Source: a virus
Direction: 5' to 3' (one strand)
Length of the DNA stretch: 64,000 nucleotides
Virus record (IMG/VR): IMGVR_UViG_3300021490_000002
Location: 17,255 to 81,254 of that record
Both the position numbers and the translations under genes were made by a program. The notes under the pieces were generated by a model, which saw only the letters and a list, made by a program, of their open reading frames with translations, did not search any database and had not been told where the DNA came from. Below, piece by piece: positions 1 through 64,000 of this stretch (positions within the stretch are counted from its first letter, which is position 1; each line of letters opens with the position of its first letter).

Positions 1-294
1 TGGTTAGTCTTAGCTAATCTTTTGCGTGTTGCTGCTTATACTGCTAAAGACTTGACTAAAGAGGGTAATGTAGAGATAAATAAGTTATGGACAAAATTGA
101 CGGATACTCTTAAACCAAGTAATATAATTAGAGAAATAAAAACAGATAGGAAAAGACCTAAGAAAAAAGTAGAGGCTAAAAACGTGAATGAAGCTGTAAT
201 GTCTGAGGATGATGATATTGTAAAAACTTTTGTTGGGTCTATTGGAGCACAGGTTCAAACGCCATTAAAAATAACTAAGAAGAGGGTGAGATAA
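1..294 (+). CDS. 5'-truncated ORF immediately upstream of tape measure; probable tail assembly chaperone (C-terminal part)
   Basis: Frame is open from base 1; TAA at 292-294 abuts the tape-measure ATG. Function inferred from position only. Confidence 0.45.
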   Translation, partial: WLVLANLLRVAAYTAKDLTKEGNVEINKLWTKLTDTLKPSNIIREIKTDRKRPKKKVEAKNVNEAVMSEDDDIVKTFVGSIGAQVQTPLKITKKRVR

Positions 295-3200
295 ATGCCT
301 AACATGGAAGGTTTTACTGTTCCGTTTAAATTGATTGTAGATGCAGCGGGAAGTATTGACAAAGTAATTAACGAACTGCTGGGACAGTTAAGGCAGTTAC
401 AGAATAATGTTAATATCAAAATTGATGCAGACTTAGGTATAGATACGGCTAGGTTCATAAAGGACCTAAATAAAGTAAAGCTAGACGTTTCAAGATTTAA
501 AATTGACATTCCTGTTTATGCAAATACAAAGGCCTTAGAATTAGTAAAAAAGACGGTAAAAGTTGACGTTGAAGCTGTCAAGGAATCTCTTACATCTTTA
601 GTTGACTCCTACACAAAAAGGTTCGAGCAACTTGTAAATACAACCAAAGCTATTTCTAAACTTAAGCTCACTTCTCCTTCCCAGCAGAAAGAGTTTGAGG
701 CACTTTTCCAAGAAGGTGTTAGGCAGTTAAATATGATGAAGACTGCCATTGAAAACGTGTATGCTCATCTCCAGCATTTATCTGTAAGGTTGGCTTCTGC
801 TGCATCTGCAGGAAATAAACAATTGATAACGGAGATAGCTGGGCAGTATAGTCAGCTATCCAAAATTTCCGCAGAAGTTACAAAACGGATAGAGGAACGT
901 TTTTCCAAATCATTTGACTCCTTATTGAAACAAGCAACGGCTTTTGCAAATGAAATAAATACTATTAGTGGAAGCTTAGTCATACCAACGTTCTTGACTG
1001 GGGAGGGAATACATAGGGGTGGATATTTTAAGGAGCTGATTGCAGAGGCTGAAAAATTTAAACGGGTTTTGATGAGCGTTACGATGGACGAAAAGCAGGT
1101 TGGGGAGTTACTGCAAGGGTTTGACTATAGTGGTATTTCTGCAATGCGGGCTGAAGTTAGTAGGTTACAAGGAGAAATGTCTTTCCTTATTGATACTATA
1201 CAAAAAGTAAAAGGGGAAGGAGGAGAGGAAGGAGCAAAGAAAGAAATTGATATTTCCCCGTATTTAAAGAAGTTCAAGGAAATTCGCTCCCAATTACTTC
1301 GTGTAAGTGAGGAATATAAAGCTTTTGTTTCCCAGCAATTAGAAAGTAACCTGCAGCTAAAAACTGGGGAAGAAGGTTGGAGAAAGAGTTTAAATGTAAT
1401 CTCATCTATTGTTGACATGGCTGCTAAGTACAAGAGCCAAATACTTACCCTAACCGAATATTTGAAAGAAGGATACAATATTTTAAAGGTGCAGGATAGT
1501 TTCTATAGCGCCCTATTATCTCTGGCCAGAAGTGGTCAGGAAGTGGAAGCTAAGAAGGTTGCTGACTTAGTTAAAGAGTCGAAATTTTTAGAGCAAGCAG
1601 AACAATACCTCAGTAACTTAGTTAGATATGAAAGAGAATACTCAGAGGCTCTAGGAAGTTCATTGGTTGGTGTGAGAGGGCGGAAGGTGTTTCTTGAAGA
1701 GCAGCTAAGGGTATTGAAGTCAATGTTTGTTTTAACTGAGGGGACGAATGCTGCAAATATATTTGACCAGTTAGTGCAGACTCAGGAAAAGCTAGCCGAA
1801 ACAACTGCTCTTGAGAAATTTAAAAATGACTTAGCTTCCATCGGGACGACTATATCTTCTTCTCCTTTAGCTGCTACAAAACGTTTAATCAAGGCCGTAA
1901 ACGAATATAGCTTGGCTACAGGGAAGTCTGCTGCTGAATCTGAAACTACACTTTCTGCTATCACTACGCTAATCAACCAACTTGTTACAAATTATAAGAA
2001 ATTGGACAATTTGAAACTCCCGACTGAGACTGTACTAAACTTTAAAAAACAGATTGTGGACTCTCTTGATATAATTACTCAATTAGGAGTTGTTAGTGAA
2101 TCTACTGCAAAAGAGATAAGAAAGGCCTTTGGAAGTGAACAAATAAAACTGGAATCTCTTTCCTTCCAGTTATCTGCCCAGAAGGATATTGCTCGTAATC
2201 TGGAAAAGGTTCTTGCTTTACAAGTGGCTGGAGTTGATGTGGTTAAGAACTTAGAGGAGATGGAACGCCAGTATATTAGAGCTAAGAGAGATGGTGTAGA
2301 TATAGAAAATTTTCTCCTGAAGGCCGTTGAGAATAGATATGCTGTTACGAATAACTTAGTGGAAGTTTACAGGAGGTTTGTAGAATTAGGTAAAGATGTG
2401 AACTTGATGCCTAAGCAACAACTAGCTCAGTTGGAATCTGCAAAGAAAACTCTGGAATTAATTGTTGGGTTGTCAAAGAAGTTGTCCGAGGAAGAGCGTC
2501 TAAAACTTGGAGTGGATACGGAATCTATCAAGACCTATAAAACTGAACTTATGAGCTTAATTGCCGAGAGAACAAAAGAGGTTGAGCAGATAAAAGTATC
2601 GGAAGAATTTGAGTCTAAGGCCATAGAGCTGATACGGCGTAGAAGTAGGCTTGAAGCCGAAGTAAGACAATCTCTAGCTGAAGGGACTAAACTAATCTCG
2701 GAGGCTACCAACCAGTATAGAGAGTATTTGTCAGTCGTAGATAAGGTTATACTAGCTATTCAGAAAGGGGTGATAGGAGTTGAAGAAGACCTCAGCTTAA
2801 GCGAAGTAAAGAAAAATGTAGTGTCCTCTATAGCCAAAGAATATCAAACCCTAGTTTCTCTTTCCCAGAAGTATGAGGCAGGCTCTATTGAGCACATACG
2901 TATTCTGGAGCAACAAAAGAATCTGTTGAAGGGAATGTTAGACCTGGTTGGGACAGGTAAGTTTGAATTTCCTGTAGGTGGTTTTGAAAATGTGGAAGCT
3001 ATTAAAAAGGCATACCAGTCTGTCGTAGAAACTATCCAGAGGCTTACAATTCCTACAAAAGAATCTATGTTTGCTATTGACACAAGTAAGTTGGTTGCTC
3101 TGGAAGAAAAGGTAAAGGTAATTAAAAGGAACCTGGAAGCCACAGAATTTAAAATTTCTATTGACACTTCGGATTTCATTAAAACTATTGATTCAACCGA

Positions 3201-6200
3201 ACAGGTAAAAACTTCCTTGCGCAGTTACGCTTCTGCACTCCGTTCTCTATACACAGAACAACTTAGGAATAAGGCAGCAACGGATGAGCAGAGGATATCC
3301 ACACTTAAAACACTCACTTCTGTAGAACAAGAGTTAAACATAACTACTGAATTTGAGCGTAGGTTGAAGTCTTTAAGCGACTATCTTGCATCTAAGAGTA
3401 CAACCCTAGAGCAGTTCTTTTCTTCTCCAGAAACAGTCTTACAAAGACTTACTACGACTGAATTGAATACTTTGCAGAGGCGTCTTACTGACGTTGGCGT
3501 TGTTTTGCAGAAAGTATTTACAGTCACCCCCACAACTAATCCTTTTAAGGCCCTAGCTGACTCTGCAAAGGTTTTAGAGGATAGAATAAAAGGGGTGCGT
3601 GAAGTAATGGCAGGGCTGAAGGAAGTTAGCTTTGCTGATATTCTTAAGGAGCGTGAAGCTACCCTTACTGCCCAGATTAAAGAGAGAATAGCAGACCTGC
3701 AGCAAGGTGGAAATGTTATTGAAAAATGGCGGAGGCTGATAGAATCTGTAAATACTGCTCTTAAAGAAGGCGTGTCTATAAACGATGAAATGCTATCTGT
3801 CTTGTTTAAAGAAGAAACTATTTACAGAAAAATTTATGAGTATGCTCAGCAATTAGTTAATTATGCGACTGCAAATATAGATAAGCTTCCAAAAAACATA
3901 CAACAAACCTTAGCCACTCAAGCAAACGAGGCTAAGAAAATCTTAGAGCAATATTCTGGAGTAGGAAATTTTGAAGGATACTCGGAATTCACTAAGTCCC
4001 TGACTTCTTTAAATAAACAGGTTGGTGTTGGAGAGTTTGAGAATATTACAAAGGCAATGAATCAGTTAGAAGAGGTTAGGCGTGTTATTAGTGAAATGGG
4101 AGAGGCATTTATTGGTCCTACTAGAAAAATCAAGAGCGACTATGAAGCTGTAGGTGGCTTTGTAGATGCTACCGTTAAAGAGATAAAGAAGTGGAGGGAT
4201 TTAAATGACCAGATTTTGAAAGATGCTAACTTTATTAAAAATGTTGATGAAGAGACTTACAATATCAAACGGAAGGATGTTCAAGAGCTAAACAACATGG
4301 TTCGTCTTCTCCAGAGGGCACAAGAGCTTAACGCTCGTCTCCAATCATATTCAGTCAAGACAGGCGTTTCTCTGGAGGAGATGAAGACTCCAGAGGGTTT
4401 GTTGAAGCTAAACGAAGCTACTAAAAGCACACCTAAGCTCTACCTTGACATTCTGAAGGCGAACGATGAGTACGCAAAGTTATTGAAGCAGATTTCTGAC
4501 ACTATCCCAAAATCTAAGGAACTTCAGGAAATTTTTGGGGCTTACGCTAGTGCCTTTGATAAGGCTGCTAGAGAAGCAGATGAGGTTAATACAAAGTTAA
4601 AGACTTTAGAAACATTAAAAGAAAAGCAAGTCAGACGGGAAGCTGGTGCATCTATCTTGGATATATTTAGACTTAATTGGTTTATCCAGCTACGTTTATT
4701 CTGGCAGGCATACTTGTTCCTCGGAAGATTAAATGAGGAAGCTATAGAATTCCTACATAACATGAAACTTTTAGGCGCAATTACTCAAGCCTCCTCTCAA
4801 GATATCGAAACCTTAACTAATGCTTTTGATGAGCTAGGAAAGACTGTTGCCTATTCTATGTCTGAGTTGGCAAAAGCTGGAACAGAGATAGCTAAGGCTG
4901 GTTATTCTATCCAGGATACAATTAAGATTTTAGAAACAGGGTCTAAGCTAGCGTACACAACGGGTGCATCTATAGAAGATTCAGCAAACGTTATTACTAC
5001 TGTATTACGTGCATGGAGTATGGATGCAGGTAGGGCAGAAGAGGTTTCCAACATTCTTTTTAATACAATTGTTAATTCTAAAGCCTCTCTCGATGGGTTA
5101 AAGACGGCTATTGGATATGTTGCAGGTATTGCTCCGCAGGCAAATGTTACTTTTTCTGAAATATCTGCTATGTTAGGTATTCTTACAAACGCTGGATTAC
5201 AAGCGTCTAAAGCAGGTACATACACTAGACAGTTTATTAATGCACTTTTAAACCCGTCAGCCAAACTCATAGATTCTCTACATAAAGTCGGATTATCTTT
5301 GTCTGATGTTGACATAAAGTCAGGAGGAATAATTAAGGTCTTGCAACGGATGCACGATGCTGGTTTTAATGTAGCGGATGCTTTTGATAGTATGAATGTG
5401 AGAGCAGCATCGGCGTTCTCTGTATTGATTAGAAATACTGATATTTTAGAGGAATTTACAAATACGTTGGAGTCCCAGCAGGTATTGTTAGATGCATTTG
5501 GCGAGAGTGCTGATTCCTTAAAAGCGCATTTAACACTTATGGTAAATAGTCTGGTTACTGAGTTTGCAAAGAATATGGATTCGTTGAGTCCTGTTATAGA
5601 AGGTGTACTGGCTGGAGCTGAGGATATGATAACGGGCGTCTTACGCCTTGTAGAGTTATTTATTGGATGGATGGATAATCTTGGCTATACAGGGAAACAG
5701 ACGGCAGTTAAATTTTCTGAAATAACCACTGTTATGCTTGCCTTAGTTAGTGCTATGGGACTCCTAAGTAAAATAATGCCCAAACTTATCGGCCTTTTTG
5801 AACTTTTCGCAGGTGCTCTTAATCCCTGGGTTTTTGTTGCTCTTACAACGGCCTTTGGGAGTTTCTTGGCATTGGCCCGAGCCTCTATCTCTGATATTGA
5901 TGAGGTGACAGGAAAACTCTCAGACTTACGTGATTCTTTAAAAGAGCTCCAGAGTATAGCTAAAGAGGGTATAAATATAAGGGTGAAGCTAGAACGTGGA
6001 ATAGAGATAGCGAATTTGGGAAATGTGTTTCGGGATAAACTGCAGGAGTTTTATAAAGTTGCATCTTCAGGGAACCAGAAGTTAATTCAAAAGATGTTTT
6101 CCCGTGGAGATGTAAAAGTAGTAGTTAGAGCTTTTATGGAGTCTGTAACTTCTGCACTCATGAACTATCCTGATAAAGATATACAGGAGATAGGTAAGCG

Positions 6201-9200
6201 CCTTCGTGACCAGATATTTACAATGGAAGCTGGACCAGAAGAAGTGGCAAGAACTGTTGAACAATTTTATACGACACTGACAAAGTTAAATGGTGCCTTC
6301 CTGAAAAACGCCGATATTTTGAAAGGTAAGTGGACTTCAGCGTTAGAAAAAGGGACTACAGTTCTTGAAAAGTTAGATGATACAATGCACCAGTTAATTG
6401 ATTCGTTTAAAGTTTTGAAAGAAAAGAAAGCTGACCTTGAATCTTTGGATTGGGAAGCTAGCCCTCAAACAATAGATACGGTTACAAAGGCTTTTACTGA
6501 GAGTAGGAAGCAATATCTTGAAAATCTTAAAAAGACTTTTGCTATCATCCAAGCATCTTTCTCTGCAATTCCAAAAACTAAAGAGGGGATTCCACAACTA
6601 GAGATACTGCAGGGACAATTAGAAAGGTTAAAAATTATAATTTCAGAAGTTACTAGTTTAAAGGGCGAGAATGCTATCTTTTCTAAAGACGAAGTGGCTA
6701 AGTTAAAAGAGATGACAAACGCAATAGATGAATTTGAAAATAAGATTAATGTAACAAAGGCTACTATACAAAAAACTGTAGATGAGACTATAACTGATAT
6801 ATCGAGTAAGGTTACACAAAAGACTAAGGAAAGTATTCAACAAGCAGACATGGCTATTTTAAAGGAGGTTGATAAACTACTTAAAGACCTAAAAAGTCTA
6901 ACCTCAAAAGTTACTGTCGGCGTTAAACTTACTCTTCTTTCTCCCCAGAAAGGGAATATTGCCAACTTGAAAAAGGACCTCTCTGATGTTTACGAGAAGA
7001 CTCAAACAATATTAGCTTCTATCACACATCTATCTCGTGGAGTATTTTCTTTATCCTCTTCACAAGCAAAAGAGCTAGTACAATCCCTTGAACAGATATG
7101 GACGGCCATTTCTACGGATTTGAAGAGGACTGCAAAAGATGGGGTGGTTACCTTTGATGAAATAACTAAAGCAGCCGAAAGATTAAGAAGCAGCACATCC
7201 TTACGTCAATTTAGCTTAGAAGGTTTAATGCGTGTTCTGGGAGTAGGAAGAGAGGCAGTGCAGGCTCTTGAGAATGAGGTAAATGCAGGTCTCCTAGATA
7301 CTTTCAGTAATTTGGAATTTAAGATTAATGAAGTGGGTAAGGCCCTTGAGTATATTCAAAAGCATCGGAAGGCTTTTGATGCCAAGGATGTGAAACAAGT
7401 TGTTAATCTCTTGGATAATCTCTTAAATAAGCAAGTTCAGTTCTTACAAACTATAACTCAAGCCTCCACTTCTATCTTCCAGAGCGCTAACTATGCTATG
7501 TCGATTTCTTCTTCCATACGGGAGGCATTTACAGGGACGGCCTCTTTGGACGATTTACTAGGTGTTTCTGATACTATCAAGTCGCTGGAAAAACTAAAGG
7601 GGAATGTAACTGATGTAATAATTGAGTTTGATGCGCTTCATAGTAAGTTTGGTGACTTATCAGCGCTTTTAGGGAAGAATGCAGAGAATTCTATGATTGC
7701 GCAACAGGCATTCGCTAAGCTGGGACGAACTGCCTCACAAAGGTTGGATGGTCTTGTGGATAGTTTGAGAAGTAGTGCTACTGAAATAAAGAACATTACA
7801 AATGAAATCAAAAATCTTAATGTTGAAATAGCAAAGATAAAATTTGATTGGCTAAAGACCTTAGAAGAATTTAAAGTTAAGTATAAAGGACCTGAATATG
7901 AATTTAAGGCACAACAAGAGAATTTAATAAATCAAGGAAAGTATGTTCAGGAAGTTCTACAAAATAACCCTTCCATAGATACTGTTGTCTCTGCATTAAC
8001 TGAATTTAGAAATAGCTTGATAGAGTTTGCAAAAGCTAACGCCTATCAACGTGTAGGAAAAGAATCTTTTACAAGGGCGGAGGAGATTACTAAAGCTATC
8101 ATTCAACTGCGGGAGAAGCAAAAAGCTCTACTAGAGGCAAGACTTCAGATTCAGTTGAACTATTATGCTATGGTCTCAAAATTTGCATTGTCGGTGATTG
8201 ACTTGCTGGGAAGGATTAAAGGAATTCTTGGAGAGCTTTACAAAGTAACGGCAGGGCAAAAAGCAGCAGGAGAAGCTGCTACTAAGGGTCAAGAGGGAGT
8301 TAAAGCACCAAAAGCACCTACTGGAGTGAAGCCAGAGGCAGGTAAGCTACAACCGCCAACTAAAGCAACTAAACCAACTACACCGCCAGCTCCTACTACT
8401 ACTCCAGAAGTTGCAAAGACCCCCAACATAAATACACAAAGTTTACAGGAATACGCACAAAAGTTGATGGAGTCATCCCAGAGGTTAAAACAGTCTTCTG
8501 CTGATTTGAATAGTTTTATCAATAGTTTAAGTAAGTTAGGTGGGGCTTTAAAGAGACAGAAAGTGAATGTGTTGTCAGCTAAAGAAGCCTTGATGAATTA
8601 TTCAGCTAGTCTCGGGACTATTAATAGTATAATTCAGCAAACTTTTAATTCAATGGCAGACACTATTAGGGGAACTTTAGCTAATGTTATGACCTCAGCA
8701 CTAAAGCAAGCATTTGAAGGTGACGTGGATTGGTATGGATTGTTTAGTGCTTTTTACTACCAGATTATGCAAATGTATTTTGATATGCTGCTAAAGATAA
8801 TGATGCAGGCGATGATTCAAAAGTTAGGCGGGAAAGAGTTAATGGATACTTTGTTCGGAACGTCAAATGCTTCGGCTTTTCAATCAGCGGTAGCTTCTAG
8901 TGCCACGTCTTTTTCATCTGCAGTTAATAATGCGTCAACTGAAATTATAACGGCTGGGCAAACATTTCATTACTATGTAGCTAACGCTGCTTTAGCTATC
9001 CAAAACGCTGCTGCTTCCTTGGCTGCAGCGTCAGCGTCAAGTGCAGCTAGTACTGCTTTTAATCCAGTTTCTTTGATGGGTCCGATGATGTCTTTACTAT
9101 CTGGAGCTGCTGGAGCTGGTGCGCCTGGAGGCGGTGGAGCCAAGCCTCCTTCTGGTCCTTATAATAATCTTCAACTACCTAAGCCTCAATTCCCGTCATA

Positions 9201-9819
9201 TAAGGTATTTAAAGGCGGTTTAATTCCAGGCTATTATACTGGGGGTGTAGTTTTAGATTCATTTGATGACAGTGAATTGCCCGCTTTTGCCTCTGGAGGA
9301 TTTGCGGGATTGGTAAGGAAAGGGCAGACAGATAAAGATTCCGTTGTAGCAAAGCTTGCAAAAAATGAATTTGTAGTAAATAATAGGATTGTCAGCGAAC
9401 TCGGGGTGGATTTTTTTGAAAAGATAAACCAGGGTGATTTTGTAAGTGCACAATCGTTACTAAATAAAAAGATAATACATACGCCAACTGCAAATCCTGT
9501 TAATACTGGAAGAGAAGTTATGAAGTTTGCAAATACATTTAGTAGCATAAAAACCCAGGAAGTAAGACCTATTAATGTAGGGCTGGAAATACCCGAAGCT
9601 GGAAAGTTCTCAAGGCGGGAGCCTTCAAAAGAAACAACAAAAGAGCAACCATCTAAAACGTTTCCTTCCCCAGAAACAGAGGCTCCAAGAGTTGAGGTGG
9701 TAAATATAGCAGAGCCTGCAATAGCCAGAAGGTATATTAATTCTACTGAGGGTAAGGAGCGGATTGTGAACATAATAACAGGACAACCATTATTTAAACG
9801 ATACTTTTCAAAATTTTAA
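295..9819 (+). CDS. Tail tape-measure protein (TP901-family core), 3174 aa
   Basis: Long helical E/K/L-rich ORF. TP901-type core near nt 4740-5460 (ELAKAGTEIAKAGYS, LTNAGLQASKAGTYTRQ). C-terminal FASGG / DSVVAKLAKNEFVVN motif typical of tape measures. Confidence 0.92.
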   Translation: MPNMEGFTVPFKLIVDAAGSIDKVINELLGQLRQLQNNVNIKIDADLGIDTARFIKDLNKVKLDVSRFKIDIPVYANTKALELVKKTVKVDVEAVKESLTSLVDSYTKRFEQLVNTTKAISKLKLTSPSQQKEFEALFQEGVRQLNMMKTAIENVYAHLQHLSVRLASAASAGNKQLITEIAGQYSQLSKISAEVTKRIEERFSKSFDSLLKQATAFANEINTISGSLVIPTFLTGEGIHRGGYFKELIAEAEKFKRVLMSVTMDEKQVGELLQGFDYSGISAMRAEVSRLQGEMSFLIDTIQKVKGEGGEEGAKKEIDISPYLKKFKEIRSQLLRVSEEYKAFVSQQLESNLQLKTGEEGWRKSLNVISSIVDMAAKYKSQILTLTEYLKEGYNILKVQDSFYSALLSLARSGQEVEAKKVADLVKESKFLEQAEQYLSNLVRYEREYSEALGSSLVGVRGRKVFLEEQLRVLKSMFVLTEGTNAANIFDQLVQTQEKLAETTALEKFKNDLASIGTTISSSPLAATKRLIKAVNEYSLATGKSAAESETTLSAITTLINQLVTNYKKLDNLKLPTETVLNFKKQIVDSLDIITQLGVVSESTAKEIRKAFGSEQIKLESLSFQLSAQKDIARNLEKVLALQVAGVDVVKNLEEMERQYIRAKRDGVDIENFLLKAVENRYAVTNNLVEVYRRFVELGKDVNLMPKQQLAQLESAKKTLELIVGLSKKLSEEERLKLGVDTESIKTYKTELMSLIAERTKEVEQIKVSEEFESKAIELIRRRSRLEAEVRQSLAEGTKLISEATNQYREYLSVVDKVILAIQKGVIGVEEDLSLSEVKKNVVSSIAKEYQTLVSLSQKYEAGSIEHIRILEQQKNLLKGMLDLVGTGKFEFPVGGFENVEAIKKAYQSVVETIQRLTIPTKESMFAIDTSKLVALEEKVKVIKRNLEATEFKISIDTSDFIKTIDSTEQVKTSLRSYASALRSLYTEQLRNKAATDEQRISTLKTLTSVEQELNITTEFERRLKSLSDYLASKSTTLEQFFSSPETVLQRLTTTELNTLQRRLTDVGVVLQKVFTVTPTTNPFKALADSAKVLEDRIKGVREVMAGLKEVSFADILKEREATLTAQIKERIADLQQGGNVIEKWRRLIESVNTALKEGVSINDEMLSVLFKEETIYRKIYEYAQQLVNYATANIDKLPKNIQQTLATQANEAKKILEQYSGVGNFEGYSEFTKSLTSLNKQVGVGEFENITKAMNQLEEVRRVISEMGEAFIGPTRKIKSDYEAVGGFVDATVKEIKKWRDLNDQILKDANFIKNVDEETYNIKRKDVQELNNMVRLLQRAQELNARLQSYSVKTGVSLEEMKTPEGLLKLNEATKSTPKLYLDILKANDEYAKLLKQISDTIPKSKELQEIFGAYASAFDKAAREADEVNTKLKTLETLKEKQVRREAGASILDIFRLNWFIQLRLFWQAYLFLGRLNEEAIEFLHNMKLLGAITQASSQDIETLTNAFDELGKTVAYSMSELAKAGTEIAKAGYSIQDTIKILETGSKLAYTTGASIEDSANVITTVLRAWSMDAGRAEEVSNILFNTIVNSKASLDGLKTAIGYVAGIAPQANVTFSEISAMLGILTNAGLQASKAGTYTRQFINALLNPSAKLIDSLHKVGLSLSDVDIKSGGIIKVLQRMHDAGFNVADAFDSMNVRAASAFSVLIRNTDILEEFTNTLESQQVLLDAFGESADSLKAHLTLMVNSLVTEFAKNMDSLSPVIEGVLAGAEDMITGVLRLVELFIGWMDNLGYTGKQTAVKFSEITTVMLALVSAMGLLSKIMPKLIGLFELFAGALNPWVFVALTTAFGSFLALARASISDIDEVTGKLSDLRDSLKELQSIAKEGINIRVKLERGIEIANLGNVFRDKLQEFYKVASSGNQKLIQKMFSRGDVKVVVRAFMESVTSALMNYPDKDIQEIGKRLRDQIFTMEAGPEEVARTVEQFYTTLTKLNGAFLKNADILKGKWTSALEKGTTVLEKLDDTMHQLIDSFKVLKEKKADLESLDWEASPQTIDTVTKAFTESRKQYLENLKKTFAIIQASFSAIPKTKEGIPQLEILQGQLERLKIIISEVTSLKGENAIFSKDEVAKLKEMTNAIDEFENKINVTKATIQKTVDETITDISSKVTQKTKESIQQADMAILKEVDKLLKDLKSLTSKVTVGVKLTLLSPQKGNIANLKKDLSDVYEKTQTILASITHLSRGVFSLSSSQAKELVQSLEQIWTAISTDLKRTAKDGVVTFDEITKAAERLRSSTSLRQFSLEGLMRVLGVGREAVQALENEVNAGLLDTFSNLEFKINEVGKALEYIQKHRKAFDAKDVKQVVNLLDNLLNKQVQFLQTITQASTSIFQSANYAMSISSSIREAFTGTASLDDLLGVSDTIKSLEKLKGNVTDVIIEFDALHSKFGDLSALLGKNAENSMIAQQAFAKLGRTASQRLDGLVDSLRSSATEIKNITNEIKNLNVEIAKIKFDWLKTLEEFKVKYKGPEYEFKAQQENLINQGKYVQEVLQNNPSIDTVVSALTEFRNSLIEFAKANAYQRVGKESFTRAEEITKAIIQLREKQKALLEARLQIQLNYYAMVSKFALSVIDLLGRIKGILGELYKVTAGQKAAGEAATKGQEGVKAPKAPTGVKPEAGKLQPPTKATKPTTPPAPTTTPEVAKTPNINTQSLQEYAQKLMESSQRLKQSSADLNSFINSLSKLGGALKRQKVNVLSAKEALMNYSASLGTINSIIQQTFNSMADTIRGTLANVMTSALKQAFEGDVDWYGLFSAFYYQIMQMYFDMLLKIMMQAMIQKLGGKELMDTLFGTSNASAFQSAVASSATSFSSAVNNASTEIITAGQTFHYYVANAALAIQNAAASLAAASASSAASTAFNPVSLMGPMMSLLSGAAGAGAPGGGGAKPPSGPYNNLQLPKPQFPSYKVFKGGLIPGYYTGGVVLDSFDDSELPAFASGGFAGLVRKGQTDKDSVVAKLAKNEFVVNNRIVSELGVDFFEKINQGDFVSAQSLLNKKIIHTPTANPVNTGREVMKFANTFSSIKTQEVRPINVGLEIPEAGKFSRREPSKETTKEQPSKTFPSPETEAPRVEVVNIAEPAIARRYINSTEGKERIVNIITGQPLFKRYFSKF

Positions 9820-9831
9820 GGAGGAGATTGT

Positions 9832-11415
9832 ATGGCTGTTCAGTGTGATTATATTAAAGGGCTGGCCTCTGACTATAAAGATATGTTATCTATTATAGTC
9901 GGCTGGCTTACAGGAGTAGTTGAAGGGCAACCTCCGTGTAGTTCAGCGTCTTGGACTAAACTACAGGATTATGTGGACTCGGATGGGGAACGATGTGTAA
10001 TTTTAAAGAGTCAACCTGCTGATGAGTTACCTTTGTATGTGGGCCTCAAGACCTTTCGTGGATATGAGGGATTTCAACAGGAAGGGATTCAAATAAATGC
10101 CTACACTAATTTTGACCCCGATTTAGAATGGGATTGTCAGGCTGGCTCTTTAGCGGTAAGGGACAACTATAATTCCCAGTCTCATTTTTATGAGGGATGC
10201 CCTGCCGTTTTAGTAGGTAATCAACCCGTTTGTTATTGGTTGAAGGCTACAGACACACATATAGTTTGTATGATAAGGACTCCCACGGTTCCGCTAACAT
10301 CCGATTATACTAAGTATAGAGGAGCGTTTGTTAATGAAATGTTCTACTTGGGATGGGGTAAGAGATTAGTGCCTAAAGAAGGTTATCCGTATCCTATGGT
10401 GTGTAGCGGAACTACTTATACCCTCGGAACTCCAACACGTCCTATTCAAAGGAATTTTGTCTATGATAATGTATATGGGTCGCTCAGACATATTCCTCCA
10501 TTTTATTGGGACTACATGATGTATGAGGGGATACAGAGTTTGGTGTTTTGCTATTTAGAATACACCACTACGATTAATAGAGAACCCCATATAAAAACTC
10601 GCTGGCCTTTTGAGCACGTTCCCCCGACAAACTCCTATGAACCACACCATCCTGGGTCATTACCCTTAGCTGATTTTACTAACCCAATTTGCGGGCCTAA
10701 AGATTCAGAGGTTACTGCTTTGCTATCCATTCCTACAGTGCCTTTTCATGATGGTGAAAATGTTCCTTTTGGTGAAATGAGTCGTAAAGAGTCTTTATAC
10801 GATGGGAAGCTTATATTCACTTACGACCAGGTTCAACTATCTAACAGGGCTTTGTACTTTGATGGCCTATGGGGTTGGTTTTCAACTTATCCTGTTAGAA
10901 ATTCTTTTGTTCAAAGCTTATGTCATTGCACCTTAAAAGTATATGAATGTGGCTCGCATAATTACTTAAACGATATCGGTGTTCCTCTCCCAGTATCCGC
11001 CTACCCTCTGGGAGTGAAACACGACCAAATACAAGCACACTTTGGGTGGAATCCAGCAGAGATAGTAGAGTCGTTTAATGATAGACGTCTGCTTATCCCA
11101 GTTTACTATTCTGTTGTTAATTCTATTATGGAAATGCAATCGTGTACTCGTGAGGAATTTGGTGGTAGTGGTATATCTTATGATGATGAACAAGACAGAA
11201 TACAAATAGCTGGAATCCTTGATGACTTATATTTTGTTCCAGGTTTAGGTCTTTCAGCACAAGATTTACTTAAAATAAGCACCCCAGATGGTGACCTTAA
11301 TTTTATTGTAGTTCAAGATGTATATAGGTCAGGACCGTTTAATTTGGCAGTTATGAAATTAGGTATAAAAGAATGGCATGAAGAAAACCCTGGGCTAGAA
11401 GCTCCCAGAGGGTAA
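9832..11415 (+). CDS. Virion structural protein (putative distal tail/baseplate)
   Basis: RBS AGGAG; directly after the tape measure; beta-rich composition like post-TMP tail proteins. Confidence 0.55.
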   Translation: MAVQCDYIKGLASDYKDMLSIIVGWLTGVVEGQPPCSSASWTKLQDYVDSDGERCVILKSQPADELPLYVGLKTFRGYEGFQQEGIQINAYTNFDPDLEWDCQAGSLAVRDNYNSQSHFYEGCPAVLVGNQPVCYWLKATDTHIVCMIRTPTVPLTSDYTKYRGAFVNEMFYLGWGKRLVPKEGYPYPMVCSGTTYTLGTPTRPIQRNFVYDNVYGSLRHIPPFYWDYMMYEGIQSLVFCYLEYTTTINREPHIKTRWPFEHVPPTNSYEPHHPGSLPLADFTNPICGPKDSEVTALLSIPTVPFHDGENVPFGEMSRKESLYDGKLIFTYDQVQLSNRALYFDGLWGWFSTYPVRNSFVQSLCHCTLKVYECGSHNYLNDIGVPLPVSAYPLGVKHDQIQAHFGWNPAEIVESFNDRRLLIPVYYSVVNSIMEMQSCTREEFGGSGISYDDEQDRIQIAGILDDLYFVPGLGLSAQDLLKISTPDGDLNFIVVQDVYRSGPFNLAVMKLGIKEWHEENPGLEAPRG

Positions 11416-11436
11416 AGTATAAATGGAGGTAAACTT

Positions 11437-12603
11437 ATGGCAGTACATTATGAATACAGAACTAATATAAGCCTGCCCGATTTAGTTAGAAACATAAAGG
11501 ACTTCCTTACTACTTATTCTCCTCCAGATGTTTCTACATTAATGTGGACGCTGGAGTACTCGTTAGATGCTGACCCTGGTAATTCCTTTTATACAGGCCC
11601 TATAGTATATATCTTAAGTAAGACCGTAGATGGAGGGGACAACAAGATTTATGCTAAAATTGTTTATCAGAACGATACTATTTATATTCTAGCATCTCCT
11701 GATTATGATGACACGACAGATAATACTGCTGACTTGATTTTGAAGGGTTCGCAGAAGAATGAGGCTGAAACACACAATGATGATGTAGCAGTGTATTTGG
11801 TGGATGAAACCTTAGTAACTCCTCAAGATGCTTTGGTCTGTAGAATAAAAATGAATGCTGACTTTGACCCTGCCAATGACCTTATAGCAAAAGCATGGTA
11901 TGTTAGACAGTTAGCTCCTTTACTAGATAGTCCTAATATAACTGATAGGAAAGAGACGGATATATTTTTCTGGCTATCGTTCGTTCGGGAAGAGGTTGGG
12001 GATAATCCAATTGATGTAAAAGGCTACTTTCAACATTTATCATTTGGAGTGTGTGGAGAAATTTTAACCGCAGATGTTGACCAGGGTAATGGTGTTGGCG
12101 TATATACCGCAGCAAGTTCTTTTGCGTTAGATAGTGAGTTGGATGAAGATGAGTCTCCTAGGACATATTGCGGTTGTGGCAACACTGATGATACTGCGGG
12201 CGCATGTATTTGTGTAGGTAACTGGGAAGGGAAGAAAACATGGTATTATCCAGGCACTATGTATGGATATGCTAGAGACCCCTTTGATGTACGCTTTTTT
12301 GTAAACCCTGCAAATGTCGGGTTTGACTTTACAGAACTTTGTAAATATTCCAACTATGCAGGAGTTAGGATATTGACTCCAAGTTATGTCTTTGGAAAGT
12401 ATGCAGGTCTCTGGAGGATAATTGCACGACTTCCGTTTTATTACACTGATTTGCTTGGCCTGTATGCAGGGGATATTGTTACTCATACAGATGAGAGTGG
12501 CGACACACACTCTTTCATTTTATTCCCGTTTGTACATTACAACTGTTCCATTGCTGCAGGCGCAAGACGTGGGTATGGAGTTCCTTTACCAACAGAAGAA
12601 TAA
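11437..12603 (+). CDS. Virion structural protein (putative distal tail/baseplate)
   Basis: RBS GGAGG; acidic; C-terminus (GLYAGDIVT...FILFP) resembles that of the preceding gene (GLSAQDLLK...FIVVQ). Confidence 0.55.
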   Translation: MAVHYEYRTNISLPDLVRNIKDFLTTYSPPDVSTLMWTLEYSLDADPGNSFYTGPIVYILSKTVDGGDNKIYAKIVYQNDTIYILASPDYDDTTDNTADLILKGSQKNEAETHNDDVAVYLVDETLVTPQDALVCRIKMNADFDPANDLIAKAWYVRQLAPLLDSPNITDRKETDIFFWLSFVREEVGDNPIDVKGYFQHLSFGVCGEILTADVDQGNGVGVYTAASSFALDSELDEDESPRTYCGCGNTDDTAGACICVGNWEGKKTWYYPGTMYGYARDPFDVRFFVNPANVGFDFTELCKYSNYAGVRILTPSYVFGKYAGLWRIIARLPFYYTDLLGLYAGDIVTHTDESGDTHSFILFPFVHYNCSIAAGARRGYGVPLPTEE

Positions 12604-12616
12604 TTGGACGGCGTGA

Positions 12617-15073
12617 ATGTATGGAGATTGTTACTTTTATGGATTCTCTAATTTTTATGGTGGGCCTGAGCTTGTTGGAGTTACTCGGGCCCCTGTCCAA
12701 TACATTTTACCTCCATTTGCCTGCCCAGAGTCAGGCGCTCCTAAAATACAATCACAAATATTACCTACCTACACTCCCGTAGGACAAGCTTTAGCGCCAA
12801 ATTCATCTGCCAATGAACTGGTTCGTACTTCAATAGAATTCCCTAAAGCGAAAATCCAAAAAGATTTTGTTAACATCCACGGACAAGAGCTAGATGTTAC
12901 TTTTTGTGGTTTTGGTATCTTTGGTCCTCCCTGCTTCTTCGGAGGCCACACGTATGTTTATGTAAATTTAAGACCATTTCTTTACGACAGTGAAATTTAT
13001 GATTTATACGCATACGAACAATCCATAGAAAACGTTCATGTTTATAAGGTTTTTCACGGTATTTCCGTTCTTAATTTTACTGAAGTTAAAACTAACTTTT
13101 CTGCGCCAGCAATAGAAACTTACGCAGTACTTTGTGATTCTTTTAAAAGTAGTGTTGACAACTTAATAGGAGTGACAGAGAAAAATTTTGTTGAAGTCTT
13201 ACTCACACTTCCTCAACCTAAACTGGATTTATTAGGTGGACCTGCGTGGAGGGGGCATTTATTTAAAGACCTCCCTACACCATTTCATCTTTTCTCCCCA
13301 GCTTTTTCAGATGCTATTGACATAGCTAAGGGACTGCATCCTAAGTATGCTTTTGGTTCAGAGTATAAGATTCCGACCCATATTCTTTCCTGGACGCAAC
13401 TATATACTGAATCAATGATTCTGTTTTCTACGGTTACAGGAGATATAATCCAATTAAGTTGGGATATGATTCCCCGCTCTGCTATTTACGGTGGAAATGT
13501 CCTTTACAGAAATTTTTATGGGACGCTCTACAGAGGTTTTTGGTATGACTTCGTAATGTATGTTGGTAAGGGCGTTCCTTCTACCTTATTTTTAACTGCG
13601 GACTTGACATGCGTTAGCAAACCAAATCTACCTGACATAGAGGTATTAGATTCTATTAAACACAGCCATACTGGAAACGAAGTCGCTCCTTTAATTCTTC
13701 GGGATTTATACGCAGCTACATTCCCTCAAAGAGATTTTATCGTACCTCATTTGAACTACAAAGATTATAGAGGGGTGATAGACTTTTTAGATAGTCTGAC
13801 TTTTACAGACGTGGGTGGTATTAAGCCTCCACTTTACGATATTTCTCTTGCTGGTTTGCCTAGTATTCTACTCACACCTTATTCTCCTTTAGATTCTGGA
13901 AAGAGCATATGCTATGGAACGGATTTGTTAGATACATTTATGGCTACACTGACATATCCTTTTTTGAGTGAAAACTTTAACATGGGTGCTTCTGCTTCCA
14001 GAATCATATATCCGACTCCAGAGTGGGTTGGGTTTACGGAGTATAGTTGTTTTGGTCTTGACAATCTGGACTCTATAGAACTTTCCTATAATTTAAATGC
14101 GCCGTCTCTTGTGGGGAATGACTATAGTTACCTACAGATGTTTGATGCCGATTTAAGTTGTAAAGTTTACGCTGATTTTGGGATGGATATTCTTGAAGAA
14201 TATAAAGTTTTAAATAACTTATGGAGTAGCGGTCCTATAAATGTAGTGTCAGATTGCCCTTCTTTTGAGCTTGCAGATTTTTGTTACGCTGAATTTACAT
14301 ATCGTATTGACATTATAGATTCTATTGATTCGGCAGTCCACTTAGCATCGCCCGAACACGGCCTTTATATCCATTCAATTCCATTGTTTACAACTACTTT
14401 CTGCAATCCTTCTGGATATGAGGAAGATGCGCAGGAAGCTATGATTATACATACATATGACAGCGACTTAGTTCCTGTTCCTTACGAAGCTATTGTATGT
14501 CCTCCACTGGAAGAGACTGAACTTTGCCCTGATGGTGCGCCGATATATTCGTTTGATACAGTAGAGTCATTTGAATACTTATATGAGCCGTACGGAGGGA
14601 ATCTATATGACCGTATGGCTATTCCTTTAAAAACCATAGAAGTGGAATCAAATTATTGCGCTTTTAAAGGAACTATTCCAACATTTATATTTTATATTCC
14701 AAATACAGTTGAAGGTAGGCCTGTCCATGCTTACAACATAACAAGTACGATAGAGTCATTTGAATTTCCGACAGTAACATGCTTTCAAAGTGTCTGTATT
14801 TTTAATAATATTACTGACATCCTTGACAATGTTGTTTTCTTATCCCAGCCAAAACCAAATTACTTGCGAGATTTTACAAATATTGTTAAGTTTTTCATAA
14901 CAGCAAAAACCGATATCATTGAGTATTATTGTGTAAATCCTTTTGTTGATATAATTGACTCAGTCTTATATACTGACTTTGAGCCTTTAATATGGTGGTT
15001 TGATTTTGCCTTGGAGTATGACTATGAGGATACTGGAAGGGAAGAGGTTTTATTGGGAATTCCCTTTGTATAA
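12617..15073 (+). CDS. Large acidic/aromatic Cys-rich virion protein, function unknown
   Basis: 818-aa ORF in the tail block; rich in D/E/F/Y/P. Confidence 0.5.
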   Translation: MYGDCYFYGFSNFYGGPELVGVTRAPVQYILPPFACPESGAPKIQSQILPTYTPVGQALAPNSSANELVRTSIEFPKAKIQKDFVNIHGQELDVTFCGFGIFGPPCFFGGHTYVYVNLRPFLYDSEIYDLYAYEQSIENVHVYKVFHGISVLNFTEVKTNFSAPAIETYAVLCDSFKSSVDNLIGVTEKNFVEVLLTLPQPKLDLLGGPAWRGHLFKDLPTPFHLFSPAFSDAIDIAKGLHPKYAFGSEYKIPTHILSWTQLYTESMILFSTVTGDIIQLSWDMIPRSAIYGGNVLYRNFYGTLYRGFWYDFVMYVGKGVPSTLFLTADLTCVSKPNLPDIEVLDSIKHSHTGNEVAPLILRDLYAATFPQRDFIVPHLNYKDYRGVIDFLDSLTFTDVGGIKPPLYDISLAGLPSILLTPYSPLDSGKSICYGTDLLDTFMATLTYPFLSENFNMGASASRIIYPTPEWVGFTEYSCFGLDNLDSIELSYNLNAPSLVGNDYSYLQMFDADLSCKVYADFGMDILEEYKVLNNLWSSGPINVVSDCPSFELADFCYAEFTYRIDIIDSIDSAVHLASPEHGLYIHSIPLFTTTFCNPSGYEEDAQEAMIIHTYDSDLVPVPYEAIVCPPLEETELCPDGAPIYSFDTVESFEYLYEPYGGNLYDRMAIPLKTIEVESNYCAFKGTIPTFIFYIPNTVEGRPVHAYNITSTIESFEFPTVTCFQSVCIFNNITDILDNVVFLSQPKPNYLRDFTNIVKFFITAKTDIIEYYCVNPFVDIIDSVLYTDFEPLIWWFDFALEYDYEDTGREEVLLGIPFV

Positions 15074-15098
15074 AAAATTTTAAAAAAGGAGTTGGGTT

Positions 15099-15569
15099 AT
15101 GGCTTTACTATATCCACGTCCAGTGACTGCCTGTTACGGCGTTTGGTTTACACTGGAAAACGACATAACTTTACTTAAGTATTCGGGAAGGTTTGTTGGG
15201 TATTCTATTGACACGGGCGAGCTAGTTTTAGCTAATGGTCCAAATGTTAAGGAGATAATCGGTTGGTTAGATATGCCCAACGATGCTCGTGTGTATCAGA
15301 TGGAAAATGCGTATGAATCCATGAACAATCCAGATTACACTTACAAAGCTGGGGACCAGGTATTTCTAATTAATTCTATTCAGACTCGTTTTCTTATCCC
15401 AGCGGGAAGTGTGGCTGATTTGAAAGTTGGTATGTCTTATTCCTTGACAATTGATTCTGACGGAAATCAAGTATTAGGACCACCCACACAATTACCTTCG
15501 TACGTTGTCTTGGATAAGGTTGAGGCCGATAACTATGTTATGGTACATCTACTAACAACACATTATTAA
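15099..15569 (+). CDS. Small virion protein, possible cement/decoration-like fold
   Basis: RBS AGGAG; LVLA...IIGWL and LKVGMSYSL patterns resemble DUF2190-like proteins. Confidence 0.35.
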   Translation: MALLYPRPVTACYGVWFTLENDITLLKYSGRFVGYSIDTGELVLANGPNVKEIIGWLDMPNDARVYQMENAYESMNNPDYTYKAGDQVFLINSIQTRFLIPAGSVADLKVGMSYSLTIDSDGNQVLGPPTQLPSYVVLDKVEADNYVMVHLLTTHY

Positions 15570-15586
15570 TTTAGAGGAGGTAAAGG

Positions 15587-17164
15587 ATGACTACTTTTTC
15601 TGAATGGTTCAACGTAAATTATCCAGGAGCGGGTGGTGGTAGCGGTGGTGGAAATATGAATACAGAGACTTATGACCCTGATGAGGATGGTATAGTTTCC
15701 AAGGCGGAGGCTCTCAGCGACGGAAACACTGAGGTTACTGCTTCTGAAGCTGCCGATGCAGTGTCTAAGTCTCACGAACAAAATACAGATACTGGAACAA
15801 CTGCTGAAGAGTTTTATATTGAACTTGATGGAGCTCAAATTCCAGTTAGAGCACATATTGAAAGCACTAATAATCCTCACCATGTTACTAAGTTTCAGAT
15901 AGGGTTAGGGAATGTAGAGAATATAAAAAATAATCTGAATGCTACACAACCACCCACAACAGTAGATGATGAAGGGGAAGGTTATTCTGTTGGTTCTAGG
16001 TGGATTGATGTTAATGAAAAGAAAGAATATGTTTGCTTAGATGCAACCGAAGGTGCTGCTATCTGGAAAGAGACAACATATATAGCTAGTGTCATCAATT
16101 CTTTTTTAGGCCTTTCAGATACTCCATCCACTTATAATGGAAGTGGAGGAAAGTTCTTACGTGTCTCTGATAGTGAGGATGGGATAGTTTTTGACACTGT
16201 ACCTGAAGGTAATGAAGGAGATATGCGCACAGATGTTTATGACCCCGACAAAGATGGTATAGTAACTAAAGCAGAGATTCTTAGTAATGGAAGTACTGAG
16301 GTTACTGCTTCTGAGGCTGCTGATGCGGTAGGAAAAGCACACAATCAAAATACAGATACGGGAACAACTGCTGAAGAGTTTTACATAGATACTGAAAATG
16401 CTAATATTCCTGTTAGGGCCCACATAGAGAACACCAACAATCCGCATCACGTGACAAAGAGTCAAATAGGTCTGGGTAATGTTGAAAACATAAAAAATAA
16501 CTTAAACGCTACAGTATCTCCTTCTTCCAGTAACGATAGTAGTGAGGGTTACTCTGTAGGTTCTAGGTGGGTTAATGTTGACTCAAAAAAGGAATACGTT
16601 TGTCTGGATGCGACTGAGGGTGCTGCTATCTGGAAAGAGACAACATACATAGCAGACGTTATTACCACGTTTTTAGGATTGTCTGATACTCCAGATACCT
16701 ACAGTGGAAGTGGAGGAAAGTTTGTTCAAGTTTCTGAGAATGAAGATGGCTTAGTTTTTACTGAGTCCGCTCCAAACGATATAACTGCCCTGGAGATTCT
16801 AAATAAACTAAAAACGGTTGACGGAGCTGGTAGCGGACTTGATACTGATTTTATTAGAGGCCTTCCTGGGGATTTCACTTGCAGTAAGAATCCAATTGGA
16901 TTTACTAAACTTCCAAACGGTATAATAATCCAATGGGGTAGAGTGGAAGAAGTTGAAGACGAACTTTGGGTTGTTTTTTATCCTATAGTTTTTCCAAATG
17001 ACGTGTTATTTATTACCTTATCTACTCCCGTTAGATATAATACACATATTCGTATGAAAAAAGATGAGGCTAATGTACTTGTTGAGGTGACAGATGCCTG
17101 GTTTTCTTTTAAAGGCGCACATAAAGAAGAAGCAGATTATTATTGGATAGCGTTAGGCTACTAA
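15587..17164 (+). CDS. Tail fibre protein with 189-aa internal duplication and gp53-like C-terminal domain
   Basis: NNPHHVTKxQIGLGNVEN, GYSVGSRW, LKTVDGAGSGLD and C-terminal KLPNGIIIQWG...YWIALGY fibre motifs. Confidence 0.85.
   Translation: MTTFSEWFNVNYPGAGGGSGGGNMNTETYDPDEDGIVSKAEALSDGNTEVTASEAADAVSKSHEQNTDTGTTAEEFYIELDGAQIPVRAHIESTNNPHHVTKFQIGLGNVENIKNNLNATQPPTTVDDEGEGYSVGSRWIDVNEKKEYVCLDATEGAAIWKETTYIASVINSFLGLSDTPSTYNGSGGKFLRVSDSEDGIVFDTVPEGNEGDMRTDVYDPDKDGIVTKAEILSNGSTEVTASEAADAVGKAHNQNTDTGTTAEEFYIDTENANIPVRAHIENTNNPHHVTKSQIGLGNVENIKNNLNATVSPSSSNDSSEGYSVGSRWVNVDSKKEYVCLDATEGAAIWKETTYIADVITTFLGLSDTPDTYSGSGGKFVQVSENEDGLVFTESAPNDITALEILNKLKTVDGAGSGLDTDFIRGLPGDFTCSKNPIGFTKLPNGIIIQWGRVEEVEDELWVVFYPIVFPNDVLFITLSTPVRYNTHIRMKKDEANVLVEVTDAWFSFKGAHKEEADYYWIALGY
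15656..16760 (+). repeat. Direct intragenic duplication, period 567 nt (189 aa)
   Basis: MNTETYDPDEDGIV (15656) and MRTDVYDPDKDGIV (16223) start two near-identical blocks, also recognisable at DNA level (e.g. ggtgctgctatctggaaagagacaacata occurs twice). Confidence 0.95.
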
Positions 17165-17183
17165 TTAAAAGGAGGTTATTAGC

Positions 17184-17750
17184 ATGAAATACGGTGTTTT
17201 TGATGAGAAAGGATTACCACAGGGATTTTACGATAGTAAAATTCACGGTTCTAACATTCCGACAGATGCGGTAGAAATTTCCGATAGTGTATGGTTGGAG
17301 CTTATTCAAAATCCTGGGAAAAGGGCTTATGTTGGTGGGACTATTATTGACATTTCTGCTAAGAAGTGGGACTCTTCTACAAATCAATGGGTAGATAAAA
17401 GCACAGACGAAATTTTGAATCCTTTGAAGGAAGCAAAAGCTGCTAAGCTAAAGGCAGAACTTCAGGACTTTGTATATTCGCATTATGATAACGGCACACA
17501 AGCTAGTTTCCTTTCTCTTTACCAGCTTGCAAAGGATAAAGGCAGAACCGATATAATTACTGAAATCCAAAAGGTATGGGCATGGGTGAATACCGTCATG
17601 AATTACTACTACAACAAAAAATCCAGCATCCTAAACGCAACATCAATAGATGAGTTGAATGCTATAACATGGGATTGGAGTGAAGTAGAGGAGACGGAGC
17701 ATATTGAACTATCCACAATTATGGCAATGTTTAATCAAGAACAGCAATAA
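17184..17750 (+). CDS. Tail fibre assembly chaperone (Tfa-like / DUF4376-like)
   Basis: GFYDSKIHG..IPTDAVEIS N-terminus and ILNATSIDELNAITW C-terminus; follows the fibre gene. Confidence 0.8.
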   Translation: MKYGVFDEKGLPQGFYDSKIHGSNIPTDAVEISDSVWLELIQNPGKRAYVGGTIIDISAKKWDSSTNQWVDKSTDEILNPLKEAKAAKLKAELQDFVYSHYDNGTQASFLSLYQLAKDKGRTDIITEIQKVWAWVNTVMNYYYNKKSSILNATSIDELNAITWDWSEVEETEHIELSTIMAMFNQEQQ

Positions 17751-17765
17751 TAAAGGGGGCATAAA

Positions 17766-17948
17766 ATGAAGATTTCGTTTTTTAAAGCAATTTCTTTGGT
17801 AGGTCTTTTGGCAGAGGAATTAACTGAAATCGCAGCGGACGGAAAAATAACTATCAAAGAGGCTATCGGTTTGGTAGAGAAAATTTGTGAAAAACTTGGA
17901 ATAGACTTTGATAAAGAGGGGATAGATATTATAAAAAAGGAGGGCTAA
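17766..17948 (+). CDS. Small hypothetical protein
   Basis: RBS GGGGG; 60 aa; co-oriented in the operon. Confidence 0.6.
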   Translation: MKISFFKAISLVGLLAEELTEIAADGKITIKEAIGLVEKICEKLGIDFDKEGIDIIKKEG

Positions 17949-17952
17949 CGAA

Positions 17953-18378
17953 ATGCCTTTCATTGGCGACATTATAACAAAACAACTTCCCCCAAGAATA
18001 GAGAAAAGGAAACTTTTTGGAATAATTCCTTATAAGAAAACTATTCTTGAGTGGGAAGTTTATGAGCCCTTGACATATGTGGATGAAATTTTTGAAATAA
18101 AAATTACAGTTCCGAAGGGAGCTACGACAGATTTCGCATCTACGCCTCGTATTGTCTGGCCTGTTCTTCCTCCAGTAGGACGCTACAGCGGGCCTGCTAT
18201 AGTTCATGACTATATGTATAGGCATGGACTATATAATAGAAAGATAGCTGACTTTGTATTTCTTCATGCCATGATGGACATTGGAGTTCCTACCTGGAAA
18301 CAAGTTGTAATGTTTGAGGCAGTCAGATTATTTGGGTGGAAATCATATAGAAAGTTGGAAAAACTCAGAGAGGGTTAG
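17953..18378 (+). CDS. DUF1353-family protein
   Basis: VPKGATTDFASTP, PAIVHDYMY, ADFVF, AVRLFG signature. Confidence 0.85.
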   Translation: MPFIGDIITKQLPPRIEKRKLFGIIPYKKTILEWEVYEPLTYVDEIFEIKITVPKGATTDFASTPRIVWPVLPPVGRYSGPAIVHDYMYRHGLYNRKIADFVFLHAMMDIGVPTWKQVVMFEAVRLFGWKSYRKLEKLREG

Positions 18379-18380
18379 TA

Positions 18381-19082
18381 ATGCAATTTGCATTTAATCC
18401 ATTTACAGATTCTTTAGATGCCGTTGGAGGTGGGGGAGCTGGGTTTGCATCAGGAAGCATTATATGGTGGCCAGATACACTAGCTCCTCCATCTGGATGG
18501 TTAAAATGCGATGGGTCTTTGGTCAGCAAAGAAGATTACCCTGCTTTATTTGAAGTTATTGGATATACTTTTGGACAGGATAATGGTCGAAACATACCAT
18601 TAATCGTAGAGCATTCTGACTACACATCATCTACTGGAACTGTAAGAGCATCTTCTGAGTATAGCTCAAGCTATCGTGCCTGGTATCCACTTACTACTTC
18701 CCAGCCCACCTACTGTTCTGCAACTACAAGTTCTGGAGAATGGTGGGAGTATGAATTTACAGAACCAAAATTAGTTGCCAAGTTTACTATTAATGTGAAA
18801 GCTAATTCTTTTACAATTAGATTAGAAGGCAGTAACGACGGCTCAACATATACAACGTTAATGGAAGGTGTATCCATAAATAATGGAACACATACTGTTG
18901 ACATCCCAGAAGCTGCTCAAGCTGAGTTTTTAATTTATCGGTTGACAATGACAAGTTCTGGGAATTGGTTCTGGTTTGATGACTTCCAATTTTATGACTA
19001 TATTCCTCCTGACCCTAATCTTTTTGGTCTTCCTAATATTAATACTGGAATTAGTAACATAATAGCAATAATCAGAGTTTAA
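18381..19082 (+). CDS. Tail-collar domain protein with inserted discoidin (F5/8-like) domain
   Basis: PPSGWLKCDGSLVSKEDYPALFEVIGYTFG collar motif; ASSEY, WWEYEF, LEGSNDG discoidin motifs; FGLP at the C-terminus. Confidence 0.8.
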   Translation: MQFAFNPFTDSLDAVGGGGAGFASGSIIWWPDTLAPPSGWLKCDGSLVSKEDYPALFEVIGYTFGQDNGRNIPLIVEHSDYTSSTGTVRASSEYSSSYRAWYPLTTSQPTYCSATTSSGEWWEYEFTEPKLVAKFTINVKANSFTIRLEGSNDGSTYTTLMEGVSINNGTHTVDIPEAAQAEFLIYRLTMTSSGNWFWFDDFQFYDYIPPDPNLFGLPNINTGISNIIAIIRV

Positions 19083-19096
19083 GGAGTGTTGGTCTT

Positions 19097-20179
19097 ATGG
19101 GACTCGTATATAATCCTTTTACTAATAACTTAGATTATGTAAGAGATGCTGAAAGCGGTGGGGGAGCTAATCTCTTTCCAGGCGATATAATCACTACATT
19201 AAACTGGACAGACAGAAGTCCCGATGACTTTGACATATTTGGATATACAAAGTCATTTCCCTTAAATGTGACTAACGGAGCTAACCATCCTTATGGAAAT
19301 CAAGTGCGTGTGCCATATCAACATGATGTTAGAACTGTTGATAACACATTCTGGATGTTTTCAGGTTGTAATAATGCTGGCTTGACATCTTTAGTTAGAT
19401 ACTACGACCCAAAAACAAATAGCTGGACCAGTAGGGGAAATGCTCCTATCACTATCCGCAGTGGGATTACATTATACGACTCTAACAGAGATGTTTTTTA
19501 TTATGGAATGGGATATACAAATTATAATGCTACGAATTATACGAACAGATTCTTTGTTTATAGTCCTTCAACAAATACGTGGATGGAGCTCTCTCCTTTT
19601 CCAGAAAGTGAGGATGCAACAAGGGCATGTGCAATCGTCGAAGGGAGCTACGTTTATGTGTTTGGCGGGCCGTTGCGTAAAATTTATAGGTATGATATAG
19701 ACACAGATACTTGGGAATATTTAGATGAATATACTGATGGGACTGTTCAACTCGCCACAAAAGTTTCTGATGGAAGTATTATTTGCAAAAAATTTGTTAA
19801 TGCTACGTTGCGAAAGATTATAAAGTTTAGAATTCCCGATTTTCACAACTATGAGGAGGTCTGCTCAGATACTTCTGCTCTTACCAATGGTAGTGATGTT
19901 GGAAGTGAGAAGTTTGCTGAATTCAACGGGCTTTTGGTAATGTCTTATGTGGACTATTCAGCACAATACTATGAAAACCCTCATATTATTGCTTTTGATT
20001 TATTTAATAACAAGTATCTTGGGACAATAGCTAATAAAACGTTAGCTTGTTTAAACACAGCTTATGGATTTACCTCCGATGGAACTTTAATAGCAATAGG
20101 AGGGACTACGTTTAATAACCAACACGTGTGGCTGGTAAAGGACTTTGGAAGGGTGGCAAGAATGCTTATTAAGAAATAA
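19097..20179 (+). CDS. Kelch-type beta-propeller virion protein
   Basis: YDPKTNSWT, YSPSTNTWMEL, YVFGG...YDIDTDTWE repeats. Confidence 0.75.
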   Translation: MGLVYNPFTNNLDYVRDAESGGGANLFPGDIITTLNWTDRSPDDFDIFGYTKSFPLNVTNGANHPYGNQVRVPYQHDVRTVDNTFWMFSGCNNAGLTSLVRYYDPKTNSWTSRGNAPITIRSGITLYDSNRDVFYYGMGYTNYNATNYTNRFFVYSPSTNTWMELSPFPESEDATRACAIVEGSYVYVFGGPLRKIYRYDIDTDTWEYLDEYTDGTVQLATKVSDGSIICKKFVNATLRKIIKFRIPDFHNYEEVCSDTSALTNGSDVGSEKFAEFNGLLVMSYVDYSAQYYENPHIIAFDLFNNKYLGTIANKTLACLNTAYGFTSDGTLIAIGGTTFNNQHVWLVKDFGRVARMLIKK

Positions 20180-20193
20180 TAAGGGTTTAAGCT

Positions 20194-20544
20194 ATGGGAG
20201 ATTTTTCGAGCCAATTAGTGCAGATAGTTGATGCGATTGACTCTACTATTTTGTGGTTGAGCCTAAAAATATTCCTTGCCGTTTTGTTAGGATTGTTTCT
20301 TAAAAATATGGCTCAGAGTATTTTTGCTTACTTGGACTTTCGCTCCAACAAATACGTTTGCGTTGGAAGAAAAGTCCTCGTAAACAACTTTGAAGGCGTA
20401 ATTACAAGCATTACGTTTAAATTCATAATTATAGAAAATAAAGAACAAAGCCTACTCCTTCCAACTACCAGATGGAAGGAGTACGACTGGAAATTTTTTC
20501 ATAATATTAGTCGGGAAGATTCAATAACCTTAAGTTACTTTTAA
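20194..20544 (+). CDS. Small membrane protein with MscS-like beta domain
   Basis: One TM helix followed by VGRKVLVNNFEGVITSITFKFIII...LLLP, resembling the MscS middle domain. Confidence 0.55.
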   Translation: MGDFSSQLVQIVDAIDSTILWLSLKIFLAVLLGLFLKNMAQSIFAYLDFRSNKYVCVGRKVLVNNFEGVITSITFKFIIIENKEQSLLLPTTRWKEYDWKFFHNISREDSITLSYF

Positions 20545-20545
20545 C

Positions 20546-21526
20546 TTACAAAATTGGATATATTGCATTAACCTCAATAGGCCTATTCCTAACATAGGGA
20601 TTATCAGGCTCTAAAACAATAAAGTAAGTTGAGCAATCATAAACCTTTTCCACCCTGAACTCTTTTAACTTTCTAGTTGACAATTTTGTCTCCTTAAAGT
20701 TTTCCAACTTTAATTCTCCTCCCGTGGAAAATGTGACGTCAGTTTCCGAAAATAGACTTACTAAAGTCATTAACCTATCAACTGTTTTAATTTGAAGCTT
20801 TTTGATTAGAAGCTTGACAAGATAAATCAGGTCTGTCTTCTTAAACCTCCATTCTACTATCCCAGAAGTAATACTTTTCTGGGAAACGAGAGGAAGGAGG
20901 TTGAGAGACTTACAGATTATATCGTAATAGTCTTTCCACCAAGAAGACGTTAAACGGAATATGAAAAAGTTACTTTTTAACTTGACTTTTTTCAATATGA
21001 ACGAAAGTTTTAAGAATAAATATAGCGACATATAATAATTTTCAACGGAGTAGTTGATAAATGTTGTATCTACTTCATTGTAATTTTTGTGGATGTCTGG
21101 AGGGATAAAGTCTTCCCATTGAGGATAGTTCTTAACTATCCTTGACACCAGAGATTGTGTTCTTCCGTTTTGTGTGTATAAGGATACTAATGATTTTATG
21201 ACGTTTGTAATTAATACGTCTTTTGTAACCCCTAATGTATGTGTGTCTCTTAGACTAAAATTCCCTCTAACGGCAAGCTTTTTAATATTTATTTTTCTTT
21301 CTTGCGAATGATGAAGGACGTAGTAACCATAAGTACCTACAGACACATATCCTCTAGTTTTACCTAATACTTGGACTGTTCTTACTGGTATCACCGTCCT
21401 ATTCCCAGATAAAATAAATACAGGCTTGCTTAACTGGTGGATACCTTGTATATTAGGACACAAGTTGAATGCAGGTAAAAGGCCATCTCTTGTTCTGAAA
21501 ATTGAGGTTATGGGATACGCAAGCAT
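20546..21526 (-). CDS. Free-standing degenerate intein-like (Hint + possible LAGLIDADG) protein
   Basis: RBS GGAGG. N-terminus AYPITSIFRTRDGLLPAFNL aligns with intein block A; C-terminus NRPIEVNAI aligns with block F/G. Lacks the Cys1 and terminal Asn. Confidence 0.45.
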   Translation of the reverse strand: MLAYPITSIFRTRDGLLPAFNLCPNIQGIHQLSKPVFILSGNRTVIPVRTVQVLGKTRGYVSVGTYGYYVLHHSQERKINIKKLAVRGNFSLRDTHTLGVTKDVLITNVIKSLVSLYTQNGRTQSLVSRIVKNYPQWEDFIPPDIHKNYNEVDTTFINYSVENYYMSLYLFLKLSFILKKVKLKSNFFIFRLTSSWWKDYYDIICKSLNLLPLVSQKSITSGIVEWRFKKTDLIYLVKLLIKKLQIKTVDRLMTLVSLFSETDVTFSTGGELKLENFKETKLSTRKLKEFRVEKVYDCSTYFIVLEPDNPYVRNRPIEVNAIYPIL

Positions 21527-21555
21527 AAATCAGAACCTCCAGGAGTTTAATTGCT

Positions 21556-22128
21556 ATGATATCCTCTAGTGGGAAAAAGGTTAAACTAACTATAGATTTT
21601 GTCAACGAGATAGTTCCTGCGATTAATGACGAGGATATTTCCAGAATCAGCTTTAACATTCCTAGTATTTATTACACAATTTCTGTTGACATTATTGACT
21701 CTATGATGGCTAACTGGCTTTACGTTGTCTCTTGTAATAAAAGCGTTGGGAATCTTATAAACAATTTCTCTCTAGTTCCGTTTAGACTGGATGCACTTTC
21801 TGTCAAGGATGCATACTTTGTACAAGAAGAGAATAGAATGGTTTGGACAGTAGAGGAACTTATAGAAGAAAGGCTCACTTGGAAGATAGCAAGCAAAGTC
21901 TTAGTCATAAATACAAACGAAAGTTATGGAGGTATTGTTGACTTTGTGTCTGGGAGCCAACACGTATTGATTACCTCTTCTCCTTATGACCATAGAACTG
22001 TTTATGAATCCACGTTTTTAACTCCTTTAATTAAAGGCAGATTTATAACTCATGAAAGGAGAGGACGAGAGTTCATAGCTAAAATAGAGATAGATGCAGA
22101 GGAGTTTAAAAGATGCCTAACATCATAG
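21556..22128 (+). CDS. Putative tail/baseplate protein
   Basis: RBS AGGAG; first gene of the block leading to the BR0599 hub gene. Confidence 0.45.
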   Translation: MISSSGKKVKLTIDFVNEIVPAINDEDISRISFNIPSIYYTISVDIIDSMMANWLYVVSCNKSVGNLINNFSLVPFRLDALSVKDAYFVQEENRMVWTVEELIEERLTWKIASKVLVINTNESYGGIVDFVSGSQHVLITSSPYDHRTVYESTFLTPLIKGRFITHERRGREFIAKIEIDAEEFKRCLTS

Positions 22129-22784
22129 TAATACCGTTGGTGTATCTGGAAAGAAAAAAGACGCCTGAAGTAAGGCCCAACATGGAACAACCAGAGACTA
22201 TCGTTGAACAACAAGAATTTGAATCTCGTGTTGTGTTTAAGGTGGACGTTGCAGTGGCAAATCCTAAAATAAAGGTTCCCTTTAAAAGCACTGTATCATA
22301 CTTACATGCAAAATATATTCGCAACCTTGTATTATCCGCTAGAGCTAAAAGTTTGTATGAGGCTGGATACGAAATTTATGTAACACATCCACTAAGGCAT
22401 TTTACACCTGTATCTATCGAACCTCCTTACATCTTGACAGAATCGGAAGAGTTTAATGAGTATATTGAAACAACATATCAGACATTTGATAACTTTGTTG
22501 CTTGTCTCGTTATTGACACATTCTACACCGTCCACTCGTACTATTTAACCTGCAAACGTGTAATAAGCGATGATATGCCTGAATTTACAAAAATAGAAAT
22601 CTTGTCTTCTTCTCCAGAACTCAACATAATTGAGGGGACTATTGATAGGGCATACCTAAGCTACCCTGTTAAATTACTTCCTACTGACTTTACTGTTACT
22701 ATAACTCATAGTGAAGGAAATGCGTATGATGTAACCGTAAGCGCAAGTGTTGACGGAACTATTGACAAGCGTATTTTACTGTAA
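22113..22784 (+). CDS. Putative tail/baseplate protein
   Basis: Overlaps the previous gene, RBS GAGGAG; synteny. Confidence 0.45.
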   Translation: MPNIIVIPLVYLERKKTPEVRPNMEQPETIVEQQEFESRVVFKVDVAVANPKIKVPFKSTVSYLHAKYIRNLVLSARAKSLYEAGYEIYVTHPLRHFTPVSIEPPYILTESEEFNEYIETTYQTFDNFVACLVIDTFYTVHSYYLTCKRVISDDMPEFTKIEILSSSPELNIIEGTIDRAYLSYPVKLLPTDFTVTITHSEGNAYDVTVSASVDGTIDKRILL

Positions 22785-22796
22785 AGGAGTGAGGCC

Positions 22797-23549
22797 TTGA
22801 TACATAATAAAATTTACATATTTGGAAAATCTAGCGTCACTTACCATAATATCCCGCTACATTATGATATTATGGTGATTCCCTATCCGCAGGCGATAGA
22901 TTATAAGAATATTGCAGATAGAATGGATTTTACTGGCGTATTAATGGACATGGGCACTGGAACGTTTGAGCCTATATTTCTTAGGAAACTACCTATATTT
23001 CAAAAAATCTTTAATGTATTTCTCCCTAATAGAGCTGAAATAAACAAAATGTTGGACCTCCAGTTTTTGATAGAGGGGCGTTACCTATCCTTTTGGTTTA
23101 CTGCTATGGAAGAGGATTTTAGACCTGTTGGCTATGCTCCTTTCCATGTTCCAGATGAATTTGAGATTTATAAGTACGAAGCTGGGATGCAGTATTTTTA
23201 TAGTTTAAACTGGGGTCAGAAATCAATTGAGGATGTTTATAAGCAGAGAATGGTCGCTATTGTATATGATGGATTTTCCAAAATTCACTTTAACCAAATT
23301 TCGTCTATGGAAATTCAATTAGACTATAGGGTTCTAAAAGTAAACTTGGATTATCCTATGCCAGAAATAATCGTAAGTGATATTGATGTAATTACTACGT
23401 TTTTGTATGTGCGAAGTAATAAGGAAGATATTACTTTTAACTTTGTTACGTCTGATATTGCCTATGTTACTTTGGACTTGGTTGAGGACTACAAAAATTA
23501 TTATAACCCATTTACTGAGTCTCCAAAGATTTACCCTGAAGGAGTGTAA
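22797..23549 (+). CDS. Putative distal tail protein
   Basis: RBS AGGAG; EGRYLSFWF motif resembles distal-tail (DUF2460-like) proteins. Confidence 0.45.
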   Translation: MIHNKIYIFGKSSVTYHNIPLHYDIMVIPYPQAIDYKNIADRMDFTGVLMDMGTGTFEPIFLRKLPIFQKIFNVFLPNRAEINKMLDLQFLIEGRYLSFWFTAMEEDFRPVGYAPFHVPDEFEIYKYEAGMQYFYSLNWGQKSIEDVYKQRMVAIVYDGFSKIHFNQISSMEIQLDYRVLKVNLDYPMPEIIVSDIDVITTFLYVRSNKEDITFNFVTSDIAYVTLDLVEDYKNYYNPFTESPKIYPEGV

Positions 23550-23551
23550 AT

Positions 23552-24529
23552 ATGTCTTGGCAAACCTGGGAAGAAGCAGTAACCGTAGGCCACGTTATTT
23601 ACCTGTATCAGTTTGACTTCTATTCTACTTATAGTGATACTACTTCGGTCGGATTCTGTACTGGGCGGAGTGAAATTGTGTATAACGGATTGACATTTTA
23701 CCCACGTCCAATAGTTCACTCGGCTATAAAGTTTACTTACGGAGATGTAGATACTACAATCCATCTTCCAGCTACAAAGTACTGGATAGATATATTTTTT
23801 AAGACAGAGTTTCTTAAGTGTGACCTTACTATTTATCGCTATAAGGAGGAGTTGAACGGAGCTATTATTCTTTTCAAAGGAAAATACAAAAAAGCTTCAC
23901 TAAAAACGACTACTATTGATGTAGAGTTCGGATTAGGTCTTAACCTTGCTAACTCCGAAGTCATTACTTATTGGGTCCAGCGATACTGTAATCATATTAT
24001 CTATGATAAATATTGTGGCCTTTCACAAGATGCCTACAAGGCGGAATATACTAATTTTAACATTACTGGAGACAATGTGGTAGAGTTGCCTAGCTCTCCA
24101 TATTTTTTAGGAGATTCCTTTGATGACTTTTGGAGAGAAGGGTTGGTCATCCTTATGGGAGGTGTGGAGATACCTAACGTCACTTTTTTTGAGCTTCCTG
24201 TCCCAAATTTAATAGCTTCTGTTTTATCACCGACTTCGTTTTCACTTAAATGGAATATTCCAGACTATGTTATGAATTATGCTAACAAAAAGATTACTAT
24301 ACTTCCCAATTGCATAGGTGACTTAGATAGATGTAAGCTACTTTTTGGCAATCTTCCCAGGGCATGTGGGTGGCCCGATATGCCGTCAAATATGCTTACA
24401 AGCGATACTCTTAGCGATACGTCGGTGCGTAATAGAGGCAATATCGGTCAGATGTGCTTGGGCGATGAATCTGAAAACAATGATAATAATGACGACAATC
24501 CAGACCATAGTGGAGATTGGGGTCCATGA
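23552..24529 (+). CDS. Baseplate hub protein, DUF2163 / phage BR0599 family (Fe-S Cys cluster)
   Basis: QRYCNHIIYDKYCGL and PNCIGDLDRCKLLFGN...GWPDMP match the four conserved Cys. Confidence 0.85.
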   Translation: MSWQTWEEAVTVGHVIYLYQFDFYSTYSDTTSVGFCTGRSEIVYNGLTFYPRPIVHSAIKFTYGDVDTTIHLPATKYWIDIFFKTEFLKCDLTIYRYKEELNGAIILFKGKYKKASLKTTTIDVEFGLGLNLANSEVITYWVQRYCNHIIYDKYCGLSQDAYKAEYTNFNITGDNVVELPSSPYFLGDSFDDFWREGLVILMGGVEIPNVTFFELPVPNLIASVLSPTSFSLKWNIPDYVMNYANKKITILPNCIGDLDRCKLLFGNLPRACGWPDMPSNMLTSDTLSDTSVRNRGNIGQMCLGDESENNDNNDDNPDHSGDWGP

Positions 24530-24924
24530 GCGTAATTGTCGGTAGATTTAAACAAATTTTAAGAAATAACCCCAAGTTGCGAAAGGTTCTCAAGTTACGA
24601 TATAATCGCCCCACCAATGAACTTTTCTCATACTTACTTGACAAAAGAAATAGAATGGCTGACAATTTATCTGAATGTTTAAGTTATAATAGACGTAACT
24701 TAAAGGAATGTCTGGAGAAAAAGTTAGGATTACAATTGGAATGGGTAGATGACATTGCAGATAGCGGAACATATATATTAATCCAAAATGCTAGAGTATC
24801 AATTATCACAAACAAATTAGTTATCGGTCGGACCTGTGCTGACGAAATAACTCTTAGGCAGAAGTATTCGAACGAGGGATTAAGATTGTTTAAAAAGCTT
24901 AAAGTGGTGGAATATGAGACATAA
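24517..24924 (+). CDS. Hypothetical protein at the usual NlpC/P60 slot
   Basis: Position after the hub gene; no catalytic DC/H motif. Confidence 0.4.
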   Translation: MGSMSVIVGRFKQILRNNPKLRKVLKLRYNRPTNELFSYLLDKRNRMADNLSECLSYNRRNLKECLEKKLGLQLEWVDDIADSGTYILIQNARVSIITNKLVIGRTCADEITLRQKYSNEGLRLFKKLKVVEYET

Positions 24925-25969
24925 AGAAGTATTCGTATTTTGTGCTACAATATTTATGTATGTTCTACTATCCCCACATATACTAATTTCTACTGGAAAT
25001 CGTAATTTAGTAAACAAAAAAGTTGTTATAGTTTCATCTTATAATCCATTCAATGTATGTTATAGGCCACAAATGCTTGGAATTATAGATTGCCTACGAG
25101 ATAAACATTATATAAGAGACGATGAAGTTGTTCAAATATACTATTTAAGAGCGAAAACTAAAAATATTAATCCCGCAGATATTAGTGATGTTGCTGATGA
25201 TATTGTAAAAAACATAATCGAAAACTTTCCTAATCTAAGTTTTGTGGTTACCGTAGATGATATTGCTTTTAACTATGTTGGTATTAGGCTGGCAAATATA
25301 GGTTATAAAGTTATATTCAGTGGATTAAATCTTCCACTGACTTTTTACAAAAGTAGATTAAACAACAACGCCGAGGTGGCTGGAGTAGAGGAAATAATAA
25401 GACTAGAAAAACTTTGGGACCTTTTAGATTTGGCTGCATTGACGCCAAAGACTTATTATGTTGTCACAAGTTCCTGCACTTTTATGTCATATACCGAAAA
25501 GGCCTTGATTGATACCCTATCAAACGAATTTAATAAACGAGGTATTTCAAACATCCAAACTATTTCCTTCCCAGATACAACATCTTTGACTGATTTTATT
25601 CAGAAACTACAAAAAGAGGAATTTTCAGTAATTTTTATAACTGCTCAGCGATTATACGACCCTCCCACTAGAAGACTTGTAAGTATGGAAAAGATAGTTA
25701 AGATTGTTACAAGTTTAAATATGCGTCATTTGGAAGTAGTATTCAACTTACTCTTAAGCAAAGAGTACAATGCAGCTATTTCTACCTCTGTTAATTTTTA
25801 TAATATGGGCATGTTAGCTGGGAATATCCTGATAAATTTTCAGTCTGGCAAAATAAAACAACCAGAGGTACGTCTTGGCTGTAATGTGTCACGCTTAGAA
25901 GCGTTGGGGTTGTTTTATAAAATATTTTCAAATAAAGATATAAGGGAGAGGATAGATGAACTTTATTAA
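24914..25969 (+). CDS. ABC-transporter substrate-binding-like (periplasmic sensor-type) protein
   Basis: N-terminal hydrophobic anchor; KKVVIVSSYN, VTVDDIAF, VIFSGLN, GVEE, GMLAG motifs. Confidence 0.7.
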   Translation: MRHKEVFVFCATIFMYVLLSPHILISTGNRNLVNKKVVIVSSYNPFNVCYRPQMLGIIDCLRDKHYIRDDEVVQIYYLRAKTKNINPADISDVADDIVKNIIENFPNLSFVVTVDDIAFNYVGIRLANIGYKVIFSGLNLPLTFYKSRLNNNAEVAGVEEIIRLEKLWDLLDLAALTPKTYYVVTSSCTFMSYTEKALIDTLSNEFNKRGISNIQTISFPDTTSLTDFIQKLQKEEFSVIFITAQRLYDPPTRRLVSMEKIVKIVTSLNMRHLEVVFNLLLSKEYNAAISTSVNFYNMGMLAGNILINFQSGKIKQPEVRLGCNVSRLEALGLFYKIFSNKDIRERIDELY

Positions 25970-26279
25970 AAACTACATACTATCGGATTACTCAATTATT
26001 CTCCAGGGATTGGTTATACTTATTATTTTATTGTTTCTCTCAGGACGTGTCGTATCTTCGGTGAAAAAAGATACTATAACTTACTTGCAAAGTATGTCTG
26101 TAAAAGGTAAAGGGGTAGTAAATGTTTACAAGAATGTGAGAGAGATAGTGATTGAAGGTTCTAATGTAGGGCAGAATTCCCAGTCCTTCGTTTTCCCAAA
26201 AAGTCGTTGGGTGACTATCAAAGCGAAAAAAGATGTTACTACAGATGAGGAGCAAATTCTAATAATTGAATTAAAATAA
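25956..26279 (+). CDS. Single-pass membrane protein
   Basis: N-terminal TM segment; RBS GAGG. Confidence 0.55.
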   Translation: MNFIKNYILSDYSIILQGLVILIILLFLSGRVVSSVKKDTITYLQSMSVKGKGVVNVYKNVREIVIEGSNVGQNSQSFVFPKSRWVTIKAKKDVTTDEEQILIIELK

Positions 26280-26300
26280 ATTTGCACTTTGGAGGGTTAA

Positions 26301-26573
26301 ATGCTTGACGTATTGAACTTATCTAACGTTACTCTTGTAGCTCTAACCAAACTTCTTTTGATTTTTGCAGCAATTTGTGTCTTTGTTATCTATATACTGG
26401 GAAAGGGAGTAAGTTCGTTGGATAAACGAATGGAAAATATCGAGGAAACATTGTCTCAGTTATCTCCCGCTATTACTGAAATAAACATAATACTTTCTGC
26501 TCTACTTAAGATTTCTAACATAGAAAAAAGTAGTTTGATTAAAAATAAAAAGGAGGTAGATGATGTCAACTAA
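26301..26573 (+). CDS. Membrane protein with coiled coil (possible holin-like)
   Basis: RBS GGAGG; TM helix followed by LDKRMENIEETL. Confidence 0.45.
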   Translation: MLDVLNLSNVTLVALTKLLLIFAAICVFVIYILGKGVSSLDKRMENIEETLSQLSPAITEINIILSALLKISNIEKSSLIKNKKEVDDVN

Positions 26574-26865
26574 GGGAGGAGATAAGGCTGTAGGCGGTTC
26601 TGGCGGTGCTGGTAATATGTCTGCATTTGGATGGATTTCGATGGGCGTAACCTTATTGACTGTAGTGTTTGCGTTATTTTCTAAGGGCCATAATGATAAG
26701 ACCGAAACGGCAGATGTTTCTGTAGAAATTACTCCGCCCCATACGGATTCGCAACCTCTGCCCAGAACTTACGGTACGTGTAAGGTTAGGGCTAACACAG
26801 TTTGGTGGGGAAATCTTGTGATTAAAGACAGTACTATGGACGAAATAAACAAACGCTACTACTAG
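26560..26865 (+). CDS. Small tail-tip assembly protein
   Basis: TM-like segment plus PLPRTYGTCKVRANTVWWG, the P-x-x-Y-G motif of tail-tip N-termini. Confidence 0.7.
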   Translation: MMSTKGGDKAVGGSGGAGNMSAFGWISMGVTLLTVVFALFSKGHNDKTETADVSVEITPPHTDSQPLPRTYGTCKVRANTVWWGNLVIKDSTMDEINKRYY

Positions 26866-26877
26866 AGGAGATAGACT

Positions 26878-28185
26878 ATGCCTGCATTATCAACCGCTTT
26901 TACTGTAGTTAGCATAGCAGCCTCGCTAATTCTTCTAATGGGAGGAAAAAAGAAAGCTAAAAAGGCGAAGAATAAACCCGTAGGAAAGCGTATTTGGTCC
27001 GACCACTTACTTGCTTGTGCTTATTATTCTCCCAGAACTGTATGTCTATACTTTAATGTCATCTTAGTAACTGGTGATAGATTTTTATTTACAGACCCGA
27101 TGCCTATGGCCGAATTCTGGGGACACGAATATGACATAGGGCACGCTATATACGATACAAGTACTAACGCATACACAAATGTGGGCATAGCAGATTGCTT
27201 CACCATAGAATACCCTGGTTCGTCTATGCCTGATAATTTCTTTGATACGCTAGATGAGTTGGAGCGAGCAAATAGAATACCAAAATTTAGTAGAGGTGAC
27301 GGTGCAAACCCACAATATAAAACACATTCGTTAGGAGTCGCCACATTTGCCGTCAATCAGGGATTTATGGGGGTTAATAACGGAGCTATTCCTGGCTACC
27401 AAGCGATACTAACAATAATTCCAGGAACAGTTTACTTACTCATGAAGTATGGGGAACCATTAGGTCTAGGAGACTCCTCATATTGGGTTCGGTTTAGGAA
27501 GTCTAATTATTGCGGAGATGTAGTAGATTTAAACCCTATCGCAATAGTTACAGATATCCTACTAGACTTGTATAGAGTAGAGGATATTGATTGGACGTCA
27601 GCAGCATCTATAGGAGGAAGATTAATCACAACATTTCCATATATGTGGTTTTCTCTTGCTTACAAAAATAACAGATATTCGGATGTTCTGGAAACCATGT
27701 CTAAAATAGCTCGTATAGCCGTGAATCTTTCTAGTGATGGAAAGATTAGGTTTAAACTCCTGTATGACCCTTACGAGGACGTATCTTCTCTTCCAGTAGT
27801 AAGACTTGAACGCATGACGGACGTTACGATAGAAAAGCCATCAACAGATTCGTCAGATGTGATAAACGAATTTAAGGCAAGATACCTTGCTTGTCGTATT
27901 GATGAAGTATATGACGGAACTGGAGATGATGCTTACGAATACTTATATAATAGCGCTGCTGCCCCTCCAGTTGCGAATATGGCTCATGCGATGCTTATAG
28001 GAGCTAGAAAAAGACAATCTTTAAACCTAGATTACTTACATTGGATAGACGATGTAAAGGCCTACCTGGAAGATATGCTTGACATATTCAGTAAACCAAC
28101 AATTAGTGGGTCTATTAAAACTTCCTTCGCCTACAACTACTTAAATGTAGGTGATGGGTTTACCATAGAAGTTCCTCTGGAGTAG
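26878..28185 (+). CDS. Tail tip / central fibre protein, N-terminal part (lambda J / phage-tail_3-like)
   Basis: DLNPIAIVTDIL, IDWTS, DGKIRFKL, LNVGD motifs. Confidence 0.75.
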   Translation: MPALSTAFTVVSIAASLILLMGGKKKAKKAKNKPVGKRIWSDHLLACAYYSPRTVCLYFNVILVTGDRFLFTDPMPMAEFWGHEYDIGHAIYDTSTNAYTNVGIADCFTIEYPGSSMPDNFFDTLDELERANRIPKFSRGDGANPQYKTHSLGVATFAVNQGFMGVNNGAIPGYQAILTIIPGTVYLLMKYGEPLGLGDSSYWVRFRKSNYCGDVVDLNPIAIVTDILLDLYRVEDIDWTSAASIGGRLITTFPYMWFSLAYKNNRYSDVLETMSKIARIAVNLSSDGKIRFKLLYDPYEDVSSLPVVRLERMTDVTIEKPSTDSSDVINEFKARYLACRIDEVYDGTGDDAYEYLYNSAAAPPVANMAHAMLIGARKRQSLNLDYLHWIDDVKAYLEDMLDIFSKPTISGSIKTSFAYNYLNVGDGFTIEVPLE

Positions 28186-28189
28186 AACT

Positions 28190-29560
28190 ATGAGCGAAAA
28201 TTTATTAAAAATTTATGCAACTGTAATAAGTAAAACCATTAACGAGTATCCTAGCGAGACTATTGATATTGAATTTAAAGAGTATAGGGAGATTGCAGAA
28301 CAAGGAGAATTATATATTCCTTCTGTTCCTCCTCTTCCAAGTCCTTTAGCTGAGGATAAACCCCTTCCCTTTTTGGTCGTTAAAACATCTCCCTTAATAA
28401 CAGGCGTTTCCAACGTAATGTTCCCAGCGCATATTACAAGTGGTACATTTAACTCATTTTCAGTCTTTGAAAAGAATGAATATACAAACGACCCTGTTAA
28501 CGCTGAGGCCATCGCATCTTACGGGTCTCCTGAAGCTACATTAATTGGAAAATTGGCGACGCCTGTAGATTTGAGGGAAAGTATCGACACCGTAGAAGTT
28601 ACACTAGAGGGAGTAAGTAGTGAAAACGAAAGACTTCCTGAAGATTATTACAATAGACTGGGGGAATTTTTTGAGGAAGATACCCTAACAAATTGGGTCT
28701 TACTTACAGATATTGACTACCCAGAAATAGGTGAAGACGAGGATTCTACTCCTGTTATCCATGCCTTTGGTATAGGATACTTATTCAGAGTATTTCGCAG
28801 CGTAATTTTATCTCCAGAAGAACCTATTAGAATCCAATTACAAGGTTTTCTTAATGTAGATGTCGGAGCGGACCGTTACTTAAAACTATTGGATATGGGA
28901 AAGTCAGTAGTATTTTTAAATAGTACTTCCACCGCCTCAAGCTACGGCATTACCCTTGCTCCAGTAACTAATGTTTTTTTCTGTGACCTTGCCCTTGTTG
29001 GTGTTGAATCTAATGTGATTGGGATAGCCTATTCTATGTTTTCTACTGAAGGAAAAAAGACCGAAAACGATGGAATTGTACCTGCCGAATATTCGTCGTA
29101 CCCCAAACCGTACATAACAGTGAATAGTGAGTTAAATCCTATTCCTGGAGGGACAGACACTTATTTGATAGTTAGAAGTGTAGATACACTTGACTTGAGG
29201 TTTTTTTATTATTCACCTAGAATGTTAGATAACTCACAAAATCCGTTGGATATAACGCCTTCTAACGGTATTGAACCGACCACTTCAATTAATGAAGTTG
29301 CATTACATGGTGTAACTGAAAATGTTAACGTGATTTTTAAGTTTACTGCTGTCGCTCCAGATGGAACTCCTACGGGAGAAGTATATACTAAAGTATTCCA
29401 GATACAAACTATAGGGTATAGGATATCTATAGGTGAAATTATAGGGGCATTAGGAGGGGCTCCTAGATTCGACATTACGGCATATCCTGACCTTACAGGA
29501 AATTTATACTACACAACGTCAGAAAGTAATAAAGTGCATGTGGAGGTATCCGATGTATAA
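28190..29560 (+). CDS. Tail tip protein, C-terminal part
   Basis: Begins with ATVISKT...IDIEFKEY, which continues the domain cut at the end of the previous ORF; own GGAG RBS. Confidence 0.6.
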   Translation: MSENLLKIYATVISKTINEYPSETIDIEFKEYREIAEQGELYIPSVPPLPSPLAEDKPLPFLVVKTSPLITGVSNVMFPAHITSGTFNSFSVFEKNEYTNDPVNAEAIASYGSPEATLIGKLATPVDLRESIDTVEVTLEGVSSENERLPEDYYNRLGEFFEEDTLTNWVLLTDIDYPEIGEDEDSTPVIHAFGIGYLFRVFRSVILSPEEPIRIQLQGFLNVDVGADRYLKLLDMGKSVVFLNSTSTASSYGITLAPVTNVFFCDLALVGVESNVIGIAYSMFSTEGKKTENDGIVPAEYSSYPKPYITVNSELNPIPGGTDTYLIVRSVDTLDLRFFYYSPRMLDNSQNPLDITPSNGIEPTTSINEVALHGVTENVNVIFKFTAVAPDGTPTGEVYTKVFQIQTIGYRISIGEIIGALGGAPRFDITAYPDLTGNLYYTTSESNKVHVEVSDV

Positions 29561-29900
29561 ATTTGCACTGGAAGACAAACCAGTTTTAAATAAAGACTTG
29601 ATGTTTGTCAGATTAGTCAAAGTAGATAATTTTTTAGAGATTGAACGCTTATACCAGGATAAAGTAATTTCCACAATTTTTCCTCCTTTATTTAATAACT
29701 ATATTTTAGTGTTCGCAGAAAACGATAACTCAAAACTAAACGGAATTGTGTTGTGGCTGGAGGGAAACGCAGGAAAAGCAAAGTTAGTAAAGCCAAGTAG
29801 TTTACCTGAAGAGCAACTACGTCTCTTGGCAAAAAATGCGTTGGGGTTGGCTTATAACACACCATATACATCTATAGACCTAAATCCATTAGAGAGGTAG
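29553..29900 (+). CDS. Hypothetical protein
   Basis: GGAGG RBS favours the ATG at 29553 over 29538. Confidence 0.55.
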   Translation: MYKFALEDKPVLNKDLMFVRLVKVDNFLEIERLYQDKVISTIFPPLFNNYILVFAENDNSKLNGIVLWLEGNAGKAKLVKPSSLPEEQLRLLAKNALGLAYNTPYTSIDLNPLER

Positions 29901-29903
29901 ATA

Positions 29904-30728
29904 ATGCTGAAAAAGATAGAATACGATACTGTTGGTTGGAATATGTTAATTCATTTAAATATGATGAATTATGTGTATAAGTACGGGTCAAATTTTTTTG
30001 CGACTGATAAGGTTATGGGAAATGTTGATGAAAAACGTGTGGTAACTATAAATTCAGCAGGATTTCTAGCTTTATGTGAGCCTGACCAATATCCTGTTGG
30101 TGTGTGTACCTTATTGGAAGATGGATTAGCTTATGTTCAAATATTGGGAGAAGCTACGGTTGCTACTTCGACTGGAATAGATACAACTTTAATAGGAAAA
30201 TACGCCTATGTAGATGACACAGGATATGTAAATGTATCTCAGTCTATGTCAGACCTATACCCACCATATCGTATTATAGGAGTATGTACAGAAGTTATTA
30301 ACGCAAGTACAATTAAGGTAGTATTAGAGGGACGAGCAAACCACCCCGCTTTGTTCCCAGAATATGTAACTCCAGCTACTTTATTTTACGAAGGGTCGTC
30401 TGACTCTCCTTTATATGTAGTAAAACTTACTGGTGAAGTTGACTTAGCGACGGGAAACGTAAACGTCGGAGACTATTTATATGAAGGAACTGAAGGAGTA
30501 AGCTCTACGGAAATCGTAGGTAATCGTCTATCTATTGAATTTATACCTACATTTAGTTTTACTCCAGTATATTTGGCGTCACATTATCATTCAACACCAT
30601 CAAGCATTAGTGTAAATTGCTCATCAACTGTTGCTGACATTTTCTTGTTTGATTTGAACGGTAATCCTTTAGACTGGTTAAGTGGAAGTGAAAATCCTAA
30701 AATATTTTTTCTAGCACACGGGGAGTAA
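29904..30728 (+). CDS. Virion protein with cement/decoration-like (DUF2190-like) domain
   Basis: PVGVC...AYVQILG...GKYAYV...IIGVC pattern. Confidence 0.5.
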   Translation: MLKKIEYDTVGWNMLIHLNMMNYVYKYGSNFFATDKVMGNVDEKRVVTINSAGFLALCEPDQYPVGVCTLLEDGLAYVQILGEATVATSTGIDTTLIGKYAYVDDTGYVNVSQSMSDLYPPYRIIGVCTEVINASTIKVVLEGRANHPALFPEYVTPATLFYEGSSDSPLYVVKLTGEVDLATGNVNVGDYLYEGTEGVSSTEIVGNRLSIEFIPTFSFTPVYLASHYHSTPSSISVNCSSTVADIFLFDLNGNPLDWLSGSENPKIFFLAHGE

Positions 30729-30732
30729 TGCA

Positions 30733-31626
30733 ATGTCCGCATATTTAATGTTTCACCCATCAACTTTACATTGGATAGATTCGGGAAATAAATTTTTCAT
30801 AAACTTATTGAATGACAACTTTTTACTAATGTCAAAATATTTAACCCCCTACTGCATCTTTATTCCTAGTGTGGGGTCGGCACCTATAAAAATGCACGAG
30901 ATAGCATATGCGGTTTTCTTTGAAAATATGACAAGACTGGCCTGTAGTAATGTGGATAATGGTTGTGGGATAGCAGGTGTTGTTGTAGGAAGAGATGAAG
31001 AGAGGAGACACCTATTGTTAAAGATGGGGGGAGTAGCCTATGTAAGATACGTTGGAGAGGTCTCTCCAGGAGACTTGCTCGGCGTGGCTGGAACCAAAGC
31101 TATAAAAATCACAAGCCCTGTAGATAAACGCTATGTAGTCGGAACCTGTATTAAGGTTTTATCAAACTACAATTTGGCACTAGTAAGATTAAGAAATTTT
31201 GCTACACATACAGACTTAGTTAATGTGGATAGCTTCCTACTTCCACCCCAGCTATTCGCTGGAGCAAGCTCTGGAAGTAGAACTGCAGTCTTCTTTGTGT
31301 ATGCAAAATATACGGCTGCAGATAATTCCGTTCACATAATTTCCACAACAGAAAAACAATTTACTGCTGACGGAAATGTAAGTGGTTTCACCAAACATCC
31401 TCTCCATCCAGATATTCTTCTTTCTGATATAAACGGCGATGAAATTGTATTATACTTAAAAACTTCCTTACATAAATCCTTCACAACCTTGCGTATGGAA
31501 TCTACTCCACCCAGGTACAACATTAAGCAAATAGACGACACCGTGATTCTTACACCAAAACCTGGAGCTAGTATAGCAGATTTAGATGATAAACCATTTA
31601 CTATAACTATATGGGGGGTCTGCTGA
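30733..31626 (+). CDS. Virion protein with cement/decoration-like domain (paralogue of previous)
   Basis: IAGVVV...GGVAYV...VSPGDLL...VVGTC pattern. Confidence 0.5.
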   Translation: MSAYLMFHPSTLHWIDSGNKFFINLLNDNFLLMSKYLTPYCIFIPSVGSAPIKMHEIAYAVFFENMTRLACSNVDNGCGIAGVVVGRDEERRHLLLKMGGVAYVRYVGEVSPGDLLGVAGTKAIKITSPVDKRYVVGTCIKVLSNYNLALVRLRNFATHTDLVNVDSFLLPPQLFAGASSGSRTAVFFVYAKYTAADNSVHIISTTEKQFTADGNVSGFTKHPLHPDILLSDINGDEIVLYLKTSLHKSFTTLRMESTPPRYNIKQIDDTVILTPKPGASIADLDDKPFTITIWGVC

Positions 31627-32453
31627 TGACTTTATCTATGGAAAAGGAAAATGGCTTATGGCTTCCAACAGTTGATATATCTCTAACATATAATGTTGGC
31701 GAAAACATTGACTTAATTGCTTTCTTTCCAGAAGTGGATGATAATTTTGGCCATTTAAATACCATGAGCGGATTTGCAACCACAACATTGGGATTCATTC
31801 CAGATTATAGTATTCATAAAGGAATTAGATTAACGTCATATGGGAACGAATTACACGATTCTAACAGTGACTTTCCTTGCTTTTATATAGGTTGTACCTG
31901 GAATTTCGACTTTACAGAAAGTAAACTTGTTCCTCCAGTAGTTCCTTTCGTTGGAAGGCTTGACATTCCTCTAAACCAGACATTTGATGATGGGAGGCTT
32001 GTCTATTATGTTGATGGTAACTTCACGGAGGAATCTGACGGAACTGAAGTAGCGGGATTGGTTTCCAAGGACCAACCTTTTGTATTCCCACTATCTTGTT
32101 TTATCTCTCTATTTGGGACCGCAGCTACCTCAAAACAGTTGTTTAGAGATAATGAACCTAGGCAGGTTATTTTCCTGCATTACGATAGTGAAAGCGGAAC
32201 TGGAGGAGGTGTAGCTAACATAAGATATGACGCTATAGAAAATCGTCATGTGCTGGATATAAGTACTGACAAGGCCTTGTTTAAACCTCCAATAGTTTTT
32301 GCTCAAGTTACTGGTGGGGATTTAGGAACTGTTATGGTCCAAGAAACAACAGTAGATTCTATCTATTTGAAAATTTATAAAACAGATGGTACTATAGATA
32401 CCAACGATAATCCTCAAACCTTTACCTTATTCGGAGTAGGAAGCTATGTATAA
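31611..32453 (+). CDS. Virion protein, probably a distant paralogue of the two preceding genes
   Basis: Similar size; similar C-terminus (FTLFGV vs FTITIWGV vs IFFLAHG). Confidence 0.4.
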   Translation: MGGLLMTLSMEKENGLWLPTVDISLTYNVGENIDLIAFFPEVDDNFGHLNTMSGFATTTLGFIPDYSIHKGIRLTSYGNELHDSNSDFPCFYIGCTWNFDFTESKLVPPVVPFVGRLDIPLNQTFDDGRLVYYVDGNFTEESDGTEVAGLVSKDQPFVFPLSCFISLFGTAATSKQLFRDNEPRQVIFLHYDSESGTGGGVANIRYDAIENRHVLDISTDKALFKPPIVFAQVTGGDLGTVMVQETTVDSIYLKIYKTDGTIDTNDNPQTFTLFGVGSYV

Positions 32454-33183
32454 TATTTTAGCCTCAGAACAAAGTGAATACCAACATATAATGGTAATTG
32501 AATTTTCTGGAGAAAAAAGATTATATTTAGATAACATTTTTCAGACATCCTTGCCCAACGACGACTACTACGAAATCTTACTGGATGGCGCCGAGCCTTC
32601 TGATGATATTTTAATTCTTGGAGGAGGTGACCTTACTTCTGTCCCAGTACTTCGTAGAAAAGGAATACAGAATTATAAGATTGTTGAAATTGACGAAATG
32701 GTGATAAATGTGTGTAAAATTTTTTGTCCAGTAAGAGAGGAGCGGTATAAAGATAAAATTGTAATTGGGGATGCATTTGAATACATACAAAGGGATGAAT
32801 CGTATGATGTGATTGCTATTGATTTATTGGGTTTTGCAGATTTAAATAAGTTATCTGATTTGTTGACATTAGAAGAATTTTTACGGAAAATTATTGACAG
32901 AACAAAAAAGTATTTTTCGGGTTTTATCGGATGTGGTATAAATGGATTAACTGCAGGAATTATACTGCGTGATTGGATAAGTAAGATAAACAAAGTGAAG
33001 AAGTTTTTTCTTATGTGTGATGAAGCTGGACAGATATTTTTTACTGCACACATAAACCCGAATATAAAGATGAGTCCAGCTACATTAGCAAAAACAATCT
33101 TTTACCCAACTTGGATTAATATTCCAAAGGTGCTGACAAATAAAAGTTTAACCGATAAAATGGCCTACTGCTCGGCTATTTAA
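32446..33183 (+). CDS. speE: Spermidine synthase / polyamine aminopropyltransferase homologue
   Basis: SEYQHI, LYLDNIFQ, ILILGGGD, VEIDEMVI, GDAFEYI, YDVIAID. Confidence 0.8.
   Translation: MYNILASEQSEYQHIMVIEFSGEKRLYLDNIFQTSLPNDDYYEILLDGAEPSDDILILGGGDLTSVPVLRRKGIQNYKIVEIDEMVINVCKIFCPVREERYKDKIVIGDAFEYIQRDESYDVIAIDLLGFADLNKLSDLLTLEEFLRKIIDRTKKYFSGFIGCGINGLTAGIILRDWISKINKVKKFFLMCDEAGQIFFTAHINPNIKMSPATLAKTIFYPTWINIPKVLTNKSLTDKMAYCSAI
33133..33161 (+). promoter_or_regulatory. Possible sigma70-type promoter for terminase genes
   Basis: CTGACA-17 nt-TAAAAT within the 3' end of speE. Confidence 0.4.
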
Positions 33184-33194
33184 TATAGAAGGGG

Positions 33195-33608
33195 TTGGAG
33201 ATGAGTGATAGTTACAACTTAGTTGACCCAACAGTTCCAGATATATCTGCTGAGGATGTATCTTCCGAAAAGCCAGACGGTGTTTTAGATTTTTGCGTCC
33301 GTAACATTTCTTATGTAATCGGCAAGAATAGACAACTCATAGAAGAAGCTGAAGTTGGTTTTGATTCTTACATAGGTAAAAAACCTCATGTCGCTGCTCA
33401 ATTTCAAAACAATATGTTAAAGGCCCTTCAACTAGAAGCTGATTTAGTAAAGCTACTTCTAACTATCCGAGAATATACAAGAAAAGAAACCAAAGAATCT
33501 GGAGAGGATAGTAAGTATGTAGATAATAGAAAAATTGTAATAAATTTAGATAGTAATTCCAGGAGGATGTTGGCTGATGTTATCAGCGGAAAATTCTCTC
33601 ATAAGTAA
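33195..33608 (+). CDS. Probable terminase small subunit
   Basis: Helical 137-aa protein overlapping the start of terL. Confidence 0.5.
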   Translation: MEMSDSYNLVDPTVPDISAEDVSSEKPDGVLDFCVRNISYVIGKNRQLIEEAEVGFDSYIGKKPHVAAQFQNNMLKALQLEADLVKLLLTIREYTRKETKESGEDSKYVDNRKIVINLDSNSRRMLADVISGKFSHK

Positions 33609-35190
33609 AGATGGGAAAATACAGGAAGAAATTCCTCGTGAAATTCTAGCCGAAGTGTGTGCTTTCCATTACGATGCGTTTATGTATTCTGTTCTTCCAG
33701 ACTTATTTTATACAAAGTCTTTTAGCCCATTCCATCGCTATCTACTAAAACTAATAGAAGATAATCAAAAAACGAGAAGGAGACGTGTTGTTGCAGGTCC
33801 CAGGGGATGGGGTAAATCCACTACTATTTCCGAAGGTGGTCCACTGTGGATTGTATGCAGAAATGATTATTTACCACCAAAGAAGCGTTATAAATATATT
33901 TTGCTAGTTTCTGACACGCAACCCCAAGCAGAAAAGAGATTGACAACCATAAAGGAATATTTGGAGTCCGATATAATTGCCTATTTATTTCCACACGCCC
34001 ACGGTCCTGGAAAAAAATGGAAAAGCTCAGAAATAATAACTAAAAACGATATCTTGATTGGAACTGCTGGTTTGAAATCTTCCATACGTGGAACTAAATA
34101 TAAAAATAGGAGGCCAGACCTTATTATAGTAGATGACCCTGACAACTTAGAATCTGTTACCTCTCCATCACTATCAGCAACTGTTGAAGAAGTGTTTACA
34201 AGAGACCTTGTAAAAGCAGGAAGTGAAGATGCAGACATTTTAGTAGTCGGAACTGTCCTTGCTAAAACTGCCTTAGTATATAAATTACTTTATAGTGAGG
34301 ACTACGCTGCCTGGGAAGGAAAGATTTTCAAAGCCCTTGTTTCTTTCCCAGAACGAATGGACTTATGGGATGAATTTGGAGAGATATTAAAAGACAGGGA
34401 GAATAAGTTTAGGAAAAAAGATGCTCTAAAATTTTATTTCGCACATAAGGAGGAGATGCTCAAAGGAGCTAAGTCATTATGGGAGGAAGTCTATCCAGTC
34501 AGAAAGCTAATGGAAGAATACTACTTAGAAGGCAGAAGAGCCTTTATGCTTGAAAAACAGAATGAGATAATTGAAGATGAGGAAGGAGTATTTAGACCAG
34601 AAAAATACAAGTATTACGAAGACGAAGAATTGGAAAAAATATATGCTTACCATCCTCTCATATATGTTTATGTTGACCCAACTGGAGGGAAACAGAAAAG
34701 CAGAGGAATTGGAAGAAGGAAAGGCGATTCCGACTTGTTTAGTTTATGTGCTTTAGCGAAACTGGATAATAATTTGATTTATTTTATTGACAATAAGGTA
34801 GGTCAATTAAGACAAAGCGAGCAGTATTTTCTAATATACAAGTTTATAAAAGAGTATGAGGAAAAAGGGTTAAGAATTTTTAAGTTGCTTGTAGAAGATA
34901 GAGGGGATAATTATTATGTCAACGGCCTAAAGGAATTTCTAACGAGACGTGGTTTACGCAGGCCTGTCCCACAAGTTGTTACCCATAGAGTGAATAAGGT
35001 TGAGAGGATATCAATGTTAGAGCCATACCTTGACAATTGGACTCTTATTCTTCCAGCTAACAGAAGGCGTTTTAAAGAATTTTACACTGAATTGGAAACA
35101 TATCCCTATTGTGATTTTGATGATGTTCTGGATAGTTTGTCTGGATGCTTCTTTGCAGCATATAAAACCTTTAGACTGAGGTATGCCTGA
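33577..35190 (+). CDS. terL: Terminase large subunit
   Basis: Walker A GPRGWGKST, Walker B LIIVDD, coupling VGT, nuclease YVDP and DDVLDS. Confidence 0.93.
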   Translation: MLSAENSLISKDGKIQEEIPREILAEVCAFHYDAFMYSVLPDLFYTKSFSPFHRYLLKLIEDNQKTRRRRVVAGPRGWGKSTTISEGGPLWIVCRNDYLPPKKRYKYILLVSDTQPQAEKRLTTIKEYLESDIIAYLFPHAHGPGKKWKSSEIITKNDILIGTAGLKSSIRGTKYKNRRPDLIIVDDPDNLESVTSPSLSATVEEVFTRDLVKAGSEDADILVVGTVLAKTALVYKLLYSEDYAAWEGKIFKALVSFPERMDLWDEFGEILKDRENKFRKKDALKFYFAHKEEMLKGAKSLWEEVYPVRKLMEEYYLEGRRAFMLEKQNEIIEDEEGVFRPEKYKYYEDEELEKIYAYHPLIYVYVDPTGGKQKSRGIGRRKGDSDLFSLCALAKLDNNLIYFIDNKVGQLRQSEQYFLIYKFIKEYEEKGLRIFKLLVEDRGDNYYVNGLKEFLTRRGLRRPVPQVVTHRVNKVERISMLEPYLDNWTLILPANRRRFKEFYTELETYPYCDFDDVLDSLSGCFFAAYKTFRLRYA

Positions 35191-37916
35191 TGACTGACCC
35201 TTCTTATATTTATAGACCAAATTTTCCTTTAGTAGGGGCTAGACGGAATATTAAAGGCGAATACGAGCCTCAATTTAAAAGGGAAACTAAAACCATTTTT
35301 GGAGGCATCGTAAAGTTAAGGGAAGTCCCTCAGTTCTCTGGGATAGGAACCTCCATCTTTATAGATGGATTTACTGAAGTAACTACAGACCCAGGCCCCT
35401 TGCAGTTTAGAACAAACTACATAACAGGAAGGCTTTACTTTAATGCAGCCGATAATGGTAAAACAGTAACTATAGAATACTATGGGCTGGGCTCTCTAGT
35501 TGCGATAGATGAAATTAACTATATATGGTATCTCATAACAAAGAAATTCAGGTTCTTGTCACTATTTGATACCCCAGAATCGTATAACGAGGCCAGCTAC
35601 AAATATTTGCGAGTCAATAAAACAGGAACAGGCCTAATTTTCTCTGTCCCAGAATTAGGCGAAAGTATGTCAAGACTGGGAGTTTTTTATATCCCTGCTA
35701 ATGAAATTATTTCAGTTTCATCCGACTCTCTAAGTAAAGTTGATATTGTTAAAATTTATGAGGTAACTAACGGAGAAAGTACGTCTGGAGGCATAGAAAA
35801 CTCTAGCAGTTATGTGGAAGAGGTAGATGAGGCCACGGTTACTACTGTCGATAATTATTGGACATTATCTCTTCCAGTGATAGAAGCTGGAAAAGGATAC
35901 TACATTGAATGTAATGATGAGATAGATACATCGGATTGGAATTATATTGACAAAATATATTTTGATGAAAGTGTTTCGGCAGACGAGAAAATAAGGTATT
36001 TAATTAAGGCCGATGACGAATATTATGGCTGGAGTGGCTCTTACTTTTTTAAGCTAAATTCGTTTACGGGAGATTCTATCTTAGTAAATGGAATTTCAAA
36101 TGATGCCATACAGGCTCTAGGACCACAACATTTTGAAATTTTTGTAGGGAAAAGATTATCGTTTGTGGCATCTTTATCAACCCTTAGCGAAGACCACGCT
36201 CCTACTTTTAGAAATAAAATGACCGTAGAAGGATGGAAGGGAAAGACTTATCAAGAAACAAACGTGGTGAATGCTACATACTTTCCATCTGAAAATACAT
36301 GGAACTTGGAAAATACGTCAGATGAAGCTATTAATGTGGTTGCTATCTTTGGTTCTGGAAGGGACGACTCTTGTTGTAGTGTGTCTGCATTTACCTTTGA
36401 AGACCTTGCCCCAGATACTCCTGTGGAGATAAAAGCTAACATACAAACAACCTGTCAAGTAATGCAGTCTGTAACAGGCGAGACAGTTAGAGAAGGTATA
36501 TTATTACCAACTACTCCTGGTAGCTGGGAAGTAGTTGATAATCCTTATGCACTTCTGTTCGTAGAATATAGCGATACGTTTGCTTTAGAATTTGAAGAGT
36601 GTAAAAACATAGAAAACACGGGATATAACTTTAAAAGCATATTCAAGTTTAAAGATGGAAAAGTTGTTGATAGCTTAGGTAATTTTGTAAACTATGACAT
36701 AATAGGTGAAGTAGCTCCTGTTCCGACCCCGTTTGGAGTTGGCATCACTCTAAGACACCTACAAAGTCACGGCGTGAGGATATCAGACGACGGTAATGAT
36801 AATTGTGGTATTTGCTTCTTTATTAGAAGTTCTAACAATTACGTAACTTATTATATATTATCTACGAACAACCTTGTCTTAATGAGCGACATATATTCAA
36901 AGCTTGCTGTTACTGATAATACTTCTACCCGCACAGTTATTATGAATTATACAGACTCCAGAATCACAACACTTGGAAACTTTAGCTTTGCGGGGATTGG
37001 TCCTGGAGCTAGGGGATGGGCATACAATCCATCAAGTGATTCAATTATCGTAAAAACTAGAAATTCTACGGGAAATTGTATTTATATCGGTAGAGCACCT
37101 AACCAGCCAAGTCGCTGGGGGTCTGGGAATACAAATGCGACAGACCCTACAAAAGTACTTGATGTAGCTCTAGCGTGGGTTGGAGATGATGTAAATAACT
37201 TAGAGGTCATAAGATACGTGATTGACCAGTACCAATCCTTAATGTCTTACTATTCCAGTGCGTTCGGACAATACACAAAAACTAGACTACATCCCCCATT
37301 CAATTCGTCCGACATAACTGTTGACAATGTTTCTCCCAGAAACTTCTCTACTGATGAATTACTGAACTTTAATCCAAATAGGTATCTCGTGGAGCTAGAC
37401 GGTATCTTGTATAGATGGGATACCACAAATTTAGTCTTTGAAGAGGTCTCCTCTACAAGTAGTGCAGAAAATTTATATAACGCAGGAAATACTCTGGAGG
37501 AGATAGGAAACATTCCAGAGGATGCTTGGCATGACAAGAATCCTAGCACATTGGCGATATGGATAATAGCTTACACTGATTGGAATAGAGCTCCTGTAGT
37601 TCCTACTAAAGTAGATATTAACAAAACTGAGGTAACTGCTGATGGTTGGCGTGTGTTAAAGGCAGGTGAAGAATGTACGGTAGAGTGGTATCCAGGCAGA
37701 AGGATTTGGAGGGTAAAGCATCACCTACCAGAAAATTACACAATTAAGGTTATTGTAGCAGGACTTACAACCACAAATGTAAGGGCTCAGTACTTTACAG
37801 AATTGCTTGATACACCAGATTCTTTGGATTATCATACTCCCCAAGTATTAGCAGCAAAGAACGGCAGAGTTACAACAATCCCTTACATTAATCCGTGGAT
37901 ATTTCTTAGACCTTAA
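35190..37916 (+). CDS. Large multi-domain virion protein (fibre/appendage, possible LamG-like region)
   Basis: FLSLFDTPESY...KYLRVN fibre motif; N-terminal domain paralogous to 42428-43075. Confidence 0.6.
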   Translation: MTDPSYIYRPNFPLVGARRNIKGEYEPQFKRETKTIFGGIVKLREVPQFSGIGTSIFIDGFTEVTTDPGPLQFRTNYITGRLYFNAADNGKTVTIEYYGLGSLVAIDEINYIWYLITKKFRFLSLFDTPESYNEASYKYLRVNKTGTGLIFSVPELGESMSRLGVFYIPANEIISVSSDSLSKVDIVKIYEVTNGESTSGGIENSSSYVEEVDEATVTTVDNYWTLSLPVIEAGKGYYIECNDEIDTSDWNYIDKIYFDESVSADEKIRYLIKADDEYYGWSGSYFFKLNSFTGDSILVNGISNDAIQALGPQHFEIFVGKRLSFVASLSTLSEDHAPTFRNKMTVEGWKGKTYQETNVVNATYFPSENTWNLENTSDEAINVVAIFGSGRDDSCCSVSAFTFEDLAPDTPVEIKANIQTTCQVMQSVTGETVREGILLPTTPGSWEVVDNPYALLFVEYSDTFALEFEECKNIENTGYNFKSIFKFKDGKVVDSLGNFVNYDIIGEVAPVPTPFGVGITLRHLQSHGVRISDDGNDNCGICFFIRSSNNYVTYYILSTNNLVLMSDIYSKLAVTDNTSTRTVIMNYTDSRITTLGNFSFAGIGPGARGWAYNPSSDSIIVKTRNSTGNCIYIGRAPNQPSRWGSGNTNATDPTKVLDVALAWVGDDVNNLEVIRYVIDQYQSLMSYYSSAFGQYTKTRLHPPFNSSDITVDNVSPRNFSTDELLNFNPNRYLVELDGILYRWDTTNLVFEEVSSTSSAENLYNAGNTLEEIGNIPEDAWHDKNPSTLAIWIIAYTDWNRAPVVPTKVDINKTEVTADGWRVLKAGEECTVEWYPGRRIWRVKHHLPENYTIKVIVAGLTTTNVRAQYFTELLDTPDSLDYHTPQVLAAKNGRVTTIPYINPWIFLRP

Positions 37917-37928
37917 AGGAGAGAAAGC

Positions 37929-38234
37929 ATGATTCATAGGGAAAAACCAGGGGCAGATACCGAAGTCGTACTTTACACTTCCATCTCCAGAACGTATAAT
38001 ATTTTGTATATAGCTAATAACTCAGAAGAGGAAGACTTCGCTACTGTCGCTCTTCTTAAGTCTGGAGAGACAGGTGTCCAGGATAAAGAAATCTACCCAT
38101 CTCTAAGAATACCTCCACACGACACATTTATTACATCACCAATTCCCCTAGACCAGACAGAATCAATCGCAGTCAAATCAGCAGGCGGAAACCTGGTATT
38201 TACATTGTTAGTATCAAGTGTTTACGAAGGGTAA
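37929..38234 (+). CDS. Small virion-associated protein
   Basis: RBS AGGAG; beta-rich 101 aa. Confidence 0.55.
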   Translation: MIHREKPGADTEVVLYTSISRTYNILYIANNSEEEDFATVALLKSGETGVQDKEIYPSLRIPPHDTFITSPIPLDQTESIAVKSAGGNLVFTLLVSSVYEG

Positions 38235-38264
38235 CATTAAACGTTTAAAGGGGGTCTTGACAAA

Positions 38265-38591
38265 ATGGCTAGAAGAAAAGTTAGAAAAAAGACAACGAGG
38301 GTAAAAAACAGAAGTAAATTCCCAAAGTCTCTAAAGAAGATGTTTCAAAAGGGTGGGAAACTACTAACACAAAAGAGACGTAGGGAACTCCCAGCCAGGT
38401 ATTTTTTACTTCCAAAGCAACGGAAGTATCCGTACGTGAATCCAAATACTGGGAAGCCTTCTGTTTATCTTTTAACTGCAGCTTATAGAAGGGCCAAACA
38501 ATATCATAGAAATGATATAGCTGCCAAAGCTGCAAGATTGTTGAAAAGATATTTTGGAATAACTCCTGGAGAAAGAAGGAGAAGAAGGTAG
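38265..38591 (+). CDS. Highly basic protein, probable DNA-binding/condensing
   Basis: R/K-rich ends (MARRKVRKK...RRRRR); ELPARYFLLPKQRKYPY core. Confidence 0.6.
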   Translation: MARRKVRKKTTRVKNRSKFPKSLKKMFQKGGKLLTQKRRRELPARYFLLPKQRKYPYVNPNTGKPSVYLLTAAYRRAKQYHRNDIAAKAARLLKRYFGITPGERRRRR

Positions 38592-38597
38592 TAAGAT

Positions 38598-40316
38598 ATG
38601 TTCCAAAAGTTTGGTAGAGGCCTAACCCAACCCTGGTCATTTTTGGATTTAAATGACACACCCAACTCATACTCCCTACCAGAGGGCCTGTTTCAAATAG
38701 CCAAAACAGGCGACCAAGTAGTGGTAGCTCCTGTAGTTCCCGTTTATCGTATGGGAACTGCAGGAGAAAATATTAGTAAAGGGAATGTTGTCTATATTGG
38801 GTCGGATGGAAATTATTATCAGCCAACTGAATATTCTAAGGATTATGACATAGTTGGAGTGGCTTATAATGATGCTGCTGAAGGCGATTCATTACTAATT
38901 ATTGTCTTCGGCATTATTAATGGTTTTGAAAATTTAAAAACAGGGAAGAAGTATTTTCTCGATAAAAACTTGCACTTAACTACAGATACATTAAAAGGTA
39001 AAATTCAGTATGGTATCGCAGTCTCAGAGACTGAAATATTAATAGAATTATTTTCAGGAACAAGTACCTTCGGAGGTGGTGGAATGATAGATATGTTTGA
39101 AAAAAGGGAGGAGTATGATTCCAACGGAAACCTTATTTTTGAAGGTTCTGCTCCTCCAGGAAGTAAGGAGTCAGACCCTGTTTGGTTTATCCAAAGATAT
39201 ATCTATGAATCAAACAGTAGAAAAGTAACCCGTTTGTTTGCAAATAGAGATACTGAATTCAACAAGGTTTGGCGCTATAGGGAATACTATAATTACTTTG
39301 ATGTTTTTAGCGAATTATACGAATATGACGAAAATGGATTTTTGAAGTATAAAGGGAAAGGAATTCCTGGAGCTACACCTGACTCTCTAGGCTGGGTAAT
39401 TGCAAGAAATACGGCTGATGCTAACGGTAACACCATTGAGCTGGGGTATGCTGAAGGAAATCGTATAACGCATAAGAACATCTGGAACAACAGAGAGTCT
39501 TACAATTACGAGGTTGGGCACGTTGTTCTCATAGAATATGATACGCATGGATATATTGTATATAAAGGCACAAGCGAAGCTGGAAAACAAACAGATAAAC
39601 CTATTTGGACCATAGAAAAGTATGTTTATTACGGAAATAAGTTGTATTCAATTGGCGTCGAAGAGAACGTTGCGTGGGATAATAGGGAAGCATATGACTA
39701 CTCTTCCAAATATATCTACTTATCCTCTGCAGATGGGACTTACATTGGAGTCGCTGAGTCTCCAGCTTACCCTACAGACCCTGTGTGGGAGATAACTAAA
39801 GTTGTGACTGACCCAGATACAGGCAACGTTATCAAAATCCAAAAGAGGACTTCAGTTCGCTGGAGTGAAAAAGAAACGCTAGACTATACTCAGGAATATT
39901 GTGAGCTTTATGATTACGATGACGACGGAAAGCTTATTTATGTAGGTAAAACTAATACTCCTGGGCATGAAGAATGGAAGAATATTTGGGTAATAGAAAA
40001 GAATGTTATAGATGAAGCTACAGGACAATTGTTGCACGTATCAGTTGCTAACAAGAACCTAGAAAGCGACAACGTTTGGTCTCTCAGAGAGTCATATAAT
40101 TATGATGAAGGAATCATTAGAATATATGATTACGATACTGACGGAAAAGTAATTTACGAAGGACATACAGTTGCAGGCGCTAAAACATCAGACCCTGCGT
40201 TTTTAATATATAAATTTAACTATGATGTTGACAGGAATATTGTCTCAAAACTATTACCAAATACAGACCCACAGGAATATAATAAAGTATGGGACGATAG
40301 GGCCACATACTTTTAA
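38598..40316 (+). CDS. Virion protein: DTP motif + DUF2190-like domain + six ~60-aa repeats
   Basis: AGENISKGNVVYI...IVGVA...LKTGKKYFL, then six YDxxGxxIYxG...W-x-I...W-x-x-R-x-x-Y units. Confidence 0.65.
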   Translation: MFQKFGRGLTQPWSFLDLNDTPNSYSLPEGLFQIAKTGDQVVVAPVVPVYRMGTAGENISKGNVVYIGSDGNYYQPTEYSKDYDIVGVAYNDAAEGDSLLIIVFGIINGFENLKTGKKYFLDKNLHLTTDTLKGKIQYGIAVSETEILIELFSGTSTFGGGGMIDMFEKREEYDSNGNLIFEGSAPPGSKESDPVWFIQRYIYESNSRKVTRLFANRDTEFNKVWRYREYYNYFDVFSELYEYDENGFLKYKGKGIPGATPDSLGWVIARNTADANGNTIELGYAEGNRITHKNIWNNRESYNYEVGHVVLIEYDTHGYIVYKGTSEAGKQTDKPIWTIEKYVYYGNKLYSIGVEENVAWDNREAYDYSSKYIYLSSADGTYIGVAESPAYPTDPVWEITKVVTDPDTGNVIKIQKRTSVRWSEKETLDYTQEYCELYDYDDDGKLIYVGKTNTPGHEEWKNIWVIEKNVIDEATGQLLHVSVANKNLESDNVWSLRESYNYDEGIIRIYDYDTDGKVIYEGHTVAGAKTSDPAFLIYKFNYDVDRNIVSKLLPNTDPQEYNKVWDDRATYF

Positions 40317-40352
40317 AATACAGTGGGGTCTAAGTCAGCCCCACTGTATTTT
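40315..40352. terminator. Bidirectional terminator at the convergence of the two arms
   Basis: Perfect 14-bp inverted repeat AAAATACAGTGGGG / CCCCACTGTATTTT with a 10-nt loop. Confidence 0.85.
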
Positions 40353-41103
40353 GGTACAACATCTTTTCTGCACTTAAATCAAAGTCGATATAAATTCCAC
40401 TTACACCCCTTCCTTTCCTTTCCAGAATCTTACTTACATAGAATGGGTATGTTAAGGTAAAGTTGCTCTCATACTTCTTTCCTATATGGTAAGGTAAGAC
40501 GACAAACCAGCAATTATCAATAATTGGAGAGGGAATATGAACGTGGTAAACTATCTTGTTTTCTACAAAATAGTTAAAAAAGTTGATAAAATTCTTAGCT
40601 ACTCCTATTGTAGCTCCTGGAAGGATGAAAATCTTATCATCTATAGCGTTAATGACGTCCAGATTCACCTGACTTAGTCTCAGTTCATGAAATGCAGTTA
40701 CTGGAGGACAAAAGCAAATAAGGTCGTGTTCTTTTAAAGGGAAGTCAGCCGTGTCAGGAATTTCTTTCGGAATCGTTGGAATATTTTTACTCTCAACACT
40801 TTCCAATGTATATAAAAACTTATTAGTTAAATTAACCCTTTCAACGTTTACGTCTCTTACCAGATAGAATAGGTCATCCACAACGAGAGGCCTCTTTATA
40901 TTAAACGCCTTGATAATATCTGTAAGAAAGGTACTAAAACAATTATAAACTGGAACTGATATTATATCTACATACGCAACACAACCATTTAACACATATA
41001 TTGTCTGACCTAACTTTTTCAAAATAAGAAAAGAATATGGAAAAGTCTCGTAATATTTTAATGCGTTATCATCTTTTATCTCAATGAGAAAGCTCATCTC
41101 CAA
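40330..41103 (-). CDS. Degenerate spermidine-synthase-fold protein
   Basis: YETFPY...GQTIYVLNG, IKRPLVV, HDLICF, VYHVHIPSPIIDNCWFVV follow SpeE motif order, but the GGG SAM loop is missing. Confidence 0.4.
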   Translation of the reverse strand: MEMSFLIEIKDDNALKYYETFPYSFLILKKLGQTIYVLNGCVAYVDIISVPVYNCFSTFLTDIIKAFNIKRPLVVDDLFYLVRDVNVERVNLTNKFLYTLESVESKNIPTIPKEIPDTADFPLKEHDLICFCPPVTAFHELRLSQVNLDVINAIDDKIFILPGATIGVAKNFINFFNYFVENKIVYHVHIPSPIIDNCWFVVLPYHIGKKYESNFTLTYPFYVSKILERKGRGVSGIYIDFDLSAEKMLYQNTVGLT

Positions 41104-41329
41104 CTCCTTTTGAACACACTTCGTCCTCTAGGGCCTGTAAAGCATCCCAAAATCTTCTCCGCATTTCCCTATTGAATTCATCTTCCAACTGAGGATTTCC
41201 TGTCGGATTATTTTGTGTTGGAAAAGGATTCTGCATTAAGGCCTTTAGCCAATAGTACTCTTCTTCAGTTAGTTCTAATATTAATTTCTTTTCTACCTTG
41301 ACACTCATTTTCATACCATACCTCCTCAA
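41081..41329 (-). CDS. Hypothetical protein
   Basis: Operon packing; GAGGAGG RBS before the internal ATG. Confidence 0.55.
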   Translation of the reverse strand: MRRYGMKMSVKVEKKLILELTEEEYYWLKALMQNPFPTQNNPTGNPQLEDEFNREMRRRFWDALQALEDEVCSKGVGDELSH

Positions 41330-41853
41330 AAGTTTATGTTAATTGCCCTAGTCGTCCCATTTTTTTCAATCTCAAATTTACTATGTATGAGGCTTAAAAA
41401 GGATAGAGGAAGATGAATAGGCTTGTAGTAAAATTCTGGAGGCACATAAGAATAATGTTTGATGGTAATACATGGAACCTCCTTTTTGTTGTACTCCTCT
41501 ATAGCCCAGTATATGTTATAAAACCCTGCAATAAGAACAGGCGTATTTTTATAAATCTCAACTACTGGAGGTAGTAATAATTTCCTTCCAAACTTTACTG
41601 CTTTACAATCATCTGAGACGTCAATACTTTTTTCTAAAAGTAAAGCATAAAAAAGCTTATGTGCCTGCTCCTTCTCCGAATTATTGTCCTCTTTATCTGG
41701 GTATGTTGTAAATAAAGAATCTACGGAAAGGTACTCTATCTGGATTAAAGAAGACTTATATAAAGGAAGCTTCTTATCAGATATAGTTAAATTCCTAATG
41801 GCATTTGTAACTTCATTTCCATTAAATACTTTGTATGTATTTAAAGATTTCAT
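41326..41853 (-). CDS. Possible degenerate ParB/Srx-fold protein
   Basis: LPPVVE...VLIAGFYNIYWA...KEVPCITI mirrors the PIVV...DGHHR..A...VP pattern. Confidence 0.35.
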   Translation of the reverse strand: MKSLNTYKVFNGNEVTNAIRNLTISDKKLPLYKSSLIQIEYLSVDSLFTTYPDKEDNNSEKEQAHKLFYALLLEKSIDVSDDCKAVKFGRKLLLPPVVEIYKNTPVLIAGFYNIYWAIEEYNKKEVPCITIKHYSYVPPEFYYKPIHLPLSFLSLIHSKFEIEKNGTTRAININF

Positions 41854-41875
41854 TGTTCCCTCCCTATGCCAAAAA

Positions 41876-42415
41876 TTATTTATTGTTAGTTTGTGTTGGC
41901 CTATAAGGAGAGGTTGGTTTTATAGAAAAACGACCTCCGATAATCCCTGTTTCCTTTAATACTAACTCCGACTCCTCTTTAATAGGCAACTTTCCGTGTT
42001 CTTTCGTATATTTGCGAACAAAGGCAAGGTAATCTTCAGGTTCGACTGCTGCTCTCATAGGGGATGGCTTCCTATTTAATAACTCTTGCTTTCTCCTAAG
42101 ACCTCTAATTTCTTCCCCCAGAATAAACCTAAAATTTGTGACAAAACTTTCAGGCATGTCTAAAAATCCATCTATTTTATCTTTAGGAACGTTTAACCTT
42201 TGAATCAAACCTCCAACTGGAGAAAAGGGCTGGTAAACTACTTTTCCTTTATGCTTAACTTCTTTGTATGCTTCGTTTGTATTCTCGTGTAATTCCAATT
42301 GGATATAACAACCTTCAACTTCATAATACGTGTTTTTCTCCGTAACAAAACCACCTATCACCTTCCCAGAGCTCATTAAGATAAATTTTAGTTCCTTCCC
42401 ATAAAGTTCGCCCAT
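41876..42415 (-). CDS. Phage Sm-like domain protein
   Basis: KFILMSSGKVIGG...QPFSP...LNVPKDKI...P N-terminal pattern; resembles 55859-56191. Confidence 0.4.
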   Translation of the reverse strand: MGELYGKELKFILMSSGKVIGGFVTEKNTYYEVEGCYIQLELHENTNEAYKEVKHKGKVVYQPFSPVGGLIQRLNVPKDKIDGFLDMPESFVTNFRFILGEEIRGLRRKQELLNRKPSPMRAAVEPEDYLAFVRKYTKEHGKLPIKEESELVLKETGIIGGRFSIKPTSPYRPTQTNNK

Positions 42416-42427
42416 AGAAATTCTCCT

Positions 42428-43075
42428 TTACTTTTCAGGGATGAATAAATGTGTAGCCCTATATTTTACAGTAACTGAATTATTTGCGTCATTATTGACA
42501 ATAGTTGAGTAATAATTATCCATGTCGTCTGGATAATGAATAAATATGTCAACTTCGGTAGTAGCTAATTTATATACATGCTCTTCAACTAAGACATATA
42601 CCTCTGTTACTAAAGTCTCTTCCAAAGTAAGCGTAGCTCCTGCACCTATTTCTATATCTCCAGATAGGAACTTGTTTACTGCAGCCAGTTCATAGACATA
42701 ATTAAAATCTATTGCGTCTATGATTGAGCCCATGCCTGTATAATCTACCCTTACAGTGGTCCCAATTTTACTTTCATTAAAAAATACTAATTGTTGGTAA
42801 GGAGCAACAAAATATTGGTCCACACCTGGAGGGAAAGTGTTAGTTCCAGTTATTAACTCACCTGTATCCATGTTAATTACAGTAATCATTCCACTTGTTC
42901 CGAGGGCAGATACAGGACGCTCATATAGCCTTACATATCCAACATTACTATATTTTGGATGCTCAACTATTTCAAGCACATCTGACCTGGGCTGAAAATC
43001 ATTACCCTCTGTAGGAGTAGCTCTTCTATTGATTACAGGAATACGAGGACCAACACCATGACTTGCAACATACAT
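42428..43075 (-). CDS. Putative virion protein, paralogue of the N-terminal domain of 35190-37916
   Basis: VFFNESKIGTTVRVDYTGMGSIIDAIDFNYV vs LYFNAADNGKTVTIEYYGLGSLVAIDEINYI. Confidence 0.65.
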   Translation of the reverse strand: MYVASHGVGPRIPVINRRATPTEGNDFQPRSDVLEIVEHPKYSNVGYVRLYERPVSALGTSGMITVINMDTGELITGTNTFPPGVDQYFVAPYQQLVFFNESKIGTTVRVDYTGMGSIIDAIDFNYVYELAAVNKFLSGDIEIGAGATLTLEETLVTEVYVLVEEHVYKLATTEVDIFIHYPDDMDNYYSTIVNNDANNSVTVKYRATHLFIPEK

Positions 43076-43076
43076 C

Positions 43077-43922
43077 CTAAGTCCTCCTTATTTTAAAATA
43101 AAGTTTATAAACGACATCTATAAAACTTCCCGTATCTGTTGCCCGACCTATTTCACCAAGTATTTCAGAAGTCTCCAAAACTTCTTTTTCACTAATTTGA
43201 TAGTTGGCCTTGAGCTCACTAAAGAAGGCATTTTTAAAATAGTCTAAAAGAGCTATTTTCAATGGAAATATGCCAAACTTTTGCAAATACGACTCAAATA
43301 ATTCGCTGAATTCATTTATTGGCGACTCCAGCAGAGCTGCAATGAATTCTTTTTGCTCTGTTTGATAGTTACTAAGTTGCGTCATTACTTCTCTCCTATT
43401 CGTAGCCCTTTGTAGATGTTTGGCAAAGAACTTTAAAACACTTATTCTTCCTTGACTCACATCATATAATTTTTCTGCTATGGCCTTATTGTATTTCCAT
43501 AAACATTTTTTAGCCAAATTCTTGGTGACAAAATCCACTGCATCCAGAGTCAAGTTCCCAATAATAATTCTATTGGGAGATACTATTTCATCTTCAAAAA
43601 ATATTCCTACATTACTTTTGTCAATGAAATACGATACAAACTTTCTGTCTGGGATATGGACAAAAAAATAAATTTCCTTTATGGCGGGAGACTTTAATAC
43701 TCGTAAAGTCTTATCTGTTCTAACACATAGAGCCATTTTATCTATATAAACTACATTTTCACTTCCTAAAATATTCTGGAGGAGTAGCAAAGGAATGTCA
43801 GGTTCGCTTGCAACAAATTGGGTGCAGGGGAGGATTCCCTCCCCCAGCTCATATTCATCTAAATGTTTGTTTGACTGCATTAAGGCAGAGAATAATTCCA
43901 AAGGGTCTTTATTCTTCCTCAT
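43077..43922 (-). CDS. Possible degenerate clamp-loader (AAA+ delta/DnaX-like) protein
   Basis: AIAEKLYDVSQGRISVL resembles the clamp-loader lid/sensor-2 region; no Walker A. Confidence 0.3.
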   Translation of the reverse strand: MRKNKDPLELFSALMQSNKHLDEYELGEGILPCTQFVASEPDIPLLLLQNILGSENVVYIDKMALCVRTDKTLRVLKSPAIKEIYFFVHIPDRKFVSYFIDKSNVGIFFEDEIVSPNRIIIGNLTLDAVDFVTKNLAKKCLWKYNKAIAEKLYDVSQGRISVLKFFAKHLQRATNRREVMTQLSNYQTEQKEFIAALLESPINEFSELFESYLQKFGIFPLKIALLDYFKNAFFSELKANYQISEKEVLETSEILGEIGRATDTGSFIDVVYKLYFKIRRT

Positions 43923-44754
43923 CCTTCTTCCCTAGCTTTCTTTCTCTTGGTTGAATTACAAATTCATAATATTCCTCATCTGTAAGTCCCATTGAAGCAG
44001 CCCTTCTTTTATCTTCTGGACTCAACTCTACTTTCTTTCCTCCTTCTCCGCCACCTCCACCTTCACCAGTGTCTTCTCTAGGAGTCTTCTTTTGAGGTGG
44101 TTCGCCCTTAACTAAATTTGAATTCTCTGGAGCAGATAAGAATTTTTCTAAGAATTCCTTTGGAGATAATTCTGCGATACCGCCAGACTCTGTTTTCTCT
44201 TCTACGACATATTCTCCATCCTCATTCACCTTAAAGAAATGTTTTGTAATTAAATATATTTGTTCTGGATTGACTGCGTTCATCTGCGTGGCAAGGTTTA
44301 CCAGCTCAGCTTTCAACTTATAATCACTAAGTTCTCTTACTTTTTGTTCCCTTTCTTCTAATGCGCTTTTCACCTTCTCATACTCATCTTTAGGGACATA
44401 GTTCTCTAGCTGCTTTTTCAGCTTATCTAGCTCTCCAAGTAATTTCTCCTTTTCGTAGCGCTCCTTCTCCAACTCGTCCATCCGCTTCTTTTTCTCTTCC
44501 TCTTCCTTCTCCTTATACTTCTGCAATTCCTCTTCCAAAGACTTATACTTTTCCAGTTCTTCCTGTAGGGACTGTAAAGAATTTAGCTGTTCTTGAAGGT
44601 CGTTCATTTGTTTTTGAAGCTCACGGCGCTCTTTCTTTAACTTGTCTCTCTGTTCTATAACCTTCTTAAACTCAGTTTCAGGAATATACTTCCCTTCACC
44701 ACCTCCACCTTCAGGTGGAGTAGGATTGTTGTTATTAACTTTTCCATCACCCAT
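43909..44754 (-). CDS. Capsid scaffolding protein
   Basis: Long E/K coiled coil, AVNPEQI, Gly-rich linkers; directly downstream of the portal. Confidence 0.75.
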   Translation of the reverse strand: MGDGKVNNNNPTPPEGGGGEGKYIPETEFKKVIEQRDKLKKERRELQKQMNDLQEQLNSLQSLQEELEKYKSLEEELQKYKEKEEEEKKKRMDELEKERYEKEKLLGELDKLKKQLENYVPKDEYEKVKSALEEREQKVRELSDYKLKAELVNLATQMNAVNPEQIYLITKHFFKVNEDGEYVVEEKTESGGIAELSPKEFLEKFLSAPENSNLVKGEPPQKKTPREDTGEGGGGGEGGKKVELSPEDKRRAASMGLTDEEYYEFVIQPRERKLGKKDEEE

Positions 44755-44787
44755 AGTTTATACCTCCTTCATATATGATTTCTGTTG

Positions 44788-44816
44788 ATTATATATTTAT
44801 TTCTTATTGCTGTCAA
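44788..44816 (-). promoter_or_regulatory. Consensus sigma70 promoter upstream of scaffold gene
   Basis: TTGACA (44816-44811)-17 nt-TATAAT (44793-44788). Confidence 0.85.
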
Positions 44817-46257
44817 CTGCAGAAAAGGAAACCATCTTAGCTAATTTACCTTTTTGTATCTGGGAAATAGGAAGAGGAAGGATATACGTTAGTTCTCTAA
44901 TTAATTCGGAGACGTATTCTGGGGATAAACCTGTTTGCACTAAATTGGAAATATTTAAAGTTGATACAATCCAGGACTGTAGTGAGTCTAAGGAAAAAGT
45001 ATCTGGGTATAATATTTCAAGGTCATCCCCTGCTTCTTTACCTATATACTTTCCAATCGTCTGGAATATTCTTTTTTCAACTAGGGCCATACTTTTACAA
45101 AATTTTGCAAGCTTATTAGATACATACTCCATATCAAACGAACCGTCGTATCTCTGTATCCCAGACAAATACATTGCAAAAAATATTGCGTCTCTCACAA
45201 TCTTCCACACATTTCCCATACCGCTGACTGGAGGGGAAATGTAGTTTGGAGGATGTCCTGTATTTGCAGGAAATGTTAGAACAGTGGACTTTGCTAATCT
45301 CCGTAATGCAGGGTCCAGCCCTTGTTCAATAAATGAGTCTGCATTAGCTAGTTCAAGGTAGAGGTTATATTCTTCATCGTATTGCATCTGTCTTAATTCA
45401 GATTGTTTGGCTTGCCATTCTTCAATACTTCCATCGTCTGGAAGTGTAAGCTGGTAAAATGCATTTCTTTCCCCCAGCTCCTCTGCGAGCGAGATGTTGT
45501 TTAAAATTCCTTTCATTATGTAAGCTAATCCCAAACCTAATCCTTGGCGTCTATTGATTCTGAAAGAAGACGGAAAGTTGAGCTGAAACACAGGTGTGTA
45601 GCCTAACCCATGCTCAAATGGCTTTACGATATTGTTACCGTTCTCATCAACTTCATAAATTTTTTCGTAATCTACGATAATATAAACATCTACTTCATCT
45701 CCCTCAACAACTTTTGTTGTTTTAAAGGTTGCCCACATAAATCCATGCCGTCTCCTCTTATCCCAATTGATTAACTGGGTAGGAGAAAATAAGGAAACTG
45801 TAGGCATTATTTCTTCCGCAGAACTACTATACTCTGGAAAGTCCACCCCTTCGTCTATAGAGGTAAATGCGTAATCAACAAAGATATATGCCGAGCCAAA
45901 GTAAGCAGATAAGATTCCTGCCTCACACATAAAGTCGTCCAACGGGTCTCCATAACCCGTAGCATCGTCAATAAAATCCAAATATTCATCTACGCCTTTT
46001 CTAATTACACCCTCTTTAAAAATTGGCTCTACAAAAGAATTCAAAACCTTTCTAGCTATGTCAAAGTACCATGCTCTTTTCAAACGAGTTTGATAGGCAG
46101 AAGAGTCTTCAAAGCTATGTTGTAATAAATAATCTTTCGTAACAAAGTCTTCCCCACCTTCAAGAGCATCTAATAGAAAGTCATATTCGTTGGCATATTT
46201 ATCATACAAAGGATGATTGTCCATGCGGTCTTTTATACCAGGTAATTTGTAACCCAT
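44797..46257 (-). CDS. Portal protein
   Basis: HPLY...DALEGG...YQTRLKRA, DATGYGDPLDDFM, HGLGYTPVF motifs (SPP1/DUF4055-like portals); GGGGG RBS before ATG 46257. Confidence 0.8.
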   Translation of the reverse strand: MGYKLPGIKDRMDNHPLYDKYANEYDFLLDALEGGEDFVTKDYLLQHSFEDSSAYQTRLKRAWYFDIARKVLNSFVEPIFKEGVIRKGVDEYLDFIDDATGYGDPLDDFMCEAGILSAYFGSAYIFVDYAFTSIDEGVDFPEYSSSAEEIMPTVSLFSPTQLINWDKRRRHGFMWATFKTTKVVEGDEVDVYIIVDYEKIYEVDENGNNIVKPFEHGLGYTPVFQLNFPSSFRINRRQGLGLGLAYIMKGILNNISLAEELGERNAFYQLTLPDDGSIEEWQAKQSELRQMQYDEEYNLYLELANADSFIEQGLDPALRRLAKSTVLTFPANTGHPPNYISPPVSGMGNVWKIVRDAIFFAMYLSGIQRYDGSFDMEYVSNKLAKFCKSMALVEKRIFQTIGKYIGKEAGDDLEILYPDTFSLDSLQSWIVSTLNISNLVQTGLSPEYVSELIRELTYILPLPISQIQKGKLAKMVSFSAVDSNKK

Positions 46258-46272
46258 ACGAGTACCCCCCAA

Positions 46273-48846
46273 TTATTTTTGCCAAATTTCTGTTGCCTTA
46301 CAATCGGCCTCTAGTGGAATCTTCCACATAAAATCCTTTACAAACGGATATTTCTCTTTGATTTTATTTTCCATACAATCCTTGACTAGACTTTTTATGT
46401 AATCTTGAGGGACGTCATTTCTGACTTCTAAGATGACTTCATCATGAACTTCTCCCCAGAAATTTACCTTATTTATGTATAAAGGGCAACTTATCTTTTT
46501 TCCAGCCCTTCTTACAATTACCTTTTCCGACCTTAGCCTCTCCATAATAGTATTGAGAGCCATCAAGAAAATGTCTGATGCAGTAGATTGGACGCATGTA
46601 TTGACCGCTTTTCTGTAAACACTAGCATCCAACTTATTAAACCTTCTGATTCTTCCAGTAGCCGTCCTAATAAAAAGATTTTTTTCTACAAATGCATGGA
46701 CTTCTTGTATCCAATTGTATATAGATTGCATTCCCTCAAAATAATCGTCAATAAATTTTTGTGCCGTTTCTGTATCCCAACTTCCATCAGGTAATTTCAT
46801 TTTTAACCTCTTAGCGAGGCCTTCTGCAGTCATTCCATATAAAATTCCAAAAGTAATTGTTTTAGCACGTTGTCTGTAAGTTATCACTCCATGTTTCTTG
46901 TTTTCCTCATCCAACTTGATAAGTTCATCATATGGAATCTTAAATGCCTTTGATGCAACATAAGAATGGAAGTCAAGTCCAGAAACACAAGCTTCCAATA
47001 TCTCCTCAGATTTAGCATAAGCGCCTGCAACCCTTACCTCAATCTGGGAATAGTCAGCAGACAATAAATAATACCCTGGCCTAGCCCTAAATAAAGCTCG
47101 CATTGCAGAATCTCTAGGAATATTCTGTATGTTTATCTGGTTTGTTTTTCCTAGTCCTACAACATCACTTCCACCAGACGAGGTCCTACCAGAACGAGTT
47201 GTATTTGTCTTGAAAGAAGCATAAACCAAATCTCCCTGCCGTCTTTGTTTAATCCCCTTGACGTATGTATTAAATTCCTTGGATATTTTCCTATAAAGCA
47301 AGAGTAATTTCGATAAAGTATGATTTTTTCCTTCCTCCGTCTCCATGAATTCCACTAAGACTTCTTTTTTCAAGGAAGTAAAGTTTAAGTGTGGGAAAAA
47401 CTGATTATACACTTCTAGTAACTGAGGATTTGAATTAGGATTAATTTCACACCCATATTTTTTCTTATACCATTTTCCCTCTGGTGTATTTCGTATATGT
47501 CGGAGTAGGATTTCAACTTTAGCACTTAATTTTTTTTCCACCTTTTTCCACATTTCTTCATTGATTGTTATACCATTAGCTTCCATATCCCGCAACGCAT
47601 TCTTAGCATCCATCACAATACTATAAATAAAGTCTAACTTGTTCTTCTTTACTTCCTGCAGCGCTAAAAAATATAATATAGAAGTTACCACACCATCACC
47701 AGCACAATATTTGTAAATCTCTTCTGGAGAAAGGAAATCAAGGTTTTTCTCCTTCTTTGCTCTCGCTTTTATTTCGCCTCCCCAGTGTGAAAGTTCAGGA
47801 ACATATTCGTAGGCCAAAGAAGCCAAATTATACTTTTTTCTTCCTTGGTTAATAAGATAACAGGCATCCATAGGGTCGCCAGAGATTCGCACTCTAATTC
47901 CAGTATGCTTATAAATAACACCCGTATCGTACGTGGCGTTAAAAGCAACGGCCTTTGTTTTATCCAATGCCCTAGCCAAATCCGCAGTCCATTCTCCCGT
48001 ATATATAATTACTTTTTCTTTTGGATACTCAAGCGTAAATTTTCCAGGACTGTATGTAGTTTCAGGTAGGCTTTGGAAGAAAGTAAATACAGTACAAATA
48101 TGATTGCAATATTCTTTACCGTAAAACCAATCTAGTGCTGACCTACCTTTAGCATCAACCTCACATTTTGTTTCCAGGTCAAAAGTAACAATCTTCCCCT
48201 CGTATTCTTTTAATTTTTCTATCATTTCTTTTTCTGAGGAAACTTTAGTGAAGTAAAAATCAAAAGAAGATTGGAAATTTATCCCTGGAATTTCCCTAAA
48301 TAAATTTTCAATTGTTTTGCCTTCATGCTTTAGGAATTCACCATAAGCTCTTTTTACAGATTGTTTATCGGGAGAACCAAAACTCCACTCTACATGACGA
48401 CGGATGTAATAGGCTGGATGGTAAATACATGCATAGAATTTTCCGTCTTTCTGAATAACTTTTCCGTGCGTTTCTTTTAACTCCAAGCCGAGGATTCTTT
48501 TCACTGCAAACTGACCTAATAATATAAATAGATTTCCTTTAAATCTATCTAATTCATGTTTATGAAGTTTAAAACATCTCTTGGCCGTAGGCTCTAATAG
48601 TTTTTCTCCATCGGGAAAGCACTTTACTACATTAAACCTGTATGTATCTTTCCTTTCAATCCCAAATTTTGCTAGTAACTTAAATATGAATTCTCCACTC
48701 ATTCCAACTAAATTGTCCCCCTGAATAGATTCCTGTCTTCCAGGAGACTCACCTATAAGACAGACTTTCCCTTTTGGATTTCCTCTAGTAGGAACATATT
48801 TATTAGCCACGAATTGACATTTAAAACAAGCTTCTGTTTTAGGCAT
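46273..48846 (-). CDS. polA: DNA polymerase family A with N-terminal family-4 uracil-DNA glycosylase domain and 3'-5' exonuclease
   Basis: UDG: CFKC, GESPG, NVVKC, YHPAY. Exo: FDLET, FNATYD, YCAGD. Pol: DYSQIEVR, RQRAKTITFGILYG, VHDE. Confidence 0.93.
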   Translation of the reverse strand: MPKTEACFKCQFVANKYVPTRGNPKGKVCLIGESPGRQESIQGDNLVGMSGEFIFKLLAKFGIERKDTYRFNVVKCFPDGEKLLEPTAKRCFKLHKHELDRFKGNLFILLGQFAVKRILGLELKETHGKVIQKDGKFYACIYHPAYYIRRHVEWSFGSPDKQSVKRAYGEFLKHEGKTIENLFREIPGINFQSSFDFYFTKVSSEKEMIEKLKEYEGKIVTFDLETKCEVDAKGRSALDWFYGKEYCNHICTVFTFFQSLPETTYSPGKFTLEYPKEKVIIYTGEWTADLARALDKTKAVAFNATYDTGVIYKHTGIRVRISGDPMDACYLINQGRKKYNLASLAYEYVPELSHWGGEIKARAKKEKNLDFLSPEEIYKYCAGDGVVTSILYFLALQEVKKNKLDFIYSIVMDAKNALRDMEANGITINEEMWKKVEKKLSAKVEILLRHIRNTPEGKWYKKKYGCEINPNSNPQLLEVYNQFFPHLNFTSLKKEVLVEFMETEEGKNHTLSKLLLLYRKISKEFNTYVKGIKQRRQGDLVYASFKTNTTRSGRTSSGGSDVVGLGKTNQINIQNIPRDSAMRALFRARPGYYLLSADYSQIEVRVAGAYAKSEEILEACVSGLDFHSYVASKAFKIPYDELIKLDEENKKHGVITYRQRAKTITFGILYGMTAEGLAKRLKMKLPDGSWDTETAQKFIDDYFEGMQSIYNWIQEVHAFVEKNLFIRTATGRIRRFNKLDASVYRKAVNTCVQSTASDIFLMALNTIMERLRSEKVIVRRAGKKISCPLYINKVNFWGEVHDEVILEVRNDVPQDYIKSLVKDCMENKIKEKYPFVKDFMWKIPLEADCKATEIWQK

Positions 48847-50578
48847 CTGTAGCCTCCTCTAAATATTTATCCTGAGTAAAGGCCATTAAATCTTCCACGT
48901 AAAAGATATTACAACGACCGCCTTTGGTATATCTTCCAGCATCCACCTTGACCGACATATCTGGAACAAAAGAAGAGTCAGAGTCTGCAGACCTTTCCCT
49001 ATGAACAATTACAATTGTATCTGAGTCAGATGCTCCTGCACCTGTCCACGCAATATCAAAATAGTTCATGTTCTCTGCTTTCTTTATATCTATCTTCTTT
49101 GGCTGGGCGATAGCTACAATAATAGCATTTAAGTCTATAGTTAGAACTTTTAGTGTTTTATAAATATTTTCAATGGCCTCTACTTTTGTTTGATTTTTTG
49201 GTATATTTCTGACCATATACTGGACATTATCAAAAACAAAAAATTTCACCCCATATTTATGGTGTACATCCCTAAATGTGTTTTCTAGTTGTTGTGGAGT
49301 TAAAGTCCCCTGGAAGCCTAAGTATAAGGGAATATTCTTCATGACAAAATTGAGTAATTCTACCTTTCCTACCGACCTTCCTATCCCATAATACATGCCA
49401 ACAGCCATGTTTAAAATAACCTGCGGAGGCATTTCCATACAATAAAATAATGTAGGAATACCATTCAACGCATAATATAAAGCTAAAGACAAACTAAACG
49501 TAGTCTTACCCACTTTAGGTAGGCCTGTTAAAGTAATTAGCTGCCCTTCTCTAAAACCAGAGTTTAAAATTTTGTTAAATGATTTGAGATAAGTAGGATA
49601 GTATTCAACGTTAGTTTCTTCTATGGCTAAATCTACTATATCCTTCGGCGTATAAATAGACGGGATTTCAGGAGACTTGGCCTGGGTCTTCAATCGTCTA
49701 ACTGCATCTTTCCCATATTTCTTATAATAGTCGGCTAGGTCACATCCCTCTGGGATAGGAAGGATATAGCACCTATACCTTCCTAACCTTTCCAACCATT
49801 TCTCTATTCCCTTTTTCCCAGCTTCGTCACCATCAAAGGCTAGATATATTTTTTCTGCTTTAGAAAGCAGCTCAACCCAACGGTCATCTATAGAAGTAGC
49901 TCCATTAGTCACTCCAACAGCGTTCGTAAACCCACAGGCAAAAGCAATTATAGTATCCTTTTCACCTTCACATAGAATAATTTCCTTCGCTTTTCCTGTA
50001 TGCAATACCGTCTCTCTAAAGAGCATGTTAGGAGCATCTTTTAACTTCTTATACTTTCCTTCTGACTCATCCTCTCCAAACCACACTCTTAATTTTATAT
50101 CATAGAGCTGGGGATTTCTACCGCCTTCTAAGTCAACAAAGTGGGGTATAACTAAGTACTGCCTTCCTTCTCTCTCCAGATAGCCTAGCTTAAACAATCT
50201 AACAATTTTTTCACTAATGCCCCATTCATCTAATAATATCTGGAGTAAGTATGCGTTCTTTTTCTGTAATAAATTTGCGTGTGCTCTTTCTACAAGTTTA
50301 TAATTTTCCTCTGAGACAGGTTTTACCTTCTTTCCTTTAGGTCCACTTACACTTTTAACTAAACCTAAGAGTTTCTTAAGTTTAAATAAATTGCCTGAGA
50401 TATTATCGCTAGTATGGTGATTGGCATGTTTACAATCCCATAAACCATTAAATTTATTAATATAAAATTTCCAGTCAGATAGCTTACATATAGGACACGT
50501 CTTAACTACAATTTGGGAGTCCGTTTCTCGATACTCCCAACCCATAGCTTGAACAAAATCAAGAGGAGACTCTTGCAC
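48839..50578 (-). CDS. Primase-helicase (T7 gp4/Twinkle-like)
   Basis: Zn finger CPIC; TOPRIM CEGEKD and FDGDEAG; SF4 helicase GLPKVGKT, FVFDN. Confidence 0.9.
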   Translation of the reverse strand: MQESPLDFVQAMGWEYRETDSQIVVKTCPICKLSDWKFYINKFNGLWDCKHANHHTSDNISGNLFKLKKLLGLVKSVSGPKGKKVKPVSEENYKLVERAHANLLQKKNAYLLQILLDEWGISEKIVRLFKLGYLEREGRQYLVIPHFVDLEGGRNPQLYDIKLRVWFGEDESEGKYKKLKDAPNMLFRETVLHTGKAKEIILCEGEKDTIIAFACGFTNAVGVTNGATSIDDRWVELLSKAEKIYLAFDGDEAGKKGIEKWLERLGRYRCYILPIPEGCDLADYYKKYGKDAVRRLKTQAKSPEIPSIYTPKDIVDLAIEETNVEYYPTYLKSFNKILNSGFREGQLITLTGLPKVGKTTFSLSLALYYALNGIPTLFYCMEMPPQVILNMAVGMYYGIGRSVGKVELLNFVMKNIPLYLGFQGTLTPQQLENTFRDVHHKYGVKFFVFDNVQYMVRNIPKNQTKVEAIENIYKTLKVLTIDLNAIIVAIAQPKKIDIKKAENMNYFDIAWTGAGASDSDTIVIVHRERSADSDSSFVPDMSVKVDAGRYTKGGRCNIFYVEDLMAFTQDKYLEEATDA

Positions 50579-50590
50579 AACTACACCCTC

Positions 50591-51505
50591 CTATTTCAGA
50601 ACCGTATTGACAATTCTTATTTTATGGAAGCCTAATCTGGAGAATAAAGACAAAACCTCACATTCGGTGAAAAGTTCGGAGTGAGGAAGTATCCATAGAT
50701 AGGGCTTATATCTAATTATAAAACTCTTTAGTTTTTCTTCTAACTCTTGAAGCAAAGAAGAACTAAGAATGATTCCTAGCTTTTTTAGTTGATAACCTTT
50801 GGAAACAGTAAGGTAGGCACACTCCCAAAAGCTAAACCCTAAATTTTTATGTGGAAATATTTTTATTAATTGTTTCTTGACAAAACATCTGGAAAAATGA
50901 ACCTTTAAGAAAGGTTTTTTATTATCTCTTTTACTATCTCTTATATGTAGAAGTTTCTTATGGGCACTACTTATAGTCTCTTTTAAATTGTCGAGGTCAG
51001 GATATAAAAAAGTGGGTTTATTCCTGCAAGTATAAAGCATCAATTTTTCTATAGCAATCAATGATGCTGGGATATAAGAAAAGTTATCAGAGGTATTTAT
51101 TAGAAGACATAGATAGTATATTCTAAATGCATCTTTCCTTCTCAATTTGACCTCTTCTGTCGCTTTACAAAAAATAGGAAGGAAATCCCTAGGAAGAGCT
51201 GCATAACTACTTCCTTCTCTTTCCAGAATGTTCAGAGCTACTGGAATTACTTTATCAGAGAGAATATGTTTTGGAGTTGGAGTGAAATAAGGATACTTGT
51301 TTTTGTAATATTCTAGCGACTTTTTTATTACGGCAGTAAAGATTTCAACATCTTTTAGGTTAGGATACTTTATGAGTAGGTCATATATTTGTTTCTCACT
51401 TATGAGACTTCTTACTTCGTCTTGCGGAAAGTTTGACTCCCAGATTTCTTGCAGCAAATTCAAATAGTTGCGTATGATTCTGGGAGATAATCTCTGTAAC
51501 AACAT
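50591..51505 (-). CDS. Hypothetical basic helical protein
   Basis: 304-aa ORF in the replication operon. Confidence 0.55.
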   Translation of the reverse strand: MLLQRLSPRIIRNYLNLLQEIWESNFPQDEVRSLISEKQIYDLLIKYPNLKDVEIFTAVIKKSLEYYKNKYPYFTPTPKHILSDKVIPVALNILEREGSSYAALPRDFLPIFCKATEEVKLRRKDAFRIYYLCLLINTSDNFSYIPASLIAIEKLMLYTCRNKPTFLYPDLDNLKETISSAHKKLLHIRDSKRDNKKPFLKVHFSRCFVKKQLIKIFPHKNLGFSFWECAYLTVSKGYQLKKLGIILSSSLLQELEEKLKSFIIRYKPYLWILPHSELFTECEVLSLFSRLGFHKIRIVNTVLK

Positions 51506-51737
51506 TGACCAAACTCCTTATCAAAATGTTAATAGGTATTCCAACCTCACTGCTTAACCTTCTGAGTTTATCTAAAGTCCTTTTCTCTAACTCCATTTTA
51601 AAAGGTAATAAATAAGTATTTGAATCTGGAGTTGGAGGCAATATAGGCGGATTACAAGTATCCTTCAATGCCTCCAGAAATAGTAAGAAGACAAAGTCTC
51701 TAAACGATTCATACTCCTTTTCTCTGAATTTACTCAT
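51396..51737 (-). CDS. Possible ribbon-helix-helix DNA-binding protein
   Basis: FKMELEKRTLDKLRRLSSEVGIPINILIRSLV. Confidence 0.4.
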   Translation of the reverse strand: MSKFREKEYESFRDFVFLLFLEALKDTCNPPILPPTPDSNTYLLPFKMELEKRTLDKLRRLSSEVGIPINILIRSLVNVVTEIISQNHTQLFEFAARNLGVKLSARRSKKSHK

Positions 51738-51751
51738 AACATTCTAAAATC

Positions 51752-51778
51752 AAGGCCACCTTATTTAAAGGTGGCCTT
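51752..51778 (-). terminator. Hairpin downstream of 51786-52388
   Basis: 11-bp inverted repeat AAGGCCACCTT / AAGGTGGCCTT, 5-nt loop. Confidence 0.65.
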
Positions 51779-51785
51779 TGTTTCC

Positions 51786-52388
51786 TTAATCCTGTTCTAT
51801 TGTTTCTTGTCGATATTCTAACACATGAACAACACCATCATGTTCCAGACTCAGAGATACTTCTATTAATCCTTGGTCTATTGCATCGACCAAAAGTGAG
51901 ATAAGTCTAGCGAGTTTTGTTCCTTTTCCTGCTGGTCTAAGTTTATCCCTTTCCTCTACTTCCTGCGGTTTAGTTTCAATTACCTCTTCCACTTTCTCCT
52001 CTACTTTTTCTTCCACTTTCTCTTCCACTTTCTCCTCTACTTTCTTTTTAGACTTGGGTGTAGCTTTCTTCTTAGTTGCCTGTTTTTGTTTTGTGGTTTC
52101 TTTCTTCGCAGATGCCTTCTTTTTCGCAGGTGCTTTCTTTTTAGCTGGTTTCTCTAATTCATCTGGGTCTAAGATAGGTTCAGGCTCTACAGGCCCAGAA
52201 GTTTCCTCTGACCCATCTACCTCTGGAGAAGGAACGTCAGGTGAAGTCTCTATTTTCACCTCGTTTTCGTCCGCTTCTTCAGCAGGAACAAAATCGCTAC
52301 AACCAATCTCGTCTGGATTGGTGTCCTCGGATACCCCTTGGCAAGCTCCTTCTTTAAAAAAGATACACTCTCCACATCTTTTTGCCAT
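51786..52388 (-). CDS. Low-complexity protein: Cys-rich N-terminus, histone-H1-like KKA tract, EEKV repeats
   Basis: CGECIF...C...C; PAKKKAPAKKKASAKK; tandem VEEK repeats. Confidence 0.65.
   Translation of the reverse strand: MAKRCGECIFFKEGACQGVSEDTNPDEIGCSDFVPAEEADENEVKIETSPDVPSPEVDGSEETSGPVEPEPILDPDELEKPAKKKAPAKKKASAKKETTKQKQATKKKATPKSKKKVEEKVEEKVEEKVEEKVEEVIETKPQEVEERDKLRPAGKGTKLARLISLLVDAIDQGLIEVSLSLEHDGVVHVLEYRQETIEQD
51984..52044 (-). repeat. Imperfect 12-nt tandem repeat encoding (KVEE)x5
   Basis: Visible in both DNA and protein. Confidence 0.8.
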
Positions 52389-52399
52389 ATTTTTACCTC

Positions 52400-52588
52400 C
52401 TATTCATCTTTGTTTTCTAAGGAAATCTTACGATATTCTTTCAAGGCATTCCCTAGACTTGTACTTACCTTTCGTGCTTGTCTTGCACTAACCTTAGTCC
52501 CTTTTGTTTTGTAAAGGGTGTGGTAAGTTACGAATTCATGCCACAGACTTACACATTCTTCAAACTTTGCATCAAGTTCTGGTATCAT
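52400..52588 (-). CDS. Histone H1-like (Hc1-type) small protein
   Basis: KGTKVSARQARKVSTSLGNALKEYRKIS matches the GNKAAxxRARK...KEFRK family pattern. Confidence 0.7.
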   Translation of the reverse strand: MIPELDAKFEECVSLWHEFVTYHTLYKTKGTKVSARQARKVSTSLGNALKEYRKISLENKDE

Positions 52589-52615
52589 AGCTAAACCTCC
52601 TTAAATATAATATTG

Positions 52616-53371
52616 TTAAAATGGAACATCGTCATCTTCAAACCCAAAATTGTCCTCATCCGAACTATCCTCACCAAAGTCTTCCCCTTGAAGTGATGGA
52701 GTTTTAAAACCATTCTTCATCACCTCTGTATCCCAGGGAGTGACCGCTGAAACATAATGGACGTAAGTTACTACAAAAGGAATCTTGTTTTGTCCATCTA
52801 TATTAGGTAATATTTTCAGACGGACAGTACTATCGGTTTGCATGTCGTTAGCTGGAACAAAAAGAGGGAAGTCTTTCTTTAGATACAATAAAGTTAGAAG
52901 CTCGTGAGGATTCCTGATATCATACCTCAAAATCCTTTGATTGAAAAACTTTGAGGTATCTATTGGCTTCTGAATATAATCCGCAGAATAAGATGGATAA
53001 TCCTCACCTTTCTTTTTCTTCAATACTACAACTCCACCATTTGTTAAATGCGTGGGAGATGGACTCCACCTCAAATCTGGGTCGGTCTCAGATACCTTTT
53101 CAATAATGTACTTAGAGACACGAATAGGCCAATTAAAAAGCACTACCTTTTTGTTAAACTTTGCATTAGACTCACAATTTAGAACTAGCGCATAACTCCA
53201 GACTTGTTTTTTGAAGTAGGCCTTCCTCCCCTCGTTTTCCTTCCCAGCATCAAATAACTTCGCTGCCTTCTCACAATGAATACAATCATAACCAAAAATC
53301 TTTTTGATGCAGGGAACATAAGTCCCAGAAGAACTTAACTCTTGAGTAAAGTCATTCAATCCTTCCCACAT
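52616..53371 (-). CDS. gp32-like single-stranded DNA-binding protein (apparently permuted)
   Basis: CIKKIFGYDCIHCE Zn motif, VRLKILP...PFVVTYVHY, acidic tail DDDVPF. Confidence 0.75.
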   Translation of the reverse strand: MWEGLNDFTQELSSSGTYVPCIKKIFGYDCIHCEKAAKLFDAGKENEGRKAYFKKQVWSYALVLNCESNAKFNKKVVLFNWPIRVSKYIIEKVSETDPDLRWSPSPTHLTNGGVVVLKKKKGEDYPSYSADYIQKPIDTSKFFNQRILRYDIRNPHELLTLLYLKKDFPLFVPANDMQTDSTVRLKILPNIDGQNKIPFVVTYVHYVSAVTPWDTEVMKNGFKTPSLQGEDFGEDSSDEDNFGFEDDDVPF

Positions 53372-53429
53372 ACCTAAAACCTCCTGACTTAATTTTTTTG
53401 TTTAACCCAATTACCCATAACCTATGTAT

Positions 53430-53458
53430 AGTATATATGTTTACTAGCTAGTTGTCAA
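53430..53458 (-). promoter_or_regulatory. sigma70 promoter upstream of SSB
   Basis: TTGACA (53458-53453)-17 nt-TATACT (53435-53430). Confidence 0.8.
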
Positions 53459-54221
53459 CCCCTTCTTTTACATTTTTTAAAATTCCCCTAAATATTTTAA
53501 ATAAATCTTTTTTCATGGCTTTATACTCGGGGGTATCTGGAGAATAGAGATAGGGTCTGAATAGGATTCCGTGTAACGGCCTTCCTAAATGGTCGTGGAC
53601 TGGGTAAGTTATCGTTTCTTCTATTTTTGAAGATAGAATTGTAAAAGATGTCGTGGAAATATCTTGAATAACTAGAGTATCAGAAGCAAAGTCAGAAGAC
53701 AGAACCGCATAGTCCGACACCATCATACACACGTGTGGAGGTACAAGAATACCACCAACCGACATTATGTAAGGAGAGCATAGAATGTCACCGCACATAA
53801 ATGTCTCTGGGTTGATAATTGGAAAATATGCAACATCCTTTCGTTTAACACATTTAAGAAGGATATATGCTAGAAATGCCTGCATCCTCATGTTTAACAA
53901 AAGTAAGTCATCCCAATCTTCCGCAGCCCGTCTTGTATTCATTAAGAGAGATGGGTAGGTCAAAATTCCACTTTCTATGAGTACACCTAAAACGGACCCT
54001 ATACAATCTGTTCCTACTCCAGGCACCAGCATGTATCTTTTTGTAGGTGTTCTTTTCCAACGTAGCGCAGTTCTATATAATTCAATTTTCAACTCAGTAG
54101 AATTAAATAGCTCCTTACATGCAAGCTTCTTGTCTGGTTTAAGGATTTGATAATGATGTAACAATACCTCTAGTAAATTTTTGTTGTATCCAACTATTTT
54201 TACTTCAACGGGCGTTACCAT
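53448..54221 (-). CDS. NlpC/P60 (phage tail-associated type) peptidase homologue
   Basis: ALRWKRTP...PGVGTDCIG (catalytic Cys), GDIL, PPHVCMM (His). Confidence 0.7.
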   Translation of the reverse strand: MVTPVEVKIVGYNKNLLEVLLHHYQILKPDKKLACKELFNSTELKIELYRTALRWKRTPTKRYMLVPGVGTDCIGSVLGVLIESGILTYPSLLMNTRRAAEDWDDLLLLNMRMQAFLAYILLKCVKRKDVAYFPIINPETFMCGDILCSPYIMSVGGILVPPHVCMMVSDYAVLSSDFASDTLVIQDISTTSFTILSSKIEETITYPVHDHLGRPLHGILFRPYLYSPDTPEYKAMKKDLFKIFRGILKNVKEGVDN

Positions 54222-55327
54222 AACAACTCTTCCTTTATCTTTTCTACTATATCTCCTTTCTCAATTAGGTTAACATAGTCCTTATCATATCTCCCTTCCT
54301 GATAGACCTTACCATTGTAAGAAAAATTTGGGAAAACATCAGATTCAGAACCCTTCTTCGTCCAAGCACTTTTGTTGTTTAGTTTGGCCAGGCCTAATAG
54401 CGAAGCTAAAGGCAAAACGCCAGCATACTTATGGACTGGATTTTTAATGAAGTAAACAGGAAAAAAGGTTTTATTATGTATTATCCCATCTCTTGTCTTT
54501 TCCACTTCAGCCAAAAGCCAATATCCCATTATCTTCCCGTTCTTATTTATCTTACCATAGTTCATCAACTTTACACCATCATCTCTATAGTAATCTATTG
54601 CCACTCCAGTTGTTTTAGACTCACCGCTACCGAATTGAGATGGATTATAAATTATATGATTAGTAGCAATAATCATTGTCTTTTCATCAAGTATTCCTGT
54701 AAGTCTCCTCAACGTTTCATGCCATCTTTTGGCCCGCCTTCCTTGGTCCTCTACCAACTTTATTTGTTCTGGGAAGGAAGGAATGGAATCAATAAAAAAG
54801 ATAATTGGCGGAGAGTCTTTCAATATCTTACGTCCAATATTCTCCACTACTACTTCTTCTTTCAACGCACTCTTCTTCTGCTCCCTCTTCTTCTCATCCT
54901 TCTCCAGAGCATCTATCCTCGCTAGCCTAAATCTAAACTCTATATTGTGTAGAATTTCCAGTATTTTTTCATAACAATGGATGATTGTTGGGATAGTCTT
55001 TTTTGGAACTATTATAAGCCTATCCAAATCAAGACCTAAACTTTTCATTCTTGCATAATTCTTATGTGCGTTTTCTCCATCCAGAATTACAGCTATCGCA
55101 TTATCGTACTTTCTATGCAGCTCTCTAATAACTTGTAGTCCGATTAAGGATTTTCCCGTTTTAGAAAGGCCATACAATTCATGAATGCTACCGAAGGAAA
55201 ATCCGCCATATAACATCAAGTCTAGGCCCAAAACTCCTGTTGAAACTTTTTCTTGACTCCCTTCTGAGGTTGAAGCTTTTCTTAATTCTCCTACAATAGT
55301 TCTTACATCTACTTTACCCATCACCAA
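54215..55327 (-). CDS. RecA/UvsX-like recombinase
   Basis: STGVLGLDLMLYGG, GLSKTGKS, LDGEN, FFIDSI, ATNH. Confidence 0.88.
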   Translation of the reverse strand: MVMGKVDVRTIVGELRKASTSEGSQEKVSTGVLGLDLMLYGGFSFGSIHELYGLSKTGKSLIGLQVIRELHRKYDNAIAVILDGENAHKNYARMKSLGLDLDRLIIVPKKTIPTIIHCYEKILEILHNIEFRFRLARIDALEKDEKKREQKKSALKEEVVVENIGRKILKDSPPIIFFIDSIPSFPEQIKLVEDQGRRAKRWHETLRRLTGILDEKTMIIATNHIIYNPSQFGSGESKTTGVAIDYYRDDGVKLMNYGKINKNGKIMGYWLLAEVEKTRDGIIHNKTFFPVYFIKNPVHKYAGVLPLASLLGLAKLNNKSAWTKKGSESDVFPNFSYNGKVYQEGRYDKDYVNLIEKGDIVEKIKEELLW

Positions 55328-55856
55328 TCTCTCCTGAAAGTTTTGCTAAACCATACATTCCTATTAACAAAGAATCTGAAATTCCATCATTATTTTTTAT
55401 TTTGGTTGACAAATGAGGAAACAAACTCTTTGCCCTGGACAGGGATTGTTGCTTTAAGTATTTTCTACGTTTAGTTTTATCAGTAGCTTTCTTTCTAGGA
55501 ACTGTAATTTTGTGATACTTCTGCCACTCTTTCGGAGTGACATTAATAACTGGAATGTCAAATATTATGAAAGGTGCAAAGTAGCATCCATTGGTAAAAC
55601 CATAATTAAACATAGAAACAACGCCCTGACCAGAGTATGCTTGGCCTTTCTCAAAGAAACAAACAGGCCTTACCCTATACTTTGTTTTAGTGTATAAAAT
55701 CAATCTTTTTAACTTATTAATTAAGTCAACCATATCATCGGATGGTTTTAAACCGAAAACATCAACAACTTCTGGAAAGCCAGAATCTTCTCTGGCTAGT
55801 ATAGCCAAGCCTCCTGACTTTCCAGGGTCCACACCAAAAACTACCGTATAACTCAC
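55314..55856 (-). CDS. RuvC-like Holliday junction resolvase
   Basis: GVDPGKSGGLA, FFEK, VTPKEWQK, DGISDSLLI. Confidence 0.85.
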   Translation of the reverse strand: MSYTVVFGVDPGKSGGLAILAREDSGFPEVVDVFGLKPSDDMVDLINKLKRLILYTKTKYRVRPVCFFEKGQAYSGQGVVSMFNYGFTNGCYFAPFIIFDIPVINVTPKEWQKYHKITVPRKKATDKTKRRKYLKQQSLSRAKSLFPHLSTKIKNNDGISDSLLIGMYGLAKLSGEIGDG

Positions 55857-55858
55857 CT

Positions 55859-56191
55859 TTACATCCTCTTTTTATGCTTTCCAGACATAATATCTTTAAC
55901 AACCTTACGTGAATCTACGTTACTTACAATTGAAATTCCTGTAATCGCTTCAATATATCCTTTTTGTATTTCCTCGGGAATCTCAAATGTAATCATTATA
56001 TCGTCGGCTCTCACTGCAGGAGATGCATCCGTCTGAAATAAAGGCGGTAAGTAAGGCGCTAATTGTAATGTTACACTATTTTGTTTCGCTACAGGAACAA
56101 TCAATAACGGATTGTCTATGCCACCAGACTCGTGTAACTTACCTACTACCAACTCCTTAGTAACCAACTTCGCTCCTATAATCTTACTCAT
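55859..56191 (-). CDS. Phage Sm-like domain protein
   Basis: AKLVTKELVVG...NPLLI...LAPY...P..I..GY...TGI pattern seen in large-phage Sm-like proteins; GAGGGG RBS before ATG 56191. Confidence 0.55.
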   Translation of the reverse strand: MSKIIGAKLVTKELVVGKLHESGGIDNPLLIVPVAKQNSVTLQLAPYLPPLFQTDASPAVRADDIMITFEIPEEIQKGYIEAITGISIVSNVDSRKVVKDIMSGKHKKRM

Positions 56192-56393
56192 TTTTCCCCT
56201 CCTTTGATTCTTCTTCTGGTTGTAAAACCTTAATTGGAGGTTCAAGCTTAGAATACCTATCTATAACTTGAACAATCCCCTCCCTAATCAAATCACTCCT
56301 ATTCCTACAAAAGTTTTCTTGAATACGGTCCAGTGCTTCCTTCAATTCCGCTGGAAGCACTACGTTGATAACTACAGATTTTTTCTCGTTCAT
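56184..56393 (-). CDS. Ribbon-helix-helix (CopG/MetJ-like) regulator
   Basis: VINVVLPAELKEALD...NRSDLIREGI; GGAGG RBS before ATG 56393. Confidence 0.8.
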   Translation of the reverse strand: MNEKKSVVINVVLPAELKEALDRIQENFCRNRSDLIREGIVQVIDRYSKLEPPIKVLQPEEESKEGKNE

Positions 56394-56422
56394 AGTAAAT
56401 CTCCTCCCTGCTTTTTGTGTGC

Positions 56423-56451
56423 AAGATATACACAAAACTCCATCTTGTCAA
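56423..56451 (-). promoter_or_regulatory. sigma70 promoter upstream of the RHH/recombination operon
   Basis: TTGACA (56451-56446)-17 nt-TATCTT (56428-56423). Confidence 0.7.
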
Positions 56452-56464
56452 CCATTTTATATGT

Positions 56465-56496
56465 ATATCAGACCAACATATAAGTTGGTCTGATAT
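56465..56496. terminator. 13-bp hairpin after RNR (terminator and/or operator)
   Basis: ATATCAGACCAAC / GTTGGTCTGATAT, 6-nt loop. Confidence 0.65.
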
Positions 56497-56500
56497 TTTA

Positions 56501-59500
56501 CTAATTACATGCCGAATATCCGCAGTCTGGGTTTAAGCATGTGCCACTTCTACAGGAACCATAGCCTACACGGAAGGTTTTTTCACCACAAGCAGGGCAA
56601 ACTTGGAGGGAGCTTTTATCTATCTCTTCATCCTCACCAGTACTGTCAGTTTCCTTAAGTTCTTTGGCTTCTAGTAAGTAGTTTTCTAACAGATATCCGA
56701 TAGCACCGAAGACATCATTCACGGAAACGCTTTTGTTTTTGTCTGGGAGATAGAGAAAGAATCTGTCCCCACCACAAGTATCCAGAACTTTTATTATATC
56801 CTGGATAGTAACTCTATCCTTTTGCAGCACTTTTGATACTATTCTTCCCAAAGTTCGCAAGGCAATTGAAGAGAATGTATCCAAGGGTGTAAGGTCAAGG
56901 AAAATTTCTTTAAGTTCTCCATCCCAGTGGTTTCCTCTAAGGTATAAATTACCCCGAGGAGTCTTAACCTCTAATTGAAGTCCTGTCCTAATAAAAGGCC
57001 TTATCTTATCTTTCTTCTCTTCCTTTTCTGTATCTTTACCAAAATCAACTGGAGCCATGTTTAAACATCCATCTCTAAATACAGTCACACCTTTTAATTT
57101 ATGGTGATAAGCTGCAACAAATATCTCTTCCACATCTTTCGGAGTAGCGTCATTAGGGAGATTGTAGGTATAGGATATTCCCATGCATATATTGTCTTGA
57201 CCTACTGCGTGCATTTCCATTTTTCTCTTCCAATCTAATTCCAATTCAGTTTTTAACACATTTTGCACTTTTCTCGGAAACTCTTTTAAACCATCAGCCC
57301 TACCTTTATTGTTATAAATCTTTTCAAGAAGTTTCTCGTTGAAGTCAACACCATACCTCTCACAAATAATCTTCAAGGGCTCTGGGTAAACAGTCCATGT
57401 ATCTCCACTAGAAGTGTGTTTCTTCCAGCACAAAGAAAAATGAGGAACAAAAGAGTAAGAAGCACCACATGAAAGTGCAGTAGAACCAGTAGGCGCAATA
57501 CAAGTAACTAAACTATTTGCTATTCCTTTCTTCCAGTCGTAATAAGTATCGCCAACAATTTCCTTAAACTCCTCTATCTTTGAGTAGTATAGTCGCCCTA
57601 GAATATCTTCCATGTTATGCCTGGAAGAGAACTTAAGCGGTTTTAATAGTGGATTGTTGCTATAATCTTTCTCCTGGGCAAAATACATAGAGTAATGATA
57701 TGCCCTATAAGTTAGGAAGCTACATATTTTTCTAAACAATTCTATTGCTTCATCTGAATCATAAGGAATTTCCTTGAGAATTAGAACGTCTGCGTAGCCT
57801 ATCAATCCCAATCCAATAGGAGCTAGGCCTTCCATTAAATATTTAAAATTCTTATGCGGATATGCAGTCTTCTGTAAAATCCTATTTAAAGCTAACACAC
57901 CATACTTTATATAATAATCAAATAACTTCCAGTTTATTTCGTAATCTTCAGTCAACACCTTCACTAAGTTAATATGACCTAAATTACAAACAAACCAGTC
58001 TGGGCCTGAGACCTCGCCACAGTTCCCCGTACAAATGCCATTAAATACTAAAGCATGATTTACAAACTCAGTTGTATCAAATACAGGCTCTCTTCCCACA
58101 TACTCTATGGCTACCACTGTATCCTCTCGCTCATTTGTTACAGTTGGAAGCCCATCCAAGTATTCTGTAATCTCATCATAATAACGTGAATAAGGAACAC
58201 CTATGTTCTCGAGAAAATTGTTAATATCAATATCATCTTCTATTTTTAGTACATGAGTTGTCTTTTCTATTACACCGTTAAGAACTGGTTTTACTATCTT
58301 TTTCCTTGCACATCTTCTACTAAATATACCAAAGTAAGTAAGCAAGACTTGCAAATCTTTCAAAAAACTCTCATGTGGAGAAAAAATCTGTAAACAAAGA
58401 GATTGCTTTTCTTTACTTACAGTCCCTTTTCCTGCGAAGTATCCCACTATAAAGGCAGCTACCATTCGTTTCGTTCCAGACCAGACAACTTCTGGAATAG
58501 AGTATCTTGTTTCTTCAAAAACACCACAACTCTCTACAAACTCCTTAAGTTTCTCAGACGCAAGAATCTTCTTAACAACTCCCTTTTTAGAATCCTCTTT
58601 TTCAACCCATTTGGCATTCTCATCAATATATTTACGTATATAAGACAATAAAAGTTGTTCTAACAATATCTTTTCAGATTTGGTACGAATACAAAAACCT
58701 GCCTTTGAGTCATTCATATAACCATCAGCGATGAAAAAGCCTAAGATAAATCCCTTAGCATAGTCCTCATCAGTCCCTTCTGGAAGGTCAATGCCTCCGC
58801 TATAAATCCACACTTTGTCGCCGACATTCATATCAGCTAACTTTATTTTACCTCTATTTGTGTAAAAATCATGCCATCTAGTAGCTTTTAGTTCATATCC
58901 AGCTTTAGTCCTTACCAACCAAACATCTGCCTCTTTTGAAGTCATAAATACAGGAACAGCCTTAAAGTACTTTTTATCTTCATCCCCAGATTGCCTAATA
59001 TCCTGAACCACAACTAAATCCTTCCCCGAACGATATAAGTCTATTATCCGCTTATACCCCCATACAGTTAGCAATCTGGAGTCAGCAGTTACGCACGGGT
59101 TGGTTGAAATAATATCACCATAAGCTGGGTCAGGATTATCTATATTCATTCTATCATAAAATAATAAACCTGGGTCTCCACATTCCCATGCCTTGCTAAG
59201 AATTATCTTCCATAGTTCTTTACCATCAAATGTCTTTCCTGCATACGCAGACCTCTCTCCTATTGGAGATTGATACGGTATTTGCGCATCCCCATCACCT
59301 AATACTGCGTCCATAAATGCATCTGTTACACAAACTGATATATTCATGGAAGTAAACTTACTTCCTGTATTATCTTTAGCTAAAATAATATCCTTACAAT
59401 CAGGATGATTAAACATCGCTGATATCAGATTGGCTGCCCTCCTACTTTTTCCTCCAGACTTGACTTGTTCAGCAATTTCCTGAACGACTCTTAGATACGA

Positions 59501-59869
59501 TAAAGGTCCTGATGCCCTTCCACCGCTGGAGATAGGAGCGTTTCTTTCTCTTAAACGAGTTATTGGAATTCCTGCGCCACCACCATCTTTATATATAGTC
59601 GCAACTGTACGCCACATTTCAGTTATGGAATCCATAGAATCTTCAAGACCTGTTATAAAGCACGCACATAAACACTTTCCTGGGTCTCCAGCATTCATCA
59701 TAGCTGGTGTATTCAGTCTAAAGACATCGCCTTCAAGCATTTCAAAGTATATTCTCCTTTCCTCATCAATATTCCCCAAATAAGTAGCTATCCTCTTATG
59801 ACATTCTGTTATTGTCTCTCCAGGATTCAAATAGAGTTTTTCATATACTTTTTGTTTAACTGTCTCCAT
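56501..59869 (-). CDS. nrdJ: Class II (B12-dependent) ribonucleotide reductase with intein and C-terminal Zn ribbon
   Basis: NTPAMMNAG, ACF, GGKSRRAA, GDPG, TNP|CGE, IGLG, APTG, KGVTVFRDG, CPAC...CLNPDCGYS. Confidence 0.9.
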   Translation of the reverse strand: METVKQKVYEKLYLNPGETITECHKRIATYLGNIDEERRIYFEMLEGDVFRLNTPAMMNAGDPGKCLCACFITGLEDSMDSITEMWRTVATIYKDGGGAGIPITRLRERNAPISSGGRASGPLSYLRVVQEIAEQVKSGGKSRRAANLISAMFNHPDCKDIILAKDNTGSKFTSMNISVCVTDAFMDAVLGDGDAQIPYQSPIGERSAYAGKTFDGKELWKIILSKAWECGDPGLLFYDRMNIDNPDPAYGDIISTNPCVTADSRLLTVWGYKRIIDLYRSGKDLVVVQDIRQSGDEDKKYFKAVPVFMTSKEADVWLVRTKAGYELKATRWHDFYTNRGKIKLADMNVGDKVWIYSGGIDLPEGTDEDYAKGFILGFFIADGYMNDSKAGFCIRTKSEKILLEQLLLSYIRKYIDENAKWVEKEDSKKGVVKKILASEKLKEFVESCGVFEETRYSIPEVVWSGTKRMVAAFIVGYFAGKGTVSKEKQSLCLQIFSPHESFLKDLQVLLTYFGIFSRRCARKKIVKPVLNGVIEKTTHVLKIEDDIDINNFLENIGVPYSRYYDEITEYLDGLPTVTNEREDTVVAIEYVGREPVFDTTEFVNHALVFNGICTGNCGEVSGPDWFVCNLGHINLVKVLTEDYEINWKLFDYYIKYGVLALNRILQKTAYPHKNFKYLMEGLAPIGLGLIGYADVLILKEIPYDSDEAIELFRKICSFLTYRAYHYSMYFAQEKDYSNNPLLKPLKFSSRHNMEDILGRLYYSKIEEFKEIVGDTYYDWKKGIANSLVTCIAPTGSTALSCGASYSFVPHFSLCWKKHTSSGDTWTVYPEPLKIICERYGVDFNEKLLEKIYNNKGRADGLKEFPRKVQNVLKTELELDWKRKMEMHAVGQDNICMGISYTYNLPNDATPKDVEEIFVAAYHHKLKGVTVFRDGCLNMAPVDFGKDTEKEEKKDKIRPFIRTGLQLEVKTPRGNLYLRGNHWDGELKEIFLDLTPLDTFSSIALRTLGRIVSKVLQKDRVTIQDIIKVLDTCGGDRFFLYLPDKNKSVSVNDVFGAIGYLLENYLLEAKELKETDSTGEDEEIDKSSLQVCPACGEKTFRVGYGSCRSGTCLNPDCGYSACN
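58022..59095 (-). mobile_element. LAGLIDADG intein (358 aa) inserted at NP|CGE of RNR
   Basis: Starts CVTADS, block B TRWH, LGFFIADG endonuclease motif, ends NGICTGN followed by the catalytic Cys. Confidence 0.93.
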
Positions 59870-59895
59870 TCATAACCTCCTTCCTACTTTTTAAC

Positions 59896-60099
59896 TTACT
59901 TAGCAATTTCCTCAATAATAGATATGTATGCCGACGGTCCCACAGTAAAGCTATCGGAAACGGCGATACCTTCTACTCTTACCCACTCTACTGGAATTCC
60001 ATCATCGTCATTACAACGTCTTGCGTCATCAAAGTCTTTCAAGTAGGCCATAGGACCTAAAACACATAACCTTTCTTTCTGTATGTCTTGACTATCCAT
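59896..60099 (-). CDS. Small hypothetical protein
   Basis: GGGGG RBS; operon packing. Confidence 0.5.
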   Translation of the reverse strand: MDSQDIQKERLCVLGPMAYLKDFDDARRCNDDDGIPVEWVRVEGIAVSDSFTVGPSAYISIIEEIAK

Positions 60100-60111
60100 A
60101 AAAACCCCCTA

Positions 60112-60798
60112 CTAAGCTGGCGTACCTCTAATAATTAGAGGCGGTATAATTCTTACCTCTAAGTCATTCCCTGCTTCCCTGGGATGGAAAAATACATCAC
60201 AACCAGTAAAATATTGAAGTGCACTATCTGATGTATTTAAGCATATAGGACCTGCACTCTCCGACTTCAACGAAACAGACTGCTTTATCCTTGGAACTCT
60301 TCCCGCATAAAGTGAACATAACTTATACCCAATACTATTTGGAAAAGTAACTTCTTGAAGTACCGATTCAGTTCCGCCAATAGTAGAAAATATTTGCAAT
60401 ACTCCTTCTGGGCATAACTTCCTTAAAGAGTATCTATCAGTTGCATTTGTAACTTCCACCCTAAATTCGTATGGAGTATTGTGGATATAGTATAAAGCCA
60501 GAATATAAACTCTTTTCATGGGAGTAGGGAATAAATACGTTCCCGAAACACCACCTAAAACCCCATTAAATTTAATTAAAACTGTATTTGGCCACACGGT
60601 ATCTAACACTACATCTACCCATTCGGAGTGAGTCCAAGTAAACTTTTCATAAATATCTTTAGCATTATTAAATACTTCAATAAGTTCCATAGACCCATCG
60701 ACAGAATGAGGAAACAAGTGTGGGTCAGTGCGGACAGGAACTTGTGCACATTCCCACCAACTCAAATTCCCTAAAAACGGATTATACTTAAATGGCAT
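60112..60798 (-). CDS. Putative virion protein with NPF N-terminal motif
   Basis: ATG 60798 with GGGGG RBS gives MPFKYNPFLGNL, like the N-termini at 18381 and 19097. Confidence 0.55.
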   Translation of the reverse strand: MPFKYNPFLGNLSWWECAQVPVRTDPHLFPHSVDGSMELIEVFNNAKDIYEKFTWTHSEWVDVVLDTVWPNTVLIKFNGVLGGVSGTYLFPTPMKRVYILALYYIHNTPYEFRVEVTNATDRYSLRKLCPEGVLQIFSTIGGTESVLQEVTFPNSIGYKLCSLYAGRVPRIKQSVSLKSESAGPICLNTSDSALQYFTGCDVFFHPREAGNDLEVRIIPPLIIRGTPA

Positions 60799-60808
60799 AC
60801 GTACCCCC

Positions 60809-61339
60809 TTATGCTCCAGTATGACCAAAGCCACCTCTGGAAACTGTCTCTGTCTCCTTTTCTGTAAAAATAATTTCATATTTATAGCACATACGTTCTA
60901 CCACTCTAAATTGTGCTATTCTCTGTCCCAGCCTCAACGTAGTCCCCCGTGTAAAATATGCTACCAATCCCCAAATGTCCTCGTCACCTCTAAAATCATT
61001 ATCAATCACACCCATAGAATTTCCTACTAAAATCCCATGTTTAAGAAATAACGAACTTCTGGGAAGGAGATGAGCTTCGTAAGGTTCAGGGAGAGCTATA
61101 GAGACACCTAAATTCAAAACGCATCCAGTCCCTTTCTTAAAACTATACTCGTTGCCGTGTACCTCGTAATCTTTTCCATGAAGTATAGAATCTTTGCTTG
61201 CTGGATGTATTCCACAAAAACTTAAATCAATCCAATCGCCATGCATTTCTACTCTCGCAAAATCTGAATGGGTTTTGATAGCTATAATTACTGGTTTCCT
61301 AAGACCTACCTTTATAGTCCTCTCTGTTTGTTTTACCAT
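60809..61339 (-). CDS. dut: Trimeric dUTPase
   Basis: GDWIDL, PRSS, GVIDNDFRG, RIAQ, RGGFGHTG. Confidence 0.92.
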   Translation of the reverse strand: MVKQTERTIKVGLRKPVIIAIKTHSDFARVEMHGDWIDLSFCGIHPASKDSILHGKDYEVHGNEYSFKKGTGCVLNLGVSIALPEPYEAHLLPRSSLFLKHGILVGNSMGVIDNDFRGDEDIWGLVAYFTRGTTLRLGQRIAQFRVVERMCYKYEIIFTEKETETVSRGGFGHTGA

Positions 61340-61340
61340 T

Positions 61341-61568
61341 TTACACCTCCACTTTCATATTTATTTTATCATAACAATCTTTGCATAGAAAAAAGACAGT
61401 TATTAAAGGATTGCTGCCTTTAAGTAGGGCCGATACAATATACCAATCTTCCTCCATATTTTTAATTGCTTTCTCACACCTTTTACAAACCATCTGTTCT
61501 TGAAATCTTCCCTTCTGTTCAGCGCTAAGCTTTATAATATTTTTAACTTCCATTGACATATTTTGCAT
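61341..61568 (-). CDS. Small Zn-finger protein
   Basis: CKRC...CKDC. Confidence 0.55.
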   Translation of the reverse strand: MQNMSMEVKNIIKLSAEQKGRFQEQMVCKRCEKAIKNMEEDWYIVSALLKGSNPLITVFFLCKDCYDKINMKVEV

Positions 61569-61571
61569 GGT

Positions 61572-61856
61572 TTACTCCTCTATCTCTAAAATAGGTTCTC
61601 CCTTTTTTAAAGTTGTTGTACCTCCATGAAGGTGAAAGAGAACAGCCTTCAATTTGTCAGGTTGAAAATCCACTAAATAAAATATAACCCTCTTCTTCCT
61701 CCAGATATAAGAGCTCACCCTCACACATTTACCTGCAGGTATATCATCCGTAGATGTCAACCTTACAGTAAAAATATCTTTTTCAAAGATTTCCCAAGTA
61801 TCTTTTGAACTTCTGTGTGGGGGTAGAGAAGTTATAGTTCGTAAATGTAACTTCAT
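61572..61856 (-). CDS. Hypothetical protein
   Basis: Operon packing; GGGAG RBS. Confidence 0.5.
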   Translation of the reverse strand: MKLHLRTITSLPPHRSSKDTWEIFEKDIFTVRLTSTDDIPAGKCVRVSSYIWRKKRVIFYLVDFQPDKLKAVLFHLHGGTTTLKKGEPILEIEE

Positions 61857-61860
61857 TGTT

Positions 61861-62685
61861 TTACTCCCGTTTCTTATTTAGTCTAATTTCCATATAGTCT
61901 TTATGGAATGAATAAGCATGAATACCTTTAGATGAGTAAGCTATTGGACCAGGATTCACTCTGGGAAGAAAAGTTGCGACGTACTGATTGAGTAGGGCTA
62001 TTCCACCGATATTTGTAGGCCATCCGCCAACAGCATCCCAGGAACGGAATACAACATCTGTCTGGAGATAAAAGTTACCGTTATCGTCTTCTATAACTTT
62101 AAACCCAATACCCCTAAGACATGGACTTGTAAGCCTCTCTGTTTCGTCTTTATATGGGACTTCATATCCCAGATTTAATTCTGGATAACCAACGTTAATG
62201 TAGCAATGCTCGTTTCCATACCCGTGCTCTTTAAAATGATGTATGACCCACTCAATCATATTCGGAACTGCAATTCCTCTTCCTAATAAAGACAGTAGCT
62301 TCTTTTCCTGAGACGTATAAAACTTTGTAATTGTGTGATGGATAGGGGGCATTCTAAGTTCTCCACCGACTAGAAACGTCCCATATTTGTAGTGTTCATT
62401 TTCCGCAGTGACTCCGTTCAAAAGATAGTTTAAAAAATATTCTTCAATCTCCTCTTCAGATGTAGGTGCTGGAAGTCCAAAGTTTGGGGGAACATAGGGA
62501 CACTTAGGTTCGTGAGGATTGTGAATATAGCCCGCAATGTAATCCAACGAATACCTTGCCTCACCTTTGTAAGAACCTGACGTTATCTCGTATTTTTTAC
62601 CATAAGTATAAATAGCATTCAATATGTCAAACCAAGCATCATCCACCGTATAGTTTTCTAAGAAGATTGGTTTAAATTTTTTCAT
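61861..62685 (-). CDS. thyA: Thymidylate synthase family (archaeal-like ThyA type) protein
   Basis: SPCLR catalytic Cys, FRSWD, WPTN, HAY. Confidence 0.8.
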   Translation of the reverse strand: MKKFKPIFLENYTVDDAWFDILNAIYTYGKKYEITSGSYKGEARYSLDYIAGYIHNPHEPKCPYVPPNFGLPAPTSEEEIEEYFLNYLLNGVTAENEHYKYGTFLVGGELRMPPIHHTITKFYTSQEKKLLSLLGRGIAVPNMIEWVIHHFKEHGYGNEHCYINVGYPELNLGYEVPYKDETERLTSPCLRGIGFKVIEDDNGNFYLQTDVVFRSWDAVGGWPTNIGGIALLNQYVATFLPRVNPGPIAYSSKGIHAYSFHKDYMEIRLNKKRE

Positions 62686-62701
62686 CCTCTACCTCCTTCT
62701 G

Positions 62702-62902
62702 TCAATTATCTCTACAAATAAGCTCATCCTCTAATTCATCAATCTTGTTACGTATAGCTATCCTTACTAACATATCCTCCTCTTCAGCATACCACCTTTG
62801 TAAAAATCTTATTATGTTTTGCAAGTAATCGTTTGGAATACTGGAGACAGGAAGAACCTGTCCCCGTGCGTTTATCCAATACCCTGGAACAAAACATTCC
62901 AT
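62702..62902 (-). CDS. Small protein, paralogue of 63283-63489
   Basis: WINARG...YLQNIIRFLQR. Confidence 0.65.
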   Translation of the reverse strand: MECFVPGYWINARGQVLPVSSIPNDYLQNIIRFLQRWYAEEEDMLVRIAIRNKIDELEDELICRDN

Positions 62903-62918
62903 CCTACACCTCCTTCAC

Positions 62919-63281
62919 TTACCACATACAATCTTTAGCTATATCTACCAATCTTAAAAAGACTTCATCCTTCACCTTTTCTTTTGGGTCTAACTCCTCG
63001 TAAGGAACAAGGTCTGGGTGAATCTTTTTAGATGGGTCGTAAACTGGACCATACTTCCAACCCATTTCAAAATACTTTGACATCCATGAATCGTGTGCTT
63101 CTTTAAAGTCCTGAAATTTCCTTTTCCCCGAACATAAATCAGTTATTAACTCAACAAATTGTTCCTTAAACTCAGGTTCTCTATCTTCCCAGGGAGCAGG
63201 AACTACAGGACAACCTAAACACTCTGCATGTAACCTTGCAGCCTCATACACAAACTTTGCTCTTGCTTCATTTGTATTCAT
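62919..63281 (-). CDS. RyR-domain protein
   Basis: HDSWM...GWKYG...KKIHPDLVPYEELDPKEKVKD. Confidence 0.85.
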   Translation of the reverse strand: MNTNEARAKFVYEAARLHAECLGCPVVPAPWEDREPEFKEQFVELITDLCSGKRKFQDFKEAHDSWMSKYFEMGWKYGPVYDPSKKIHPDLVPYEELDPKEKVKDEVFLRLVDIAKDCMW

Positions 63282-63282
63282 A

Positions 63283-63489
63283 TTAAAACGCTCCTCTTTT
63301 TAATAGTTCCTCTTCAACCTCTTCTATTTTTTCTAACAATGTCTTTTTATCCCAGCTACCAGATAACTCCTTCCGTTCATACTGCCTTTTAAGAAACCTC
63401 ACGATGTTTTGTAAATAAGAGGTTGAAATATCGGATAAATTATAGACCCTTCCTTTTTTATCAATCCATTTACCCCGAGCCATCAACAT
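63283..63489 (-). CDS. Small protein, paralogue of 62702-62902
   Basis: WIDKKG...YLQNIVRFLKR. Confidence 0.65.
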   Translation of the reverse strand: MLMARGKWIDKKGRVYNLSDISTSYLQNIVRFLKRQYERKELSGSWDKKTLLEKIEEVEEELLKRGAF

Positions 63490-63504
63490 TCCACCCCTCC
63501 AACC

Positions 63505-63756
63505 TTATTTATTCCCCTTTGATTTTCTGGAAGAGAGGAGTAAAGTTGTTTCTTCTAAAACTTTTTTCTTTACCTTCTCTACCTTACCTACATTCTTTGT
63601 GCTTTTGAATTTCGCCTTTCTTGAGTTTGAAATATCTCTTTTAACTTCATTAGGGGATTGTGTGTGAAGTTTTTTAAAGGTTTTAGTGCCTAAATTCATT
63701 CTAAACGATTCTTTGTTTTCTAATAGGCTAGCATATTTGAGTTTTCTTTTTTTCAT
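63505..63756 (-). CDS. Small Lys-rich hypothetical protein
   Basis: GGAGG RBS; operon packing. Confidence 0.45.
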   Translation of the reverse strand: MKKRKLKYASLLENKESFRMNLGTKTFKKLHTQSPNEVKRDISNSRKAKFKSTKNVGKVEKVKKKVLEETTLLLSSRKSKGNK

Positions 63757-63949
63757 AACAACCTCCTTGTTTTAAAATTTCTACCTTAAAGCCCCCAAAA
63801 GGCCTCAAGGAATCTACCATAAACTCCTTCCCGCAAGGACATACAGCTTTATACACTGTCTTTCCTGAGACCACATCGACAAAATAAGACGTATGTCCTG
63901 TAAGCGGTCTATGGATTCCTAACACACATAAGAGTTTACCTAAAAACAT
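63728..63949 (-). CDS. Small hypothetical protein (CxxGxH...CxC)
   Basis: KLLCVLGIH and CPCG, typical small phage metal-binding motif. Confidence 0.5.
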   Translation of the reverse strand: MFLGKLLCVLGIHRPLTGHTSYFVDVVSGKTVYKAVCPCGKEFMVDSLRPFGGFKVEILKQGGCYEKKKTQIC

Positions 63950-64000
63950 AACTAAGCATCCTTTGTTTTTAGTGCTTGCCTTAACAATTCCAGCGGAACA

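Follow-up and report, generated by a model that had tools for sequence, protein, structure and literature searches.

Our preferred reading, to which we give a probability of about one half, is that the SpeE-like gene at 32446..33183 (+ strand) encodes an active dcSAM-dependent aminopropyltransferase of one phage lineage, situated in the late virion-gene block and with a polyamine as its likeliest product. Positions refer to the window, the whole stretch of 64,000 nucleotides that was analysed from the virus record IMGVR_UViG_3300021490_000002. The assignment of the encoded 245-aa protein (P0001) is based on a PF01564 match, on profile and predicted-fold matches, and on a clade tree; judged from its sequence, it is a divergent, shortened, and remodelled member of the spermidine-synthase family and not a canonical host-like SpeE.

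The SpeE-like gene belongs to an uninterrupted run of genes in one direction, which also includes tail genes and TerL. A purine-rich Shine-Dalgarno-like stretch (GGAG..AGGAAG, 32433..32443, +), read from the sequence, is located 3-13 nt 5' of the ATG. The start of the gene overlaps the stop of an upstream 280-aa ORF (31611..32453, +) by 8 nt; its own stop codon is at 33181-83, and an 11-nt gap separates it from a putative terS ORF (33195..33608, +, starting at TTG 33195 or ATG 33201), which overlaps the start of TerL, the large terminase subunit (33577..35190, +; phrog_38, E 2.4e-65). The preliminary description of this DNA had placed a SpeE homologue in overlap with the last structural gene and directly before terS/terL; the ORF and this arrangement are confirmed, and the names given to the two flanking ORFs reflect position only. 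The 280-aa ORF has no match in Pfam, PHROG, or NCBIfam, and the ORFs that occupy its place in relatives are comparable in size but resemble it marginally at most; it is fast-evolving and possibly encodes a tail or fibre protein. Similarly, the putative terS ORF matches no family in these three databases, and it has a homologue in the same place in locus L015 (27% over 106 aa, E 2e-7). Identity of the TerL protein to its counterparts in four related viral records and in a metagenomic relative, L019, is 42-56%. Promoter-like and terminator-like sites are not in excess (52 vs 49.6 expected from shuffled sequence, and 4 vs 9.1), and a tRNA search found none. The source record is 81,254 bp long and about 80% complete, and the exact 44-mer at its right end had no match in IMG/VR that would extend it. 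P0001 is also recorded on a contig of 102,518 bp.

The family assignment is supported at several levels. P0001 gives the single PF01564 match of the whole record (Pfam; 48.2 bits vs a cut-off of 22.9, E 1.2e-12, residues 53-129), and PDB spermidine synthases are matched at E 8e-10 with P0001 alone and at 3.7e-22 with the clade profile. By hhalign against 47 canonical SpeE sequences, P0001 residues 3-211 align with positions 24-246 at a probability of 99.9%. The ESM Atlas model of P0001 (pTM 0.80) superposes over residues 1 to 205-245 on aminopropyltransferase clusters with TM values of 0.73-0.76, in eight of eight among the matches listed. On the other hand, the NCBIfam equivalogs NF002010 and TIGR00417 are matched over residues 3-127 only, at 66.2 bits vs 260 and 55.1 bits vs 249.55, respectively. 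The protein had been described as N-terminally short; indeed, its alignments begin at about residue 22-24 of canonical SpeE, and PF17284, the N-terminal beta-hairpin tetramerisation domain, has no match at E<=0.01.

The active site was compared in 14 intact clade members and 53 canonical sequences. The Asp of the GGGD motif in spermidine synthase excludes the carboxylate of SAM. Within the clade, Q13, D62 (GGGD), E81, D83, D109, and D126 are invariant in 14/14 members, as is the pair D109-A110, and the dcSAM-site set checked comprised the Gln of S-x-Y-Q, the Asp of GGGD, the Asp of E-I-D, and the Asp-Gly/Ala of G-D-G/A. The catalytic proton acceptor D126, the first Asp of DSSD / D-x-x-D-P, is present in all 14 clade members and in 53/53 canonical sequences. 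The roles of these dcSAM-binding and catalytic residues in spermidine synthase are among those listed in the available part of PMC13118584, in which the GGGD Asp is given as a dcSAM-binding residue essential for activity.

The surroundings of these residues, on the other hand, are rebuilt. The GGGDLT and IDLLGF loops, which the preliminary description had singled out as deviating from SpeE, are clade-wide signatures: canonical GGGDGG becomes GGGDLT, and canonical D-x-x-D-P becomes D-L-L-G. Position 129, the second Asp of D-x-x-D-P, is D/E in 48/53 canonical sequences, whereas it is G, S, or A in 14/14 clade members. In addition, the acidic loop E-x-D-E...Y-H-E (E36, D38, E39, H43, E44) is gone, and L-P-N-N...Y-Y stands in its place. 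His43 is found in 48/53 canonical sequences and in no clade member (0/14); Glu44, in 50/53, is replaced by Ile, Thr, Met, or Cys; and Glu39, in 49/53, gives way to Asn or Asp in 12/14. The His/Gln that follows a conserved Tyr is likewise lost, with E, D, G, N, or A instead. The altered acceptor site suspected earlier is thus borne out by systematic motif changes in the clade. In these alignments, the clade has lost the usual diamine-binding features while retaining the cofactor and catalytic residues. Since it lacks the residues that would grip the distal end of putrescine, the ordinary conversion of putrescine to spermidine is not assured.

Two relatives of known specificity were compared at the diagnostic positions described in the consulted part of PMC11107197. 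Thermospermine synthase, for which a Glu in motif 2 (GGGE) and an Asp in motif 3 are expected, does not fit the clade, which has D62 and E81 in 14/14 members. Spermine synthase is expected to have an Asp in motif 2, a Glu in motif 3, and a Gly two residues after the motif-2 Asp; the clade shows the first two features, but Thr64 replaces the diagnostic Gly in 14/14 members.

The loss of the acidic, diamine-holding residues beside an invariant dcSAM and catalytic set would also be consistent with an acceptor other than a free polyamine; the aminopropyl group might go instead onto a nucleotide or macromolecule, for example onto phage DNA that is yet to be packaged or onto a protein of the virion or the packaging machinery. 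That the gene immediately precedes terS/TerL in all lineages and is physically separate from speD points the same way, and so does the count of other polyamine-pathway genes (PLP ODC/ADC, PF02784, and arginase/agmatinase, PF00491, each in 0/4 records). However, P0001 is acidic (pI 5.1) and consists of the SpeE fold alone, the analysis detected in it no domain that binds DNA or protein, and we know of no SpeE-fold enzyme that has been described to aminopropylate a protein or a DNA base. Moreover, aminopropyltransferases are flexible in their small-molecule acceptors without such a change, as far as the available text of PMC11107197 describes them. A macromolecular or nucleotide acceptor is therefore rather unlikely, and we regard as doubtful the more specific proposal that the clade enzyme aminopropylates phage DNA, a nucleotide, or a virion protein during packaging, which would be an undescribed dcSAM-dependent modification.

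Plant putrescine N-methyltransferases evolved from spermidine synthase, and P0001 might by analogy transfer a methyl or aminocarboxypropyl group from SAM itself. The ESM feature neighbours of P0001 include clusters of generic class I methyltransferases, the present record has no speD, and the variant in relative G003 has Ser for D62, all of which would fit such an enzyme. Nevertheless, D62, the dcSAM-binding residue reported as essential in the part of PMC13118584 consulted, is kept in 14/14 intact members and SpeD occurs in relatives, which makes use of SAM very improbable.

The clade is known from metagenomic and viral sequence only (12 representative clusters, 241-246 aa). It is monophyletic (SH-aLRT 100) and set apart from canonical SpeE by a branch 0.68+1.52 substitutions per site long, in a tree whose canonical set was 71 sequences of 250-340 aa chosen among the best matches to P0001, with other matches left out; these sequences carry no functional assignment, and the clade is thus placed relative to them and not to functionally characterised subfamilies. 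The divergence from SpeE noted in the preliminary description is therefore reflected both in a clade of its own and in the score of 66 bits against an equivalog cut-off of 260. The 12 cluster representatives share 28-46% identity with 18 invariant columns, a pattern indicating purifying selection on the clade. An alignment-based scan of IMG/VR found four relatives, a scan of the same database with P0001 alone gave 15 pattern matches and no relative, and a metagenome scan gave 77 pattern matches and one relative (L019). Among GenBank phages, a megablast of 10.5 kb gave no match, and tblastn of P0001, P0011, and P0016 against 50,697 phage records found no clade member; the only matches were the speE of Microcystis phage MaAM05 and two Salmonella records, which score as a canonical SpeE would.

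These data bear on the idea that the gene is an ordinary host spermidine synthase, recently acquired, which travels along as a passenger or auxiliary function and is not specifically tied to the phage group. Such an origin has a precedent in the one phage SpdSyn that PMC9992855, in the part available, places close to gamma-proteobacterial enzymes. It is contradicted by the long branch of the clade, by a jump in E-value from 3e-23 to 2e-11, and by the single position of the gene in phages of 37-61% GC. Among 185,579 species genomes, 15 stretches contained the signature peptide and none was confirmed as a relative (tblastn E <= 1e-3), a negative that is weak because the scan sees the exact signature [LV]ILGGGDLT only. 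On the sequence evidence as a whole, a host passenger is effectively refuted, and the clade is best described as old and the gene as a fixed core gene of one phage lineage.

The linkage to the terminase was examined through TerL. The SpeE-like gene lies directly before terS/TerL in 5/5 related phage lineages with sequence (G001 and G002 are one phage, with 7 differences in 20,600 nt), so that the absence of a conserved terminase linkage, named in the preliminary description as part of what would count against it, is not observed. A first TerL scan reached distant TerLs only (<=32% identity), and a TerL-profile scan gave 53 loci, of which the close ones were the same four records only. When the clade profile was run by hmmsearch over 75 loci (2,308 ORFs), it matched only in those four records, in L019, and at its own locus; its silence outside the close records means that 49 distant TerL loci are without a SpeE-like gene. 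As read from gene order, the linkage is whole-block synteny within one lineage and alone is no proof of a packaging role.

The absence of a SAM decarboxylase, stated earlier for the window, extends to the whole 81,254-bp record: AdoMetDC PF02675 gave no match in either (E<=1), and tblastn of the SpeD proteins of relatives against the record gave chance-level matches only (best E 0.06). A search for the eukaryote-type AdoMetDC, PF01536, was uninformative, with silent controls. The slot after dUTPase, syntenic with the speD of relatives, is occupied in the present phage by an unrelated 255-aa ORF. In relatives G001/G002 and G004, an AdoMetDC is present (PF02675, above the cut-off), encoded beside dUTPase about 23 kb from the SpeE-like gene. 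The G001 SpeD keeps the spacing of the Ser/His/Cys processing triad and scores 73.6 bits vs the TIGR03330 equivalog cut-off of 75.65. SpeD homologues can be neofunctionalised decarboxylases (ODC/ADC), according to the part of PMC10407285 consulted, and those of the relatives could be such enzymes.

The remaining relative, G003, is 100% complete and has no AdoMetDC. Its SpeE-like copy (P0021) occupies the same position as an intact ORF of 226 aa and carries D29N, D62S, and D126S. By sequence, G003 may thus serve as a natural control, in which a relative without SpeD has lost the Asp residues holding the aminopropyl amine (D62, D126); the correlation between SpeD and an intact enzyme is drawn from no more than four independent genomes, of which one is incomplete. 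The G003 copy also hints at a possible role of the protein that is independent of catalysis. P0001 might then be mainly a non-catalytic protein with a SpeE fold, such as an assembly factor, virion component, or ligand binder with a structural or chaperone role, as the retention of the altered ORF in a complete genome and the neighbouring tail and head genes, which are not metabolic, would allow. However, in the 14 other members all cofactor and catalytic residues are invariant at an overall identity of only 28-46%, which is hard to explain without catalysis, and two relatives encode SpeD; a mainly non-catalytic protein is accordingly quite improbable.

The SpeE-like gene had further been grouped with two other genes as a charge-neutralising module. 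The gene at 38265-38591 is very basic, as claimed (37 K+R of 108 residues, pI 11.9), but its protein has a homologue in 0/3 relatives searched and is ruled out as a conserved partner. The gene at 40330-41103 is conserved in 3/3 relatives; it had been called a second SpeE-fold gene, a claim that fails, since hhalign against SpeE profiles gave probabilities of 0.2% with the single sequence and 0.4% with a four-sequence family profile, and no Pfam, PHROG, or NCBIfam match was found. Its Atlas model (pLDDT 0.29) is too poor for its fold to be judged. The three-gene module is therefore not upheld.

Based on the results presented above, we return to the active aminopropyltransferase of the late virion-gene block, which we infer to work as follows. 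The enzyme would bind dcSAM as spermidine synthase does and transfer the aminopropyl group to an amine, with Asp126 as the base. The gene is probably cotranscribed with late genes for the virion and for packaging. The cofactor would come, in relatives, from the phage SAM decarboxylase of the nucleotide-metabolism block and, in the present phage, either from the host or from a part of the genome, roughly 20%, that the record does not cover. Since its place is conserved and some relatives also make what is likely its cofactor, the enzyme probably works. The likeliest product would be a polyamine made from a small di- or triamine acceptor, and the supply of polycations may thereby be raised during phage DNA synthesis and packaging. 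According to the available part of a review (PMC7226272), polyamines are found packaged in phage virions and are required for the synthesis of phage DNA, and activity has been demonstrated for one phage SpdSyn, as described in the portion of PMC9992855 consulted.

Virus-encoded polyamine enzymes are a recent topic. The novel elements here are an old clade confined to viruses and metagenomes, its place in the packaging block, an intact cofactor site with a rebuilt acceptor site, and the G003 control. The protein is small and easily expressed and may provide a handle on other uses of dcSAM in phage infection, and the family allows one to ask whether phages regulate how much polycation is available for packaging their DNA.

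Compared to bacterial and archaeal SpeE (PF01564; comparison set PDB 4uoe/2pt6 of P. falciparum, 1inl of T. maritima, 3o4f of E. coli, and 1uir of T. thermophilus), P0001 has in common the catalytic Rossmann domain (hhalign 99.9%; predicted-structure TM 0.76), the dcSAM-site residues, and the catalytic Asp. It differs in being about 23 residues shorter at the N-terminus, without a PF17284 match, in having GGGD-L-T for GGGD-G-G/A and D-L-L-G for D-x-x-D-P, in its last 35 or so residues, which are unrelated, and in reaching only about one fourth of the scores that the NCBIfam equivalogs require. For human and bacterial spermine synthase, the longest PDB alignment of the clade profile is with 3c6k (profile positions 2-170); the clade has Thr, not Gly, two residues after the motif-2 Asp and lacks the N-terminal SpmSyn domain. 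The MaAM05 speE (MW495066), the only match of P0001 in the 50,697 GenBank phage records, is 29.6% identical over 51% of the query (E 5e-4), covers the N-terminal half only, and falls outside the clade. A published parallel is the viral SpdSyn-AdoMetDC module (Li et al. 2023), which also has a virus-encoded aminopropyltransferase, and G001 and G004 likewise carry a class 1b-type AdoMetDC homologue. In the part of PMC9992855 available, the published SpdSyn and AdoMetDC form a clustered pair, and the only phage spermidine synthase reported is a recent bacterial acquisition close to gamma-proteobacterial SpeE and clustered with speD. Here, by contrast, the enzyme belongs to a deep, virus-only clade within a morphogenesis block, with speD about 23 kb away in relatives and none in the record. 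Phage spermidine synthases have thus already been published, and the P0001 clade is a new variant of them.

The SpeE-like gene is real and lies at window positions 32446-33183 on the plus strand, where a 245-aa ORF (P0001) is preceded, just 5' of its start codon, by a purine-rich stretch resembling a ribosome-binding site. The 280-aa ORF ahead of it runs 8 nt into its start; 11 nt separate the stop of the SpeE-like gene from the next ORF (137 aa), which in turn overlaps the gene of the large terminase TerL (33577-35190, plus strand; phrog_38, E 2.4e-65). In Pfam, the match of P0001 to the spermine/spermidine synthase family PF01564 reaches 48.2 bits (E 1.2e-12), where the cut-off is 22.9. The best PDB match is the spermidine synthase 4uoe (E 8.2e-10, residues 4-127), and the best 26 of the 29 PDB sequences matching at E<=1 are spermidine, spermine or thermospermine synthases or polyamine aminopropyltransferases, a set far above chance expectation. 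Profile-profile comparison aligned residues 3-211 of the clade formed by P0001 and its short virus-only relatives with canonical positions 24-246 (probability 99.9%), and the ESM Atlas model of the exact P0001 sequence (pTM 0.80) superposes on aminopropyltransferase clusters with TM values of 0.73-0.76, from residue 1 to residues 205-245. Consequently, P0001 as a whole corresponds to one SpeE catalytic domain with approximately 23 N-terminal residues missing, a shortening already recognized in the preliminary description and now measured by the profile alignment.

An exhaustive phmmer search with P0001 against 1.84 billion representatives gave 437 matches at E<=1e-3. Eleven proteins besides the query, 241-246 aa in length, align with it almost end to end (E 6.6e-59 to 3e-23); after a gap in E-values, ordinary SpeE proteins begin at E 2e-11 and match the N-terminal ~125 residues only. 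The 21 clade cluster members examined all derive from assembled metagenomes, the contigs reaching 146 kb. P0001 itself is recorded on a contig of 102,518 bp, in line with a full genome of about 102 kb, and P0010 and P0166 lie on Logan contigs of 129 kb and 91 kb. A maximum-likelihood tree built from 85 rows unites the 14 rows of the clade in a single group with an SH-aLRT of 100, and a branch measuring 0.68+1.52 substitutions per site sets this group apart from 71 canonical sequences; these 71 are the top matches and carry no functional labels, so the tree does not place the nearest characterized subfamily. P0001 also falls far short of the NCBIfam SpeE equivalogs (66 bits versus 260 needed), no clade member was found in 50,697 GenBank phage records, and an exact-peptide scan of 185,579 species genomes gave 15 stretches with the clade signature peptide, none a confirmed relative. 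The gene therefore belongs to a distinct clade and is not a host gene; the earlier suspicion that it is no ordinary host SpeE agrees with this separate position in the tree.

An alignment-based scan located the SpeE-like gene on four related IMG/VR records (G001 to G004), of which G001 and G002, with 7 differences over 20,600 nt, are one phage, and a metagenome scan supplied a further relative, L019. In all five independent lineages, the window included, the gene stands directly before a small ORF and TerL, so the proposed linkage to the terminase holds throughout. The surrounding tail genes and post-TerL genes are syntenic across these lineages, in which TerL identity is 42-56%, SpeE-like identity 28-38%, and GC content between 37% and 61%; the two ORFs immediately upstream are hypervariable. 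None of 49 more distant TerL loci carries the gene; taken together, these findings make it a long-standing core gene in a single phage lineage. Gene order kept within one lineage is nevertheless no proof of a functional tie to packaging. In G004, TerL (L018:11191-13926) has 911 aa and matches the TerL of the window in two blocks of 366 and 170 aa, which points to a large inserted segment that may be an intein.

On the same strand, upstream of the SpeE-like gene, are a tail-assembly protein (phrog_778), a tape-measure-like protein (295-9819; PF10145 at residues 1510-1688) and otherwise a series of ORFs without annotation. The tape-measure-like protein has the unusual length of 3,174 aa, which would call for a very long tail. 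TerL is followed by a 908-aa protein with weak tail-like matches only; after it come ORFs of 101 aa and 108 aa, the second strongly basic, and a protein of 572 aa carrying a cement-like domain. The strand then switches, and a scaffold-like gene and the portal occupy 43909-46272 on the minus strand (portal 44797-46272; phrog_145, E 2e-26). The head genes are scattered: TerL lies on the plus strand ~10 kb from the minus-strand portal and scaffold-like gene, and the major capsid gene (L014:9191-10186, before the window) ~40 kb upstream. Beyond the portal comes an 857-aa family A DNA polymerase (46273-48846, minus strand) in which a uracil-DNA-glycosylase-superfamily domain at the N-terminus and a 3'-5' exonuclease domain are joined in a single protein, then a primase-helicase, a RecA-like gene, a ribonucleotide reductase large subunit (56501-59869, minus strand) that an intein carrying LAGLIDADG homing-endonuclease domains interrupts, a dUTPase, and a divergent ThyA-like gene (61861-62685, minus strand). 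The last matches TIGR03283 over its C-terminal ~90 residues only (E 7e-13, far under the cut-off) and may act as a dTMP synthase or as an enzyme of the base-hydroxymethylase type; a small RyR-domain protein (62919-63281, minus strand; PF02026, E 2e-11) lies in the nucleotide-metabolism block. Promoter- and terminator-like sites around the SpeE-like gene are no commoner than in shuffled sequence; the gene is thus most simply regarded as part of the late co-directional block, and we infer that it is expressed late.

The preliminary description had joined the SpeE-like gene with two others into a DNA charge-neutralizing or stabilizing module, and this proposal is not supported. The supposed second SpeE-fold gene (40330-41103, minus strand) encodes a 257-aa protein without family, PDB or fold match; hhalign detects no kinship with SpeE, the probability being 0.2% for the sequence alone and 0.4% when four family members are combined into a profile, and the quality of its Atlas model is too low for fold comparison. 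A search of three relatives found the protein in each (E 1e-20 to 6e-6), so it is a lineage core gene. The 108-aa protein at 38265-38591 (plus strand), between the post-TerL genes and the cement-like protein, is protamine-like in composition as described (34% K+R, pI 11.9) but is not a conserved module partner: a homologue is missing from 3/3 relatives, in which non-basic ORFs occupy the syntenic position.

Residue roles were assigned from the list for spermidine synthase in PMC13118584. The cofactor-site residues Q13, D62 (of GGGD), E81/D83 (E-I-D) and D109-A110 are kept in all 14 intact clade members, as is the proton-acceptor D126. On the other hand, the second Asp of D-x-x-D-P, which is D or E in 48/53 canonical sequences, is G, S or A in 14/14 clade members; the G-G/A after GGGD becomes L/M-T, with Thr invariant (14/14); and the acidic loop E-x-D-E..Y-H-E becomes L-P-N-N/D..Y-Y-x-I, its His being present in 48/53 canonical sequences versus 0/14. 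The GGGDLT and IDLLGF departures noticed earlier are therefore correct, extend across the clade, and are family signatures under selection. By the motif rules in PMC11107197, Asp62 and Glu81 argue against a thermospermine synthase, and Thr64 is off the spermine synthase pattern. It is reasonable to suppose from these replacements that the acceptor is other than putrescine; a non-polyamine target is possible too.

SpeE enzymes use decarboxylated SAM (dcSAM), made by the SAM decarboxylase AdoMetDC (SpeD). The absence of this gene from the window was borne out and extends to the full 81,254-bp IMG/VR source record, of which the window covers bases 17255-81254 and whose completeness CheckV estimates at 80%; the position behind dUTPase is taken by an unrelated 255-aa ORF, so dcSAM would be supplied by the host or by the fifth of the genome that the record lacks. 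G001/G002 and G004 each encode an AdoMetDC that scores above the Pfam threshold. In G001 the order is NrdD, NrdG, dUTPase, SpeD; in G004 SpeD immediately follows dUTPase, with ThyX ~2 kb beyond; and by contig ranges SpeD lies ~23 kb from the SpeE-like gene in both. The G001 SpeD (73.6 bits versus a TIGR03330 cut-off of 75.65) shares the spacing of the T. maritima processing triad S63/H68/C83 (PMC10407285), namely Ser, His(+5) and Cys(+15 from His). No AdoMetDC was found in G003, a 136-kb genome rated 100% complete and the only complete relative without SpeD. Its SpeE-like copy (L017:9998-10678), just under the PF01564 cut-off (20.7 versus 22.9 bits), carries D29N, D62S and D126S, the last two at the GGGD Asp and the catalytic Asp, and would be a natural catalytic-dead or cofactor-switched form. 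A non-catalytic role or SAM-dependent chemistry is also possible for the SpeE-like protein; the intact members keep D62 and D126, and this co-variation with SpeD across four independent genomes is the best available evidence that intact enzymes use dcSAM. The relatives' SpeD homologues could in principle be neofunctionalized. PLP decarboxylase and arginase/agmatinase were found in none of the four records.

Based on sequence comparison, P0001 belongs to a new virus-only clade and is probably an active aminopropyltransferase that depends on dcSAM; its gene is fixed in the morphogenesis/packaging block of one phage lineage, and the acceptor site of the enzyme is rebuilt. The enzyme would make a polyamine-type polycation late in infection; this is its most likely role, with a probability of about one half. 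A literature search found neither a short virus-specific SpeE clade nor one beside terminase genes, and supplementary files could hold such cases. As shown by Li et al. (PNAS 2023, PMC9992855), phages and viruses encode active polyamine enzymes, spermidine synthase (SpdSyn) and AdoMetDC form a clustered pair in one phage and two eukaryotic viruses, and the published phage SpdSyn is close to gamma-proteobacterial SpeE. According to a review of older work (PMC7226272), polyamines are packaged in phage virions, and T4 requires them to synthesize and mature its DNA.
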